64,000 nt of DNA from an uncultured Chloroflexia bacterium. GTDB taxonomy: Bacteria; Chloroflexota; Limnocylindria; Limnocylindrales; CSP1-4. The notes under the pieces were generated by a model. The model searched no databases, was not told where the DNA came from, and worked only from the letters and a program-made list of their open reading frames with translations. The stretch lies in NCBI GenBank assembly GCA_963763775.1, contig CAVXPZ010000003.1, forward strand, positions 704,001 to 768,000. The letters run 5' to 3'. The position numbers and the translations under genes are program-made. Below, piece after piece: positions 1 to 64,000 of the stretch; the stretch's first letter is position 1, and each line of letters begins with the position of its first letter.

Positions 1-720
1 CGCGTCCCGCAGCAGCCCCAGCAGCCGGTTGCGCCGGTCCGCCGTGAGGCTCCGCTGGCGAGGCAACGACGCCACCCACGCCGAGAGCTGTTCGCTCGTC
101 ACGACCGCGCAGGCGGCACTGCGCGCGAGGGCGTCATCCGTCGTCACGATCGCGCCGTAGACGCGCACGACGAAATCCACCTCGTGCTGGCCCAGCCATC
201 GACGAAGCCGTTCGGCGTCGCGGGTCACCGGGTCCCGCGGGTCCATGGCCTTCGTGTCCGTCTCGTCCGACACGGCCGCCCGTCGTCGACGGGTCGTCTC
301 GGTCAGGCCGTGCACGACGGCCACGCCGAACCCGCCGACGAGGATGGTCGGGGCCGGACGACCGTCGTCGAGCCGGACGCCGCGGATGACGGTCACGTCG
401 TGGGGCAGGGTGGCGAGGTGGTCCGGATCCGACCGGGTCAGCCCGGCGCGAACCACCGCGAGCATGTGGGCGAGCCGGTCGGTGCCCAGGAGGACCAGGC
501 CCGCCGGCGCCGCGAGCATCGCGGCCCAGGCCAGGACGCCGATCGCCGGCCCCGCGGCGCCCGGACCGACCGTCTCGGCGAGGAGGGCCACGATCCGCGT
601 GGTGAGCGCGAGGCAGACCAGCCAGACGCCCAGGAGGACGAGGCTCGTCCCGACGAGGGTCTCGCCGAGGACGGATCCGACGGGTCGCGGGGAGCGGTCG
701 ACGGTGAGGGGGAAGGGCAT
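1..720 (-). CDS. Membrane protein with possible NERD-like C-terminal domain (runs off window edge)
   Basis: Hand translation from ATG 720: [39 protein letters not shown]... with hydrophobic helices; no stop before the edge; absent from the ORF track. Confidence 0.6.
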
Positions 721-1008
721 GGCGGCATGGTGGCGCGAGGTGGTCTCCGGCGGAATGGCCAGACCGGGGTAACCCGATCCGGCGGACGGACCAGCCTCCC
801 CTCCGGACCGCACAGCAGCGCCACCGGCCGGTGTCGCACCGCACCGTTTTCGTCCGATGCGGCGCGACGGGGGACCGACGGTGGTCAGACCCGACCGGGA
901 CCCCCGTACCATTGCCCGCCCCCACGCTCGCGACCATCCTCGGCTGCGTACCAACGCATGCCCATGCCCTGGAGGCCACGCGGCTTGGGAAGAACGAACC
1001 GAGCACGA

Positions 1009-2571
1009 ATGACGCCACCGACACGGCCCTGGATCGGGGGGATCCTGCTGGCCGCGTCGCTGGTCGCCCTGCTCGTGGCTCCGGTGTTCGGCGCGGACCC
1101 GGCCTCGCTCTCGAAGGCCGACGTCTCGCCACGGTCCGGCGACGTGACCACGCGGTTCACCTTCCTGGTCACCTTCGTCGACTCCAGCGGCCGTCGACCG
1201 TCGTCGATCCAGGTCCGCATCGGCAACGACACGCATCGCCTGTGGCGGTCGCAGGGCCGCGACGTCCGGACGGGCGTGGTCTATCGATGGTCGGGCCAGC
1301 TGCCGAAGGGCAAGCATGACGTCACCTTCGAGGGGCGCAGCCGCGAGGGGACGACCCTCTCCCTGGGCGCCGGGAGCGTCCAGGTCGGTCCGCCGGACCC
1401 GACGCCCACACCGAAGCCGACACCGAAGCCGAAGCCGACCCCGAAGCCGACGCCCAAACCCCGGCCCACCGAGCAGCCGCAGCCCCAGCCGCGATCGACG
1501 CCTCGCCCCGACCCACAGCCGACCAGGCGACCGACGGTCAAGCCGACGCCCGCCCCGACCCCCAGCCCCGACCTGATCGTCGGCGTCGTCCCGCTGGGCG
1601 AGCCGAACGACGCACCCCCGACGGGAGTCCCGCAGGATCCGGCCCTCGCGTTCGTCCCCACGCCCAGTCCCTCGCCCAGCGACGCGGTGACCGCGGTCGT
1701 CGTCCCCGGGACGACCGACGGCGGCCAGGCCGGCCCGGGTGCCGGGGGTCCGTCCGGCCCTGATGGCACGGGAGGGACGGGCGGCGGCGATACCTCGGCG
1801 ACCGGCGGGGGATCGACCAGGGACCACACCTGGGGACCCCTGGCAAGCCTGACGGCCATGCTCGGCATCGGGACGCCGACCATCCCCGTCTTCCCGTTCA
1901 TGCCGACCGTCGTGACCACCTCGGGCGTCGCGGCGGCATCGATGGCGCTCGGGCTCTTCGGTCGCAAGCGTCGCGACGAGGAAGCCCCGGCGTCCGACGC
2001 GGTCCTCGCCGCGGCCGCCGCGGAGGGCATCGGTGTCGGCGCGGGCGCCATCGCCGGTCTCGACGATGACGAGGACGACGATGACCTGATCGGCCCCGAC
2101 GAGTACGACCTCGACGCGGAATCCCTCTTGCCGCGGTGGCGACGCCCGTCCCTCCTCCAGGCCCGCAAGGCCGACCCGCTCCGGAACGGCGAGTCCACGC
2201 CACGGCTCGCCTTCGACCACGGCTTCAACGGGTCGATCGCCGGCACGGAGCGGCGGATGATCCGCTACACGGTCGTTCGCCTGCTCGACGCGCCGGATGA
2301 GCTCCGCGGTCGGGAGATCGGCGTGCTGGGCGAGGGCGACGAGGTCGAGCTGCTCGAGAAGCAGGGCGTCTACTGGCTCGTCGCCTGCCCGGATGGCGGC
2401 CGGGGCTGGATCCACAAGATGACCCTCGGCGCCGAGGTCGGCCGCCCGCCGTCCAACGACGCCCCGTCGGCATCGTTGCCCCTCGCGGCCGAGACCTGGA
2501 CGATGGGCGAGTCCGACGTCGACGACGACGTCCTGGCCGCGTACCTCGCGTCGCGGGAGCGGGCGGGCTAG
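1009..2571 (+). CDS. Membrane-anchored protein: signal peptide, Ig-like domain, Pro/Thr stalk, TM, C-terminal SH3-like domain
   Basis: [25 protein letters not shown] signal; PTPKP repeats; TM followed by RKRR; [19 protein letters not shown]...GRGWI SH3b-like segment. Confidence 0.7.
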
Positions 2572-3488
2572 GCCTTCGCCGGTTCCCGCCGCAGCACGAT
2601 GATGTGCTGGTGGGCGATGTTCGGGACGAACGCCCGCGGATAGCCGTACGGCCGAAGCCGTGTCCCGGCCTGGTACCAGATGAGGTCACCCTTGGGCACG
2701 AGGCCCGCGGCGTCGGCCCGGGCGGCGAGATCCGAGGCCGTGAAGAGGTACCGGCCGCCCTGGTAGGCGTCGCGCACGATGACGACCGCGTAGCGGCCCG
2801 GTCGGAGCACGCGGGCGATCTCCCCGAACACCACGCCCATCCGGTCGAGGAAGGTCGGGTAGTCGGGGGCGTTGGCGAGGTCGGCCGGGGAGTCGGTGAT
2901 CATCGCGTAGTCCGTCCGCCGGTTGGCGTGCGCCTCCGCGAGCCGCCCGCCGGCCATCGTCAGCGGGAGCTGGACGTTGTACGGCGGATCGGTGGCCACG
3001 AAGTCGACGGACGCGGACGCGATCGTCGGCAGGACCTGGAGCGAGTCACCCACGCGAAGGTCGCAACCGGACGGATCGAAGCCGCGCGGACCGCCGGGGT
3101 CGGCGGTGCCGAGATCCGCGATGTCGGGGCCGAGGCCGTCGCGCTCGGCCTGGAGGGCCGCGACCACCTGGCCGTAGATCGTCACCCAGCGTGGATCGAG
3201 CTCGATCCCGATCGCCCGCCGCGGCCCGTGCGCGATCGCCGCCCCGAGCAGCGTGCCGCCGACGCCGGCGAACGGGTCGAGCACGAGGTCGCCGGTCTTC
3301 GTGAAGAACTCGATGAGCCGCGCCATGAGCCGCGGCGGCTTGTTCGCGCCATGGGCCTTCCGTGCCGCGTGCCCGAGTTCCGAGGGGTACGCGGTCGTCA
3401 GGACGGACTTCGTGAAGTAGAGCCAGGACTCCCCGGACAGCTCATTGAGCGTGTTGTCGGGATGGGGCGCTCCCGGTCCGTCTGCCAT
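2568..3488 (-). CDS. Adenine/N4-cytosine DNA methyltransferase (orphan)
   Basis: [14 protein letters not shown]-binding motif, TDPPY catalytic motif, HGANKPPRL; start MADGPGAP. Confidence 0.8.
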
Positions 3489-3575
3489 CGACTCCAGCCT
3501 AGCCGAGCGGCCGCCTGGCCGGCGCCCCGCCGCGCTCGTCGTCGGAGCCCGAGCGCAGGGCCCTAGAATGCGGCC

Positions 3576-6500
3576 ATGCCCGGCCGGTACACGAGCCCGC
3601 GGTTCGTCGGGCGTGAGGACGCGTTCGCGCGACTCGCGTCCGTGCTGGACGACGCCGCCAGCGGGCACGCCCGGACGATGCTCCTGCGAGGGCCTGCCGG
3701 CATCGGGATCTCGCGGTTCCTCGATGAGGCGACCGGCCGGATCGGCACCCTGAGCGAGCCGATGACGGTCCTGCGCGCCGCCGCGACGCCGGTCGGGACG
3801 GACGAGCCATACGGGCCGATCGTCCGGGCCCTGGGGCCGACGCTCGACGCGCTGCCGCCGGACGAGCTTCGCCGGATCCTCGGCCCGGCGGCGGGCGACG
3901 TCGTGCGCCTGCTGCCGTCGGTCGGCGTCGCGCTCGAGCGGTCCGGCGACCCGGTCACCGCCCGCGGCGCGGGCGAGCCCGAGCGACGGGCCGAGCGGAT
4001 CATGGAGGGGGTCCTCGGGATCCTCGGCCGTCTCGGGGTCCGCCGTCCGGTGGTCCTCGTGCTGGAGGACCTGCATCGCGCCGATGCGGCGACGCGCGAG
4101 CTGGTCACCTTCGTGGCCCGCGTGGCCGCCCGTCAGCGCCTGGCGGTCATCGCGTCGGACCAGCCCGACATCGTGCCGCGCGACGACCCGTGGCTCCGGG
4201 CGGTGTCGGCCATCGTCGCCGCGCCGCGGCCCCTCGAGAGCCTGACGCTGCCGGTGCTCGATCGCGGCGAGCTGGCGGCCCTCATCGAGGCCGTCGAGGG
4301 CGAGCGAGCATCGGCCAGCCTCCTCCTGCTGGTCGCGGAACGCTCCGGTGGCAGCCCGCTCGTCGCGGAGGAGCTCCTCGCGGCCAGGCGCGAGCTGCCG
4401 ACCGCGTCGCTGACCGGGTCGCTCGACGAGATCGTGGTCGGTCGCCTGTCCGTGCGCAGCGTGGAATGCCGTCGCGTGCTCCGGCTCATCGCCCCGGCCG
4501 GGATCGGCCTGACCCGGGCGGAGCTCGCCCAGGTGGCCGCCCGCTTCGAGGCCGAGACGAGCCGCCCGGCGCCTCGCTCGGTGAGCGGGCCGCGGCGTGG
4601 CAGCGGCGACCTGGACGCGGACCTGACCGCGGGCCTGCTCGAGGGTCTCGAGCACGGGTTCCTGGTCGAGCGCGACGGGCTCATCGCGTGCCGGCACGAG
4701 CTGATCGCCCGCGCGATCGAGCGCGACCTGCTGCCGATGGCCCGGACCCGGTTCCACGCGGCCATCGCGGCCGGCATCGACGGGCACCCCTCCGCGGCGG
4801 CGAGGCACTGGCTCGAAGCCCATGACGTCCATGCGGCCCGCGACGCGGCGATCGCGGCGGCGGACATGGCGGCGTCCCGGGCGGCCGCGGCGGACGAGCT
4901 GGCGTGGCTGGAACTCGCCCTGTCCCTGACCGACCCCGACCGACCCGACGGTCGCGCGCGCCGCCGCACGGACCGCCGCGCGCTGGCGCTCCCGGGCGAT
5001 CGCGCGGACCTCCAGGAGCGCGCGGCCGAGGCGGCCATGGCCACGGGACGGACGTCGCGCGCGATCGCCTACATCGAGTCGGCGATCGGCCTGCTGGACG
5101 CGCGACGCGACCGCGTCCGCGCGGGCCTGCTCCACGAGCGGATGGCGCACATGCTCCACGCGTCCGGCGATCCAGCGGGCGCGCGCGCGGCCGCGATCCG
5201 CGCCGTGGAACTGGTCCCGCGCGAGCCGAGCGTGGCCCGGGCGACGGTCGTCGCGCGTCTCGCGCAGCTCTGCATGCTCGACGGCATCTTCTCGGACGCC
5301 ACGCGCTGGGCGAAGGACGCGATCAAGGTCGCGCGGGCCTGCGACCCCGTGGCGAAGGCGCAGGAGATCCACGCCACGACGACGCTCGCGGTCGCGCTCG
5401 CCTGGGGCCGGGACCCGAACGCGGCCATCGCCCTGCTCCTCGAGGCGGACGCGGCCGCCCGCGAGATCGACGACTCTGACGCGCTCTTCCGGATCTCGGC
5501 GAACCTCACGACCGTGCTCGACCTCGTCGGCCGGCGAGCGGAGGCCGTCGACGTGGCCTATCGCGGGATCGAGGATGCCCGCCGGGCCGGGCTCGAGGCC
5601 GTCTACGGCAACTTCCTGGTCGGCAACGTCGCGGAGTCGCTGATCCTGCTCGGACGCTGGGACGAGGCGCGGACCCTGACCGAGCGGGCGCTGACGTGGT
5701 TGCCGGCGGGCCTCATCTTCCAGACGACGGTGCCTCGAGACCGCGGTCATCGAGATCGAAAGCGATGCCGGTCGCGGCGCCACCACCCTGCTCGGTCAGC
5801 TCGCGCTCGAGCTCGACGCGATGCGCGAGCCGCAGCTCGCGGTCCCGTACAGCCTGGCGGTGGCGTCCTACGCGCTGTGGCGGGGCGACGCCGCCGATGC
5901 CGCGCGCTCGGCCGATCGGGCGTGGCAGATCGTCCGCTCGACCGAGGAATGGGTCCTCGCCGCACGCGTCGCCGCCGTGGTGGCCCAGGTGGACGCCGCG
6001 ATCGGCGCCGACGCCCACGAGCGTCGACAGCTGGCGCCCGCTGGCGACCGCCCGGACGCACACGGCGGACGTCCTCGCGGCCGCGGCGATCCTCGTCGAA
6101 GCGGGCGGGGCGTCACCGACCACCGGGTCGCGGCGCGTCGCCGAGGCGTACCTCGCCACGGCACGGGCCTTCCAGCGACGGCTCGAAGGTGACGAGTCCG
6201 TCGCCGTGTGGTCCAAGGTCGCGACGATGTGGAAGCAGCTCGACGCCCCGTACGAGGTGGCGCTCGCCCGGTGGCGACAGGCCGAAGCGATGCTCGGAAG
6301 CGGCGCGGGACGAGCGGGCCGGGCCAGCGCCAAGGCCCCGCTCCTGGAGTCGGCGACGCTGGCGATCTCGATGGGCGCGCGCCCACTCCTGCGGAATCTG
6401 CGAGACCTGGCGGGCCGGGCGCGCATCGACCTGCCGGACGACCGTCGATCGGCTCCTCGAGGCCCGGCCGGTCGAGGAGGCCACGGCTGGTTCGACGAGC

Positions 6501-6806
6501 CGTGGGAACGGCCACGATCGCCACCATCCCGACCTGGTCAAGGCGATCGTCGGTGAGCCCGCGCCGAAGGGACGCGGCGACACCTTCGGACTGAGCGGCC
6601 GCGAGCGCGAGGTGCTCCTGTTGCTCGCCGAGGGACGGACGAACCGCGAGATCGGGGAGCGGCTCTTCATCAGCCAGAAGACCGTGGGCGTCCACGTCGG
6701 CAACATCCTGGCGAAGCTGGAGGTGTCCGGCCGCGTCGAGGCGGCCGCGGTCGCGATCCGCCTCGGGATCACCGACCGCCCGGAGTCGAGGGTGTCCGGC
6801 CGCTGA
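3576..6806 (+). CDS. MalT-like STAND ATPase/TPR/LuxR transcriptional regulator (indels near 5735, 6040, 6440)
   Basis: Degenerate P-loop GPAGIGISR, LEDLHRAD Walker B, C-terminal LSGREREVLLLLAEGRTNREIGERLFISQKTVGVHVGNIL HTH. Confidence 0.85.
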   Translation: MPGRYTSPRFVGREDAFARLASVLDDAASGHARTMLLRGPAGIGISRFLDEATGRIGTLSEPMTVLRAAATPVGTDEPYGPIVRALGPTLDALPPDELRRILGPAAGDVVRLLPSVGVALERSGDPVTARGAGEPERRAERIMEGVLGILGRLGVRRPVVLVLEDLHRADAATRELVTFVARVAARQRLAVIASDQPDIVPRDDPWLRAVSAIVAAPRPLESLTLPVLDRGELAALIEAVEGERASASLLLLVAERSGGSPLVAEELLAARRELPTASLTGSLDEIVVGRLSVRSVECRRVLRLIAPAGIGLTRAELAQVAARFEAETSRPAPRSVSGPRRGSGDLDADLTAGLLEGLEHGFLVERDGLIACRHELIARAIERDLLPMARTRFHAAIAAGIDGHPSAAARHWLEAHDVHAARDAAIAAADMAASRAAAADELAWLELALSLTDPDRPDGRARRRTDRRALALPGDRADLQERAAEAAMATGRTSRAIAYIESAIGLLDARRDRVRAGLLHERMAHMLHASGDPAGARAAAIRAVELVPREPSVARATVVARLAQLCMLDGIFSDATRWAKDAIKVARACDPVAKAQEIHATTTLAVALAWGRDPNAAIALLLEADAAAREIDDSDALFRISANLTTVLDLVGRRAEAVDVAYRGIEDARRAGLEAVYGNFLVGNVAESLILLGRWDEARTLTERALTWLPAGLIFQTTVPRDRGHRDRKRCRSRRHHPARSARARARRDARAAARGPVQPGGGVLRAVAGRRRRCRALGRSGVADRPLDRGMGPRRTRRRRGGPGGRRDRRRRPRASTAGARWRPPGRTRRTSSRPRRSSSKRAGRHRPPGRGASPRRTSPRHGPSSDGSKVTSPSPCGPRSRRCGSSSTPRTRWRSPGGDRPKRCSEAARDERAGPAPRPRSWSRRRWRSRWARAHSCGICETWRAGRASTCRTTVDRLLEARPVEEATAGSTSRGNGHDRHHPDLVKAIVGEPAPKGRGDTFGLSGREREVLLLLAEGRTNREIGERLFISQKTVGVHVGNILAKLEVSGRVEAAAVAIRLGITDRPESRVSGR

Positions 6807-6827
6807 CGTCTCGGGTGCCGGACACCA

Positions 6828-6858
6828 CGAGACCCGGAGGGAGGGTCTCCGGGTCTCG
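6828..6858. terminator. 12-bp perfect hairpin between convergent genes
   Basis: cgagacccggag-(7 nt)-ctccgggtctcg directly after the LuxR stop. Confidence 0.6.
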
Positions 6859-6923
6859 AAGGTTCGCCGATCGCCTGACCGGGGATGAGCCCCCGGATCA
6901 GGCAGCGAAATGAGGCAGCGAGG

Positions 6924-7035
6924 TCAGTGGGTTAGCTTCCACTTGTAGCCCGCGACGAGCGACAACGCGATCGCGGCAAGGGGACCGACGGTGATGCGCG
7001 AGCCTCCAGGCTCGGTGCGCGTAGTGCTTGATCAT
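6924..7035 (-). CDS. Small hydrophobic peptide of about 36 aa (one indel assumed)
   Basis: ATG 7035 MIKHYAHRAWRL, then in a shifted frame RITVGPLAAIALSLVAGYKWKLTH*. Confidence 0.45.
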
Positions 7036-7102
7036 CGGGTGGGCTCCGATCCGGTTTCTGTGTCGTTACCACCCAGGGAATCCCGGAGGTGGACGGCGAG
7101 CC

Positions 7103-7116
7103 TAGGACCGGTCCTA
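7103..7116. promoter_or_regulatory. Perfect 14-bp palindrome, candidate operator
   Basis: taggaccggtccta in the divergent intergenic region. Confidence 0.4.
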
Positions 7117-7287
7117 CGCGATCACAACCACGACCATGGTACGGGGGGCGACTGGTACTCGAGGTGTAAAACCGGGCGAGATCGTGCGTGTCAGGGTAGA
7201 TTCATGGCGATCCACGACCGGTGCATCGGTGCGCCACGATTGCACCAGAGGTCCCCATCACCGCCCGATCAGAGGTCCTTTCCACCC

Positions 7288-7785
7288 ATGCGACCGCGTC
7301 GACTGCTTGCCACCACCGCCCTGCTCGGCCTCGTCGTCGCCGCCTGTTCCAGCGCGTCCGCCGAGTGGACCTACGCCCCTGCGCCGCCACCGACCCCCAT
7401 CCCGAGCCAGTCCGGATCGGCCGCGCCCTCGGGTGCGCCGTCCGCCGAACCGTCGGGTGGCGGGTCGGCCGCGCCGTCGGGTGCGCCGTCGGCCGCGCCA
7501 TCCGGCGGCGGCTCCACGGTCACGATCACCGCGCAGAACATCGCGTTCACCACGACGGACGTCACGGCCCCGGCGGCGGGGTTCACCCTCGCCTTCGACA
7601 ACGAGGACGCCGGCGTCCCCCACGACGTCCAGATCGACGACGCCAACGGCCAGAAGGTCTTCGAGACCGAGATCTTCCCGGGGGTCGCGACGCGGTCGTA
7701 CCCGGTCGCGGCCCTTGCCGCGGGCGCCTACACATTCAAGTGCACGGTGCATCAGAACATGACCGGGAAGCTCACCGTCCAGTAG
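7288..7785 (+). CDS. Cupredoxin-domain lipoprotein
   Basis: Lipobox LVVAAC; PHDV and CTVHQNMTG type-1 copper ligands. Confidence 0.85.
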   Translation: MRPRRLLATTALLGLVVAACSSASAEWTYAPAPPPTPIPSQSGSAAPSGAPSAEPSGGGSAAPSGAPSAAPSGGGSTVTITAQNIAFTTTDVTAPAAGFTLAFDNEDAGVPHDVQIDDANGQKVFETEIFPGVATRSYPVAALAAGAYTFKCTVHQNMTGKLTVQ

Positions 7786-7798
7786 CGAGGCGACGCGG

Positions 7799-8548
7799 AT
7801 GACCCCGATCGGGGAGCAGCTCTGCTATGCCGACGCGTACGCCCGGTCGGTCGAGGCAAGGGTCCGGGCCGTGGACGTCGGCGAGGCGACGGTCGTCGTC
7901 CTGGACCGGACGGTCTTCTACCCGGGCGGGGGCGGACAGCCCTCCGATCGCGGCCTGCTCCTGCGAACCGCGGATGGCCGGTCGTGGACGGTCCGTGCCG
8001 CCCGCAAGCTCGACGGCGAGATCGTCCACGAGCTCGAGCCCGACGGTGCCGAGCCGCCCGCGGTGGGCGATGTCCTCGAGGTCGACCTCGACTGGGCCCG
8101 ACGGCTCACGCTGATGCGCACCCACACGGCCCTGCATGCCCTCTGCGGCGTGGTGTGGCGCGACTACGGGGCCCTCGTGACCGGCGGGAACATGGAGCCG
8201 GGGACGGCACGCATGGACTTCGAGTTCGAGCGGATGTCGGGCGACCTCGTCGACGCGATCGAGGCCGCGGTCAACATCGAGCTCGCGGCGCAGCGCGATG
8301 TGCGCGTCAACGTCCTGCCCCGGGACGAGGCGTTCGCCATCCCGGACCTCATCCGCACGAAGGTCAACCTGCTGCCCGAGGGCATCGAGGAGATCCGCAC
8401 GATCGAGATCGTGGGGCTCGACCTGCAGGCGGACGGCGGGACGCACGTCGCGAACACGCGCGAGGTCGGTCGGATCAACGTGACGGGCTACGAGTCCAAG
8501 GGCCGCATCAACAAGCGGATCCGGATCGCGCTGACCGACCCGGACTGA
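7799..8548 (+). CDS. alaX: Alanyl-tRNA editing protein AlaX
   Basis: LDRTVFYPGGGGQPSDRG, MRTHTALH, DGGTHV. Confidence 0.9.
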   Translation: MTPIGEQLCYADAYARSVEARVRAVDVGEATVVVLDRTVFYPGGGGQPSDRGLLLRTADGRSWTVRAARKLDGEIVHELEPDGAEPPAVGDVLEVDLDWARRLTLMRTHTALHALCGVVWRDYGALVTGGNMEPGTARMDFEFERMSGDLVDAIEAAVNIELAAQRDVRVNVLPRDEAFAIPDLIRTKVNLLPEGIEEIRTIEIVGLDLQADGGTHVANTREVGRINVTGYESKGRINKRIRIALTDPD

Positions 8549-8741
8549 CGTCCCGGCCCACCGGACGGGTGGTGACGCGGCGGCGTGATGTGTATCCTCA
8601 TGAGCCCCCGGCGGGCGTCGGCCCGCGGGAGGTGCAGAATTCGGCACATCCGGGCGGCCGAGCAGCCCACTCCGGGTGACCGAGGACCGACAGGCAGCCG
8701 CGCACCCCGCGACCGCGTGACGGCCGGAGGATGAGGTCGGA

Positions 8742-9747
8742 GTGACCGTGGTCGCGATCGAGGAACGCCAGTCGTCGTGGCAGGACGTCGTGCTGCCCCT
8801 CACCGAACGGCTGGCCGCGGGTCCGGCGACCGATGTCCGCAGCGACGACGCATGGGCCGAGGCCGGCCGCAAGGTCCTCGGCTACCACTTCGCCAGGGTC
8901 CTGGCCCGAGTCCCCGGCGTCGTCGCCGGGGAGGATCCGGAAGAGGTCCACGCGATGCGCGTGGCGGCCCGCCGGATGCGGGCGGCCTGGCGGGTGTTCG
9001 GCGACGCGTACGACCGCGGGACCACCCGCGCGTATCTCGACGACCTGCGCTCGCTCGGTGGTCGGCTCGGGGTCGTCCGCGATCTCGACGTCCGGATCGG
9101 CATCCTCGTCGCCTACGGGGAGCGACGGTCGAAGCGCGACCGGACCGGGCTCAAGCCCCTGCTCAGCGCCTGGCAGGCGGACCGGGTCGCCCGGCACGCC
9201 GAACTCGTCGAGGTGCTGACGTCCAGCTGGTTCACCGACATGGCGGCGGGGCTCGCCGCCTTCGCGGAGACCCCGGGGGCCTCGGCGCGCCCGGTCGTCC
9301 TGCGGACGCCGAACATCGTCCGCGACCGGGCGCCGGCCGTGGTCTGGGACGAGTACCAGGTCGTCTCGGCGTTCGCCGGCGGCCTGGACCGGGCCGACGT
9401 GGCGACGCTCCATGAGCTTCGGATCGCGGCGAAATGGCTGCGCTACACGCTGGAGTTCCTGCGCGAGCCGATGGGGCCGCCGGCCGGCGAGTTGATCCGT
9501 CGTGTCGTGGTCCTCCAGGACTACCTCGGCGACATCCACGACCTGCATGCGGCGGCCGTGTCGGCGGACGCGTACGCGACCGGGGCGCGTCGCCCTCACG
9601 GCGCCGACGACCGCGGCGATCGGCCGGTTCGTCGGCTACCAGGACGCCCGGGTCGAGCGGCTGCGCCGGCGGGTCGAGCCCGCGTGGGAGGGGGTCGCCG
9701 AGTCCGAGTATCGCCGTCGGCTCGGGCGCGCGGTCGCTCGCCTCTAG
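8742..9747 (+). CDS. CHAD domain protein (indel near 9590)
   Basis: EEVHAMRVAARRMRAA, LGVVRDLDV, LHELRIAAKWLRYTLE, LQDYLGDIHD. Confidence 0.85.
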
Positions 9748-9878
9748 GCGGTCGCGTCATCCGGTTCGGACGACGACACGCCGACCCGCACCCCGCACAC
9801 TCGGGGTCCACCCGGCATCGTGGGGACGGCGCGACGGCGCGTCGGCGAACGGCCGGTGACCTCAGGAGGCAGCACCAC

Positions 9879-10490
9879 ATGACCGATCAGCAGGACCCGG
9901 CGCAGGCGCCGGTCTATGTCGCATCCGCCGTCGTCGCGGACGAGCAAGGGGTCGAGGCCGCGGGCACGATCGTGATGCAGGGCGACGCGGTGCTTCTCGC
10001 CGCGCGGTTCGCCGACCCGGCCGCCGCTGGCGCGGCCTACGACCGGCTGCGCGAGGCCGAGGCCAACCAGGAGCTCAACATCGACGGCGTGCTCGTGGCT
10101 GACGCCGATGCCGACGGCAAGATCAACGTCCGCAAGCTGACCGACCACCACACACGTCGCGGCACCAAGTGGGGCATCATCGGCGGCGCCGCGCTCGCCG
10201 TGATCTTTCCCCCGAGCCTCATCGCGGGCGCCATCGCCGGCGGGGCGGCTGGGGCGATCATCGGCAAGGCCGGCAACGTGGTCCAGAAGAGCAAGGTGGC
10301 CGACGAGCTTGCCGGCGTCATCACGCCCGGCACGTCGGGCATCATCGCCGTCCTCGACCTGAACGCCGTCGAGCAGGTCAAGGCGGCCCTTCCGGAGGCC
10401 ACCGAGATCAAGACCGTCCCGGTGGACGCGGAGACGGCGACCGCGATGACCGTGGCCGCGCAGTCGGCCGGGGACACGTCCGCCGCCTGA
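9879..10490 (+). CDS. DUF1269-family membrane protein
   Basis: RBS aggagg; Gly/Ala-rich hairpin GAIAGGAAGAIIG; ITPGTSGII. Confidence 0.7.
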   Translation: MTDQQDPAQAPVYVASAVVADEQGVEAAGTIVMQGDAVLLAARFADPAAAGAAYDRLREAEANQELNIDGVLVADADADGKINVRKLTDHHTRRGTKWGIIGGAALAVIFPPSLIAGAIAGGAAGAIIGKAGNVVQKSKVADELAGVITPGTSGIIAVLDLNAVEQVKAALPEATEIKTVPVDAETATAMTVAAQSAGDTSAA

Positions 10491-10547
10491 GCCGGCTGAA
10501 CCGCCTGGGTCCGGCGCCGGTTCGCCGGCTCCGGACCCGTCCCCGGG

Positions 10548-11930
10548 TCAGACGCCGCTCTGCGCCGTGACCCGTCCCGACTTGATCGCGGCGAGCAGCG
10601 CCGCGTGGTCCTGCTCGTTCTGGTCGGCATACGCCTCGGCGAAGGTCGCCATCGCGTGCTCGAAGGCGTTGTCCGTCCCCAGATAGCCGGCGATGGTCGC
10701 CGGCTGCCCCGAGCGAGCGTGACCGCGAGCGAGCGCCCAGGCGCACAGCTCGCCCCACGTCGCGAGCTCCTCGAGGGTCATCGTCTCGATGACCGCGCTG
10801 CCCTTCTGGTCCTGGAGCTGGCGGATGTAGACGTTGCCGCCGTGCGGGCCGACCGCCCATCCGAGGAGGATGTCGCTCGCGCCCTGGAGCCGCCGCTGGC
10901 CGGTGACGACGCGCTCCCCGTGACTCGCTCGCCCGCTCGGTCGCAGGTAGCGCTCGTAGACCGATGCCTCGGCCTGCTTGGCCTGGAGGAAGAGGGGGTC
11001 GTCCTCCGCGTCGCCGAGGAACAGCGCCACGAAGGCCCCCAGCCCGACGCTCCCGACGCCGACCACCTTGAGGGCGAAGTCGGCGAGCCGATACCGGTCG
11101 AGCAGGACCCGGCGGTCCTCCTGCACGGTCTCGCGATAGTCGGTGAGGGTGGAATTGGCGATGAACGAGGAGATCTCCTCGCGCCTTACGAGCGTCGGCG
11201 GTCGTTCGACGATCCGTCGCCGCCCGTCGACGACGGCGGTCAGCTTCGGGAGCTCGTGGACGGCGTCGTGGTGCGCCGTGGACTTCACCGTTCCCTCGAT
11301 CATGGCTCGAGCGTGCTTGTCCACGTACGCGAGGACCCCGGTCGCGTCGACCCGGGCGTAGTAGACGTCGATGGCCGGCATCGTGGCGTAGCCACCCATC
11401 CGGTCCCGGTAGGAGCGGACGGCCCGATGGACGATGTGGCGGTTGTCCCGCGCATCGAAGCCGCGATCGCGCCCGGCGACGACGAGGCTGGCCGCGAGCC
11501 GCTTCAGGTCGAACTCGAACGGGCCTCGGAGGGTCTCGTCGAAGTCGTTGATGTCGAAGAGCAGGTCGCGCTCCGGTGAGGCGAACAGGCCGAAGTTGAC
11601 GAGGTGGGCGTCCCCGCAGAGCTGGACCTCGACCTCGGTGCGGGCGCCGGCGGAGAGGTCCGCAGCCATCGGCAGCGCCGCGCCTCGAAAGAACGTGAAC
11701 GGGGAGATGGCCATGCGGCCGTATCGGACCGGGACCAGCTCCGGGATGCGCGTCGTCGCCTGTCCTTCCAGGAGCGCGATCGGATCCGGCCGATCCGCCG
11801 CCGGCTTCCATTCGCCGAGCGTGTCGGCCGGCACCGTCGAGCGCGCTGCCTCGCCGGCCGCGCGCCGCTCCTCACGGGTCTGTCGGGTCCCGGACGGCCA
11901 TCCGTCGGTGGATGCTTCGACCTGGGGCAT
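10548..11930 (-). CDS. DUF2252 family protein
   Basis: RYGRMAISPFTFFRGAA, CGDAHLVNFG, FDINDFDET, KVVGVGSVG, LARGHARSG. Confidence 0.9.
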   Translation of the reverse strand: MPQVEASTDGWPSGTRQTREERRAAGEAARSTVPADTLGEWKPAADRPDPIALLEGQATTRIPELVPVRYGRMAISPFTFFRGAALPMAADLSAGARTEVEVQLCGDAHLVNFGLFASPERDLLFDINDFDETLRGPFEFDLKRLAASLVVAGRDRGFDARDNRHIVHRAVRSYRDRMGGYATMPAIDVYYARVDATGVLAYVDKHARAMIEGTVKSTAHHDAVHELPKLTAVVDGRRRIVERPPTLVRREEISSFIANSTLTDYRETVQEDRRVLLDRYRLADFALKVVGVGSVGLGAFVALFLGDAEDDPLFLQAKQAEASVYERYLRPSGRASHGERVVTGQRRLQGASDILLGWAVGPHGGNVYIRQLQDQKGSAVIETMTLEELATWGELCAWALARGHARSGQPATIAGYLGTDNAFEHAMATFAEAYADQNEQDHAALLAAIKSGRVTAQSGV

Positions 11931-11962
11931 CGTGCCCCCCTTTCCTGTGTGCGGACCAGATG

Positions 11963-13690
11963 TCAGGCGGAGGCGGGTGGTGCGGCCACCGGCGGCAGCG
12001 CCTGATAGGCCAGGACGGCCTCGGTGATGGAGTCGTAGAAGTGGTCCTTGCCGATCTTCTCCGAGAGACCATACGCGTCGAGCTGGGCCCGCGCGTTCGG
12101 GCTCAGGTCGGCGACGACGAAGGTCACGCCCTTGCGGCCGAGCTCCTCGTTGATCTGGCGGACCGAGTCCGCGCCGGAATAGTCGATGTCGCCGATGGCT
12201 GACCCGGCGAGGACGAACCAGCGGAGCGGCGGGTCCGCGAACTCGACCAGATCCATGATCTCCTCCGTGAGCCGCGACGCGTTCGCATAGTAGATGCTGG
12301 CACCGAAGCGGTAGACGGCGAGGCCCGGCGCGGACTGCTTCGCCTCACCGAGCGGCACGCTCTCGATGACCCCGGCATTGGTCCGGACGAGCAGCGTGTC
12401 GTACGGCCGGTAGCTGTGGAAGATGTGCTCGACGATCGACAGGGCGATGGCGAGGACGATCCCCTGCTCGACGCCGACGACCACGACGACGAAAGCGGTC
12501 GCCGCGGCCACGGCAAACTCGCCCTTGCGGAGTCGATAGATCTCCGCCATGCCCTTGTAGTCGATGAGCCGAAGGCCGATCAGGAAGACGACCGACGCCA
12601 GGACGGCTTTCGGCATGTACGCCAGGGGACCGGTCAGGAACAGCAGGACGACGATCACGATCCCAGCGGCCGTCAACTGGGCGATCTGCGTGCGCCCGCC
12701 GGCGCTGTCGACCATCTCGGTCTTGGTCGGACTGCCGTTGACGACGAACGTCCCGGAGAACGACGCCGCGACGCTGGCCGCGCCGAGCCCGATCAGGTCG
12801 ACGTTCTCATCGAAGCTGTCGGAGTACTTCATCGCGTAGGCTCGCGAGGTCGCGGCGCTCTGGGCGAGGATGACGATGACCAGGGAGACGACCGTCGGCA
12901 CCAGCGCCGAGATCGTGGCCTGGTTCATCACCTCCGTCGGGAAGCCCCAGGCCGGAAGCCCGCCAGGCACCGTCCCGAGCACGGCCACGCCGTCGGCCTG
13001 GAGGTCGAGGGCGTAGCTCGCGACGATCGCGACCACGACGGCGATCAAGGCGCCAGGGATCGCCTTGTTCACGCGGCCCAGGCCGACGATGGTGGCCAGG
13101 ACGAAGATCGAAACGGCCAGCGTCGCGGTGACGGTCTCACTCGGGATCAGCTTGAGGGTCTCGACGAACTTCTCGACCGTTCCACCGGACTGGCTCGGGA
13201 TCCCGAACATGCCCCCGACCTGACCCATCGCGACCTGGATCCCGACGCCGGTCAGGAACCCGATCAGGACGCTTCGAGACAGGAAGTTGGCGATGAATCC
13301 GAGCTTGAGGACCCTGGCCAGGATGAGGAGGACGCCGCACATGAGCGCGGCCAGGGATGCCGTCTCGACGTACTGCGTGGAGTCCTGCGTGAGGCCCATC
13401 GCGACGAGACCCGTGGCCATGATCGCGGCCGTCGCCGAGTCGGCGCCGACCACCAGGTGCCGCGACGACCCGAGGATCGCGAAGGCGATGATCGGCAGGA
13501 TGATCGTGTACAGGCCCGTGATGACGGGCATGCCGGCGATCGTCGTGTACCCCATGACCTCGGGGATGGCCAGCGCGGCCAGGGTCGCCCCGGCGATCAC
13601 GTCGACGCCGACGCGGGACATGTCGATGGGCAGGATGCCCTCGAAGAGCGGGAACGGCTTCTTGCCCCGCCGCGCCTGGGTCGTCGCCAC
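11963..13690 (-). CDS. SulP/SLC26 anion transporter with STAS domain
   Basis: DVIAGATLAALAIPEVMGY, GSSRHLVVGADS, STAS IDYSG. Confidence 0.9.
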   Translation of the reverse strand: MATTQARRGKKPFPLFEGILPIDMSRVGVDVIAGATLAALAIPEVMGYTTIAGMPVITGLYTIILPIIAFAILGSSRHLVVGADSATAAIMATGLVAMGLTQDSTQYVETASLAALMCGVLLILARVLKLGFIANFLSRSVLIGFLTGVGIQVAMGQVGGMFGIPSQSGGTVEKFVETLKLIPSETVTATLAVSIFVLATIVGLGRVNKAIPGALIAVVVAIVASYALDLQADGVAVLGTVPGGLPAWGFPTEVMNQATISALVPTVVSLVIVILAQSAATSRAYAMKYSDSFDENVDLIGLGAASVAASFSGTFVVNGSPTKTEMVDSAGGRTQIAQLTAAGIVIVVLLFLTGPLAYMPKAVLASVVFLIGLRLIDYKGMAEIYRLRKGEFAVAAATAFVVVVVGVEQGIVLAIALSIVEHIFHSYRPYDTLLVRTNAGVIESVPLGEAKQSAPGLAVYRFGASIYYANASRLTEEIMDLVEFADPPLRWFVLAGSAIGDIDYSGADSVRQINEELGRKGVTFVVADLSPNARAQLDAYGLSEKIGKDHFYDSITEAVLAYQALPPVAAPPASA

Positions 13691-13883
13691 TTACGCCCTT
13701 CCTCCGTGTCCCGGGACCGGTCTCGAGGCGCGCGCTGGTCGCGCCGCATCGGTCACGCCGACGGCCGTGGTCCCCTCCGTCGTCGCATGCTGGCACCCAC
13801 CGGCAACGGCGCCATCATCCGTTGCGGGTGACGGGTCTCGGCGGGATCGCAGGACTCGCCCGGACCCCGCAGAGCTCGATTCG

Positions 13884-14705
13884 CTAGAGTCCGGTCGGAT
13901 CCTCGTCGAGGATGCCCTGGGCGGCTTCGGCGCCTGCTTTGGTGGCCTTGCCCTTGAGGATGTACTCGAACACGACCGCGGCCATGGCTCCGAGGAGCGG
14001 CCCGATCAGGTAGATGTAGTAGTTGGTCAGGTCGCCGCCGACGAGCATCGGCGCGAGCGAACGGGCGGGGTTCATCGAGGCGCCGGTGACCGGGGCGCCC
14101 CAGACCGACACGAGCCCGATGTACGCCCCGACCGCGATCGCCCCGTTGATGCCGACGTTGCGCGCACCCGACGCCGTGCCGAGGATGACGCTGACCAAGC
14201 CGAGCGTGAGCACGGCTTCGGTCAGGACGGCCACGAGCGGGCTGACCGACGGCGTCGGCTCGGTCGCGCCGTTGAGGATCCCGCCGTACATGGCATTGAG
14301 GAACAGCGCGGCGAGGACGGCCCCGACGACCTCGGCGACGATGTAGCCGGGAACGCGACGCCACGGGAAGTTGCCGCGCACGGCGAACGCCAGGGTCACG
14401 GCCGGATTGAGGTGCGCCCCCGAGATCGTGCCCATGAAGAAGATGACGCCCATGACCATCATGCCCGGGGCCAGCGCCTTCATCGGCAGCGTCAGGTCCG
14501 AGCCGAAGGCCGTGGCACCGATGACGCCACCGCCAGCGGCCACGAGCACCAGCAGGAACGTCCCCCACACCTCGGAAAAGAGCCGGCGGTACTCCAGCCG
14601 CGCGTCGTCGAACTGCGTGTCGGCCAGTCGTGCCGATGCTGTTCGCCGGGCGATGTAATCGAGGACCGGCTCTCCCGACCCGTGGCTCTTGGCGTTCTCG
14701 GTCAT
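13884..14705 (-). CDS. Aquaporin (MIP family)
   Basis: SGAHLNPAVT and SMNPARS NPA motifs. Confidence 0.9.
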   Translation of the reverse strand: MTENAKSHGSGEPVLDYIARRTASARLADTQFDDARLEYRRLFSEVWGTFLLVLVAAGGGVIGATAFGSDLTLPMKALAPGMMVMGVIFFMGTISGAHLNPAVTLAFAVRGNFPWRRVPGYIVAEVVGAVLAALFLNAMYGGILNGATEPTPSVSPLVAVLTEAVLTLGLVSVILGTASGARNVGINGAIAVGAYIGLVSVWGAPVTGASMNPARSLAPMLVGGDLTNYYIYLIGPLLGAMAAVVFEYILKGKATKAGAEAAQGILDEDPTGL

Positions 14706-14890
14706 CCTCGCTCCTCCACACGCTCCTGATCGGCCGGGCGTCGCGTCTGGCTCGGGCGAACCCGCGCTGGTCGGTGGCCCGGCGGAAGGCGCCATCATCC
14801 CACCCTCCTGACGAGGCGGGGCGGTGTTTTCGCCGATACGCCCCGCCGGCGGCTGGCGAGGGTCTGCTGCGTATGGCACGATCGGGCGCG

Positions 14891-16006
14891 ATGGCTCGCC
14901 TCCCCGTCCCGACCCTCCCGAGCCCGATCGTGCGACGCGTCGCGTGGCATGTCCGCCGCGTCGCCGGAAGCCTGGACCGGCATTTCTTCCTGACCCTCGC
15001 CGAGGGCATCGTCGGGTTCGTGATCGTGGCCGCCGTCCTCATCACGCTCTTCGAGAAGCCGTGGACGTTCGAGTCGATCTTCGACTCGTTCAACTGGGGG
15101 ATCGCGACGGTCCTCGGCCAGGGCGACTCGAGTTTCGTGACCTCACCGGCCGGTCGGGCGATCAGCTGGTTGCTGATCCTGTTCGGGGTCGCCATGCTCG
15201 GCATGATCACCGGCGCGCTCGTCGCGATGGTCATCGATTTCCTGCTGAAGGAGGGCCAGGGATTGGGTGCGTCCGGGTTCAACGACCACATCGTCGTCTG
15301 CGGCTGGAACGCGACCGCTCGCGACCTCATCGACGAGCTCCGCGGGGACGATTACAAGCAGAAGATCGTGCTCCTCGCCGACATCGAGAAGAACCCGGCT
15401 CGCGACAGCGTCTATTTCGTCCGGGGCGACGCCACCAACGCCGACGACCTGGACCGCGCCGACATCGAGGAGGCCTCGGCGGCGATCGTCTTCCCGGTCG
15501 ACGGATCGGATGAGGCGGACATGCACTCGATCCTGACGATCATGGCCATCAAGTCCGTGGCCCCGAACGTTCGGACCGTTTCTGAGGTGAACAACCCGCG
15601 CCACGAACCGCACTTCCTGCGGGCCGAAGTGGACGAGCTGCTCGTCACGTCCAAAGTGGCCTCGCACCTCCTCGCCCGGTCCGCCCTGTACCCGGGTCTG
15701 ACGGGGATCATCACGGACATCGTGTCCGGCGGCGAGGGGTCCGAGCTGTACCGCGTCGTGCTGCCCGAGGACTACATCGGGCTATCGATCGACGCGGTCT
15801 CGGCGCGGTTGCGCGACGAGCATCGCGCCACGCTGCTCTCGGTGAATTGCGGCGGGCACGCGTTCGTGAACCCGGCCGCGGACTTTGCGCTCGAACCCGG
15901 CGACGACGCCGTGGTCGTCGCCGAATTGCTCGGCGAGCTGGCGCCACTCGATATCCGCGACATGTCAACGCCGTCTCGGTCTGCCTCGGTGGTGCCGAGC
16001 GCCTGA
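14891..16006 (+). CDS. Potassium channel with RCK/TrkA domains
   Basis: 2TM pore with atypical filter TVLGQGD; HIVVCGW RCK_N; RCK_C. Confidence 0.8.
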   Translation: MARLPVPTLPSPIVRRVAWHVRRVAGSLDRHFFLTLAEGIVGFVIVAAVLITLFEKPWTFESIFDSFNWGIATVLGQGDSSFVTSPAGRAISWLLILFGVAMLGMITGALVAMVIDFLLKEGQGLGASGFNDHIVVCGWNATARDLIDELRGDDYKQKIVLLADIEKNPARDSVYFVRGDATNADDLDRADIEEASAAIVFPVDGSDEADMHSILTIMAIKSVAPNVRTVSEVNNPRHEPHFLRAEVDELLVTSKVASHLLARSALYPGLTGIITDIVSGGEGSELYRVVLPEDYIGLSIDAVSARLRDEHRATLLSVNCGGHAFVNPAADFALEPGDDAVVVAELLGELAPLDIRDMSTPSRSASVVPSA

Positions 16007-16022
16007 CGCCGCCGCCGGGCGT

Positions 16023-17372
16023 CTACGGGCCCGCGGGATGCTCGTCCCGGCGTCGGAACGTGCCTGCCGATAGGAAGATCCCGCGCCCATGGAGGGCCGT
16101 GGTATAGGCGGAGCCCGGCTGGAATGGCTTCGCGAGGGCATAGCCGATGGCCGCCGCGATGACGAGCGGCACGAGCATCTCGTAGCTGCCGACCATCTCG
16201 AAGACCATCAACGCGCCGAAGACGGGTGCATGGAAGCTTCCCGCGAGCATGGCCGCCACGCCGACCATCGCGAACACCACCGGCGACAGGTGGGCGTCCG
16301 GGAACAGCGCGATCGCCACGGTTCCGACCGCCGCCCCGAGCGTCGATCCGATGAGCATCGCCGGTCCGATCACGCCACCGACGAAACCGGCGCCGAGGCT
16401 GGACGGCGTCAGGATCGTCTCGGCGATCGCGAGGGCGATCAGGGTCGCCAAGGGGATCGTCGCTCCCCCGAACAGCTGCTTCATGGTGGCGGTGCCGGTG
16501 CCCATGACCTCGGGCAGCCAGATCGCCACGAGTCCCACGAGCGCAGCCGCGAGGACCATCCGGCCCATCGGCACGAGCCGGATGCGGCCCCAGAGCGGCT
16601 TCAGCCGCGCGATGAGGTCCACGTAGGCGATCGCCGCGAACCCTGCCAGGACGGCCGCGGCCAGGTAGATCAGCAGCGTGGCGTCCCAGTGGACGACGCC
16701 AGGCGGCACGGGATAGGTCGCGGGCGTGCCGACCAACTCGTACGTCACCAGGCCGGCGACCCCCACCGCGATGAGTGTCGGCACCACGAACACGATCCCG
16801 CCGAAACCGCCGAGGACCACCTCGAGCGCGAAGACGATCGCGGCGAGCTGGGCCAGGAAGGTCGAGGAGATGCCTGCCGCGACGCCAGCCACGGCCAGGG
16901 ACCGGACGAACGCCGCCGGCCACCCGAATCGGACGGCCGCGAACGATCCGATGTGGGCCCCGATCATCGCGGACGGGGTGTCGGCGCCGACGGGCAGCCC
17001 GAATCCGATGCCGACCACGGATCCGCCGACCCAGACCGCGGCGTTCGCGTGGTCGAGGCCCCGAGCGTCGGCCTCGACTCGGTCGATGATGTGCGGCATC
17101 CCGACCAGTGGCACGGGACGCAGGAACCGCATGACGAGCGCGACGGCGACCCCGCCCAGCGCCAGGATCGGCACGAGGGTCCACGCACCGAGCGGCGCGA
17201 CCGCGGCCCCGAGGCCATCGAAGACGACTTGATGGATCAGCCCGAAGGCCTGGTTGAAGAGCCAGACGCCGATAGCCGTGACCGCGCCGAGGGCCGCCGC
17301 CGCGACGCCGAGCCCGACGTACGACGCCCTCGTCGGGCTTGGGTCGTCCCCGCCGACGACCGTCGTTGACAT
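16023..17372 (-). CDS. ClC-family chloride channel/transporter
   Basis: Many TMs; GFVGGVIGPAMLIG; FHAPVFG; GREGP motif degenerate (GADTP). Confidence 0.8.
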   Translation of the reverse strand: MSTTVVGGDDPSPTRASYVGLGVAAAALGAVTAIGVWLFNQAFGLIHQVVFDGLGAAVAPLGAWTLVPILALGGVAVALVMRFLRPVPLVGMPHIIDRVEADARGLDHANAAVWVGGSVVGIGFGLPVGADTPSAMIGAHIGSFAAVRFGWPAAFVRSLAVAGVAAGISSTFLAQLAAIVFALEVVLGGFGGIVFVVPTLIAVGVAGLVTYELVGTPATYPVPPGVVHWDATLLIYLAAAVLAGFAAIAYVDLIARLKPLWGRIRLVPMGRMVLAAALVGLVAIWLPEVMGTGTATMKQLFGGATIPLATLIALAIAETILTPSSLGAGFVGGVIGPAMLIGSTLGAAVGTVAIALFPDAHLSPVVFAMVGVAAMLAGSFHAPVFGALMVFEMVGSYEMLVPLVIAAAIGYALAKPFQPGSAYTTALHGRGIFLSAGTFRRRDEHPAGP

Positions 17373-17380
17373 CGGCGCGG

Positions 17381-18817
17381 CTACAGGGCCTTGACCGCGG
17401 CGGTCAGTGCGGCGAGCCCGTCCTTCGCATCGGCGAACAGCATCCCCGTCTTCGGGTCGGAGTACAGCTCGTTGTCGATGCCGGCGTAGCCCTTGCCCAT
17501 CGAGCGCTTGATCACGACGATGGACTTCGCGTGGTCGACATCGAGGATCGGCATCCCGGACACGGGCGAGCCGGGCCGACGGGCCGCCGGGTTCGTCACG
17601 TCGTTCGCGCCGATGACCAGCGCCACGTCGCAGCGGTCGAACTCCGGGTTGATGTCGTCCATCTCCTTGAGCTGGGGGTAGGGGACGTTGGCCTCGGCCA
17701 GGAGCACGTTCATGTGGCCCGGCATGCGGCCCGCCACCGGGTGGATGGCGTACTTGACGTCGACGCCGCGCTCCTCGAGGAGCTCGGCCAGCTCGCGGAC
17801 GGCGTGCTGTGCCTGGGCGACGGCGAGGCCGTAGCCCGGGACGATGATCACGGACTGGGCGTACGCGAGCTGGATGGCGACATCGTCGGCGCCGATCTCG
17901 CGGACGGTCCCGCCGGCCCCGTCGACCGCGCCGGCGGCATCGTCGCCGCCACCGAAGCCGCCCACCATGATGTTCATCACCGAGCGGTTCATCGCGTCGG
18001 CCATGAGCTTGGTGAGGATCGCGCCCGAGGCCCCGACGAGGGCGCCGGAGATGATCAGGACCGGGTTCCCGAGCACGAAGCCGGCCATCGCGGCGGCGGT
18101 GCCCGTGAACGAGTTCAGGAGGCTGATGACGACGGGCATGTCGGCGCCGCCGATCGGCAGCACCATCGTGACCCCGAAGATGAGGCCCGACAGGACCACG
18201 AGTCCGAGGATCACCAGGGTGGTCTCGCTGCTGAGCTCGATGGCGCCGGCGGCGCCGGCGATGAGCCCGATCGTCCCGAGGACGGCGACGACCGCCAGGG
18301 CGACCGTGATGAACCGGCCCCCGGGCAGGAAGATCGGCTTGCCGGCGATCAGGCCCTGGAGCTTGCCGCCCGCGATGAGCGAGCCGCTGAACGTCACGGA
18401 ACCGATGAGCGCCCCGAGCACGACGAAGATCGTCGTGTCGACCGGTGCGCCGTTGCTGAGCCGGATGAAGTCGTCGATCGCGACGAGGGCCGCGGCGCCG
18501 CCGCCGACCGCGTTGAACAGCGACACCAGCTGCGGCATCGCCGTCATCTTCACGGTCCGCGCGGTGTACAGGCCGGCGCCGCCGCCGATGAGGAAGCCGA
18601 CGACGATGATCGCGAGCGCGATCCCGCTCAGGCCGCCTTCACGCGTGAGCAGCCAGACGAACGTGGCACCGACCGCGATGACCATGCCGGCGGCGCTCAG
18701 CTGGTTGCCGCTCCGGCCCGTGGCGGGCGAGTTCATCCGGTGGAGGCCCAGCACGAAGCACGAGGCTCCGGCCAGCCAGGCCAGGTAGACGATGGTGTAG
18801 ATCCACTGCTGTGACAT
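17381..18817 (-). CDS. pntB: NAD(P) transhydrogenase subunit beta
   Basis: IGGADMPVVISLLNS, HPVAGRMPGHMNVLLAEA, GANDVTNPAA. Confidence 0.95.
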   Translation of the reverse strand: MSQQWIYTIVYLAWLAGASCFVLGLHRMNSPATGRSGNQLSAAGMVIAVGATFVWLLTREGGLSGIALAIIVVGFLIGGGAGLYTARTVKMTAMPQLVSLFNAVGGGAAALVAIDDFIRLSNGAPVDTTIFVVLGALIGSVTFSGSLIAGGKLQGLIAGKPIFLPGGRFITVALAVVAVLGTIGLIAGAAGAIELSSETTLVILGLVVLSGLIFGVTMVLPIGGADMPVVISLLNSFTGTAAAMAGFVLGNPVLIISGALVGASGAILTKLMADAMNRSVMNIMVGGFGGGDDAAGAVDGAGGTVREIGADDVAIQLAYAQSVIIVPGYGLAVAQAQHAVRELAELLEERGVDVKYAIHPVAGRMPGHMNVLLAEANVPYPQLKEMDDINPEFDRCDVALVIGANDVTNPAARRPGSPVSGMPILDVDHAKSIVVIKRSMGKGYAGIDNELYSDPKTGMLFADAKDGLAALTAAVKAL

Positions 18818-18832
18818 CGACGGGCTCCTCGG

Positions 18833-19165
18833 CTAGGCGCCGGGGGCGTCCGACGCGCCCTCGGTCCCGGCCTTGGGGGCCGTCGGCTTCTTGCGGAACA
18901 TCTGGAGCATCCGGTCGGTGACGACGTAGCCGCCGACGACGTTCATCGCCCCGAACACCATCGCGACGAACGCGAGGACGTAGCTCACCGGGTTGTCGGC
19001 CTCGGCCGCGATGATCATCGCGCCCACCAGGACGATGCCGTGGATCGAGTTCGCCCCCGACATCAGCGGGGTGTGCAGGGTCGCGGGGACCTTGCTGATG
19101 ACCTCGAAGCCGACGAGGATGGCCAGCGTGAAGATGGCCAGCGAGGTAAGGAGTTGGTCGCTCAC
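18833..19165 (-). CDS. pntA: NAD(P) transhydrogenase alpha subunit, part 2
   Basis: KVPATLHTPLMSGANSIHG, GGYVVTDRMLQMF. Confidence 0.9.
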   Translation of the reverse strand: MSDQLLTSLAIFTLAILVGFEVISKVPATLHTPLMSGANSIHGIVLVGAMIIAAEADNPVSYVLAFVAMVFGAMNVVGGYVVTDRMLQMFRKKPTAPKAGTEGASDAPGA

Positions 19166-20326
19166 GCGGGGCCTCCAGCGGCCGGCGCGGCCGGCTCGAG
19201 CAGCTTCTTGACGGCGTCCGACAGGATCTCGCCGCCCTGGGTGATCACCGTGGCCTTCGTGACCTCGTCCTCGAAGTCGAGGTGGAGGGCGCCGTCCTTG
19301 ACCATCCCGAGCAGCAGCGACGAGATGTTCCGGGCGTAGAAGGCGGACGCGCCGGCCGGCATCGAGGCCGGGAGGTTGTCCGGGGCGATGATCGTGACGC
19401 CGTTTGGCGTCTCGATGGTCTCGCCGACCTTCGAGAGCTCGACGTTGCCGCCGAGCGCGGACGCGGCCATGTCCACCAGGATCGAGCCAGGCTTCATCTT
19501 GCCCACGGCCTCTGCGGTCACCAGGACCGGCGGCTTGCGCCCCGGGACCTGGGCCGTGGTGATCACCACGTCCATGCCCCCGATGACCTCGTTGAGCTCG
19601 GCCTGCTGCGAGGCGCGCTCCTCGGCCGTCAGCTCGCGGGCGTACCCACCCGCGCCCGTGGCATCGATGGTCGTCTTGAGCTTCACGAACTTGGCGCCGA
19701 GGCTCTCGGCCTGCTCGCGCGTCTCGGGACGGACGTCGTACGCGTGGACGACGGCGCCGAGCCGCTTCGCGGTCCCGATGGCCTGGAGACCGGCGACGCC
19801 GATCCCGAGGATCAGGACGTTGGCGGGCTTGGCCGTGCCGGCGGCCGTGGTCAGGAGCGGGAAGTAGCGCGGGTAGGCGTTCGCGGCGATCAGGACGGCC
19901 TTGTAGCCGCCGACGTTCGCCTGCGAGGACAGGGCGTCCATCGTCTGGGCGCGCGACAGGGTCCGCGGGATCGCATCGAGGCTGATGGCCGTGACGCCCT
20001 TCGCGGCGAGGTCCTTCGCCAGCGCCGGATCGATGAGCGGCTGGAGGAACCCGACCACGGCCTGTCCGCTGCGGAGACGCCCGACCTCGTCGGCCGAGGG
20101 CTTCGCGACGCGGAGGATGACGTCCGCGCCCTGGTACAGGGCGTCGGTGCGCGACGACGGTCGCGCCGGCGTCGGCGTAGGCGCTGTCGGGGAGGGCGGA
20201 GCCGGCGCCGGCGCCGGACTCGACGAGGATCTCGCACCCGGCCGCTTGCAGCTTGCCGAGCGCTTCGGGTACCAGGGCGACGCGCCGCTCTCCGGGCGCG
20301 GTCTCCTTGGCGACACCGACCTTCAT
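19162..20326 (-). CDS. pntA: NAD(P) transhydrogenase alpha subunit, part 1 (indel near 20155)
   Basis: MKVGVAKETAPGERRVALVP, RAQTMDALSSQ, GIGVAGLQAI. Confidence 0.9.
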
Positions 20327-20486
20327 GGGCACCACCTGTTTCGGAGGGATGACGGGCCGCGGACTTGGGGCGGTCCGCGGGGACACGTGCGGTCGTTGCG
20401 AAGTCTACCGCCGGGCCTCGCGCGTTGCCTCGTGTCGGAGGTTGCGATTCGGCATCGCGGCATCGCTGGCATAGCGCCCCGCGGCG

Positions 20487-21286
20487 TCACAGGCGGGAGC
20501 GGATCTCCCACAGGTCCGGGAACGCGGGCCGGAAGAGCGTCGCGCGCAGGTATTCGACGCCGCTCGAGCCGCCCGTGCCGCGCTTGGTCCCGATCGTGCG
20601 CTCGACCATCTTCACGTGGCGGTACCGCCACTCCTGGATGCCCTCGTCGAGGTCGACCAGGCGCTCGGCCACGATCGCGGCGTCCGGGTCCCCGTGGTAG
20701 ATCGCGACGAGCAACTCCTGGACGCGGTCGTCCGGCTCGATGGGCAGGGAGGCGTCCCGGCGATGAGGTCGTCGGGGACCTCGTGGCCGCGCTCGGACAG
20801 GTAGTCGAGGAACGACGCCCACAAGGACGGCGCCGTCTGCGCCGCCTCGATGGCCAGGCGCGCCGGCGAGTCGGGCGGCTGCGCCGCGGCGGCGGACGGG
20901 TCGCGGAGTCCGAGCATCGCCTCGACCTGGCGGAACCCGGCGCTCTGGAAGCCCGAGGCGGAATCGAGACGGTCGCGGAAGGACAGGAACTGGAGCGGCG
21001 TCATCGTCTCCAGGACGTCGATCTGGGCGACGAGCGTCTTGACGATCTTCAGCACCCGATTGAGGAGGTGCAGCGCCGTGTCGGTGTCGCCGTCCTCGAG
21101 CGCGCCCTGGACGCCGTGGAGCTCGTGACGGAGCTGCTTGAACCACAGCTCGTAGACCTGGTGGATGACGATGAACAGGAGCTCGTCGTGCTCGGGTCCG
21201 TCGGGGCCGGAGGAGCGCTCGACCTGGAGCGACAACAACTCCTGGACCTGCAGGTACGACGCGTACGTGACGGCTCGGCGGCTCAC
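20487..21286 (-). CDS. kynA: Tryptophan 2,3-dioxygenase (indel near 20750)
   Basis: HDELLFIVIHQVYELWFK, ASGFQS, HVKMVERTIGTKRGTGGSSGVEYL. Confidence 0.9.
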
Positions 21287-21320
21287 GTCGCCGATGGTAC
21301 GCGCGACGCCCTCGCGGCGG

Positions 21321-21878
21321 TCAGTCCGTCGGGCGGATCCGGATGATGAGCATCGAGGCGTCGGGATCGTCGCCGATGACCTCCGCATCGTGCGGGACCG
21401 TGCCGTCCCAGCGGACGTAGTCGCCCGGACCCGCCTCGATCACCTGGTCGCCCTGCGTCATGCGGAACCGGCCACGGAGTACGACGTGGTGCTCCTCGCC
21501 GGCGTGCGAGTGCGTCCCGACCCGCCCGCCCGAGGCGGTCGCGATGACCTCGAGGATCGTGACGTCGCGCGAGGCGTGCCCGTCGACGCGCTCGACCCGT
21601 CCCAGGTCGCTGACCGTCACGGGACGGTCCGCCGCGCGGACGACGACCGGTTCGGGCAGGTCCTCGATGAGGAACCATGCCGCGGGGACCTCGAGGGCAT
21701 CCGCGATCGACGCGAGGCACTGGAGCGATGGCGATGCCTTGTCGTTCTCGATCTGCGAGAGATAGCCGACATTCAGCCCGCTCCGCTCGGCGACGCTCGC
21801 GAGCGTGAGGCCGCGGACCGTCCGCCAGCGCTTGATCTGCGTCCCGACGGCCGGCCTGCGCCGCTCCTCGGTCGTCAT
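21321..21878 (-). CDS. XRE-family HTH regulator with cupin domain
   Basis: SGLNVGYLSQIENDKASPSL; HSHAGEE. Confidence 0.9.
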   Translation of the reverse strand: MTTEERRRPAVGTQIKRWRTVRGLTLASVAERSGLNVGYLSQIENDKASPSLQCLASIADALEVPAAWFLIEDLPEPVVVRAADRPVTVSDLGRVERVDGHASRDVTILEVIATASGGRVGTHSHAGEEHHVVLRGRFRMTQGDQVIEAGPGDYVRWDGTVPHDAEVIGDDPDASMLIIRIRPTD

Positions 21879-21900
21879 GTTGGTTCTCCACAAACAGGTA

Positions 21901-21929
21901 TTGACATCATCCATCACCCGGCGTACCGT
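21901..21929 (+). promoter_or_regulatory. Sigma70-type promoter
   Basis: TTGACA-17 nt-TACCGT upstream of the reductase gene. Confidence 0.55.
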
Positions 21930-21992
21930 TGTGCCTACAACAAAGTCTGCTTGACGACAGCCAACCCGTCAAGCCACAGGAGGATCATCCGG

Positions 21993-22645
21993 ATGGACAT
22001 CAGCATCATCGGTGCCGGCAACGTCGGCAAGGCTCTCGCGGTCGCCTTCAGCCGGGCCGGTCACACGGTCATCATCGCGTCCCGCGACCCCGAGGACGCC
22101 GGCAGCGTCGCTGCCGCCACGGGCGCCGCAGGTCGCGACCTCGAACGCCGACGCGGCCACGCGCGGCCAGGTCGTCGTCTTCGCGGTCCCATTCACCAGC
22201 GCTCCCGAGATCGCCGCCGAGATCGCCGACGCGGTCGTCGGCAAGCCGGTCATCGACGCCACCAACCGGATGTCGTTCGGCGCCGACGGGCCGGCGATCG
22301 ACACCACGACCTCCAACGCCGAGGAACTCGCCGCGCTGCTCCCCGGCGCGAACGTCGTCAAGGCCTTCAACACGCTCTTCGCCTCGAACCAGGCCGACCC
22401 GATCGCCGACGGCGTCCAGCTCGACGGGTTCGTCGCAGCGGATGACGCGGCGGCGAAGGCCACGGTGCTCGAGCTCGTCGCGCTCGATCGGGCTGCGCCC
22501 CGTGGACGCCGGCCCGCTCGCCAGGGCCCGCCAGCTGGAGGGCCTCGCCTTCCTCAACATCACGATCAACATCGCCAACAGCGGCAGCTGGCAGTCCGGC
22601 TGGAAGCTCGTCGGGGCCCCTGCGACCACGAAGGCCGCGGCCTGA
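21993..22645 (+). CDS. NADPH-dependent F420-reductase-like oxidoreductase (indels near 22130 and 22485)
   Basis: IIGAGNVG, IDATN, VVKAFNT, PVDAGPLARARQLE. Confidence 0.8.
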
Positions 22646-22647
22646 CG

Positions 22648-23202
22648 ATGCGCACCATCCAGGCCGCCGGGTCGGTTGAACCGGCGGCCACCGAGGCGCA
22701 GACTGGCCGCGTGGGCATCCCCGTCGCCAGCCTCAACCACGCGGTCCTGTACGTCCGCGACGCGACACGCGCGGCCGAGTTCTACGGCCGGGTCTTCGGG
22801 TTCGAGGTCGTCGAGAGCGCCTTCGGCGGTCGTGCCGTCTTCCTGCGCGCCGCCGGCGGCGCGAACCATCACGACCTCGGCCTGTTCTCGGTGGGTCCCG
22901 ACGCCCCGCGCGCGCCACGCGGCTCCGTCGGGCTCTACCACCTCGCCTGGGAGGTCCCGACCATCGAGGACCTCGCGGCGGCCGCCGAGGTCCTGTCCGG
23001 CGCCGGTGCGCTCGGTGGCGCCTCCGACCACGGCGTGTCCAAGTCGCTCTATGGCGCCGACCCCGATGGCAACGAGTTCGAGATCATGTGGCGCGTTCCG
23101 CGCGAGGCATGGGGCGAGCACGCCGACAAGGGCGTGGTCATGCCGCTCGACCTTGACGCCGAGGTCCGTCGGTGGGGGGCCGCTGGCGCCGCTCGCGCCT
23201 GA
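22648..23202 (+). CDS. VOC/glyoxalase family protein
   Basis: LNHAVLYV, NHHDLGLF, GLYHLAWEV, DPDGNEFE. Confidence 0.85.
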   Translation: MRTIQAAGSVEPAATEAQTGRVGIPVASLNHAVLYVRDATRAAEFYGRVFGFEVVESAFGGRAVFLRAAGGANHHDLGLFSVGPDAPRAPRGSVGLYHLAWEVPTIEDLAAAAEVLSGAGALGGASDHGVSKSLYGADPDGNEFEIMWRVPREAWGEHADKGVVMPLDLDAEVRRWGAAGAARA

Positions 23203-23336
23203 CGTCCTCCTCCGGCCACGCCGGCCGCGGGCCGGATCCGATACATGTCTGCAAGCCGTCCGCTGGCGCCGCCTCGGGCGGCTTCGACGTTGCTGCTGCC
23301 ACGCTCGTGACCCTGACCCACGAGGAGGTGCCGACC

Positions 23337-23598
23337 ATGGCCGAACTCGATACCGCGCACCGCGACCGCCTGCGCGACACGTCGTTCGCCTACATCGACA
23401 AGGCGGGCGAACGCCACCTGCCCATCAACGACGCGAGCCATGTCCGCAACGCGATCGCGCGGTTCGACCAGACCGACTTCGAGAGCACGACCGCGCGACG
23501 GTCGGCCGCGAAGAAGATCCTCGCCGCGGCGAGGCGGCATGACATCGAGGTCGCGGACGACGACGCACGTCGCTCGGGCGGCCGGCGGCAAGTCCTAG
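23337..23598 (+). CDS. Small conserved protein (DUF6582-like; indel near 3' end)
   Basis: RBS gaggagg; FAYIDKAGERHLPINDASHVRNAIARFDQTDF. Confidence 0.7.
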
Positions 23599-24537
23599 CC
23601 GGCGACCTCGACCACGCGCGAGCGCCGGCCGAGCGCGCCGCTCGCCCCAGCGATCCCGACCAGGATCAACACCCCGCCGACGACGCCCTGCGGCGTGGGT
23701 CGGTCGCCCAGGAGCAGCGCGCCGAGGATGGCCGACGAGATCGGCGTCAGGAGGAGGGCCGCGGACGTTCGCCGCGCGGGCACGCGGCGGACGCTCGCCA
23801 TCAGCAGCAGGTTGGCCGTGGAGCTCGAGCCGAAGGCGATCGACAGCAGGGCGATCACGGCCGCGGGCGCGAGTGCGCCCGGGACGACGTCCCCATGCGA
23901 CCGGACGAGCTCGAAGGCGAGCAGCACCGGTCCACGGCTCACGAGGTTCGCGATCGTGATGGTCGTGCCGTCGAGCCCGTACCGATGACCCCACCGCCGG
24001 GCGAGGACCATGTAGAGCCCGAACATCACCGCGGCCGCGGCCGCCATCGCGACCCCGAGGAGTGAGCCGGCCGTGGGATCGACGCCCGCCAGAAGCGCGG
24101 TCCCCAGCAGGGCCAGGCCGAAGGCGAGAGCGGTGATCGGCCGGATGTGCTCGCCGAGGATCGGGATCGCCAGGACGGCCGCGGCCACGGCATAGAGGGG
24201 GGCGACGAAGCCGGTGACGGTGGAGCCGCTCAACGACACCGAGACGTTGACGGCCGCGATGAACCCGATGCCGCCCAGGCCGGCCAGGACGACCAACCGG
24301 GCCAGGCTCGCCGGGCGAAGGGCGGCCCGGCCGGGACGCCCGATGACGCCCGTCAGGGCCGCGCAGGATCACGAACGGGAGGGCGATCGTGCACGCGATC
24401 CCCGCGATCGCCAGCGGGGTGAAGGACTGGAGCGCGATCGCCGTCGCCGGGTAGGCGGCGCCGTAGAGGATGGCGGCGCCGGCCGCCGCGAGGATCCCAC
24501 GGCGCTCGTCGGTCGCCGCCGTGGCGGTCGTTCGCAT
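23595..24537 (-). CDS. EamA/DMT transporter (indel near 24365)
   Basis: About 10 TMs in two repeats; MRTTATAATDERRGILAA. Confidence 0.8.
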
Positions 24538-24561
24538 CGCGGAGAGCGTACCCTCGACGGG

Positions 24562-24972
24562 ATGACGGCACCGTTCCCGTCCGACGGCATGGCACTGACC
24601 CACATCCTCGTCGTGGCCGAGATCGACCGGTCGCGGATGTTCTATCGCGATGTGCTCGGCGCCACCGTGTACCGGGAGTACGGCGGCACGTCGTGCGTGC
24701 TGGAGATCTTCGGGACGTGGCTGCTGCTGGTCACCGGCGGCGGCCCGACCGAGGACAAGCCCACGGTGACGTTCGACGTTCCCGGCGACCCGGACCGCGT
24801 CAGTCATGCCATGACCATCCGCGTCCCGGACGCCCGCGGCGCCCATCGGACGCTGGAGGAGCGCGGAGCCGTCTTCCTGGCGCCCCTCGCCGAGTCCGAG
24901 TGGGAGATCCGAGGGTTCTTCCGCGACCCGGACGGCCACCTCCTCGAGATCAGCGAGGCGAAGGCCGGCTGA
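24562..24972 (+). CDS. VOC family protein
   Basis: FYRDVLG, RDPDGHLLEI. Confidence 0.85.
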   Translation: MTAPFPSDGMALTHILVVAEIDRSRMFYRDVLGATVYREYGGTSCVLEIFGTWLLLVTGGGPTEDKPTVTFDVPGDPDRVSHAMTIRVPDARGAHRTLEERGAVFLAPLAESEWEIRGFFRDPDGHLLEISEAKAG

Positions 24973-25040
24973 CGCCGACGGCGCGCCCGGCCGCCCCCTG
25001 ACGGCCGAGCCGGGTCCTGCGGCTCGGCCCGTCGTGCGGG

Positions 25041-25775
25041 TCAGTCGATCTCGAAGACGACCGTCACCTGCGCCTGGATGTCCTGGGTGCCCGTCTGGAC
25101 CGGCGTGGCGGTGTCCGCTGCGCGAGCCGCCCCGGCCAGGGCGTAGGGCATCGGGTAGTTCGTCTGGGTCTCGCTCATCGAGATGACGCCCCCGAGGTTG
25201 ACGCCGGCCGCCGACGCCATCGCCTGGGCGCTCGCCTTCGCGGCTTCGACCGCCGCGGCGCGGGCGTCGTTCATCGCCTTGGCCGGGTCGGCGACGTCGA
25301 ACCAGATGCCGTTCACGTCGGTCGCGCCGCTCGTCGTGGCGGCGTCGACGACGTCGCCGGTCTTGTCGATGTCCCGGACGGTGACCTCGACCTGCTCGCT
25401 GATGACGTAGCCCACGACCTTGGGCGGCTGGGCGTTGCTGTACTGCGGGTTCAGATTGATGCCGGTCGTCTTGATGTCCTTCTCGTCGACGCCGAGCGCC
25501 TTGATCGCCGCGATGATGCTGGTCATCGCGTCCGCGGCGGCCTGCCGTGCGGCCCTCACGGTCGGCTTCGAGATGGTCACGCCCACGCCGACGTGGCCGG
25601 TGTCGGGCACGAGCGTGATCGAGCCGGTCCCCGAGACCGTGATGGTGTGGACGGCCGGCTGATCGGACGTGGCCGGGGCGCCGATGACGGGCATCGGGCG
25701 GAGAGCCAGCGCGACGACCGCGACGACGAGCGCGCCGATCGCGACGGCGCCGACGGTCGGGATGGTTCGAGACAT
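25041..25775 (-). CDS. SIMPL (DUF541) domain protein
   Basis: ITVSGTGSITLVPD, IKTTGINLNPQY, QVTVVFEID. Confidence 0.9.
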   Translation of the reverse strand: MSRTIPTVGAVAIGALVVAVVALALRPMPVIGAPATSDQPAVHTITVSGTGSITLVPDTGHVGVGVTISKPTVRAARQAAADAMTSIIAAIKALGVDEKDIKTTGINLNPQYSNAQPPKVVGYVISEQVEVTVRDIDKTGDVVDAATTSGATDVNGIWFDVADPAKAMNDARAAAVEAAKASAQAMASAAGVNLGGVISMSETQTNYPMPYALAGAARAADTATPVQTGTQDIQAQVTVVFEID

Positions 25776-26060
25776 CGGGTTGACCCCTTCTGGATCGGGT
25801 ATCTGGCCGCGCGGTCGGCGGCGTCAGCGGCGAGACGAGGAGTACGGCCGCGCGGTTCCGTGCGAGGTGACCGGACGCGCCACCGTGGGTGCCGTGGCAA
25901 CCGTGGATCCCGCAGAGCGATCGACCCGACCGGGCCACTCGGCTCCCGCCGGACGGGCCGATCGTCGGTGTCCCGGCCGGAACGGCGCGACGTAGGATCG
26001 GCCGGAAGACGCGCGAACGTGCGGCCAGCAGGTCGCCCAGCGCGGTCGGAGGCGTTCGTG

Positions 26061-27381
26061 ATGCGACCACTCCGCTGGGTGAGTGTCGTTGCCCCGGTCG
26101 TCGCGGTGGCGGTCATCGAGCTGGTCAGTGACGGCCTCCTCGACAGCGTGTTCCCGTTCCCGCTCGACACGATCGTGGTGGTCGCGCTCGTCGCGATCCT
26201 GGCCTGGGCGTTCTCGACGCTCGCCTTCCGCCGCATCGACCGGTTGTCCGCGGAGCTCCGGGCTCGGAACGCCGACCTGGAACGGCGCGAGGCATCCGCT
26301 CGCGCCCTGCACCGGGTGAGCGTCGCGATCGCGACCCTGACGGACCTCGACGAGATCCTCCAGGCGATCGTGGACCAGGCTCGCGAGCGACTCGAGGTCG
26401 ACGTGGCGGCGCTCCTGACGTATCGGCCGGACGGCGAGGCGTACGTCGCCGCGGCGAGTGGAGCCGAGGCCGACCTCGACCGGTCGGGCGGGTTCGCGGG
26501 TTCCGACGTCGATCGATTCATCCGGCCCGGCTCAGCGACCACGCGTCTGGAGGTGCCGCTCCAACGAGCCGGCGAGACCATCGGGATCCTGCTGGTCGGG
26601 ACACGTCACGAGCGCGGCTTCGAAGTCGACGAGGTCGAGATGCTCTCGTCGCTGGCCAACCAGGCCGCCATCGCGATCGAGAACGCCCGGCTCCAGGCCC
26701 GCTTGCGCGAGCTCGCGGTCGTGGCCGAGCGCGAACGCATCGCACGCGAGATGCATGACGGGCTCGCGCAGGTGCTCGGGTACGTGAACACGAAGTCGCA
26801 GGCGATCGAGGAGTTGCTCGCCGCCGGGCGGACCGACGAAGCGCGCGGCCTGCTCGTCGAACTCGCTGCGGCGGCGCGCTCCATCTACGTCGACATCCGC
26901 GAGGCCATCCTCGGACTGCGCAGCCCGGTCGTCCCAGGGGTCGGGCTGGTGGCCGCCGTGGAGGACTACGCCGCTCGGTTCACCGAAGCCGCGAAGATCG
27001 CGACCCACGTCGAGGCCGCTCCGGAGGCCCGTCGTCTGGACCTCGCGCCCGGACGTGGAGGCCCAGGTCTTCCGGATCGTGCAGGAGGCGCTCACCAACG
27101 TCCGGAAGCACTCCGGGGCACGACGCGCCGACATCGCGTTCGCGGTCCACGGGTCCGAGCTGGAGATCCTCGTGACCGACGACGGTCACGGACTCGAGGC
27201 ACCCTCACCCGTCGGCGAGCGACCCAGGTACGGCCTCCGCGCGATGCGCGAGCGAGCCGACAGCATCGGGGCCGCCGTGGACTGGTCGACGCCGACCGGC
27301 GGCGGGTGTCGCGTTCGACTCATCGTGGCCACCGGTGTGGCGCAGGCCGCGACGGTGCCGGCCGGCGCCGGAGCCGTCTGA
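26061..27381 (+). CDS. GAF-domain sensor histidine kinase, NarX/HisKA_3 type (indel near 27050)
   Basis: 2 TMs, GAF, ERERIAREMHDGLAQVL, QEALTNVRKH, DDGHG. Confidence 0.9.
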
Positions 27382-28020
27382 TGCGGATCGTCCTCGCCGA
27401 CGACCACGCGCTGTTCCGTGACGGCGTCTCGTCGTTGATCCAGGCGTGGGGGCACCAGGTGGTCGGTCACGCCGCCGACGGTCGCGAGGCCATCGTGCTG
27501 GTCGATCGGCTGGAGCCGGACCTCGTCCTGATGGATGTGCGGATGCCGGGGATGTCGGGTGTGGAGGCGACGCAGGCGATCGCCGCCGTGCGACCCGAGC
27601 TGCCGATCGTGATGCTCACCGTCAGCGAGGACGAGGAGGACCTGTTCGCCGCGATCCGGGCGGGCGCCCGCGGGTACCTGCTGAAGGACCTCGAGGCGGC
27701 TCAGCTCCGCGCGATGATCGACGCGGTCGCGCCGCGGCGAGGCGGCCATCACGCCGGCGACCGCGGCCCGGATCATCCGACACCTCTCCAGTCTCGACGC
27801 GACCGAGGCGGTCGATCCCGAGCGACTCACCGCCCGCGAGCTCGACGTGCTCCGGCTGGTGACCGCCGGTCGGCGGAACAAGGAGATCGCCGCCGAGCTC
27901 GGGATCTCCGAGAACACGGTCAAGTACCACCTGCGCAACATCCTCGAGAAACTGCACGCCGAGAGCCGGACCGAGGTCGCGGCGCGCGCGTTGCGCGAGG
28001 GACTCGTCAAGCCCGCGTGA
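27381..28020 (+). CDS. NarL/LuxR response regulator (indel near 27730)
   Basis: [39 protein letters not shown]. Confidence 0.9.
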
Positions 28021-28053
28021 CCCGTGGCCCGGGCCGGATGGCCCGTGGCGTCC

Positions 28054-28089
28054 CACCCATCGGGGCGATCCGACCTACCCGCCCGGGCG
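28054..28089 (+). promoter_or_regulatory. Possible tandem response-regulator boxes
   Basis: cacccatcggggcg and tacccgcccgggcg, 22 bp apart, ahead of the flavoprotein operon. Confidence 0.3.
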
Positions 28090-28146
28090 TGGTGCGCCGC
28101 CGCGGCCCCGCCGATGCTCGACCCGTCACCAGACGGAGGCGGGTCC

Positions 28147-30168
28147 ATGGGCTACCGCATCGACATCGACCGGACGGGCTGCATCAACTGCGGCATCTGC
28201 ATGGACACCTGCCCGGTCGAGGCGCTCGACATGTCGCGACCGACCGGACCCGGCATCGAGACCGCCGGGTTCGGGAGCCCACAGACCTGGATGATGGAGC
28301 ACCCGGTCCAGGTCGGTGAGTGCATCGGCTGCGGCATCTGCATCGGGGAGTGCCCGGTCGTCGTCATGACCCTCGTCAGCGAACCCGGCACGACCAGGCT
28401 CGCCCCCCGCCAGGGCCCGATCGACCGCCCGGCCGCGACGACCACCGGTCAGGAGGGGTGGCTCCCGTTGTCGACCGTCACCCGGGAGTCGCTCAAGCGC
28501 GAGCACCCCTCGCCGTGGGGCGGACTGCTGCCATGGCAGACGGCCGACCGGACCGAGGCATGGCACGTGTGGCGCTCGATGCGCGAGGGCGTCATCGACG
28601 TCCCCAAGGCGCCGTGCCAGGTCGCGTGCCCGGCCGGCACCGACGCCGGGCGGTATGTCGGACTCGTCGGCGCCGGGCGGTACGACGACGCGTACGCGGT
28701 CGCCGCCGAGGTCAATCCGTTCCCGTCCGTCTGCGGCTGGATCTGCACCGCGCCGTGCGAAGCGGTCTGCCGCCGCGGCGTCCTCGACGAGCCCATCGCG
28801 ATCCGCACCATCAAGCGGTTCGCGGCGGAGCACGGCCAGCTGCCGGCGATCGAGCCACCCGCCGTCCGGCGGCCTGAGAAGGTCGCGATCGTGGGCGGCG
28901 GCCCCGCGGGGATGTCCGCCGCGTACTACCTGGCCCGAGTCGGCTACCCGGTGACGGTCTTCGAGGCCATGCCGGTCCCGGGCGGCATGATGGCCATCGG
29001 CATCCCGTCGTATCGGCTGCCGCGCGACGTCCTCCAGGCGGAGATCGCGCGGATCGTCGGCCTCGGCGTGGACCTTCGGCTGAACGCCGCGATGGGCCGC
29101 GACTTCAGCCTTGGCGACCTCGAGCAGGAAGGCTACCGGGCCGTGTTCCTCTCGACCGGCGCGTCGAAGAGCCGTCGCCTCGGTGTTCCCGGAGACGACG
29201 CCCGCGGCGTCATCCCTGCGACGCTCTTCCTCAAGCGCGTGAACCTCGGGGAGGCGCCACATCTGAGCGGGCCGGCCGTCGTGGTCGGAGGAGGCAGCAC
29301 CGCGATGGACGCGGCCCGCTCGGCGTGGCGGAGCGGCGCGTCGCCGGTCACGGTCATCTACCGCCGCGGTCGAGCCCTGATGCCCGCCCAGGTCGAGGAG
29401 ATCGAGGCGGCCGAGCGCGAGGGCATCCAGGTGCGGACCGGGCTCGCGCCCGTGGAGGTGGTCGACCGCGACGGGGCGGTCGTCGGGATCCGGTGCGTCC
29501 AGACGCGTCCTGCGGTCGGCGACGGGATCGCCGCCGGCGCCGACACTCGCGCGCCGTGGGAGCCCGTCGACGGCACCGACCGCGAGATCCCGGCCACGAC
29601 GATCCTGGTCGCGGTCGGCGAGGAGCCGGATCCGTCGATCCTCCCCGAAGGGGCCGGCATCGAGATCAGCGGCTGGGCGGGCATCGTCGCCGACCCGCGG
29701 ACCCTTGCCACGGGCCGCGCCGGGATCTTCGCCGGCGGGGATGTCGTGTCCGGACCCAAGACGATCATCGATGCCGTCGCGTCCGGCCGCCGCGCGGCCG
29801 CCTCGATCCACGAGTACCTCGCGGGCGTCGTCGACGGCGAGCGCGAGATCCTCGCGGCCGTCCGATATCCCACCCGGCCCGAAGACCATCTCTCGCTCGA
29901 CCTTGCGACCCGTCCTCGGGCGCACGCCCCGCTGCCGATGGTCCAGCCGGGCTCGTTCGAGGCCACGCAGGTCGGGTTCGACGAGGCGACCGCTCGAGCC
30001 GAGGCCGACCGCTGCTTCCGCTGCGACGCGGTGTACCGCGGTCCCGTCGTCGAGGTCCTGGCCGGGCGCGGACCGGACGTCACCTCGGCGGCAGGCCCAC
30101 CCACGACACCGCTCGCCGCCGCCCCCGCCCACGCCACGACCCCCGACATCGGAGGAGGACCACGATGA
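28147..30168 (+). CDS. Ferredoxin-fused GltD/NfnL-like FAD/NAD(P)H Fe-S oxidoreductase
   Basis: CINCGICMDTCP and CIGCGICIGECP; PCQVACP..CGWICTAPCEAVC; GGGPAG; GGGSTAMD; EADRCFRCD. Confidence 0.85.
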   Translation: MGYRIDIDRTGCINCGICMDTCPVEALDMSRPTGPGIETAGFGSPQTWMMEHPVQVGECIGCGICIGECPVVVMTLVSEPGTTRLAPRQGPIDRPAATTTGQEGWLPLSTVTRESLKREHPSPWGGLLPWQTADRTEAWHVWRSMREGVIDVPKAPCQVACPAGTDAGRYVGLVGAGRYDDAYAVAAEVNPFPSVCGWICTAPCEAVCRRGVLDEPIAIRTIKRFAAEHGQLPAIEPPAVRRPEKVAIVGGGPAGMSAAYYLARVGYPVTVFEAMPVPGGMMAIGIPSYRLPRDVLQAEIARIVGLGVDLRLNAAMGRDFSLGDLEQEGYRAVFLSTGASKSRRLGVPGDDARGVIPATLFLKRVNLGEAPHLSGPAVVVGGGSTAMDAARSAWRSGASPVTVIYRRGRALMPAQVEEIEAAEREGIQVRTGLAPVEVVDRDGAVVGIRCVQTRPAVGDGIAAGADTRAPWEPVDGTDREIPATTILVAVGEEPDPSILPEGAGIEISGWAGIVADPRTLATGRAGIFAGGDVVSGPKTIIDAVASGRRAAASIHEYLAGVVDGEREILAAVRYPTRPEDHLSLDLATRPRAHAPLPMVQPGSFEATQVGFDEATARAEADRCFRCDAVYRGPVVEVLAGRGPDVTSAAGPPTTPLAAAPAHATTPDIGGGPR

Positions 30169-30788
30169 CTCCCGACCAGGTATCCGGTTTCTTCGATGCG
30201 GGCGAGAGCTTCATCGAGGGGACGATCGCCGCGGCACTCGTCGTGCTGTGGCTGCTGGCGCTCGCGCTCCACCTCGGGCGGTCCTACATGGTCCGCACGA
30301 CCGGCAAGTTCACCCTGCGCCTGGGGGCGGACCTGTGGTGGATCATCTACATCGCGCTGCGCGACCTCATCGTCGTCCAGGTCTTCATCGGCAGCTTCAT
30401 CTTCTTCTACCCGGACGTCGTCGCCGGCCAGGCCTTGCCGATCACGGGCGGGCTCGCCGCGGTCTGCGCGTTCGGTGTGCTGCTCATCAAGCTGTTCCGG
30501 CACAGCGATGAGACCCAGGCGTTCCGCTGGCAGCTCGTCCTCCTCGGGATCGGGGCCACCCTCTACATCGGCCCGTACCTGCTCGGCGTCCAGATGACCG
30601 AGCTCCACGGCAAGAACGTCGAGCGACTCGTGCCGATGCTCGTGTCGAACCAGAACCTCGATGTCGCGTTGCCGCTGTGCTACCTCTCCGGCTGGCTCGT
30701 CGGCCTGCTCGGCCTGATCGCCGTCGGCTACAACCTGCGCTCGACCGGTCGCCGGCCGGCCGCCAAGACCCCGGAGGTCGCCCGATGA
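30165..30788 (+). CDS. Unknown polytopic membrane protein A
   Basis: ATGA overlap with the upstream gene; about 5 TMs. Confidence 0.8.
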   Translation: MTPDQVSGFFDAGESFIEGTIAAALVVLWLLALALHLGRSYMVRTTGKFTLRLGADLWWIIYIALRDLIVVQVFIGSFIFFYPDVVAGQALPITGGLAAVCAFGVLLIKLFRHSDETQAFRWQLVLLGIGATLYIGPYLLGVQMTELHGKNVERLVPMLVSNQNLDVALPLCYLSGWLVGLLGLIAVGYNLRSTGRRPAAKTPEVAR

Positions 30789-31414
30789 ATGCCGACGATC
30801 TTGCCGCAGCCCTGACCACCGGCGCCTCCGGTTGGCTCGTCCTCTCGATCGCGGCGGTCCTGCCGATGATCTGGACGTTCACCCTGGTCATGCACTTCGC
30901 CCGCCCGACGGTGATCCGGTTCCTGCAGTCCCTGACGCTGCGCTTCGGCGGCGACGTCTGGTGGCTCTCCTACGTGCTGATCCGCGATGCCCTGCTGGTC
31001 ATCACCCTCGGCCTCGGCATGCTGTTCTTCATGCCGAACCTGTACTTCGTGCAGGGCCTTCCGATCACGGCGCCGCTGTCCGTGCTGATCCTGTTCTGGG
31101 CGCTGTGCGTCAAGATCGTCCGCGACCCGGACGAGGACCCCGGCGCATTCCGGCTCCTGAGCGTCCTGCTCGTGATCGCCTCGATCCTGTACATCGTGCC
31201 GCAGATCTACGGGCTGGAGGCCGCGGACCAGGAGTACCTCGGCGACCTGCCGGCGAAGCTCATCAGCAGCTCCAACCTCGAGTGGGCGCGGCCCATCTTC
31301 TGGGTCAGCCTCGGGCTGTTCGCGCTGACGGCGGGGGCGATGTTCGTCCGCGCGGTCATGCAGATCCGCGACCCGAAAGCCGTCGCTCCCGAGATCCCGG
31401 GCGGTGCCGCCTAG
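30785..31414 (+). CDS. Unknown polytopic membrane protein B (paralog of A)
   Basis: ATGA overlap; shares H..R...TLR.G.D.WW..Y...RD motif with A. Confidence 0.8.
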   Translation: MNADDLAAALTTGASGWLVLSIAAVLPMIWTFTLVMHFARPTVIRFLQSLTLRFGGDVWWLSYVLIRDALLVITLGLGMLFFMPNLYFVQGLPITAPLSVLILFWALCVKIVRDPDEDPGAFRLLSVLLVIASILYIVPQIYGLEAADQEYLGDLPAKLISSSNLEWARPIFWVSLGLFALTAGAMFVRAVMQIRDPKAVAPEIPGGAA

Positions 31415-31442
31415 GGACGCGAGAGCCGGTACCGACCGGCGC

Positions 31443-32334
31443 CTACCCCTCGATCACGACGGCGTTCCCCGCCACGCGGACGCCGGACTCGCCCGGGACG
31501 ATCGACACGGTCAGTCGTCCCGGGCGTCCCATCTCGACGCCCTGGATGATCTCGAACGTGGCGGGCGGCCGGATCTCACCGCGGTCGCGAAGGTAGCCGC
31601 CGAACGCCGCCGCTGCGGCCCCGGTGGCTGGGTCCTCGACGACGCCGCCGACGGGGAACGGGTCCCGGGCGCGGAACCGCGTCGGTCCCTCGCGCCAGAC
31701 GAGCTGGACCGTCGTGAGGTCCGATCGGAGCATCGACGCCTTGAGCGCCTCGAACGGGTACTCGAGCCGGGCGAGCCGATCCGAGCTCGCGCGCGACCAG
31801 GATCAGGTGCTTCGCCCCGGCGAACGCGATGGCCGGCGGCAACGCCGGATCGAGCTCGTCCGCCGTCCAGCCGAGGAGCCCCATGACCTCGGCCAGCAGC
31901 GGCGCCTCCGGCTCGCGGGACCACGTCGCGACGGACGTGAGGGTCGCGACGATCCGCCCGTCGGGACCCGGGGCGACCGCGACGGGGACGATGCCGCCGT
32001 TCGTCTCGAGCCGCAGGCCCCCGTCAGCGTCCGCATGTCCGCGCTCCGCGAGCGCGACCCCGCTCGCGATCGTGGCGTGACCGCAGAACGGCACCTCGGC
32101 GAGCGGGCTGAAGTAGCGGACGCGATGGCCGCCCGGCCGGCCGGTCCCGTCGGGGACGAGGAACGCCGTCTCGGAGTACCCGACCTCGGCCGCGATGCGC
32201 TGCATCGCCGCGTCGGCCGGGAACGACGGGCCGATCCAGACGCCGGCGGGGTTGCCGCCCGCGGGGTCGGTCGTGAAGGCCGCGAGACGCAGGAGCGTCC
32301 CGGCGGCCTCCGGATCCTCGTGGCGATCGGGCAT
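31443..32334 (-). CDS. PhzF-family isomerase (indel near 31785)
   Basis: GGNPAGV, YSETAF, EVPFCGHAT, EDPATGAA, QGVEMGRPG. Confidence 0.9.
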
Positions 32335-32429
32335 CCGCGAAGGATACGGTCCCGCGCCGATGCGCCGGCTCCATCACGCTGCGCGAGCGCGGTCGAACGG
32401 CGACTGAGCCGGGTGCTACCGTCCCGTTC

Positions 32430-33247
32430 GTGGACCCCACGCGACCTGGCCGAACGAGAGCACGCGAACTGGTCGACACCCTCGCGATCTTCTGCGCGGA
32501 CGTCGAGGGCGCCGTGCTCCGGCGGAGCGGACGGCGTGGCGCTCGTCGTCACCGGGCTCCCGCTGTACCTCTTCAACCAGGTCCTCGTCGAGGGCGACGA
32601 CGCGACGGAGACCGCCATCGCCGACGCCGTGGACGTCACGCGGGGTCGCGGCGACCGGTTCATCGTCAACCTGCGCGTCGGCACCGACGACGGGTTCCTG
32701 CCGCTGATGACGCGCCTTGGCCTCGTGCCGATCTCCGACGACCCGTGGCTGCCGGGCATGGCGTGGCATCCGCTGCCGGCCGGTGCCTGGCCGGCCTCGT
32801 CGCCGGAGGGCCACGAGATCCGGCAGGTCCGGGATCACGCTGGTCTCGAGGACCATGTCATGACCGCGGTCGCCGGGTTCGACATGCCGGAGGCGTGGCT
32901 GCGGGCCGTGATGCGCGAACGCCATGCTGGACCGACCCGAGAGTCGCGGTGTACGTGGGCTACGCGGACGGCCAGCCAGTCAGCACCGGGCTGGCTGCCG
33001 GACCGGGCGGACGATCGGCGTCTACAACATCGCGACGATCCCATCGGCCCGCGGTCGCGGCTACGGCGCGGCGATGACCGCGCGGGTGGCAGCGGACGGG
33101 GCGAGCGCCGGCTGCGACGTGGCCACGCTCCAGGCGAGCGAGATGGGCTACCCGATCTACGAGCGGTTCGGCTTCCGGACCGTCGTCGAGTACATGGGCT
33201 ATGCCGAGCCCCGCGATCCGGCACCGAAGGCCACCGACCCGGCCTGA
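32430..33247 (+). CDS. GNAT acetyltransferase (several indels)
   Basis: GVYNIATIPSARGRGYG...QASEMGYPIYERFGF. Confidence 0.75.
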
Positions 33248-33286
33248 CCGCGTCGACCGACACGAAGATCCAGGAGAGCACCGAGC

Positions 33287-33502
33287 ATGACCACCCAGGA
33301 ACCGCTCATCTGCGAGGTCTGCGGCGAACCCATCGAGACCGGCGAGGCCGTCGTGCTGGGACAGGAGGCCGACGGCATCACACTGGTCGGGCTGCAGGAC
33401 GCGGCCGCCGACGGCCGGATCGCCATGTTCCACGAGGCCCACTGGCCGGACCGGATCGGCGACTGGACCGAGCGCGACCGGGGGCACGCGACCGCGCGCT
33501 AG
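33287..33502 (+). CDS. Small hypothetical protein with CxxC
   Basis: RBS ggaga; CEVCGEPI...FHEAHW. Confidence 0.6.
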   Translation: MTTQEPLICEVCGEPIETGEAVVLGQEADGITLVGLQDAAADGRIAMFHEAHWPDRIGDWTERDRGHATAR

Positions 33503-33533
33503 GGCCCGGAGCGCGGCGGCGACAGCCCCGACG

Positions 33534-36186
33534 TCAGGCGCCCGGCGCGGGCATCTCCAGGACCTGCTCGATGATGTCGGGGATCGGGATCAGCTCGCCC
33601 TCGGCGAGCAGCTCGGCCGTGCGCGCGGGTCCGAGCCGTTCGGTGGCCATCCCCGCCGGGTCCGGGAGGTGCAGCACCTTGACCGGCGCGATCATGACGC
33701 CCTGGTCTCGCACGAGGCGGTAGACGGCCCCGGCGATCCGCGTCCCCGTCTCGGGGTCGCCGTCCGAGAGCTGGATGATCGCGGCCATCCCCAGGACGCG
33801 CGCCAGGCCCGACGCGCTGTCGATCTCGGCGAAGAACCGCAGGGCGTCCGTGGCGTGGCCCCACGACGCGGCGGGGTCGCCGACCCGCCAATCGATGGCG
33901 GACAGCAGCGTCGTGCTGTCGGCGATCTGGAAGAGCGAGCCAGTCCGCCGGAACACCTCGAGGTTCTCGAGCTCGAGCGTGCGGGCTCGCTCGTTCTCGC
34001 CGCCCAGGAAGACCGCGAGGACGAGGGCCTGTCGCGCGCGCACCGCGGCGTCCTCGCGATCGGCCGCGAGGTACAGGTCCAGCGCCCACTGCTCGTGCGC
34101 GCGCAACGCCTCGCCGTCCTCCTCGACCATCGAGAGGAAGCCGATGTCGTAGTGGGCGTCGGCGCGCAGGAGCGGATCGCCGGTCGACTCGGCGAGCTCG
34201 AGCCGCTCCTCGTACGCCCGGCGCGACCCGACGAAGTCGTTCATCCAGTAGGCGAGGCCTCCCTCGGCGGCGAGCGCCGAGATGCGCACCCGGATGTCGC
34301 CGTCCACCGAGTCGGCGAGGAGTTCGGCCAGCAACGCGCGCGCTTCCCGGAGCCGGCCGCGCTGCTGGAACCAGCGCCAGATCGCGCCCATGATCCGGAG
34401 CCCCGCATCGGGACGGCCGTTGGCGCGGGACCAGTCGATCGCGGCCCGGATGTTGCGGTCCTCGCGGTCGAGTCGGCGCATGCTCGCCTCGCCGGTCGGC
34501 CCGAGGATCGCCTCGCCGGCCGCGTCGGCGATCCCGACGCAGACGTCGAGGAACCGGCCCTCGGTCGCGATCCGCTCGGTGCTCCCGTCGAGCTGCTCGA
34601 GCGCGAACTCGCGAAGGAGCGGATGGATGCTGAACCGGGTCTCGTCGCCGGCCGCCGATGCGTCGTCGTCGCCGGGCTCGATGCGCACCAGGCTCTTGTC
34701 GGCGAGGGACTCGAGACCCGTGGCCAGGTCGATCCCGAGATCCCCGTCCGCGTCGGCGACCGTCCACGCCGCATCCGCCGTCCAGCCGCTGGCGAACACG
34801 GCGAGACGCATGAACAACCGACGCTCGTCGATCGGGAGCAGGTCGTAGCTCCAGGCGATGGCGCCGCGCAGCGTGCGCTGCCGCTCGGGGACGTCGCGAG
34901 CCCCGCCGCCGAGGTCCAGGCTGCGCCCGAGTCGCTCCAGGATCAGGCCCGGGCTGAGCACGCGGATCCGGGCGGCCGCCAGCTCGAGGGCGAGCGGGAG
35001 TCCGTCGAGGCGCACGCAGATCGCCCGGATCGCTTCGAGGACATCGCCGGTGATCGCGAGATCCGGCCGGTGCGAGCGGGCGCGGTCGACGAACAGCTCG
35101 ACGCCGGCCTCGATGCCCAGGGGCGGGACCGGGTGGCCTCGCTCGCCGGAGATCCGGAGCAGCTCCCGGCTCGTGACGAGGACGCGCAGCCCGGGCGCCG
35201 CGCGGACGAGCCGGGCGACGACCTCGGCCCCGTCCGGGAGGAGCTGCTCGAGGTTGTCGAGGAGCAGCAGGGCCGTCCGGTCTCGCAGGTGACCCAGGAG
35301 GGCCTCCTCCACCGTCCGGTCCGGTGACTCGCGGACGTCCAGCGTCGTCGCGATCGCCGATTCGAGGAGCGCCGGGTCCCGGACCGCGGCCAGATCCACG
35401 AACCACACCCCGTGCGGGAATCCGCTTCGCGCGGTCCGACCGACCGCGAGCGCGAGACGCGTCTTCCCGCTCCCGCCGGGGCCGGTGAGTGTGACGATCC
35501 GGCTCTCGCGAAGGTCGTCGCGAACCGCATCGATGTCGTCCTCCCGGCCGACGAACGTCGTGACATCGCCCGGGAGGTTCGAGGGGATCTCGGTCGTCCG
35601 CAGCGAGCGAGCGTCGTCTGCCGCGCCGGGCACCATCAATCGATAGAGGGACGCCGGGTCGTCGAAGTCCTTCACGGTCCGCGGGCCCTCGTCCACGAGG
35701 TCCACGTCGCCGAGGCCGGTCAGGCGCGTCAGGTCCCGTGGGAGCGCGCCGACCAGCGCGTCGGAGAGGACGATCTGGCCGCCGTTGGCCGCCGCGGCGA
35801 TGCGGGCCGCGTAGTTCACGTCGATCCCGACATAGTCGTCGCGCTCGCCGGGCTCGCTCGTCGCCCGCAATCGGCCTTCGCCAAGGTGCAGCCCCATGCG
35901 GACACGCAGCGCGACGCCGTCGTCCCACGGCTCGTCGGCGATGGCGCGCTGCGCCGCGACGGCCGCGACGACGGCCGGATGCCGGCGCATCGAAGGCCGC
36001 GAAGAACGCGTCGCCCTCCGTCTTGACGACGACGCCGCCCGCGGTCTCGATCGCCGTCCGAAGGAGCCGGTCGTGGCGTTCGACCAGCGGCGCCCAGGCT
36101 GCGGACCCGACGGCTCGCTCGAGCCGCGTCGACCCTTCGATGTCGGTGAAGAGGAAGACCACGGCGGGACCGGTCGGGATGGTCAT
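33534..36186 (-). CDS. Class III adenylate cyclase-STAND ATPase-TPR protein (indel near 35990)
   Basis: FTDIEGST, KTEGDAFF, VNYAARI; GPGGSGKTRLA; LLDNLEQL; GLPLALELAA. Confidence 0.9.
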
Positions 36187-36263
36187 GGCAGTCTGCCGAT
36201 CATGTTCGTCTCGTCGACCACGTGCACGTCATCAAGGGGCGCCGCTGGCCCGGATCGCTGCGG

Positions 36264-36680
36264 TCAGATCGCGCTGGCGTCCTCGAGCGCCCGAAGGCGC
36301 TGGCCCACCGCTTCGAGGATCGCGGCCCGGATCTCGGGCGACGCGTCCAGCAGCTCGTGGAACATCTGATAGGTCATCGACAGCAGCCGGCACGGCGTCT
36401 CCGTCGTCGCGGTCGCCGTCCGCGGGCCGCCGTCGAGCAGGGCGATCTCGCCGAGGAAGTCGCCCGGCCCGAGCGTGTTGATCGTCTTGCCCTCGCGCTC
36501 GATCCGGACGGTCCCGGACTCGATGACGAAGAAGAACCCCTCCCGATAGCCCTCGCGGGTCAGGATCGTCCCGGCGCGCACGTCCATCTCGTCGGCGATC
36601 GCGCCGAGCTCCTCGAGGCCCGCGGCGGACACACCCGCGAACAGCGGGACCCGCTCCAGGAGCTCCGGCTTCGGCGCCAT
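36264..36680 (-). CDS. Stand-alone cyclic nucleotide-binding protein
   Basis: GDFLGEIALLDGGPRTAT. Confidence 0.9.
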   Translation of the reverse strand: MAPKPELLERVPLFAGVSAAGLEELGAIADEMDVRAGTILTREGYREGFFFVIESGTVRIEREGKTINTLGPGDFLGEIALLDGGPRTATATTETPCRLLSMTYQMFHELLDASPEIRAAILEAVGQRLRALEDASAI

Positions 36681-36703
36681 GCCCGGAGGATACCGTGCCG
36701 GCA

Positions 36704-37733
36704 TCAGGATCCGGGGTCGACTCCGGCGAGGCTCGGTCCTTCGGCAGATGCGGCGTCGCCGATCGTGATCACCAGCTTTCCGATCGGCCGGCCGGCCTGG
36801 AGGTCGCGGAGCGCATCGGGCACCTGCGCGAGCGGGTAGCGTCGGTCGATCGCCGGCCGGATCGCGCCGGTCTCCAGGAGCCTCGAGATGGCCGCGATGT
36901 CCGTCGGGGCGAACGGCTTCCAGCCCCACAGCATGCCGAGCTTCCGGCTCCCGGCGAGCGACAGGAGGGGACCGAGGAGCAGGGCCTCGAAGATGGCGCC
37001 GGTCGTGCCACCGGCCATGACGTATCGGCCGCCGGGCTTCAGGACGCGACGTGGCGCAAGGAAGGACCGTCGGGCCGAGATGTCGAGGATGTAGTCGTAT
37101 CGGACGTCCATCCGCGTGTAGTCGTCACGCGTGTAATCGATGACATGGTCGGCGCCGAGCGAGTGGACGAAGTCCATCTTCCGGGTGCTACACGCGCCGG
37201 TGACGGTGGCCCCGAGATGCTTCGCGAGCTGGACAGCGAACGGTCCCACGTTGCCCGACGCCCCGTTGACGAGGACGCTGTCGCCCGGCCCGACGCCGCG
37301 GCCCTGTCGCAGCCCCTGATACGCGATGATCGACGACTCGGGGAGCGTGGCCGCGTCCTCGAACGACGACCCGGCGGGCATCGGCTCCCACGCCCGCTCG
37401 AGCCGTGCAGGCGTACTCGGCGAACGCGCCGTACCCGTACATCGTGAGGTTGGCGAAGACTCGGTCACCCTGGCGGAAGCGCGTGGCGCCCGGGCCGACG
37501 GCATCGACGATCCCCGCGGCGTCCAGGCCGAGGCGCGGCGACTTCGGCCGCCGCAGGCCCGAGCCCAGCTTGGTGATGAACGGCTTGCCCGTGAGGTAAT
37601 CGAGGTCCGCGCGGTTCACGGACGCGGCCTGGATCCGGACGAGCAGCTCGCCCTCACCGGGGACGGGCGTCGGCACCTCGCGCAGCTGGAGGACGTCGGG
37701 TGGTCCGTAGCGGGTGCGGAGGAGGGCTTTCAC
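36704..37733 (-). CDS. Zinc-binding/quinone oxidoreductase (MDR) family protein (indel near 37405)
   Basis: YGPPDVL, LGLDAAG, NGASGNVG, GADHVIDY. Confidence 0.85.
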
Positions 37734-37886
37734 CAACCGACGCTACCACGTCGCCGAGCGGTTCCGGCCCCGGCCCGGAAGGGTTGGCTGGGGGTTCCGC
37801 TGCGGCTCCCCCCACGGGCCGAAGCGTGCGATCTCAGGATAGCGACCCCGCGACGTGCCGGACGCGACCCTGACTAGACTGCCGTC

Positions 37887-38123
37887 GTGCGGATCCTGAC
37901 CCGCCTCACCGATCTCCTCACCGGCCGCGGACGATCCCGAGCGCCGCTGCCGAGCCGGCACGAGCGCCGTGAAGCGGCGCGCCGGCGACATCAGGAGACC
38001 GGCGAGCCGATGTGGACCGCGGACGACCGCCACCTCGGTCCCGACGGCGAGCATGTCGTCGCGGACGTCACGCCGGGGACGCCCGGCCACTTCGGGTCGG
38101 TCCGGACGATCAAGGACGACTGA
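37887..38123 (+). CDS. Small hypothetical protein
   Basis: TAGACT-like -10 just upstream of the GTG; fills the intergenic gap. Confidence 0.45.
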   Translation: MRILTRLTDLLTGRGRSRAPLPSRHERREAARRRHQETGEPMWTADDRHLGPDGEHVVADVTPGTPGHFGSVRTIKDD

Positions 38124-38135
38124 GCCGGCCGGCGA

Positions 38136-38432
38136 TCAGGCCTTCGGCGCCGCGCCCACGACGATGTCGTGCGTCTCTGGGTGGCGCTCCACATACGCCC
38201 TCACGTATGGGCAGGTCGCGATCACCCGCAGGCCCCGCCGACGTGCGTCGTCGAGCGCGAACACCGTGAGACGCGAGGCGACGCCCTGCCCCTGGTGGTC
38301 CGGGAGCACCTCGGTGTGCACGAGCGCGATCCGATCACGTTTCACGACATAGTCGAGGAAGCCCGCGAGTGCGCCGTCGTCGCGTGCCTCGTATCGCAGG
38401 GCGGCCTCGGCGTCGGTGATCGTCACTTCCAC
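38136..38432 (-). CDS. YjdJ-like GNAT acetyltransferase
   Basis: HTEVLPDHQGQGVAS...CPYV. Confidence 0.85.
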   Translation of the reverse strand: MEVTITDAEAALRYEARDDGALAGFLDYVVKRDRIALVHTEVLPDHQGQGVASRLTVFALDDARRRGLRVIATCPYVRAYVERHPETHDIVVGAAPKA

Positions 38433-38529
38433 GCCCGCGATGGTACGCGGCGGGACGGCCGACGATGGCGATGGTGCGCCGGTTCGTCGACCACCCGAGC
38501 GGCCAGCTGAGGTGGGAGACTTCGTGCCG

Positions 38530-40279
38530 ATGGCCATCGACACGCCGAGCGCCTCGTCCTCGTCGCGCTTCACACGGTTCGTCCCGATCCTCGAGTGGTC
38601 GCGCCGCTACGACCGTCGCTGGCTTCGCGGTGACGTGATCGCCGGTGTCGCTGTCGCCGCGATGATCGTGCCCAAGAACCTCGGCTACGCCGGTATCGCC
38701 GGGATCCCGGTGGAGAACGGCCTCTACGCCGCCGCAGCAGCCGCGATCATCTACGCCCTGTTCTGTACCTCGCGGCACATCTCGACCGGCCCGAGCTCGT
38801 CGCTGGCGGCCGTCGCCGGCGGCGCGGTCCTGGTGACCGGCTCGACCGGCAGCGACGCGGCCCAGCTCGTTGCCGCGATCGCCATCGCGACCGGCGCGCT
38901 TGTTCCTCCTCGTCGCGGTCCTGAAGCTCGGGTGGCTGGCCAGTTTCCTCTCGCGAGCCGTCGTCACGGGATTCCTCGCCGGCGCCGCCATCGACGTGGT
39001 CATCGGCGAGCTGCCCAAGATGACCGGCACGTCCTCCGACGGCGTGAATGCGTGGCAGGAGTTCGCCTCGTGGGTTCGCGGCCTCGGCGAGGTGAGCACG
39101 ACGACGCTCGCGGTGGGGCTTGTCGCGCTGGCCGTCATCCTGGGCCTGCGCTTCGCCGTCCCCAGGATCCCCGGCGCGCTCGTCCTGGTGGTCGGCGGCC
39201 TGATCGCGTCGATCGTGCTCGATCTGGGTGCGCACGGCGTGGCCCTGGTAGGGACCGTGCCACGCGGGCTGCCGGTGCCGCAGGTGCCATCGCTCGACCT
39301 GGTTTCGCAGAACCTTCCGGCCATCGTCGTCGCGTCGTTCGCGCTCCTGCTGATCGGGTTCTCCCAGACGGCGGGTGACGCGCAGGCGTTCGCGACGCGG
39401 CATCGATATCGCGTCGACTTGAACCAGGAGTCGATCGCGCAGGGGATGGCCAACCTCGGTGCCGGTGTCTTCCAGGGCATGCCGGTCTCGACCAGTCTCT
39501 CGGCGAGCTCGTTGAACGAGTCGGCTGGGGCGCGGACCCCGGTCGCCTCGCTCGCCACCGGGGCGATCGTGCTGGCTACCCTCGTGCTGCTCGCGCCGCT
39601 CTTCTCCGAGCTGCCCAAGCCGGTCCTCGCCGCGATCATCATCGATGCGGTCGTCTTCGGGATGATCGACATCGCCGAGTTCCGGCGGCTCCGCCGGGTG
39701 AAGCGATTCGACTTCTGGATCGCGGTCGCGGCGCTGCTCGGCGTGCTGTCGGTCGGCGTCCTGCTCGGCGTGGTCGTCGGGATCGTGCTGTCGCTGCTGT
39801 GGCTCATCCATGTCGCGACCCGGCCGTCGATGCCGATCCTGGGTCGGGAACACGGCACGCAGGTCTACCGCGGTCTCGACGAGCATCCTGACGACGAGAC
39901 CGACCCCGGTGTGGCCGTGGTCCGCATCGATGGCGGCCTGTTCTTCGCGACGGCGGGGGCCCTGGACGAGAGAGTCCGCGCGATCCTCGAGAGCCAGCCT
40001 GGTCTGCGGTCGCTCGTGCTCGACCTCGAGGGCGTGAACTTCGTCGACTCGCAGGGGGCGGCCAAGGTCCACGACCTCCACGAGCTCGCGGAGGCCAACG
40101 GGATCGAGCTGCGCCTGGCTCGTCTCAAGCCGGGTGTCGCCGAGGTCCTCTCGGCCGACGGCGTCCTCGACGAGGTCGGCCGGGACAAGATCCATGGCAA
40201 CGTCCACCGGGCCGTCGAGGCGGCACAGGCGGCGAATGCCCGGGGGGCGGTAGACCTTCCGGAACCGCCGGGGCGCTAG
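38530..40279 (+). CDS. SulP/SLC26 anion transporter (indel near 38900)
   Basis: DVIAGVAVAAMIVPKNLGYA, NQESIAQG, STAS FVDSQG. Confidence 0.9.
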
Positions 40280-40331
40280 CGGCGGGCGGCGGCGATCCTC
40301 GTGCGTGCCGGCCCGGACGGGCCGACGAAGA

Positions 40332-41336
40332 TCAACCCTGTTCCCCGCGGTGGCGCGTCGCAGCGAGCGCTTCCAGGTCGGCCGTGTCCAGGCCGTCGGC
40401 CGGAACGTCGGCGACCCGTGCGGCCGTCGTGGCTCGCAGTGTTGCCGTCCGGAGGCCGCCCTCGAGCGCGGCCCGCTCGCCGACCACCGCGCCGGGTCCG
40501 ATCTCGGCGACCGGCTCGCCGTCCACCTCCACGACGAAGATGCCGTCGAGGATCAGGAACACATCAGTCCCGGGCGCCCCCTGCTCGAGCAGCGTGGTGC
40601 CGGCCGGGATCGTGCGGATCCTCGGCTTCTGCCCGCCACGCATGATGCTCGCCGACAGTTGGCGCTCGAGGCTCGACTCGACGCTGGCGACGACGGCCGG
40701 CGAGTCCGAGGTGCCCCATGGCGTGCGATCGCCGAATGAGTCGTTGAACCACGTCGTGAAGTCCACCACGCCCGACTTCTCGACCAGCCGGCCGTCGTTG
40801 TCGTAGATCCAGTGGCGTGGGAACGGGCTGGCGCCAGCCAGTTCGTGGCGCGACGAGCCGTCGACATCGAGCGTCAGTGCGAGCGTCGTCCAGGCGATCG
40901 ATGGCCAGAACTGCACGAACGGCTTGTGGCGAACCGGCCGTGGCGTCGGCAGACCCATCCGCCCGCCCACCGTCTGGACGAACCGCACCGACGTCGCGGT
41001 CACGACCGGATCCGGACGGAGGTCGGGCAGGTGGACCGCCGGAAAACGGATGGCGGCCGGACCGACACGCACCGTGGTCGCGCCGATGTGCCCCTGGCCG
41101 AGATGGCCGTGCCCGACGATCCGTCCGTCCTCGACCTCGATGAACGCCCGGAGCTCGTTCGCTTCCCGGAAACGATCGGTTCGGCGCAGCTCCTCGAGGT
41201 CTTCCAGCTGGTCGGGGGGCGGCGCGTCGTAGTGGGTGACACCCATCTCGAACGGCACCTTCGAGAGGCCGGCGATCGCCTCCGAGGGGATCCAGGAGAT
41301 GGCTGTGACGGACGATTCGACTCGTGTGCGTGCCAC
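40332..41336 (-). CDS. Protein with unknown N-terminal domain and C-terminal cNMP-binding domain
   Basis: GAVVGERAALEGGLRTAT; N-terminal SWIPSEA..FREAN..FPRHWIYD. Confidence 0.8.
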   Translation of the reverse strand: MARTRVESSVTAISWIPSEAIAGLSKVPFEMGVTHYDAPPPDQLEDLEELRRTDRFREANELRAFIEVEDGRIVGHGHLGQGHIGATTVRVGPAAIRFPAVHLPDLRPDPVVTATSVRFVQTVGGRMGLPTPRPVRHKPFVQFWPSIAWTTLALTLDVDGSSRHELAGASPFPRHWIYDNDGRLVEKSGVVDFTTWFNDSFGDRTPWGTSDSPAVVASVESSLERQLSASIMRGGQKPRIRTIPAGTTLLEQGAPGTDVFLILDGIFVVEVDGEPVAEIGPGAVVGERAALEGGLRTATLRATTAARVADVPADGLDTADLEALAATRHRGEQG

Positions 41337-41430
41337 GGGACGGTCACCTCACATGGCGGCGGGGACGCCGCCTTCGGTTGCTGCCGGAGGGATCGATGAT
41401 GGCTGATGGATCCGGTGTACGTCCAGAACG

Positions 41431-42351
41431 TCAGGCGGATCCGGGCATCGGGACCGAGGCCGCAACCGGTGATTGACGCAAGATCCCGAAGAGGGCCACC
41501 AGGACGATGGCCGCGCCGACCCATTGGCGAGGATCGAGTCGCTCGCCGAGGATCAGCGCGCCTGCGGCGACCCCGACGACCGGGATGAGGTAGAAGGACA
41601 CCGCGGCGAACGATGCGGGGACGTGTCGTAGAGCGCCCAGGTAGAACCAGTAGGCGCCGGCGTAGTACAGGACGCCCGAGCCGATGGCGCTGGCCAGCCC
41701 GAGTGGCGTCAGTGCCGTCGGGACGATCGCAGCTCCGGCGAGGCCGACGACCACGACGAGCAGGATGGCGAGGACGAGCGCGTGGGCTTGCTGGGCGAGG
41801 ATGACCTGCGTCGTCTCCTTCGCGTCGGGGATCCAGCGACGGGCGACCACGGAGTAGACGGCACAGCAGACGATCCCGGCGAGCGTCAGGGCGACACCGA
41901 TCAGCTGACCGCTGCTCGACGACGGGTCATAGACGATGACGACCATGCCGGCGACCGCGACCATCGACAGGACGATGAATGCCGGCGTCATCCGCTCGCG
42001 CAGGAACCAGGCGGCGAGGAACAGGATCATCAGCGGCTCGAGGGCCCAGAGCAGGACGTACAAGCTGGCGCTGATCATGGTCAACCCGATCAGTCCCAGC
42101 GCGTAGGCAAGACCGGGGTTGAGGAGTCCGAGCCGGCCAAGCAGCGGCGAGCCCTCTGTTCGAAAGGAGATCCCCTGGCGACGCATCAGGATCGCCAGGA
42201 TCGCCAGGCTGGCGGCGAGCTGGATCGGCAGCAGGGTGAACGGCGAGATCTCGTCGAGGGCGGCCTTGCTGATGACCGTGCCAACCCCCCAGCAGGTGGC
42301 GGCGAGGATCAGCGCGGCGAGATCACGCGGGGCGACGGATGCCGTGGCCAA
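41431..42351 (-). CDS. EamA/DMT transporter
   Basis: 10 TMs; FLRERM and LGERL repeat ends. Confidence 0.85.
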   Translation of the reverse strand: MATASVAPRDLAALILAATCWGVGTVISKAALDEISPFTLLPIQLAASLAILAILMRRQGISFRTEGSPLLGRLGLLNPGLAYALGLIGLTMISASLYVLLWALEPLMILFLAAWFLRERMTPAFIVLSMVAVAGMVVIVYDPSSSSGQLIGVALTLAGIVCCAVYSVVARRWIPDAKETTQVILAQQAHALVLAILLVVVVGLAGAAIVPTALTPLGLASAIGSGVLYYAGAYWFYLGALRHVPASFAAVSFYLIPVVGVAAGALILGERLDPRQWVGAAIVLVALFGILRQSPVAASVPMPGSA

Positions 42352-42359
42352 GACGCGGT

Positions 42360-43175
42360 TCAGCAGCAGCCAGATCCGCCGCAGCAGCCGCCGACCTCGG
42401 CGACCGGGAGCATCTCGCGAGGCGCCGCGAGGTCGATCAACGGACGGGCGTCCGCGGGCTTGGTCGCCTTGATGATGGCGCTGATCATCCCTTCGACGAC
42501 CGTGTGCGACGGCGTGATCGAGATGTCAGTCAGGCCGACGGCCTCGAGCCCCCCGCGGAACTCCGAGATCGACAGCGCGCCCGCGATGCAGCCGGCGAAG
42601 GAGCCGCGCTCGGCACGCTCGTCCGGGCTGAGCGAGTCCTCGGCGACGATGTCGCTGATGCCGATCCGCCCGCCCGGTCGAAGGACCCGGGCGATCTCCG
42701 CGAAGACGGCGCGCTTGTCGGCGGCGAGATTGACCACGCAGTTGCTGATCACGACGTCGATGGATTCGGCGGGCAGGGGGATGGCTTCGATGTGGCCCTT
42801 CAGGAACTCGACATTGGTCGCGCCTGCCTCCGCGGCATTGTGCTGGGCAAGGGCGAGCATCTCGTCGGTCATATCGACGCCGAACGCCCGCCCGGTGGGG
42901 CCGACGCGCTTGGCCGACAGGAGCACATCGATGCCGCCGCCGGAGCCGAGGTCGAGGACGCGCTCGCCTGGGTGCAGGTCCGCGACCGCGGTCGGGTTGC
43001 CGCAGCCCAGCGAGGCCAGCACGGCAGCGTCGGGCAACTCGTCGCGCTCGAGCGCCGAGTAGAGGTTGGCGCCGATGGTCTCGGGGTCACTGCAACAGGA
43101 CGTGCCCTGGGAGGCGCGGACCGCGGCGTCGGCGTAGTGCTGGCGCACGGTCTCGTGGATGGTCTCGGTGGTCAT
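42360..43175 (-). CDS. arsM: Arsenite methyltransferase
   Basis: SLGCGNP, LDLGSGGGID, ISNCVVNL, GCIAGA; Cys-rich termini. Confidence 0.9.
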   Translation of the reverse strand: MTTETIHETVRQHYADAAVRASQGTSCCSDPETIGANLYSALERDELPDAAVLASLGCGNPTAVADLHPGERVLDLGSGGGIDVLLSAKRVGPTGRAFGVDMTDEMLALAQHNAAEAGATNVEFLKGHIEAIPLPAESIDVVISNCVVNLAADKRAVFAEIARVLRPGGRIGISDIVAEDSLSPDERAERGSFAGCIAGALSISEFRGGLEAVGLTDISITPSHTVVEGMISAIIKATKPADARPLIDLAAPREMLPVAEVGGCCGGSGCC

Positions 43176-43212
43176 GGCTGGATCGCTCCTGCTTCCGTCG
43201 CGGTTCGTGTGG

Positions 43213-43250
43213 TGTATTGATACTTGACGATATAGACATCTGTCAATACA
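43213..43250. promoter_or_regulatory. ArsR operator / divergent promoter
   Basis: AT-rich inverted repeat tgtattga...tcaataca between arsM and arsR. Confidence 0.65.
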
Positions 43251-43258
43251 GTGGCCGG

Positions 43259-43592
43259 GTGAAACGTCAGACCGACCCGGACGTGCGGCTCCTCCAGGCC
43301 GCGGCCGATCCGACCCGACTCGCGATCCTGCGGCAGCTCTCCGACGTCGCCGAAGTGTGTGCGTGCGACTTCACCGCGTGCTGCGACGTGAGCCAGCCGA
43401 CGGTCTCGCATCACCTCAAGGTCCTCCGGGACGCGGGCTGGATCGAGGGCGAGCGGCGCGGCACCTGGGTCTGGTACTCCATGCGACCAGCGGCGGTGGC
43501 GCGGTTCCGCGAACTCGCTGGCGGGTTCGGCCCGGTCCTCGCCCCAGCCGATCACCTCGCGCCGGCTGCCGGTCCTCGAGGCTCGCGCCTAG
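43259..43592 (+). CDS. arsR: ArsR/SmtB regulator (true end RRLPVLEARA* after an indel)
   Basis: ADPTRLAIL, EVCACDF..CC, SQPTVSHHLKVL. Confidence 0.85.
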
Positions 43593-43714
43593 GACGTCAC
43601 GGCCGAGACGACGGGTCGTTGGCCCGATCACCGATCTCAACGGTGGCTGACTACGATGGCGCGAGGCAGGACGTCGCCAAGCGTTCCGGCCGACGTCAGG
43701 ACGGGAGCACACGG

Positions 43715-44650
43715 ATGACGACCAACGTCACGCCTCGATTCCGTCGCCGGCTCGCGGCAGAGATGCCCGATGCTTTTCGCGTCTTCCGTCACTCGCTGTT
43801 CGACTACCTGCGACGCACCGGGCAAGTCGACGCCTCGGCGGACTGGACGTCTTCGGCCGCGATCGCCGAGGCCTGGGGCAGGCACTCCAGGTGGATGGAG
43901 CACCTCGCCGCGACCGCCGCGGAAGACTGGGTGGCCGAGGACGCGGATGGCAGGATCATCGGGTGGGCGCAGTCGATCGAGCGCGACGGCATGCTGGAGC
44001 TGACCATGTTCTTCGTCGATCCTGACGCGCAGACGCGAGGTGTCGGGCGAGGACTGCTCGAGCGGGTGTTCCCCCTCGGCCGAGGGCATACGCGGACCAT
44101 CTCGGCGACCCAGGATCCGCGGGCGGTGGCGCTGTATCTGCGATTCGGTGTCTCGTACCTCACGAGTTCGATCGACGTGCTCGGTCCACCGCGAGCGTCG
44201 GTGATCGAGACCGATCTTCACATCGAACGCGTCCTGCCGGGCGGCATGGCCGACGCGGAGATCGCCATCGCCGACTTCGAGCGACAGCTTCTCGGCCACG
44301 CGCGGCGCGAGGACACGCGGTTCCTTCTCGGCGAGCGTCCTGCCTGGCTGGCGCGCCGCGGAGACCGAGTGGTCGGCATGGCATTCGGCATGAACGGGGA
44401 TTGCACGGGGCCGATCGGGGCGTTGGACACAAGCGACCTTCCCGCGCTCATGGCCACCGTCGAGAACGACGCCGTCGACCGGGAGGTCAAGGAGTTGGGG
44501 TTCACGATCCCGATGGTCAACGCGACCGCTCTCGCGTACGTGCTCGGACGGGGATACCAGGTGGATACGTTCTACACGTTCATCTTGAGCAGCAGCGATC
44601 ACATGCGACTTGATCGATACATCGAGACGCAGCCGACCTTCATCTTCTGA
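43715..44650 (+). CDS. GNAT acetyltransferase
   Basis: RBS gggag; FVDPDAQTRGVGRGLL. Confidence 0.8.
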   Translation: MTTNVTPRFRRRLAAEMPDAFRVFRHSLFDYLRRTGQVDASADWTSSAAIAEAWGRHSRWMEHLAATAAEDWVAEDADGRIIGWAQSIERDGMLELTMFFVDPDAQTRGVGRGLLERVFPLGRGHTRTISATQDPRAVALYLRFGVSYLTSSIDVLGPPRASVIETDLHIERVLPGGMADAEIAIADFERQLLGHARREDTRFLLGERPAWLARRGDRVVGMAFGMNGDCTGPIGALDTSDLPALMATVENDAVDREVKELGFTIPMVNATALAYVLGRGYQVDTFYTFILSSSDHMRLDRYIETQPTFIF

Positions 44651-44876
44651 TCGATAACGTCTACGCGTGGATGGGCTCGGGGACATCGCCGGAGGCCTGG
44701 CCGGTGTCAGTCTGCTCGCCTTGGCACGTCGCAGACTCGGAGCAGGGACCACCATCGTGATGACCAGGGTCTTGCACCCAGAGGACCCGTCGGAGTCCTG
44801 AGCGCAGCTCGACCGTGGCGACGGTCTACGATGGCCGCTCCGCGTCGCCCGGCGCGGCAACACGTGGGTGGACCGG

Positions 44877-46097
44877 ATGTCGGACCAACGCCACCGCGAG
44901 TCGCGGGACGCGCTGACCGCTGAGCGTTTGGCTCGTGAGGCTGGCTCGACGCCCGACTACATCGCCCGGCTCGTCGAGGCGGGCGCCATCAGCGCCGATG
45001 TCGACGGGCGGTTCGCGATCGAGGACGTGCCTCGGGTCCGGCTGACGCTGGCCCTGGCGGACGGCGGGATCGAGTTCGACGACCTGATGTCCGTGATCCG
45101 CAGCGGAGCCCTCCAGCTCGACTGGGTCGCTCGGCTCTGGACACTGGGTGAGCCATCCGGACGGACGTTCGATGCCTTTGCCCGATCACTCGGCGAGCGG
45201 GCTGCCGACCTGCCGGCGATCTACGTTGCGCTCGGCCTGGCGCCACCCATGCCGGACACGGTCATGCGCCAGGACGAGGAGCGCGTCATCACGGACTTCC
45301 TCGAGCTTTGGGACCTGGTCGACGATCGCCCTGAGGTCTCCATTCGCGCCGCACGCATCGCCGGCGACGGGGTCCGACGGATCCAGGGCGCGACACAGGA
45401 CCTGTTCGACGAGCTTGGGGGACCTCCCGGGAACCAGGCAGCCAAGGGAATGTCTCCGGACGAGGCGATGCGGCCGGCGTTGCTTCTTGGCCCGGTCCTC
45501 GCGGAACTGATGGTCTGGCTCCAGGCGCGCCACCAGGAGAACGAGGTCTTCGCACGGATCGTGCCGTACGTCGAGGAAACCCTGATCAAGGCCGGGCATG
45601 GCGAACGTCATGGCCAGCAGCCCGCGATCGCGTTCGTCGACCTCGCGGGCTACACCGAGATGACGGTCTCCGGGGGCGATGATCACGCCGCTGAGTCTGC
45701 GACGACGCTGCAGATCCTGGCGGCATCGGCGGTCCGCAGCCACCGCGGTCGGGTCGTGAAACTGCTCGGTGACGGTGTGATGCTCCAATACGCCTCGATG
45801 GTCGATGCCATCGGCTCGGTTCGCGACCTGATGGCTTCCATCGCGGCGGCAGGCCTTCCGCCAGCGCACGCGGGCATCGCCTCAGGGCCGATGGTGGTCC
45901 GCGACGGCGACGTCTACGGACACACCGTGAACCTCGCGGCCCGGATCGCCGGCCACGCCCGCGCGGGCGAACTGCTGATCGCCGCAGATGGAGCGAACCA
46001 GCCGATCGGCGATCCTGTCGAGTTCGAGGACGCCGGGTCGGCCGCCCTCAAGGGCATCGCCGATCCCGTCCGCCTGCTGCGGGTGCTGCCCGGATGA
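44877..46097 (+). CDS. Soluble class III adenylate cyclase with regulatory N-terminus
   Basis: FVDLAGYT, VKLLGDG, DVYGHTVNLAARI. Confidence 0.85.
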   Translation: MSDQRHRESRDALTAERLAREAGSTPDYIARLVEAGAISADVDGRFAIEDVPRVRLTLALADGGIEFDDLMSVIRSGALQLDWVARLWTLGEPSGRTFDAFARSLGERAADLPAIYVALGLAPPMPDTVMRQDEERVITDFLELWDLVDDRPEVSIRAARIAGDGVRRIQGATQDLFDELGGPPGNQAAKGMSPDEAMRPALLLGPVLAELMVWLQARHQENEVFARIVPYVEETLIKAGHGERHGQQPAIAFVDLAGYTEMTVSGGDDHAAESATTLQILAASAVRSHRGRVVKLLGDGVMLQYASMVDAIGSVRDLMASIAAAGLPPAHAGIASGPMVVRDGDVYGHTVNLAARIAGHARAGELLIAADGANQPIGDPVEFEDAGSAALKGIADPVRLLRVLPG

Positions 46098-47456
46098 GTC
46101 GGGCCACGCCAGCACGACCCGAGGGTGGCGACGGTCCAGGCGCTGCGCAGCAGACGTCCGCATCGACGGATCCGCCGATCATCGAGCTCCGTACCGACCG
46201 TGGGGAGCTCCGACGCGGCTCGCTGCGGTTCGTCGACGACCGAGTCGAACGGCGCTACCAGCGCCAGGGCGGAGCGGAGAGCAAGACGGGATTCCGCATC
46301 GCCACCGCCACGGCGGCGGTCATGTGGCTCCTGGCCGCCGCCGTCATCCCGATGGGCACACCGATCCCGGCCGATCGTGCGATCCCCGTGTGTCTCGCGA
46401 TGGCGGTCTTCAACCTTGCCGGCTTCCTGTTGTCGGCCGGGGCGGACACCCTGGATCGCCAGCACTCGATCGTTTCCGTCCTGACCGCGGTCAACGGGCT
46501 GGTCATCCTCTGGCTGGCGTCGGCGGGCGGCGTCCTGCCTGGATACGGGATCAGCGCGATCATGCTGCTGTTCGTCTTCGGGTTCGTCGCTCGCACCGGT
46601 TTCATCTTTGCCGCGTCGCGAACCGCCGTCATCGCCGTCGGCTTCCTCGTGGCTGCCGTGCTCTATGCGGGCCGGAGCAGCCTCCTCGTGGACGCGTTCA
46701 TCTTCGCGGCCGCCGTGATCGGCAGTCTCCTGGCGCTGCGACTCCTCGAGCAGTCACGCCGCCGCGTCTTCTACCAGGACATCGTCATCACCCGACAGGC
46801 AGACGAGTTGAAGGTCGAGAAGGACCGGGCCGACGCGCTGCTGCTGAACGTCCTTCCGGGATCGATCTCGTCGCGCCTCCTCGCGGGCGAGCGGACGATC
46901 GCCGACGCGTATCCGGCCGTCACCGTGCTCTTCGCGGACATCGTCGGGTTCACGCCGATGACCGCGCGTCTGCCAGCCGACGACGTGGTCGGGATGCTCG
47001 GCCGACTCTTCGCTCGCTTCGACGAGCTCGTGTCCGCGCGCGGCCTCGAGAAGATCAAGACCATCGGGGATGCGTACATGGCCGCGGGCGGACTGCCCGA
47101 GCCGCTCGACGACCACGCCGCTCGCGTCGTCGATCTCGGCCTCGCGATGATCGACGCCGGCCTACGAGGAGACCAACCGGATCGCCGACCTTCGGATCCG
47201 AGTCGGCGTGCATTCAGGGCCGGTCATCGGCGGCGTCATCGGCCACCGCAAGTTCGCCTTCGACATCTGGGGCGAGACCGTGAACATCGCCAGCCGGCTG
47301 GAGTCGCACGGCATCCCTGGCCGCGTCCACGTCAGCGCCGAGACCTGGCGGATCGTGCAGGACCGGTTCGATGCGGAGCCGCGCGGCCCGATCGACCTTC
47401 GCGGCTACGGACCGATGGAGACCTACGCGATCATCGGGCGCCGGGCCGGTCCATAG
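46094..47456 (+). CDS. Membrane-bound class III adenylate cyclase (indel near 47170)
   Basis: About 6 TMs; FADIVGFT, KIKTIGDAYM, FDIWGETVNIASRLES. Confidence 0.9.
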
Positions 47457-47611
47457 GTCGTGTCGAGGAGCCGGTCGTGGCGCCCGACGCAGATCGAACC
47501 ATCGGATCTCACGCCGTCTCAATGGGGATGACCGGCGAACAGGCCTTGGGCTCGACCAGGCCGGCCGTGGTCGAGTCACGCATCGAACCGCCAAGGTCGG
47601 AGGGTCATCTC

Positions 47612-48448
47612 ATGCGCCGGATCCTAGGTACGGTCCTGGTCGCCGCGGCGGTCGCCGCCTGTACCGCGACGGGGGCCTCGCCTGGCGTCGGCTCCGGACC
47701 GCCGGTCCCATCGGTCGCGGTGACCGCACCGCCGGTCTCGGCCGGTCCGCCCCTCGACCGCTTCGCCCGCTCCATCGGTCGCGGTGACCGCACCGCCGGT
47801 CTCGCCTTCCGCCGCGATCTCGCTGTCGCTCCCCAAGACCTTCAAGTCGAAGGAGTACGGCTACACGATGGGCATGGCGGCGGACTGGACCGCGAAGGCG
47901 GCGACCCTGCTCGTCGATGACCCCAAGTCCACCGGCGACTCCGGGACCGATCTCATCACCGTCACCGGCACCGATACCACCATCCCGGTGGTCGCCTGGG
48001 ATCTCGGCCATCAGACGTTCGCCGCCTGGCTCGAGGATTACCGGGCGGCATGTCTCGGCGTCCGACGGGTGGCGGCGACTGGACCGCGAAGCGGCCACCC
48101 TGTCGTCGATGACCAAGTCACCGGCGACTCCGGGACCGAGTGCATCGCCGCACCGCGCACCGATACGACATCCGGTGGTCGCTGTCTCGGCATCCGTCCC
48201 GAGGAACGGGCGGCCATGTCATCGGGCGTGCCGGCGGGTTGCGACGGCGGTGATCCGTCACCTGGCCGCCCGTGGCGATCGGCGACCTTCAGGGGGTCTG
48301 GCAGCAGAAGTGCAACGCCGCGGTCGCGACCGTGGAGCACGGCGGCAAGGCCTACCAATTCGCCTGGGAGAACAGCACCTTCGAGGGCAGCAAGCACTTG
48401 TCGGAGACGAACTTCAAGGCCGTGCTCGCGTCCGTCAAGTTCCGGTAG
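47612..48448 (+). CDS. Hypothetical lipoprotein (indels and internal duplication)
   Basis: Lipobox AVAAC; C-terminus FKAVLASVKFR*. Confidence 0.55.
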
Positions 48449-48521
48449 GCGGCAGGGCACAGCCGACGTTCGGTACTCCTCGATCGATGCCGACGCCCAC
48501 AAGCCCGGGTGGCATCCGCGA

Positions 48522-48642
48522 CGTTCCTGGCAGTACCGGAATCCGGACAACTGAGCGTGGCCGCGCCCAGAAACGACAGGATCCTGTCGATCAGGGACTC
48601 GACCACGAGAGGCCTGTGGCAAAACCGGTACTGGCAGGAACG
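48522..48642. repeat. 18-bp inverted repeat pair (17/18 match) with 85-bp spacer
   Basis: cgttcctggcagtaccgg ... ccggtactggcaggaacg. Confidence 0.6.
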
Positions 48643-48674
48643 CGACTTCGCGGCGCCGGACTCGGGGTCTTTGT

Positions 48675-49115
48675 CTACAGCTCGCGGGCTTCCATCCGTT
48701 CTCGCAACGAGGCGAGGTCGCGCTCGAATTGGCGAGTGGCCAGCCTCGCGAACAGCGGGCCGAGCAACCGGAACCCGCCGGTCGGCGTCGCCTCGAACGT
48801 CGCCGTCACGTTGGATCCGCTGCCCTGTGGTTCGACATCGAACGACCCGGCGAACGGGAACGGTCCCGACTGTGTTTCGTAGGCCAGCCGCCGACCCGGG
48901 ACGAAGTCGGTCACGGTCGAGTCCGTCTCGATGCGCCGACCGAGGAAACGGGTCACCTCGCGCGCGGTGCTCCCGACCCCGACCGGTCCCGTCGACGTCA
49001 GGTGTCCCTCGATCGATGCCGATGCCCACTGGGCATTCTTGCTGACGTCGGCCAGCACGGCGAACACGTCGTCGGGCGCTCGCTGGATCTGGACGCTCGC
49101 GCTCCCTCGGGCCAC
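48675..49115 (-). CDS. SRPBCC family protein
   Basis: DDVFAVLADVSKNAQW, GPVGVGS, DLASLRERME. Confidence 0.85.
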   Translation of the reverse strand: MARGSASVQIQRAPDDVFAVLADVSKNAQWASASIEGHLTSTGPVGVGSTAREVTRFLGRRIETDSTVTDFVPGRRLAYETQSGPFPFAGSFDVEPQGSGSNVTATFEATPTGGFRLLGPLFARLATRQFERDLASLRERMEAREL

Positions 49116-49203
49116 GATCGGACTCCGTGTGTGCGGTCGGACGACGTTGATCGGCAGTGTCGCATGCCGTCGTCGTTCGGCGTCTCGCCGATGGGCGCGG
49201 GGC

Positions 49204-49648
49204 CTACAGCTCGCCGGCTTCCATCATGGTCTTGAGGTTCGAAAGGTCCTTCGCGAACGACCGCTTGTAGACGGCGGCGAGGAGCGGGGCCATCGGCCGC
49301 ATGACGCCAGTGGGCTCGAACGACACGAGCCAGTCGAGACGGGCTGCTGTCACCCAGGCTGATGCAGTCGATGGCGATGCGGACCTCGAACGGGAACCCA
49401 GAGATGCTGCGCATCGCGAGCCGCCTGTTCGGCTCGAATTCGGTGAGCTCCATCTCGTTCTCCGTCGTCCGTCCGCCGAATGTCGGGACGATGGCCCGCC
49501 GTCTCGTGCCGACGCCCATCGGGCCAGGAGTCGTGACCGTCTCCTCGATGGCACGGGACCACTTGGCGGCATTCTCGAGGTGGGTCAACACGGCGAAGAC
49601 GTCGTCGACCGGTCGCCTGATCGTGACGGTCAGCGCTGCCGTGCTCAT
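49204..49648 (-). CDS. SRPBCC family protein (indel near 49350)
   Basis: RPVDDVFAVLTHLENAAKW, GPMGVGT, DLSNLKTMMEAGEL. Confidence 0.8.
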
Positions 49649-49683
49649 GGCCGAAGCCTACTCGCGCGAGACTCCGGTTCGGT

Positions 49684-49745
49684 TGGGCCCGCCCGGCGGG
49701 ATCCGAGCGCGCGGTGCAAACCTCTCGGGTGGAGGGGGTCGAGGA
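49684..49745. repeat. att-like scar A: tRNA-Arg 3' end copy plus conserved arm
   Basis: tgggcccgcccggcgggatccgagcgcgcggtgcaaacctctcgggtggagggggtcgagga. Confidence 0.8.
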
Positions 49746-49829
49746 TGCGCCGTTTGCGACCGGGCGGCGCCGACGGTGGTCATCATGGTGGCCGTGGGAC
49801 GTTCTGGGCTCGAGCGGCATCTACCTGAC

Positions 49830-50378
49830 GTGAATGCCCACGAATTGGTCGACACGACGGCGACGGCCGAGCTGCTGGCTCGTGCGCGGACCGGCGAGCG
49901 CGAGGCCTTCACCGCCCTTGTCGAGCGGCATCATGCCGAACTCGTGCGCATCGCCTATGCCATCACCGGTGACGTCGACGCGGCCCGCGATGCCGCCCAG
50001 CTGGCGTGGATCAAGGCTTGGCAACAGCTGCCGAAGGTCCGCGAGCCCGAGCGCCTCCGGGCATGGCTGATCGCGATCGCGGCGAACGAAGCGCGCCAGT
50101 ACCTCCGCGCGCATCGACGGCGTCATGTGCGCGAGATCGCACCGCCGACCCTGGATGAGATGCCCGGGCACAGTGTGATCGCCTCAGCCGATCGACTCGA
50201 TCTCGCCGCCGCCCTGGTGCGTCTCGATCCGGCCGACCGCGGCCTGCTCGCGATGCGCTATCTGGCCGGCCTGACCGCGGAGGAGATCGGAACAGCGACC
50301 GGGCGATCCGCTTCGGGGGTTCGCACCCGTCTGTCTCGCCTCATCGCCCGTCTGCGTGAGGACCTTGACCATGACTGA
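49830..50378 (+). CDS. ECF RNA polymerase sigma factor
   Basis: DAARDAAQLAWIKAW, LRAWLIAIAANEAR, LTAEEIG...VRTRLSR. Confidence 0.9.
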   Translation: MNAHELVDTTATAELLARARTGEREAFTALVERHHAELVRIAYAITGDVDAARDAAQLAWIKAWQQLPKVREPERLRAWLIAIAANEARQYLRAHRRRHVREIAPPTLDEMPGHSVIASADRLDLAAALVRLDPADRGLLAMRYLAGLTAEEIGTATGRSASGVRTRLSRLIARLREDLDHD

Positions 50379-51491
50379 CCGACCGACGTTCGACCCGTTC
50401 GAGCAGCGTATCGCCGCTGAGTTCGAGCGATATGTCCAGCCGGCAGCTGATCCGACGCCGGTCTCCGCGATCGCAGGGGCCGCGATGCGACCGCGCGGTC
50501 TCGGGGTCCGTGCTCGGAACCTGTCACGGCCACGCCGCTTCCTGCTGCTCGGGATCGCCGCGGCCTTCCTCGTGCCGGCGACATACCTCGCCGCGGGCAG
50601 CCTGCGACCTCCGACTCCGGACCTGAACGACCAGGTACAGCCACTCAGCCGGATCCAGGTCGGCGATCCAGGCGGCGCCGCGCTGGTTCGCTGCCGACGA
50701 CACGTCGCTCTGGGTCCACGAGCCCACGAGCCTGGTGCGCGTGGATCTGGCGACGTCCGCCGTCACGGGAACCGTCCCCCTGAACGGGATGGAGTACGGC
50801 TATGACGACGACCGGGGCCGGTTCCGTCTGGCAGACGGACTACGAGAACGACGTCCTCGTGAGGATCGACCCGGTCAGCCGGCAAGGTCATTGCGTCGAT
50901 CCCGGTCGGATCGGCACCGGCAGGCGTCGCCGTCACCGAGGGCTCGGTGTGGGTGGCCAACGAGCACAACGGGACGGTCAAGCGCATCGATCCCGCGACC
51001 AACAAGGTCGTCGCGACGATCGCGGTCGGTCCGGCCGGATCCGCCGGCCCACAGATCATGACGGCCGGACCCGGTGGTGTCTGGGTGGACATCCAGAACA
51101 ACGGCGATCGGTGGTGCGGATCGATGCCGCGACGAACACGGTCGGGCTGCGGGTGCCGCTGGACGGCCCGGTGGCGAGCGACGGCAGAAGGTCTGGATCG
51201 GCGTCGATGCAGGGACCGAACGGACTGTCGCAGGTCGTGCGCATCGACCCGGTCTCGGGCAAGGTCATCACCACGGTCGACCTCGATACCCAGGGCATCT
51301 GCGGCCTGGCCGTCGGCCTCGGATCCGTCTGGGTCGCCGACGGCGGGTTGACGCGGATCGACGCCGCGACGGGACGCATCCTCGGGCACCTCGATACCGG
51401 TGGCGACTGCGGCAACGTCGTCGTGGCGGGTGGCGCGGTCTGGGTCACCGCGGACGGTCAGCCGTACGTGCTGCGGATCTCGCCGCCGTAA
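50371..51491 (+). CDS. Putative anti-sigma factor with extracellular YVTN/Vgb-like beta-propeller (indels)
   Basis: Overlaps the sigma stop; short N-terminus, one TM, repeated GSVWV..RIDP blades. Confidence 0.65.
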
Positions 51492-51646
51492 CCACGGTCG
51501 CCGGACGCTCCGGCCGGCAACCCGACTGGTCGCACGCCGGCGCGGAAGCCTGGCAGCGACTCCCACAGCGCGGCAGGGCCCTGGACTCAGGACGCCCTGG
51601 CCGTGACCTGACAACAAACCGACCTCGTCAAGAAGAGGAGTCCGAG

Positions 51647-52716
51647 ATGCGTCATGCCTCAGTGGTCGTGCGGGCGAGCGTCGCCGCCATGGTTGCGATC
51701 TCCGTCGGAGCCTGTGGGGCGACACCGGCGAGTCCATCGCCCCGCGAGACCGCGCCGGCGGCTTCCGCGAGCGTGTCAGCCACGAGCCTCCACGGACGTC
51801 GTGGAGTCGCCGTCGGCCTCGACGACCGCGGCTCCATCGCCGTCTCCGTCATTCCCGGCCGGGGCGACGATCGACGGCCGGATCCAGGTCGGCGACCCCG
51901 TCGCACCGCGCTGGTTCGCTGCCGACGACACGTCGCTCTGGGTCCACGAGCCCACGAGCCTGGTGCGCGTGGATCTGGCGACGTCCGCCGTCACGGGACA
52001 GTCCCGCTGAACGGATGGAGTACGGCTACGCACGACCGGCGCCGGTTCCGTCTGGCAGACGGACTACGTTGAACGACGTCCTCGTGAGGATCGACCCGGT
52101 CACGGGCAAGGTGGTCGCGTCGATCCCGGTCGGATCGGCACCGGCAGGCGTCGCCGTCACCGAGGGCTCGGTGTGGGTGGCCGACGAGCACAACGGGACG
52201 GTCCAGCGCATCGATCCCGCGACCAACAAGGTTGTCGCGACGATCCCGGTCGGGCCGATCGCACCGACTGGGCCGCAGATCATGACGGCCGGTCCCGGTG
52301 GCGTCTGGGTGGGCATCCAGCACACGGGTCGAGAACGTGCGGATCGATGCCGCGACGAACAAGGTCGGCCTGCGGGTACCGTGGGACGGCCCGGTGGCGA
52401 GCGACGGCAAGCAGGTCTGGATCGCCGTCGATGCCAGGACCGAACGGGCTGCCGGCAGGCCATCCGCATCGATCCGGACACGGGCAAGGTCATCACGACG
52501 GTCGACCTCGATACCCAGGGCATCTGCGGCCTGGCCGTCGGCCTCGGATCCGTCTGGGTCGCCACAGGCGGATTGACGCGGATCGACGAGGCGACGGGAC
52601 GCATCGTCGGGCGCCTCGATCTCAATGGCGATTGCGGCAACGTCATCGTGGCGGGTGGCGCGGTCTGGGTCACCGCGGACGGTCAGCCGTACGTGGACCG
52701 GATCTCGCCGCAGTGA
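51647..52716 (+). CDS. Beta-propeller lipoprotein, paralog of the upstream propeller (indels)
   Basis: Lipobox SVGAC; DNA nearly identical to 50648-51491. Confidence 0.65.
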
Positions 52717-52828
52717 CCACGGCTGATCGCCCGCGCCGAGGGTCAGGGCCATCGCGGTCGGTGGCAGGTACAGGGGACCTCGACCGACGCGCACCGTTTG
52801 GCGCTGGCCCTACCGGAGAGAGTTGCAG

Positions 52829-52918
52829 TGGCTACGCCCGGAGGGATCCCAGCGCGCGGTGCAAACCCTGCGCGTCGAGGGGGTCGAGGAACTTGTCGCG
52901 GTGCTGAGAGCGGCCTGA
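52829..52918. repeat. att-like scar B
   Basis: tggctacgcccggagggatcccagcgcgcggtgcaaaccctgcgcgtcgagggggtcgagga...; encodes RPEGSQRAVQTLRVEGVEELVAVLRAA*. Confidence 0.8.
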
Positions 52919-53282
52919 CCGTTGTCACGTAGAGTCGGCGGTGTGGTCGCAATAGTAGTGCGACCTACACGATCACAAGCAACGAGCTCGTGAGAGCCCG
53001 CTGGGAGCATGCCGGGTCGTGGTCGCGGTCACATGGGATCGGCTGACCGAGGTAGCCGGCCGGTACTGGGCAAGGCCCAGCCGATGGCGGTCGATAACCG
53101 ACTCCAGACGCACTCCTGGGAACGAGGACGCCGGCAACGCCTGTCGTCAGGTCGGGCCCAGGCGTCTCGGAGTCAAGGCCCTGCCACGCGGGTGTTAGCC
53201 AGACGAGCGCGTCACCACGGCCCGACTCGGGTCATCGTCGCCCCGCCTCGCTCTCGACGCGACAGGCATACAAAGTGGGCCG

Positions 53283-53549
53283 TCAAGCGGGCAGGGCCGG
53301 GCGCAGCGAGGCGAGACCCCACCAGACGACCACTAGGAGCGCGACGGCGATGGCGATCCGTGTTCGCGATGTCCCGGCCCGAGTCGCGTACCAAATCACA
53401 CAGAGCGGTGCGACCAGAACGGCCCACAGCAGAACGACAGCGTCCGGGTAGGCATGGTTGACGATGGCGAGCCCGACGACGATCCAAGCCACCACCGTCC
53501 AGACCACGATGGTCCATGTTGAGACACGCCACGCTGGGATGGATGGCAT
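53283..53549 (-). CDS. Small membrane protein (cargo)
   Basis: 88 aa with 3 hydrophobic helices; atypical codon usage. Confidence 0.55.
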   Translation of the reverse strand: MPSIPAWRVSTWTIVVWTVVAWIVVGLAIVNHAYPDAVVLLWAVLVAPLCVIWYATRAGTSRTRIAIAVALLVVVWWGLASLRPALPA

Positions 53550-53866
53550 CGGCTAGAGATTACCGCTGTGGCGTCGTCGTCACCCTGCGCCATCGCTGGC
53601 GCCGATCAGGTCGGGTAGGCGGCGGCAGACCCGTAGCACCCGGCGACCGACGCGCCGACTGGCCCCACCGCGCGCACGCCGGACCACGTTGCCCGCGGCT
53701 AACCGACACAACGTTACCGATGGAGCCGAGTGCCGTGACGCGAGACTCGGACCGTAACGTCTTGCTCTCGGGTACCCATCGCGGGCCTGCGCCACCTAGG
53801 CCACGACGTCAGGCGAGACGAACGTCTCCGACTGACCGCCTCCGCCACGTCACGCGCCCGAGAGAC

Positions 53867-53955
53867 TGGCCCGCCCGGAGGGATCTGAACGCGCGATGCA
53901 AACCCTTCGCGTGGAGGGCGTTGAGGAGCTAATGCGGGCGCTGCGGGCGGCATGA
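53867..53955. repeat. att-like scar C
   Basis: tggcccgcccggagggatctgaacgcgcgatgcaaacccttcgcgtggagggcgttgagga...; encodes ARPEGSERAMQTLRVEGVEELMRALRAA*. Confidence 0.85.
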
Positions 53956-54140
53956 GGGTGCTACCGAGACCGCGGCCGGCCTGCCGCCAGGCATGACTGA
54001 TGGCCACTGCCCCGGTCTAGCCGCGCGGCCGGCCCGCGCGCTGCCGGCAGCGTCGCGGCGCCACCTCTTGCATCGCGTCGGGCGGCACGACCAGCGCACG
54101 ACCGGTCCCGGCTCACATCGCCTTCGTCGTCGCGCCAGGC

Positions 54141-54557
54141 CTAGCGGAACCGGCGGAGGACCCGCTGTAGGACGACCCCGAGCAGGACGAGCGTTCCAAC
54201 GAACCAGATCATCCCGAGGACCGCTGCCGGGGTCCCTTGCGCATGAGTCACGTTCCCGATCACGCTGAACACCAGGAAGGTGCCGACGAATATCGGGATG
54301 GACACCAGTATCGCCATCAGCAAGAGGCCGATGCCCGCAAGCCCGACGGCGAGGTCGCCGATGTAGGACCCTGCGATCCCCCGAACAACCTTGCGCGCGT
54401 CCGGCGCTACCTCGGGCGGGGCCTCGCCGACAGGCGCGATAGTCGGGGCGACGGGGATCGTCCACGAAGGCGCCTGCCCTGATTCCGCCAACCTGGATGC
54501 GCGCAGGCGTCGCGACTCCTCCGCGATTGGATTTGGCTCAGCCTCATGGTCGTCCAC
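54141..54557 (-). CDS. Membrane protein (cargo)
   Basis: 138 aa with C-terminal TMs. Confidence 0.6.
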   Translation of the reverse strand: MDDHEAEPNPIAEESRRLRASRLAESGQAPSWTIPVAPTIAPVGEAPPEVAPDARKVVRGIAGSYIGDLAVGLAGIGLLLMAILVSIPIFVGTFLVFSVIGNVTHAQGTPAAVLGMIWFVGTLVLLGVVLQRVLRRFR

Positions 54558-54707
54558 AGCAATGTCTCATCGGCATCGTATGACATCGGCGTCTCGTCGC
54601 CCGTGCACGGATGGGTGGCGACCACGGTATAGATCTCGGGCCGGATCGCCTCGGCGCAGAGAACGACCCCAGGGGCACTCGACTTGGGTCGTGTCGTGCT
54701 CAGAAGC

Positions 54708-54768
54708 TGGTCCGCCCGGAGGGATCTGAGCCCGCGGTGCAATCCCTTCGTGTGGAAGGTGTCGCGGG
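54708..54768. repeat. att-like scar D
   Basis: tggtccgcccggagggatctgagcccgcggtgcaatcccttcgtgtggaaggtgtc; encodes VRPEGSEPAVQSLRVEGV. Confidence 0.8.
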
Positions 54769-54794
54769 TCGCCGGCTCTCGGCGTCGGCGCACA

Positions 54795-55322
54795 ATGGCC
54801 ACGATGGACCATCAGCGTGAAGTGTCGGGTCAAACGTGGGATGTCACCGTCGAAGGGTCGCCTCTCCTTGTGGAGCTAGTGCCCTACGGAGGACGGCTGT
54901 GGGGCGCGCCGAGCAGCTTCCGAATGGGCATGGTCGAACAGACCCTGTCGTGGTCACCCGGGGTGTCCCGATGGCAGCGCACCAGGGCGCCGAAGGTCGG
55001 ATCGATCAATGCAGGCGATCACCGTCTCAGGATGACCTTGAACACGATCCAGCTCTCGCACCGGGCTGCGCTGGGTCGGAATGTGTCGGGTCTCAAACGG
55101 AGTGGACCTCTATCCTTCCTCGGCACCCTTGTCGGTGGCGCAGGGCTGGGAGCCGGCGCAGCAGGAGCGTCCCAGACGACCTTGACGTGGCTGATCTACG
55201 AGCTCGACATCGACGGTGTCCCCTACGGCTCGTGGGTCGCCAAAGCCGTCGACGGCCGCCCTGAGCGGTGGACCTTCGTGCTGCCGGGCGGCGTGCTCCC
55301 CGACGGTGAGTCGCGCGACTAG
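54795..55322 (+). CDS. Hypothetical protein (cargo)
   Basis: Open frame MATMDHQREVSG...; lower GC. Confidence 0.55.
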   Translation: MATMDHQREVSGQTWDVTVEGSPLLVELVPYGGRLWGAPSSFRMGMVEQTLSWSPGVSRWQRTRAPKVGSINAGDHRLRMTLNTIQLSHRAALGRNVSGLKRSGPLSFLGTLVGGAGLGAGAAGASQTTLTWLIYELDIDGVPYGSWVAKAVDGRPERWTFVLPGGVLPDGESRD

Positions 55323-55443
55323 TAAGACCCGACAAGGACGTCGCGACGTCCAGTGCCGCAGTCGCAGCACGTAACGTGCCTTCTAGGACCGTGACCGGGG
55401 TCGGGGCCGACGACCCCAAGATTCGACCCACGTTTCAGAATCT

Positions 55444-55521
55444 TGGCCCGCCCGGAGGGAATTCGAACCCCCGACCTACTGATCCGAAGTCAGTCGCTCT
55501 GATCCACTGAGCTACGGGCGG
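55444..55521 (-). tRNA. tRNA-Arg(TCG)
   Basis: ccgcccg-tagctcagtggatcagagcg-actga-cttcgga-tcagt-aggtc-ggggg-ttcgaat(t)-ccctc-cgggcgg-g-cca; one extra base in the T-arm, probably an error. Confidence 0.92.
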
Positions 55522-55561
55522 ACGCCCGCGGATGATACCGCGTTACGCGCCGCTCGAGCCG

Positions 55562-56017
55562 TCAGGCGTAGAGGCGCGTGTCGACCGCGGCGATCTCGGC
55601 GTCGAGCAACGTCCGGCGCTGGAGCTGGCTCATCTCGTACCACGAGAGCGTGGCGCGGTTGATCTCGCTCGGGCTGACGTTGCACTGGCGGGCGATCAGG
55701 CTCGCCCGGACGGCGGCGCTGACCAGGACCGCGGCGACCCGGGCGGTGATCCCGAACGCATCGACACCATCCTGGCAGGCCGTCTTCTCGACGTCGCGCG
55801 CCCGGGCGAGGGTGTCGTCCATGAACTCGGCGCCATGATCGGACGGCAGCAGCGCGACACCCGATGCGAGCAGCTGGCGTGCGGCCTGGACGGGTGCGAT
55901 GGGGGCGCCGGACGCGTCCCGGAGCGGGATCTCACGGCCGTCGAAGCCGCGCATCGGGACACCGAGGCGCAGTCGGTCGGCGAGGAGGTGGAGATCGTCG
56001 TGGGCGTCGTGGGGCAC
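55562..56017 (-). CDS. Hypothetical protein
   Basis: RBS aagga before the GTG; host-like codon usage. Confidence 0.6.
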   Translation of the reverse strand: MPHDAHDDLHLLADRLRLGVPMRGFDGREIPLRDASGAPIAPVQAARQLLASGVALLPSDHGAEFMDDTLARARDVEKTACQDGVDAFGITARVAAVLVSAAVRASLIARQCNVSPSEINRATLSWYEMSQLQRRTLLDAEIAAVDTRLYA

Positions 56018-56185
56018 GGGGCGGCGTTCCTTCGGGTGGTTCGGCACCCGCGACGGGCCCGATCTCCTGACAGTAGCGACCGTCGGTAGCGGCGCCGCAT
56101 CCGGAACGATGAAGAGTTCGCTACCGTCCGCCGCGACCCAACCGAAACCTTGTCCGACCACGACCCCGTCTGGCAGACTGCCTCG

Positions 56186-56251
56186 GTGATCGCCCATCGG
56201 TGCGCCAGGGACATGTGTACGAGCACGCCGCCTCGTCTCGTTCCTCGCTGA
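56186..56251 (+). CDS. Putative leaderless Cys-containing leader peptide
   Basis: CAGACT 6 nt before the GTG; MIAHRCARDMCTSTPPRLVPR*; hairpin 56261-56278 before the sulfurtransferase RBS. Confidence 0.4.
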   Translation: MIAHRCARDMCTSTPPRLVPR

Positions 56252-56296
56252 GCGCCTGATGCTGGGCCGAGCCCCAGCCCCACGAAGGGATCACCC

Positions 56297-57655
56297 ATGA
56301 CCACGACCAACGATCCGTCGAGTCCATCGCCGGAGACGATCTCCGCGTCGGACCTCCATGCCCGCCTCGCGGACTCGAACCTCACGATCATCGACGCCCG
56401 CACGAGTGCGGCGTACAACGGCTGGCGCCTCCAGGGCGAGACGCGTGGCGGCCACCTCCCGGGCGCGGTCTCGTTCCCGGTGGCCTGGCTCCAGAGCGTC
56501 GACGCGCCCGAAGTGGCGCGGCAGTTCGCCGACAAGGGCGTGACCACCGACCGCGAGATCGTCGTGTATGGCGACGGACTCGCCGACGCCGACGCGGTCC
56601 GCGTCCGGCTGACCGAGCTCGGCCATCGTGGCGTGCTGGTCCTCGAGCCGGGGTTCTCGGCCTGGGCCGCCGACCCGGCCCTGCCGCTCGACCGGCTTCC
56701 GCGCTACGAGCGGCTCGTCCACATCGACTGGCTGCGGGACCTGCTCGACGGCGGGAGCCCCGAGGCATTCGACGGCGGCGAGTTCCGGCTGCTCCACGTG
56801 AACTTCGGGGTCCCGGAGGAGTACGCAGACGGGCACCTGCCGGGCGCCCTGTACCTCGACACCAATCGACTGGAAGACCCGCTCGACTGGAACCGCCGCT
56901 CGCCCGAGGAGATCGGCGCGACCCTGCGCTCGCTCGGCATCGCGCACGACACGACGGTGATCGTGTACGGCCGCGACACGGTCGGCGAGGCCAACGAGAA
57001 GTGGCCGGGCCGCCGGGCCGGGCAGATCGCCGCGACCCGCGCCGCCCTGATCCTCCGCTACGCCGGCGTCAAGGACGTCCGGCTCCTCGACGGCGGCTAC
57101 GACTGGTGGGTGACCGCCGGGCTCCCGCTCGAGACGGTCGCCCGCGAGCCATCGCCGATCGCCGACTTCGGCGTCTCGATCCCGCAGCGCCCGGACTTCC
57201 TGGTGGACCTGCCCGAGGCCAAGGCGATCATCGCCGACCCCGATGGCGCGGCCCTGGTCAGCGTCCGGACCTGGCGCGAGCACATCGGCGCGGTCAGCGG
57301 CTACAACTACATCGGCCCGGCCGGCCGGATCAAGGGCGACGTCTGGGGCAACTGCGGCTCCGACGCGTACCACATGCAGCACTACCGCAACGTGGACAAC
57401 ACGATGCGCGCGTACCCGGAGATCGTCGCGAACTGGGCCGAGGCCGGCATCACCGCCGACAAATGGGTCGCGTTCTACTGCGGCACCGGTTGGCGCGCGG
57501 CCGAGACCTGGTTCTACGCGGACCTCCTCGACTGGACTCGGATCGCCGTGTACGACGGCGGCTGGTTCGAGTGGAGCGCCGACCCGGTCAACAACCCGAT
57601 CGAGATCGGGGAGCCGACCGACACGGCGATCCAGCCCAAGGAGTACGCCGCCTAG
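56297..57655 (+). CDS. Three-domain rhodanese sulfurtransferase (YnjE-like)
   Basis: GHLPGA repeats, active site CGTGWR, YDGGWFEWS. Confidence 0.9.
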   Translation: MTTTNDPSSPSPETISASDLHARLADSNLTIIDARTSAAYNGWRLQGETRGGHLPGAVSFPVAWLQSVDAPEVARQFADKGVTTDREIVVYGDGLADADAVRVRLTELGHRGVLVLEPGFSAWAADPALPLDRLPRYERLVHIDWLRDLLDGGSPEAFDGGEFRLLHVNFGVPEEYADGHLPGALYLDTNRLEDPLDWNRRSPEEIGATLRSLGIAHDTTVIVYGRDTVGEANEKWPGRRAGQIAATRAALILRYAGVKDVRLLDGGYDWWVTAGLPLETVAREPSPIADFGVSIPQRPDFLVDLPEAKAIIADPDGAALVSVRTWREHIGAVSGYNYIGPAGRIKGDVWGNCGSDAYHMQHYRNVDNTMRAYPEIVANWAEAGITADKWVAFYCGTGWRAAETWFYADLLDWTRIAVYDGGWFEWSADPVNNPIEIGEPTDTAIQPKEYAA

Positions 57656-57658
57656 GGT

Positions 57659-59008
57659 TCAGCGCGTGAACTCCGGGAGCCGCTGGCGGTCCAGCCACTC
57701 CCCGGGCTCCTGCCGCGGGCGGATGAGCGCCGCCTCGCCGCCCCGCACGGCTACCTCGGCCGGGATGGGGTGCGACAGGAACAGCGGCATCGACTCGGTG
57801 AAGCCGTAGGCGCCGACATCGAGGACCGCCACGAGGTCGCCCACGTCCGGTGCGGCCATCACGGCGCCCTGGGCGAACACGTCCAGCCCCGAGCACAGCG
57901 GTCCCGCGACCGTGATCGGTACGAGCCGGCTGCCGGTCGCCGTGCCACGTCCCGACACGGCGCGCACCCGATGCTCCTGCCCGACCAGCGCCGGACGGAG
58001 CAGGTGATGGACGCCACCGTCGAGGATGACCGACGGTCGAGCCGTCGACCGACTTGCGGTCGACCACGCGGGCCAGGTAGGCGCCGGCCGGCCCGACGAG
58101 GAAGCGCCCCGGCTCGAGGAGGAGCCGCGCGCCGTCCAGCAGCGGGTCGCCGGGCCACGCGGCGGCGATCTCGGCGATGCCCCGGCCGAGGCGGGCGAGG
58201 TCGAGCGAGTCCTCGTGCGGTTCGTAGGGGATCCCGAGCCCGCCACCCGCATCGATGAGCCGGACCGTCGTACCGGACCGCCGCGCGAGCTCGCGAGCCG
58301 CCCGGACGGTCGAGGCGACGTGCGCCACCAGGGACGCGGCGTCGAGCACGTTCGAGGCGCCGAACGCGTGCAGACCGAGCAGCTCGAGATGCGGTGACGC
58401 GGCGGCGCATCGGGCGCTCGCCACGAGATCCGCCGCGTCCATCCCGAACTTGCCCGCGCCATCGTCACCGACGAGTCGGACCCGTTCCAGGCGGGCGTCC
58501 TCCGAGACCGCGGCGCGGAGCATGACGGGCACAGGGCCACGGTCCGCGTGCGCGGCGATCGCCTCGAGCCGCGCGAGCTCGCCAGGCGATTCCACCGTGA
58601 TGGCGCGGATCCCAGTGACCACCGCGGCCTCGAGTTCGTCGTCTCGCTTGCCCGGGCCGGTCATGACGATGCGCGAGGGCTCGATGCCCGCGCGGAGGGC
58701 CGTGGCGAGCTCGCCGCCCGAGGCGACATCGGCACCGAGCCCGAGACGCCGCCGAGATGCGCGACGACCGCGAGCGCCGGGTTCGCCTTGACGGCGTAGG
58801 CGATGTCGACGACCGGAGGCAGTGCCGCACGGAGCGCCGCCACCTGTCGCTCGATCACGTCGAGGTCGTAGACGTAGCAGGGCGTGCCGAACCGCTCGGC
58901 GATGGCCTCGGCCTCGAGACCGCCGAGCCGGCCCGCCCGGAGGATCTCGTTGCGGGCGGGCGGCCGGCCGCGGCGGGGTGCCTCGGCACGCTCGATCGTG
59001 AGGCTCAT
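57659..59008 (-). CDS. lysA: Diaminopimelate decarboxylase (indels near 58750 and 58030)
   Basis: FGTPCYVYD, YAVKAN, GKFG, GGGLG, EPGRFLV, GPLCSGLD, GAYG. Confidence 0.85.
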
Positions 59009-59817
59009 CGGAGTGCGCCCTCCAGGGCCACCCGCGCGGACGTGCCGGCGTCGCGGTCCTTGACGAGCAGCGCGGTCGCGATCGACAACCCGTGGCTCGC
59101 GGCGAACGACCCCGGCACGGAACGAGCGCCCGGCACGATCACCGCGCCGGCCGGGATCACCAGCGGGCGCTCGGTCGAGCCCTCGAGCACGCGCTCGCGG
59201 ACGAGGTCGTACACGCGGCTTGCGCCCGTCAGGGTCACGCCCGCCCCGATGACCGCGCCGCGGCCCACGAGCACGCCCTCGAGCAGCGCACTGCCCGCGC
59301 CGACGAACGCATCGTCCTCGACGATCACCGGCCGGGCGCCCGGCGGCTCGAGCACGCCGCCGATCGTGACGCCCGCGGCGAGATGGACGCGCGCCCCGAT
59401 CTGCGCGCAGGAGCCGACCAGCACGTGCGAGTCGACCATCGTCTCGGCGCCGACGAACGCGCCGATGTTCAGGTAGGACGGCGGCATGACGACGACGCCG
59501 TCGCCGAGGTGGGCGCCGCGGCGGACGGCGGTACCGCCCGGTACGATCCGCCACGGACCGTCCTCGAGATCGGCGCGCGGCGGGACGCCCGCCCGGTCGC
59601 GAAATGTCAGCGGCCCCGCGACCCACGAGCGCGTGGTCCGGTCCGCGAAGCACGCGAGGATCGCCGTCTTCACGTCGGGCCGAACGCGCCAGCCGTCGGG
59701 TGCGTCGTCATCGGGCTCGGCCGCGCGGACCCGGCCCGCCTCGAGGTCGTCGAGGATCGTGGCCGGGTCGATGGCGATCGCTGGGGGTCGCGTCGCGAGG
59801 CTCGTCTCGCCGGTCAT
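59005..59817 (-). CDS. dapD: Tetrahydrodipicolinate N-succinyltransferase
   Basis: RIVPGGTAVRRGA, NIGAFVG, VGSCAQIG, IGGVLEP. Confidence 0.9.
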   Translation of the reverse strand: MTGETSLATRPPAIAIDPATILDDLEAGRVRAAEPDDDAPDGWRVRPDVKTAILACFADRTTRSWVAGPLTFRDRAGVPPRADLEDGPWRIVPGGTAVRRGAHLGDGVVVMPPSYLNIGAFVGAETMVDSHVLVGSCAQIGARVHLAAGVTIGGVLEPPGARPVIVEDDAFVGAGSALLEGVLVGRGAVIGAGVTLTGASRVYDLVRERVLEGSTERPLVIPAGAVIVPGARSVPGSFAASHGLSIATALLVKDRDAGTSARVALEGALR

Positions 59818-60816
59818 GCCACGGCCTCGCGGGTCACGGTCGGGGCGGCCATCCGCCCGCCGCCCGCTTCGATGAGCCCGAGCGACCGGAGCGTGGTCGC
59901 CATCGCGGCGCGAGCATCCGGGTCGAGCGGCAGGAGCGGCGCCCGGACGGCATCGCCGTCGAGGAGGCCCATCAGCGCCAGCGCGGCCTTCGCCGGGACC
60001 GGGTTCGGGCCGCCGCGGAAGTTGCCCTGGAACAAGGGCAGCCATCGCTCGTGGATCCGGCGGGCGCCGTCCCAGTCGCCGGCCCGGGCCGCCGCGCAGA
60101 GCGCCACGAGCTCGCCCGGGACCTGGTTCGAGGCCACCGAGACCACGCCGTCGCCGCCCATCGCGAGGATCGGCAGGGTCCAGGCATCGTCCCCGGCGAG
60201 GACGGCTACGTCTCGCGGCCGGTCGCGACAGATGCGGGCGATCTGGTCGAGGTTCCCGCTGGCCTCCTTCACCGCGACGACGCGCGGGTGCTCGGCGAGC
60301 CGAAGGAACGTGTCGGTGTCGACGTTCGTCCCGGTCCGGCTCGGCACGTTGTAGACGACGATCGGCAGGTCGCCGTCATCGGCGACGGCACGGTAGTGGG
60401 CCTTCGAGCATCCGGCCGTCCGGCCGGTTGTAGTACGGGGCGACGACGAGCGCGGCATCGGCCCCGAGCTCCGCGGCCCGCCGGGTGGCCCGGATCGTGG
60501 CGGCCGTGTCGTTGGTGCCGGTCCCGGCGATGACGCGGACGCGAGCGCGGGACGCCCGCTCCGCGGCGACCTCCACGGTCGCGGCGATGAGGCGCTCGCG
60601 CTCGGCCTCGGTCAGGGTGGGGGACTCGCCGGTCGTCCCGCATGGGACGAGGCCGTCGATCCCGGCCAGGATCTGCCAGCGGACGAGCCGGCGGAAGGCG
60701 GTCTCGTCGAGGGTGCCGTCGGCGGTGAACGGCGTGACGAGCGCGGTGAACGCGCCGCGCAGACGCATGGTCGCGGGTCGGGTGGTGGAGCGGGGCTGTC
60801 GGTCGGGGCGAGGCAT
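59814..60816 (-). CDS. dapA: 4-hydroxy-tetrahydrodipicolinate synthase (indel near 60400)
   Basis: GTTGESPTL, PYYNRP, YNVPSRTG, KEASG, NPVPAK. Confidence 0.92.
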
Positions 60817-60828
60817 CGGGGTCTCCTT

Positions 60829-61566
60829 TCAGGCCGCGTCGGCGGCCACGGTGTCGCGAGCGAGGAGCTCGTCGACGATGGGATCGAACGGGTGGAGGCC
60901 GGCCGGCCGCTCCGTCCGGGACAGCCAGTCGGCGGCGGCCAGCACGCCGGTGGCGTACGCCGAGCGGTCGCGGGCGGTCAGTCGGAGCTCGAGGGTCTCG
61001 CCGGGCGCATCGAACCCGAGCAGGTGCATGCCGGGCGAGGAGCCCGCCCGGATCGCGACGACCTCCAGGTCGTCCGCGCGACCGAGGCGCGGATGGCCGG
61101 CGACGATCCTGCTCGTCAGATCGCGGGCCGTGCCCGACGGCCGGTCGAGCTTCGATCGTCGATGCCACTCGACGAGGTACGGCTCGAAGCCTTCGACCCG
61201 GCCGTACAGCTCGACGGCCCGGTCGACGAGCCGCCCGAAGAGCGCGACGCCGAGGCTGAAGTTGGACGCGGCGACGGCGGCGGCATGCCCGCCCGTCAGG
61301 AGTCCGCTGACGAGGTCGCGATCGGCCGTCCAGCCGGTCGTCGCGATGACGAGCCGGTGGCAACCCGCCTCGACCGCCGCCGCGACGTTCGTCGCGACGG
61401 CGTCGGGCCGCGAGGCCTCGACCGTGACATCGGCACCGGCAAGGTCGGCGGGATCGTGTCGTCCGCCGGTCGGCCGGCCGAAGACTCGGACGTCGTCACC
61501 GCGGGCGGTCGCGGTGTCGGCCACGGCGCGACCGAGCGCCCCGTCGCCAAGGATGGTGATCTGCAT
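60829..61566 (-). CDS. dapB: 4-hydroxy-tetrahydrodipicolinate reductase
   Basis: ATTGW, ASNFSLGV, EWHRRSKLDRPSGTA. Confidence 0.88.
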   Translation of the reverse strand: MQITILGDGALGRAVADTATARGDDVRVFGRPTGGRHDPADLAGADVTVEASRPDAVATNVAAAVEAGCHRLVIATTGWTADRDLVSGLLTGGHAAAVAASNFSLGVALFGRLVDRAVELYGRVEGFEPYLVEWHRRSKLDRPSGTARDLTSRIVAGHPRLGRADDLEVVAIRAGSSPGMHLLGFDAPGETLELRLTARDRSAYATGVLAAADWLSRTERPAGLHPFDPIVDELLARDTVAADAA

Positions 61567-61626
61567 CGTCGTGGACCCTCACTTCGTCGTTTGCTGGTGA
61601 GGGGCCGCCGGGATGGAGGGGCCAGG

Positions 61627-61663
61627 AATCACGAAGCCGCGGTCACCGTCGTGGTGCCGCGGC
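61627..61663 (-). terminator. Attenuator terminator hairpin upstream of dapB
   Basis: Minus strand gccgcgg-cacc-acgac-ggtg-a-ccgcggc followed by ttcgtgatt. Confidence 0.6.
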
Positions 61664-61712
61664 CCCTGGAGCCTCCGTTCCCTGGAGGCCCCGGTTCGTC
61701 GTTGACGCGCCG

Positions 61713-61793
61713 TTAGAGCCCCAGGGCCCGTGCCTCCCGGCAGGGCCGCCAGAGCTTCTTCTTCGAGTCACTCGAGAAGGTTCGGCGGTTCAT
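61713..61793 (-). CDS. Lysine leader peptide MNRRTFSSDSKKKLWRPCREARALGL
   Basis: Three tandem AAG codons (61755-61763); lies between the promoter and the terminator of the dap/lys operon. Confidence 0.8.
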   Translation of the reverse strand: MNRRTFSSDSKKKLWRPCREARALGL

Positions 61794-61800
61794 CTGCGGA

Positions 61801-61829
61801 ACTATACGCATAGAACGACTCTCATGCAA
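61801..61829 (-). promoter_or_regulatory. Sigma70 promoter giving a leaderless leader-peptide mRNA
   Basis: TTGCAT-17 nt-TATAGT-7 nt-ATG. Confidence 0.75.
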
Positions 61830-61912
61830 CCATTTCCAGGGCCCGGGCTCGTCGGTCCCCGGTCAAGGCCTCACGCTTGCGAGGAACGGCCCGGGGGTGG
61901 TACACATCGCCG

Positions 61913-62908
61913 GTGCCCCTGAACCGTCGCTCACGCGGTCCCGGCCCCCTCGATTCGCTCCCGCGACCCCTGTCGGACCGACACCGCCGAGGGCGCGGTC
62001 GGGGTCGTCTGCTCGCCCTTGCCACGATCGTCCTGATCGTCGGCGCCCTGATGATCGGGGCGAACCCGCTTGCCGGCCGGTCCGCCCCCGCGGTCGGCGA
62101 GGTCGCGGGGATCACCGCGACACCCGAGCCGACGATGATCGCCTTCGGGGTCGATCCGGAGTTTCCCGTGGCGGCCGCCCTCGCGACGCCAACGCCGGTC
62201 CCGGCGGCTCCCGTGGTCGAGCCGGCCGCGATCCCGACACCAGCCGTACGCGCCACGCCGACGCCCTCGGCCGCGCCGACACCGGATGCCAGCGCCCTCG
62301 CGGCCCAGGACATCCCGCACGGGCCTGATCCGGCGGACCTCACCGGCTATCACTGGCCGCTCGCGCATGCCCGGCTGACCTTGCCATTCGGCCCGACGCC
62401 GTGGGGCGGCTGGGTGGCGGGCGGCAAGCTGATGCATGACGGCATCGACCTGGCGACCTTCTGCAACGACCGGATCATCGCGGCCCATGACGGGGTCGTC
62501 CTCGCGGCAGGCCGGCATTTCGACGACCAGATCGGCTGGGTCGGCAGTCTCAACGCGTACTACTCCCGCCTCGACAAGAAGCACCTGTGGAACACCCTGC
62601 CGATCGTGATCATCACGGACGATGGCAACGGCTACCGGAGCATCTACGCCCACATGTGGAAGATCGACGTCAAGAAGGGCGACATGGTCAAGGCCGGCCA
62701 GCTGCTCGGCTACGAGGGGATGACCGGCCGCGCGTCCGGCTGCCACCTGCATTACGGACTCTTCAGCCCCGTCGAGACCACGACGTTCCTGACCGAGAAG
62801 GGCGTGGCCAAGCGGATGAAGCTGCCGAAGGCGGAGATCGCGCGGATCGATCCCCTGCTCGTGCTGCCGCCGCGTGCGAAGGACCCGAAGCCGGTCACGA
62901 CGCCCTGA
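61913..62908 (+). CDS. M23 family peptidase
   Basis: N-terminal TM, HDGID, IYAHM, GCHLHY. Confidence 0.85.
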   Translation: MPLNRRSRGPGPLDSLPRPLSDRHRRGRGRGRLLALATIVLIVGALMIGANPLAGRSAPAVGEVAGITATPEPTMIAFGVDPEFPVAAALATPTPVPAAPVVEPAAIPTPAVRATPTPSAAPTPDASALAAQDIPHGPDPADLTGYHWPLAHARLTLPFGPTPWGGWVAGGKLMHDGIDLATFCNDRIIAAHDGVVLAAGRHFDDQIGWVGSLNAYYSRLDKKHLWNTLPIVIITDDGNGYRSIYAHMWKIDVKKGDMVKAGQLLGYEGMTGRASGCHLHYGLFSPVETTTFLTEKGVAKRMKLPKAEIARIDPLLVLPPRAKDPKPVTTP

Positions 62909-62918
62909 GGCGTCCGGG

Positions 62919-64000
62919 CTAGGCCGTGATCCGCCGGTATCGCCGGCCGATGAGCCAGTAGGCCGGGATCGAGGCCAAGGCCGTCGCGAGCGACGCCGCC
63001 TCCCCGTCGCGCGTCTCGAGGGCGAGGAGTCCGTCAGTCGAGGAGGCGCTCGCCGGTCGGGCATCCACCTCCGCGAGGTCGATCGCGATCCGTCCGGGCT
63101 CCGCGGCGCCCAGCGAGGCGATGAGCCCGTCCGGCCGCGCATCCGCCTCGAACTCCGCGCGGATCTCCGCCTCGGCACGCCACGTCGGCTGGCGCAGCAG
63201 GATGGCTCGCCAGGCATCGGCGATCGCGGACGTCACGGTCCCGTCACCCGGACCGGGGGTCGACGCGATGGACTCGCCGCGGGCCCAGCGGGCGGCCTGG
63301 TGGAGGAGCGCATATTCGTCGAGGTCGGCGAAGACCGGCAGGTTCTCGGCAGGTGAGGCGTCGCCGACCAGCGCCCGGACGGACGGCCCGAAGACCGCCG
63401 CGAGGTCGAGGTCGATCGCACGCACCGTGCGGTGGAAGTACACCTGTTGGTACATGAACCGGCGGGCCGTCAGGAAGATCTCGAGCGCGCCCAGCCCCGG
63501 CTCATACAGGGTCAGTCCGCGGGACGAGATGAACGTGTACCGGCGCAGCCGCTCGACGTCGATCGGCCCGACCGAGACGCCCGTCAGATAGGCGTCGCGC
63601 CGGACATAGTCGAGGTTGTCCACGGTGAAGACACCGCTGAGCAGCGGCTGGAGCCAGCGCAGCCACTGCGGCATCGTCGCGTCGACGATGGCGGGCTTCG
63701 AGATGAGGTACGCCACCCAGCGAGGGTCGATCACCTCGTCCGTCGAGAGCGCGTCGCGCTCGGGCACGGAGCCCGGGGCGCGACGGAGGCCGCGGATCAG
63801 CGGCCCGAGCTCGTCTTCGATGATGCGGCCGGACAGGTCTTCGTGGGTGAGGCGCTTCGCCTTTCGGCCGGCGCGGGTCCGCGGGCGCCTCGAAGGCGGC
63901 GAGGACGTGGTCATCGAAGAAGTGGGCGAACGGCCCGTGCCCGACGTCGTGAAGCAGCCCGGCGACGCGCATCGTCTCGACGACGAGCCCCTCCGACGGG
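62919..64000 (-). CDS. HD-domain phosphohydrolase, dNTPase-like (5' partial; indel near 63870)
   Basis: GLLHDVGHGPFAH, DNLDYVRRDAY, MYQQVYFHRTVR. Confidence 0.85.
   Translation of the reverse strand, partial: RRRGSSSRRCASPGCFTTSGTGRSPTSSMTTSSPPSRRPRTRAGRKAKRLTHEDLSGRIIEDELGPLIRGLRRAPGSVPERDALSTDEVIDPRWVAYLISKPAIVDATMPQWLRWLQPLLSGVFTVDNLDYVRRDAYLTGVSVGPIDVERLRRYTFISSRGLTLYEPGLGALEIFLTARRFMYQQVYFHRTVRAIDLDLAAVFGPSVRALVGDASPAENLPVFADLDEYALLHQAARWARGESIASTPGPGDGTVTSAIADAWRAILLRQPTWRAEAEIRAEFEADARPDGLIASLGAAEPGRIAIDLAEVDARPASASSTDGLLALETRDGEAASLATALASIPAYWLIGRRYRRITA

Follow-up and report, generated by a model that had tools for sequence, protein, structure and literature searches.

Large serine integrases are represented by those of phiC31, Bxb1 and A118, by SprA of SPbeta and by CcrAB of the SCC composite islands, in which cassettes are stacked at the 3' end of one gene, many of them without ccr genes. 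The integrase of pSAM2 is of the tyrosine type. Stacking is also described for accretion arrays and cis-mobilizable elements (CIMEs), among them the ICESt1/ICESt3-related islands and the Streptomyces AICEs stacked at a tRNA-Arg gene (PMC5704250, PMC9513070). In the consulted portions of these papers, such arrays arise by successive insertions at one target, direct att repeats lie between the units, and older units have no integration genes yet keep att sites; the enzymes are either tyrosine integrases or serine integrases with protein-coding genes as their targets. In the consulted parts of the work on myxophage Mx8 IntP/IntX and the SSV-type archaeal integrases (PMC6070905, PMC4383910, PMC7253208), attP lies within the integrase gene and the end of the protein is altered or split upon insertion into a tRNA gene; these are tyrosine recombinases, and the SSV split, near the N-terminus, inactivates the gene. 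The Islander authors stated in 2015, in the section consulted, that serine integrases were not known to target tRNA genes (PMC4383910). According to the consulted part of the preprint on Prochlorococcus tycheposons (bioRxiv 10.1101/2020.12.28.424599), these are islands anchored at tRNAs that arose through repeated integration and are strewn with partial tRNAs and degraded integrases; newer elements push older ones inwards, 910 of 937 elements have tyrosine recombinases, and that part does not describe a split-tail layout, in which the last codons of the recombinase gene would be parted from the rest on insertion.

We analysed a 64,000-nucleotide stretch (the window) of a 3.3 Mb metagenome-assembled genome (MAG) that is 87% complete. 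Its sole tRNA-Arg(TCG) gene stands at one end of a row of units that are att-flanked, have no integration genes and are stacked at one target, as in accretion arrays and CIMEs. The array would differ from these in relying on a large serine recombinase (LSR), in its tRNA target and in an att repeat that includes a stretch of the coding sequence of the recombinase itself. The features of the locus are as follows.

46112-47457, plus strand: adenylate/guanylate-cyclase gene, ancestral left flank
47458-49684: outer part of the island, with two SRPBCC/polyketide-cyclase-like ORFs (48675-49115 and 48998-49648, minus strand); missing from the empty site of relative G012
49685-49745, plus strand: scar 1, core with 2 mismatches and the first ~19 codons of the recombinase tail (ARPAGSERAVQTSRVEGVED), remainder lost; 28.6 bits
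49746-52828: cassette 1, with an ECF sigma factor (49830 to 50378 in frame from GTG, plus strand), an ORF without Pfam match and propeller-like ORFs (50802-51491 and 52015-52716, plus strand)
52805-52821, plus strand: further core-like copy, degenerate (3 mismatches), lying 24 nt before scar 2
52829-52918, plus strand: scar 2, degenerate core and complete tail-coding arm (RPEGSQRAVQTLRVEGVEELVAVLRAA), stop TGA at 52916-52918; 55.4 bits
52919-53866: cassette 2, with an 88-aa ORF (53283-53549, minus strand) that has three hydrophobic segments and no Pfam match
53867-53955, plus strand: scar 3, exact 17-nt core and complete tail-coding arm (ARPEGSERAMQTLRVEGVEELMRALRAA), stop TGA at 53953-53955; 56.3 bits
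53956-54707: cassette 3, with a 138-aa ORF (54141-54557, minus strand) that has hydrophobic segments
54708-54766, plus strand: scar 4, core with 1 mismatch and the first ~19 tail codons (VRPEGSEPAVQSLRVEGV), remainder diverged; 21.4 bits
54767-55443: cassette 4, with a hypothetical ORF (~54795-55322, plus strand)
55444-55521, minus strand: tRNA-Arg(TCG), intact (Rfam tRNA, 64.4 bits), integration target, attB-like

When the 17-nt antisense 3' end of the tRNA was searched in the window with up to 3 mismatches, seven matches were observed, against 1.40 expected from shuffles, and none of 100 shuffles reached seven. The match at 55444 is the tRNA-Arg(TCG) itself, and those at 53867 (all 17 nt), 54708 (1 mismatch) and 49685 (2 mismatches) open scars 3, 4 and 1. 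At 52829 the 5' part of the copy is degenerate (TGGCTACGCCCGGAGGGA), which is why the mismatch scan passed over this copy; by alignment it clearly belongs to the repeat family. This family (D3) comprises 4 copies of 84 nt with 62-100% identity to the reference copy, spaced at 3145, 1037 and 841 nt, and all four share the direct orientation of the tRNA 3' end. The original prediction had placed direct repeats with a common arm at 49684, 52829, 53867 and 54708, separated by blocks of about 3.1, 1.0, 0.8 and 0.7 kb, and both points were confirmed, with the first copy starting at 49685. Comparison of the four copies with the whole genome by blastn-short returned just these four places at E < 1e-3, and a six-frame HMM scan at 12 bits or more found the same four and none besides, so that the repeat is bound to the tRNA-Arg locus, as had been supposed. 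The evidence supports the view of these repeats as att-type scars, left at the junctions of elements that inserted site-specifically at tRNA-Arg(TCG).

The gene content was also as first described: an ECF sigma factor, propeller-like ORFs, two small membrane proteins and a hypothetical protein. The ORF at 50356-50805 (plus strand), previously labelled anti-sigma, had no Pfam match, and cassette 1 was observed to contain an internal tandem duplication of ~1.22 kb (50675-51497 versus 51903-52722). Cassette genes occupy both strands, and the cassettes share no common orientation. Among 130 other genomes of the genus, the cassette 3 gene has one weak homologue, and the cassette 4 gene has homologues in three, with no scar or tRNA within 1.5 kb of them.

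Beyond the core, the arm encodes ...ARPEGSERAVQTLRVEGVEELxxALRAA*. Between copies 2 and 3 we counted 11.5 synonymous and 6.5 non-synonymous changes (pS 0.59, pN 0.13); over all pairs of 14 arms the means were 0.52 and 0.23, and period-3 variation was seen in 16 more copies from relatives. By these substitution patterns the arm is coding sequence that has diverged under coding constraint, with purifying selection evident. Copies 2 and 3 have their closest counterparts among the arms of other genomes, at 77-78% identity as against 74% between the two copies, a comparison of 81-nt arms with weak phylogenetic resolution. The mean majority fraction at synonymous positions was 0.85 in the first 33 nt of the arm and 0.60 farther on, which fits a predicted recombinase binding site of ~40 bp at the arm start, followed by plain coding sequence. 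A block of ~38 nt that is conserved at synonymous sites is retained in all four scars, even in copies 1 and 4, where the tail is otherwise lost.

A profile of the 30-aa peptide, searched against 1.84 billion proteins, matched 146 protein clusters, nearly always at the extreme C-terminus. Its C-terminal matches include P0137, P0178 and P0199; P0137 is an LSR of 555 aa in which Resolvase, Recombinase and Zn_ribbon_recom domains were identified. With this profile, scores of 21-56 bits were obtained for the window copies. The LSR family carrying this peptide comes from Chloroflexota MAGs. Taking P0137 together with its 58 closest relatives, 10 end in the tail and at least 35 run into a peptide read from antisense tRNA. 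Since the tail peptide ends some LSRs while the frame of others enters antisense tRNA-Arg, attP probably lies inside the LSR gene; on sequence grounds, what had been described as a non-tRNA arm represents the 3'-terminal coding part of an LSR gene that would span its own attP. The domain set and the catalytic serine were found in the relatives only (P0137 and the ORF of G072), and not in the window. This serine is conserved in an R-E-S-T motif, and S24 is invariant in the alignment of the relatives' LSRs (A6).

Comparison of the tRNA-Arg locus across relatives, which the original prediction had proposed, showed that cargo content differs and that one site is empty. In G072, of the same genus, the order is scar, cargo, LSR and tRNA-Arg, and the LSR ends ...ARVWMARPEGFEPPTY* within the antisense tRNA-Arg(TCG). 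In the empty site of G012, 90 bp separate the tRNA from the end of the cyclase homologue, which is 84% identical. A scar was seen in six relatives at a distance of 1.4-8.4 kb from tRNA-Arg(TCG); it is oriented alike throughout, and the cargo is different in each. In public sequencing runs, relatives were represented by short contigs only. The LSR gene is present in G072 and in L056-L065; its 3' end overlaps a tRNA-Arg gene in 6 of 13 Chloroflexota loci, and distal scars lie at 7.3 and 8.8 kb in L064 and L065. A RepSA replication initiator (PF20199, E 2e-131) stands beside the LSR in L065, and an HTH_17 Xis-like gene adjoins the recombinase in L057. The LSR of G072 is without ~58 N-terminal positions, and in G005 the last ~55 LSR residues alone remain, adjoining a core.

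The array's own genome was searched for recombinases. It yielded no match to PF00239 or PF07508 and nothing at 15 bits or more with the LSR profile, and its six PF00589 matches are all on another contig (C1). The four units of the window hold no homologue of the recombinase, RepSA or HTH_17, and no RepSA was found in the genome as a whole (G000). The earlier observation of no intact integrase in the window is borne out, and a serine recombinase is also absent from the 87%-complete assembly. Because no serine recombinase gene was found there, the array is most likely a fossil.

We consider, with a probability of about 0.7, that the four scars are the far junctions of successive LSR-element insertions at tRNA-Arg, later left without recombinases, and that the locus is a decayed accretion array. 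Each repeat would be the attR-type far junction of a small integrative element that inserted into the tRNA-Arg 3' end by means of its LSR, the attachment site lying ~25-28 codons ahead of the end of the LSR gene. In the circular element the LSR would end ...ARPEGxERAxQTLxVEGVEELxxALRAA; on insertion, most of the gene would be joined to the antisense tRNA and end ...ARPEGFEPPT*, and the last ~25 codons would be left at the distal junction, adjacent to a duplicate of the tRNA 3' end. The identity with the tRNA stops in the T-loop, the one landmark from which the crossover position was placed, and the chemistry would be that of an LSR. Four detached tails would imply at least four successive insertions at one tRNA, with older ones pushed outwards, after which the recombinase and backbone genes may have been lost to leave recombinase-less remnants with 1-3 ordinary genes each. 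The number and order of these events, and a deletion of backbones as opposed to their absence from the start, are what we infer from this layout. Repeated site-specific insertion at one tRNA, as originally proposed, is the best reading because the arms have diverged under coding constraint and have their nearest relatives in other genomes, which speaks for several independent insertions. Loss of element cores is favoured because recombinase genes in the relatives stand at stages of decay.

Some observations count against decay. No LSR remnant is found to the left of the three internal scars, where random deletions should often leave fragments, and the cassettes, at 0.7-1.0 kb, fall short of the length of the recombinase gene by itself. 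Scar 4, which from its position should be the youngest, has decayed further than scar 3, and the outer 2.2 kb (47458-49684) contains no recognisable scar. In addition, a recombinase could sit in the part missing from the 87%-complete MAG. The empty left side of these junctions and the size of the cassettes would suit capture in trans, whereby small circles without a recombinase, made up of a ~40-bp site and cargo, would be inserted by the LSR of a co-resident or passing element, giving an integron-like collector. The retained ~38-nt segment and the upstream sequence of the 146 peptide clusters (89 unrelated, 11 LSR-like) point the same way. However, neither a circle nor a mini-element with copies of its own nor a resident LSR was found; the cassette 3 gene has practically no counterpart elsewhere, and in two other genomes the cassette 4 gene has homologues with no neighbouring scar or tRNA. 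The retention is partly an ascertainment effect, as the scars were identified by that very segment, and the decaying LSR genes of relatives explain cassettes without recombinases with no new mechanism needed. We therefore regard capture in trans as unlikely, if still worth entertaining.

Could the arm instead be a gene of its own, encoding a protein of ~29 residues (MARPEG...LRAA) that simply overlaps tRNA-like sequence? Purifying selection is evident, in 10 of the 146 clusters a start codon opens the sequence precisely at the motif, and several relatives' copies begin with ATG or GTG right at the tRNA end. The same sequence is nevertheless the in-frame C-terminus of full-length LSRs, and the 11 LSR-like clusters have LSR-derived residues immediately upstream. 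In the window, copies 3 and 4 have CTG where the start would be, copy 2 has TGG and copy 1 has TGG after GGT, the base preceding TGG being whatever comes after the tRNA; copies 1 and 4 also lack the final third of the peptide. All of this makes a separate gene very improbable. Hardly more credible, if anything less so, is the copying of a single original scar inside the locus, whether through unequal crossing-over or through segmental duplication, followed by drift. The tandem orientation in one locus and the duplication inside cassette 1 would agree with it, but the DNA between the copies is unrelated, copies 2 and 3 have closer arms in other genomes, and their 59% synonymous and 13% non-synonymous differences are those of a translated, selected gene and not of non-coding drift. 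A dispersed REP- or MITE-like repeat that resembles a tRNA end by chance would account for the repetition itself and nothing further; with four copies in 3.3 Mb, all at one locus by both genome-wide scans, and the relatives' copies close to tRNA-Arg(TCG) in constant orientation, this reading is refuted.

Read as a decayed accretion array, the locus resembles Mx8 and SSV in having the recombination site in the recombinase ORF, and differs in that a serine recombinase would lose only ~25 C-terminal residues. With the large serine integrases, the relatives' LSRs share the Resolvase, Recombinase and Zn ribbon domain set and a short att region, here ~40 bp by conservation. The literature searched described no split tail for phiC31-, Bxb1-, A118- or SprA-type enzymes or for CcrAB, and yielded no paper on tRNA-targeting LSRs with this layout. 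The relatives' elements are small (about 7-9 kb) and tRNA-targeting like pSAM2-type AICEs, with RepSA in L065 and the Xis-like gene in L057, whereas the host is a member of the Chloroflexota and not of the Actinomycetota. The likeness to integrons is solely that of the picture, a polarised row of short cassettes with recombination sites between them and one anchor: no IntI-type tyrosine recombinase is at the locus, PF00589 matches being confined to C1, and the cassette genes lie on both strands. Because the repeats are coding remnants under codon-level selection, they would not be attC hairpin sites. The integron-like machine of the original prediction found no support, for want of a resident recombinase, any sign of an attC-like structure and a common cassette orientation; most likely the repeats are the traces of small gene islands stacked up and now fossil, and not of a working gene-capture machine.

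It is conceivable, though we doubt it, that the scars are still usable ~40-bp sites, that an arriving element could excise along with any number of older cassettes devoid of a recombinase, or put them back, and that the tail swap acts as a direction switch. If so, tRNA-Arg would be a serine-recombinase gene-capture platform, and the conserved tail of the free form versus the tRNA-encoded end of the inserted form would be a built-in switch of LSR direction, like that reported of Mx8's tyrosine integrase.

Three further matches to the core were observed in the window, each with 3 mismatches. Those at 25944 (minus strand) and 58929 are probably due to chance; the third is the extra core-like copy at 52805-52821. 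The T-loop of the window's tRNA-Arg(TCG) has one extra base in comparison with 12 relatives.

The only tRNA gene of the window, tRNA-Arg(TCG), lies on the minus strand at 55444-55521 (ARAGORN; 64.4 bits with Rfam). The antisense of its last 17 bases (the core) was matched seven times in the window at up to three mismatches, the tRNA itself included, against 1.40 expected, a count reached by none of 100 shuffled sequences. The scars, each consisting of a core and an adjoining arm, and the cassettes to their right are listed here with the other core matches.

49685, plus strand: scar 1, core with two mismatches; then cassette 1, an ECF sigma module and propeller genes
52805-52821, plus strand: degenerate core with three mismatches, 24 nt upstream of scar 2 and without an arm of its own
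52829, plus strand: scar 2; then cassette 2, an 88-aa membrane protein
53867, plus strand: scar 3, exact 17-nt core; then cassette 3, a 138-aa membrane protein
54708, plus strand: scar 4, core with one mismatch; then cassette 4, a hypothetical protein of ~175 aa
25944 (minus strand) and 58929: remaining core matches, which look like chance

The copy at 52829 was overlooked by the mismatch scan because its 5' part is damaged. With it, the scars form a family of four direct repeats of 84 nt (identity 62-100%, spacing 3145, 1037 and 841), which confirms the repeats of tRNA end plus arm described in the original prediction. When the four copies were compared with the 3.3-Mb genome by blastn-short, no other match was observed below E 1e-3, and a six-frame profile scan of the genome returned the same four copies only. 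Since the repeat is limited to one locus, the observation is upheld and a dispersed, REP-like element does not explain it. Nor are the repeats tRNA-like pseudogenes, as Rfam at E up to 5 reported just the real tRNA in 47000-56000. The T-loop of this tRNA (55459-55462) is TTCGAATT; 12 relatives were compared, and all have TTCGAAT. The extra base is placed exactly where the identity between tRNA and scar stops. An error of assembly, a genuine mutation or the trace of a faulty recombination could each account for it; the gene carrying it is the only tRNA-Arg(TCG) of the assembly. A hairpin (GGTCGCA-atagtag-TGCGACC, 52940-52975) directly follows scar 2, and the stretch adjoining it (52962-53136) has a similarity of 70-78% to short segments from five relatives.

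Comparison with relatives showed that the ~8 kb beside the tRNA in the source genome (G000) is accreted foreign DNA. In one relative (G012) the site is empty: its counterpart of the cyclase gene at window 46112-47457 (84% identity) stops 90 bp short of the tRNA and no scar is present, which places the G000 island at 47458-55443. A scar in the same orientation was seen in six other relatives (G127, G066, G042, G130, G005 and G114), at 1.4-8.4 kb from tRNA-Arg(TCG). Their cargo, different in each, includes a propeller protein, glycosyltransferases, a sugar ABC transporter with a LacI-type regulator and hydrogenase-related genes, and no tyrosine integrase was found near the locus in these six. 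The G000 cassettes were not found at the same tRNA site in 40 relatives. Identical cargo in identical order, which the original prediction held to be incompatible with repeated capture, is therefore not what the relatives contain.

Translation of the plus strand gave the same peptide in all four copies, xARPEGSERAVQTLRVEGVEELxxxLRAA; copies 2 and 3 have it complete with a stop codon behind it, and copies 1 and 4 retain just its initial ~19 residues. Over 23 codons, 11.5 synonymous and 6.5 non-synonymous changes separate copies 2 and 3 (pS 0.59, pN 0.13), an arginine pair AGA/CGG among them. When the genus was scanned with a profile of the peptide, 15 of its 131 genomes, G000 counted, gave matches, the two weakest being probably spurious. 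NTGG and the tRNA-Arg antisense end stand at the start of every copy in the genus, and the copies all vary with a period of three. In the first 33 nt of the repeat, synonymous positions are conserved (0.85), unlike those further on (0.60), a pattern which would mark a DNA site of ~38-40 nt, kept in all four copies. The nearest arms to copies 2 and 3 belong to other genomes (77-78% against 74% between the two), which is weak evidence because only 69 positions were compared. Apparent open frames of 305-558 aa in the scan of the genus were dismissed as high-GC artefacts, their codon-position GC not being coding-like, and a scan of viral contigs with the peptide gave 15 pattern matches, none of them confirmed. 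A second tail family (...ARPEGSGRALATYRIPIEGRDEWIAAARA...), probably from a different recombinase lineage, was seen behind a tRNA-end core at three loci of relatives (L028, L029 and L030, from G068, G069 and G114).

The peptide profile was run against 1.84 billion representative proteins (E up to 1e-3) and matched 146 protein clusters, nearly all short ORFs of 29-120 aa with the peptide at the end; the two top-listed (P0001 and P0014) are long repetitive proteins. The 146 matches include P0137, a large serine recombinase (LSR) of 555 aa with Resolvase, Recombinase and Zn-ribbon domains, whose 58 closest relatives are 50-66% identical and have source names in Chloroflexota or Limnocylindrales. 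Within this set of P0137 and 58 relatives, 10 proteins finish in the tail (e.g. ...ARVWMARPEGSERAMQTLRVEGVKELVRALVAA) and at least 35 in ...ARPEGFEPPT[LVY] or ...APPDGLEPPTQALGRPRSIH, which is the tRNA read backwards. Given these alternative endings, the simplest reading of the sequences is that attP lies within the LSR gene. We propose that the LSR gene of the free element would encode the conserved tail, that insertion at tRNA-Arg would give it a tRNA-derived end, and that the tail codons would stay at the opposite junction as the scar. By a pattern count, the residues upstream of the core in the 146 clusters are recombinase-derived in 11 and unrelated in 89, and 10 clusters start at the motif; at the G005 junction just the last ~55 recombinase residues are kept beside the core. 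An AlphaFold2 model of a further LSR, P0178, has a mean pLDDT of 79, with low confidence for the tail (residues 543-573), where it places a short helix at 563-572. Islands inserted site-specifically at tRNA genes are the textbook domain of tyrosine integrases, but an enzyme of that class whose gene bears attP near its 3' end was rejected here: no long tyrosine-integrase ORF contains the peptide, and the PF00589 matches in six genomes are far from the tRNA locus.

A contig of the same genus (G072) carries, in order, a full scar, a cyclase gene, a second arm without core, cargo (a LuxR-type regulator and a glyoxalase) and a recombinase ORF. This ORF lacks ~58 N-terminal positions of the family profile and finishes ...ARVWMARPEGFEPPTY* within antisense tRNA-Arg(TCG) at the contig end. 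Scanning representative genomes yielded 13 recombinase loci, all in Chloroflexota MAGs. In six of them the 3' end of the recombinase overlaps a tRNA-Arg gene, with anticodon TCG (L056, L057, L058 and L064) or CCT (L059 and L061), and a distal scar lies 7.3 kb upstream in L064 and 8.8 kb upstream in L065. In L060 and L065 (10780-10960 in each), the recombinase enters a truncated tRNA-Arg fragment (the 3' half) and not a whole tRNA gene. Since L065 also carries a pSAM2-type RepSA gene (E 2e-131) and L057 an HTH_17 gene adjoining the recombinase, the complete elements are probably small, replicative, AICE-like units. These loci point to an LSR family of soil Chloroflexota that targets tRNA-Arg genes and has its attachment site inside each member's own coding end. 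The mechanism is now tied to a defined recombinase family.

The 87%-complete G000 assembly contains no detectable recombinase of the tail-bearing family, no Resolvase or Recombinase domain and no RepSA or HTH_17 homologue. Its six PF00589 matches all lie on another contig, and the reported lack of an integrase in the window was borne out. For the recombinase envisaged elsewhere, the candidates are the LSR genes at tRNA-Arg in relatives. A tblastn search of G000 with 12 proteins of the relatives' elements picked up nothing but paralogues of a single cargo protein at other places of the contig. With no recombinase, RepSA or HTH_17 homologue found in this assembly, the array is best described as accreted, decayed elements (CIMEs in the literature). 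It is also conceivable, though we think it unlikely, that an LSR supplied in trans acted on the ~38-40-nt sites. No trace of a recombinase gene remains at any of the three internal junctions, the units are very small, and the conserved site persists in every copy; moreover, erosion has gone further in scar 4 than in scar 3 and the outer 2.2 kb of the island has no scar. All these points speak against simple decay. No sign of capture in trans was seen either: there were no circles and no informative reads, and homologues of the cassette 3 and 4 genes, sought in 131 genomes, were never beside a scar. Accretion and decay remains our description. Of the polarised, integron-like capture array originally proposed, repeated site-specific insertion stands and nothing points to an integron-like machine; the array itself is an ordinary outcome.

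Cassette 1 contains a tandem duplication of ~1.22 kb (50675-51497 and 51903-52722, 90-99% identical) that yields two propeller-like ORFs; in one metagenome contig from a relative, 50621 is joined to 51877. The string TGGCG..CCCGAC...ATCGAACC (47478-47500), on the island's outer edge and 24 nt past the stop of the cyclase gene, resembles an antisense tRNA 3' end. It is not counted as a scar, since neither Rfam nor any of the genome's tRNAs matched it significantly, and may be chance or a very old scar. The best public run contained 0.10 of the sampled words, all public data being contigs. Four runs compared with the locus yielded short fragments from relatives, none of them an informative join over a scar, and bear on neither circles nor habitat.

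In 2015 the authors of Islander stated that no tRNA gene was known as a target of serine integrases (PMC4383910). Passages of PMC6070905 describe for Mx8 an attP inside int, where integration gives int a new 3' end and altered activity. Tycheposon islands, in the part of the preprint drawn on here (bioRxiv 10.1101/2020.12.28.424599), grow by repeated integration at tRNAs, and sections of PMC5704250 and PMC9513070 describe accretion and CIME formation of integrative elements. Our literature search, supplements aside, found no paper on a tRNA-targeting serine recombinase with a split tail, and the recombinase layout behind the array appears to be undescribed in print. As detached tails are recognisable by protein profile long after the recombinase is lost, they can be used as markers of old insertions in MAGs. 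Tool builders could find it worthwhile to try natural LSRs whose tRNA targets are defined and whose C-terminus depends on the insertion state.

Left of the tRNA, ~30 kb (window 18885-47457) match two loci of relatives, L038 (G012) and L032 (G072), in patches. G012 lacks 25765-38154, with 2.3 kb there instead, and also 40232-46112, and the G072 scar abuts a homologue of 21331-23209. The whole left flank may be an old flexible region. In G114 (L039, contig C29), two tRNA-Arg(TCG) copies (1131-1207 and 16942-17018) lie 15.7 kb apart with a scar between them.
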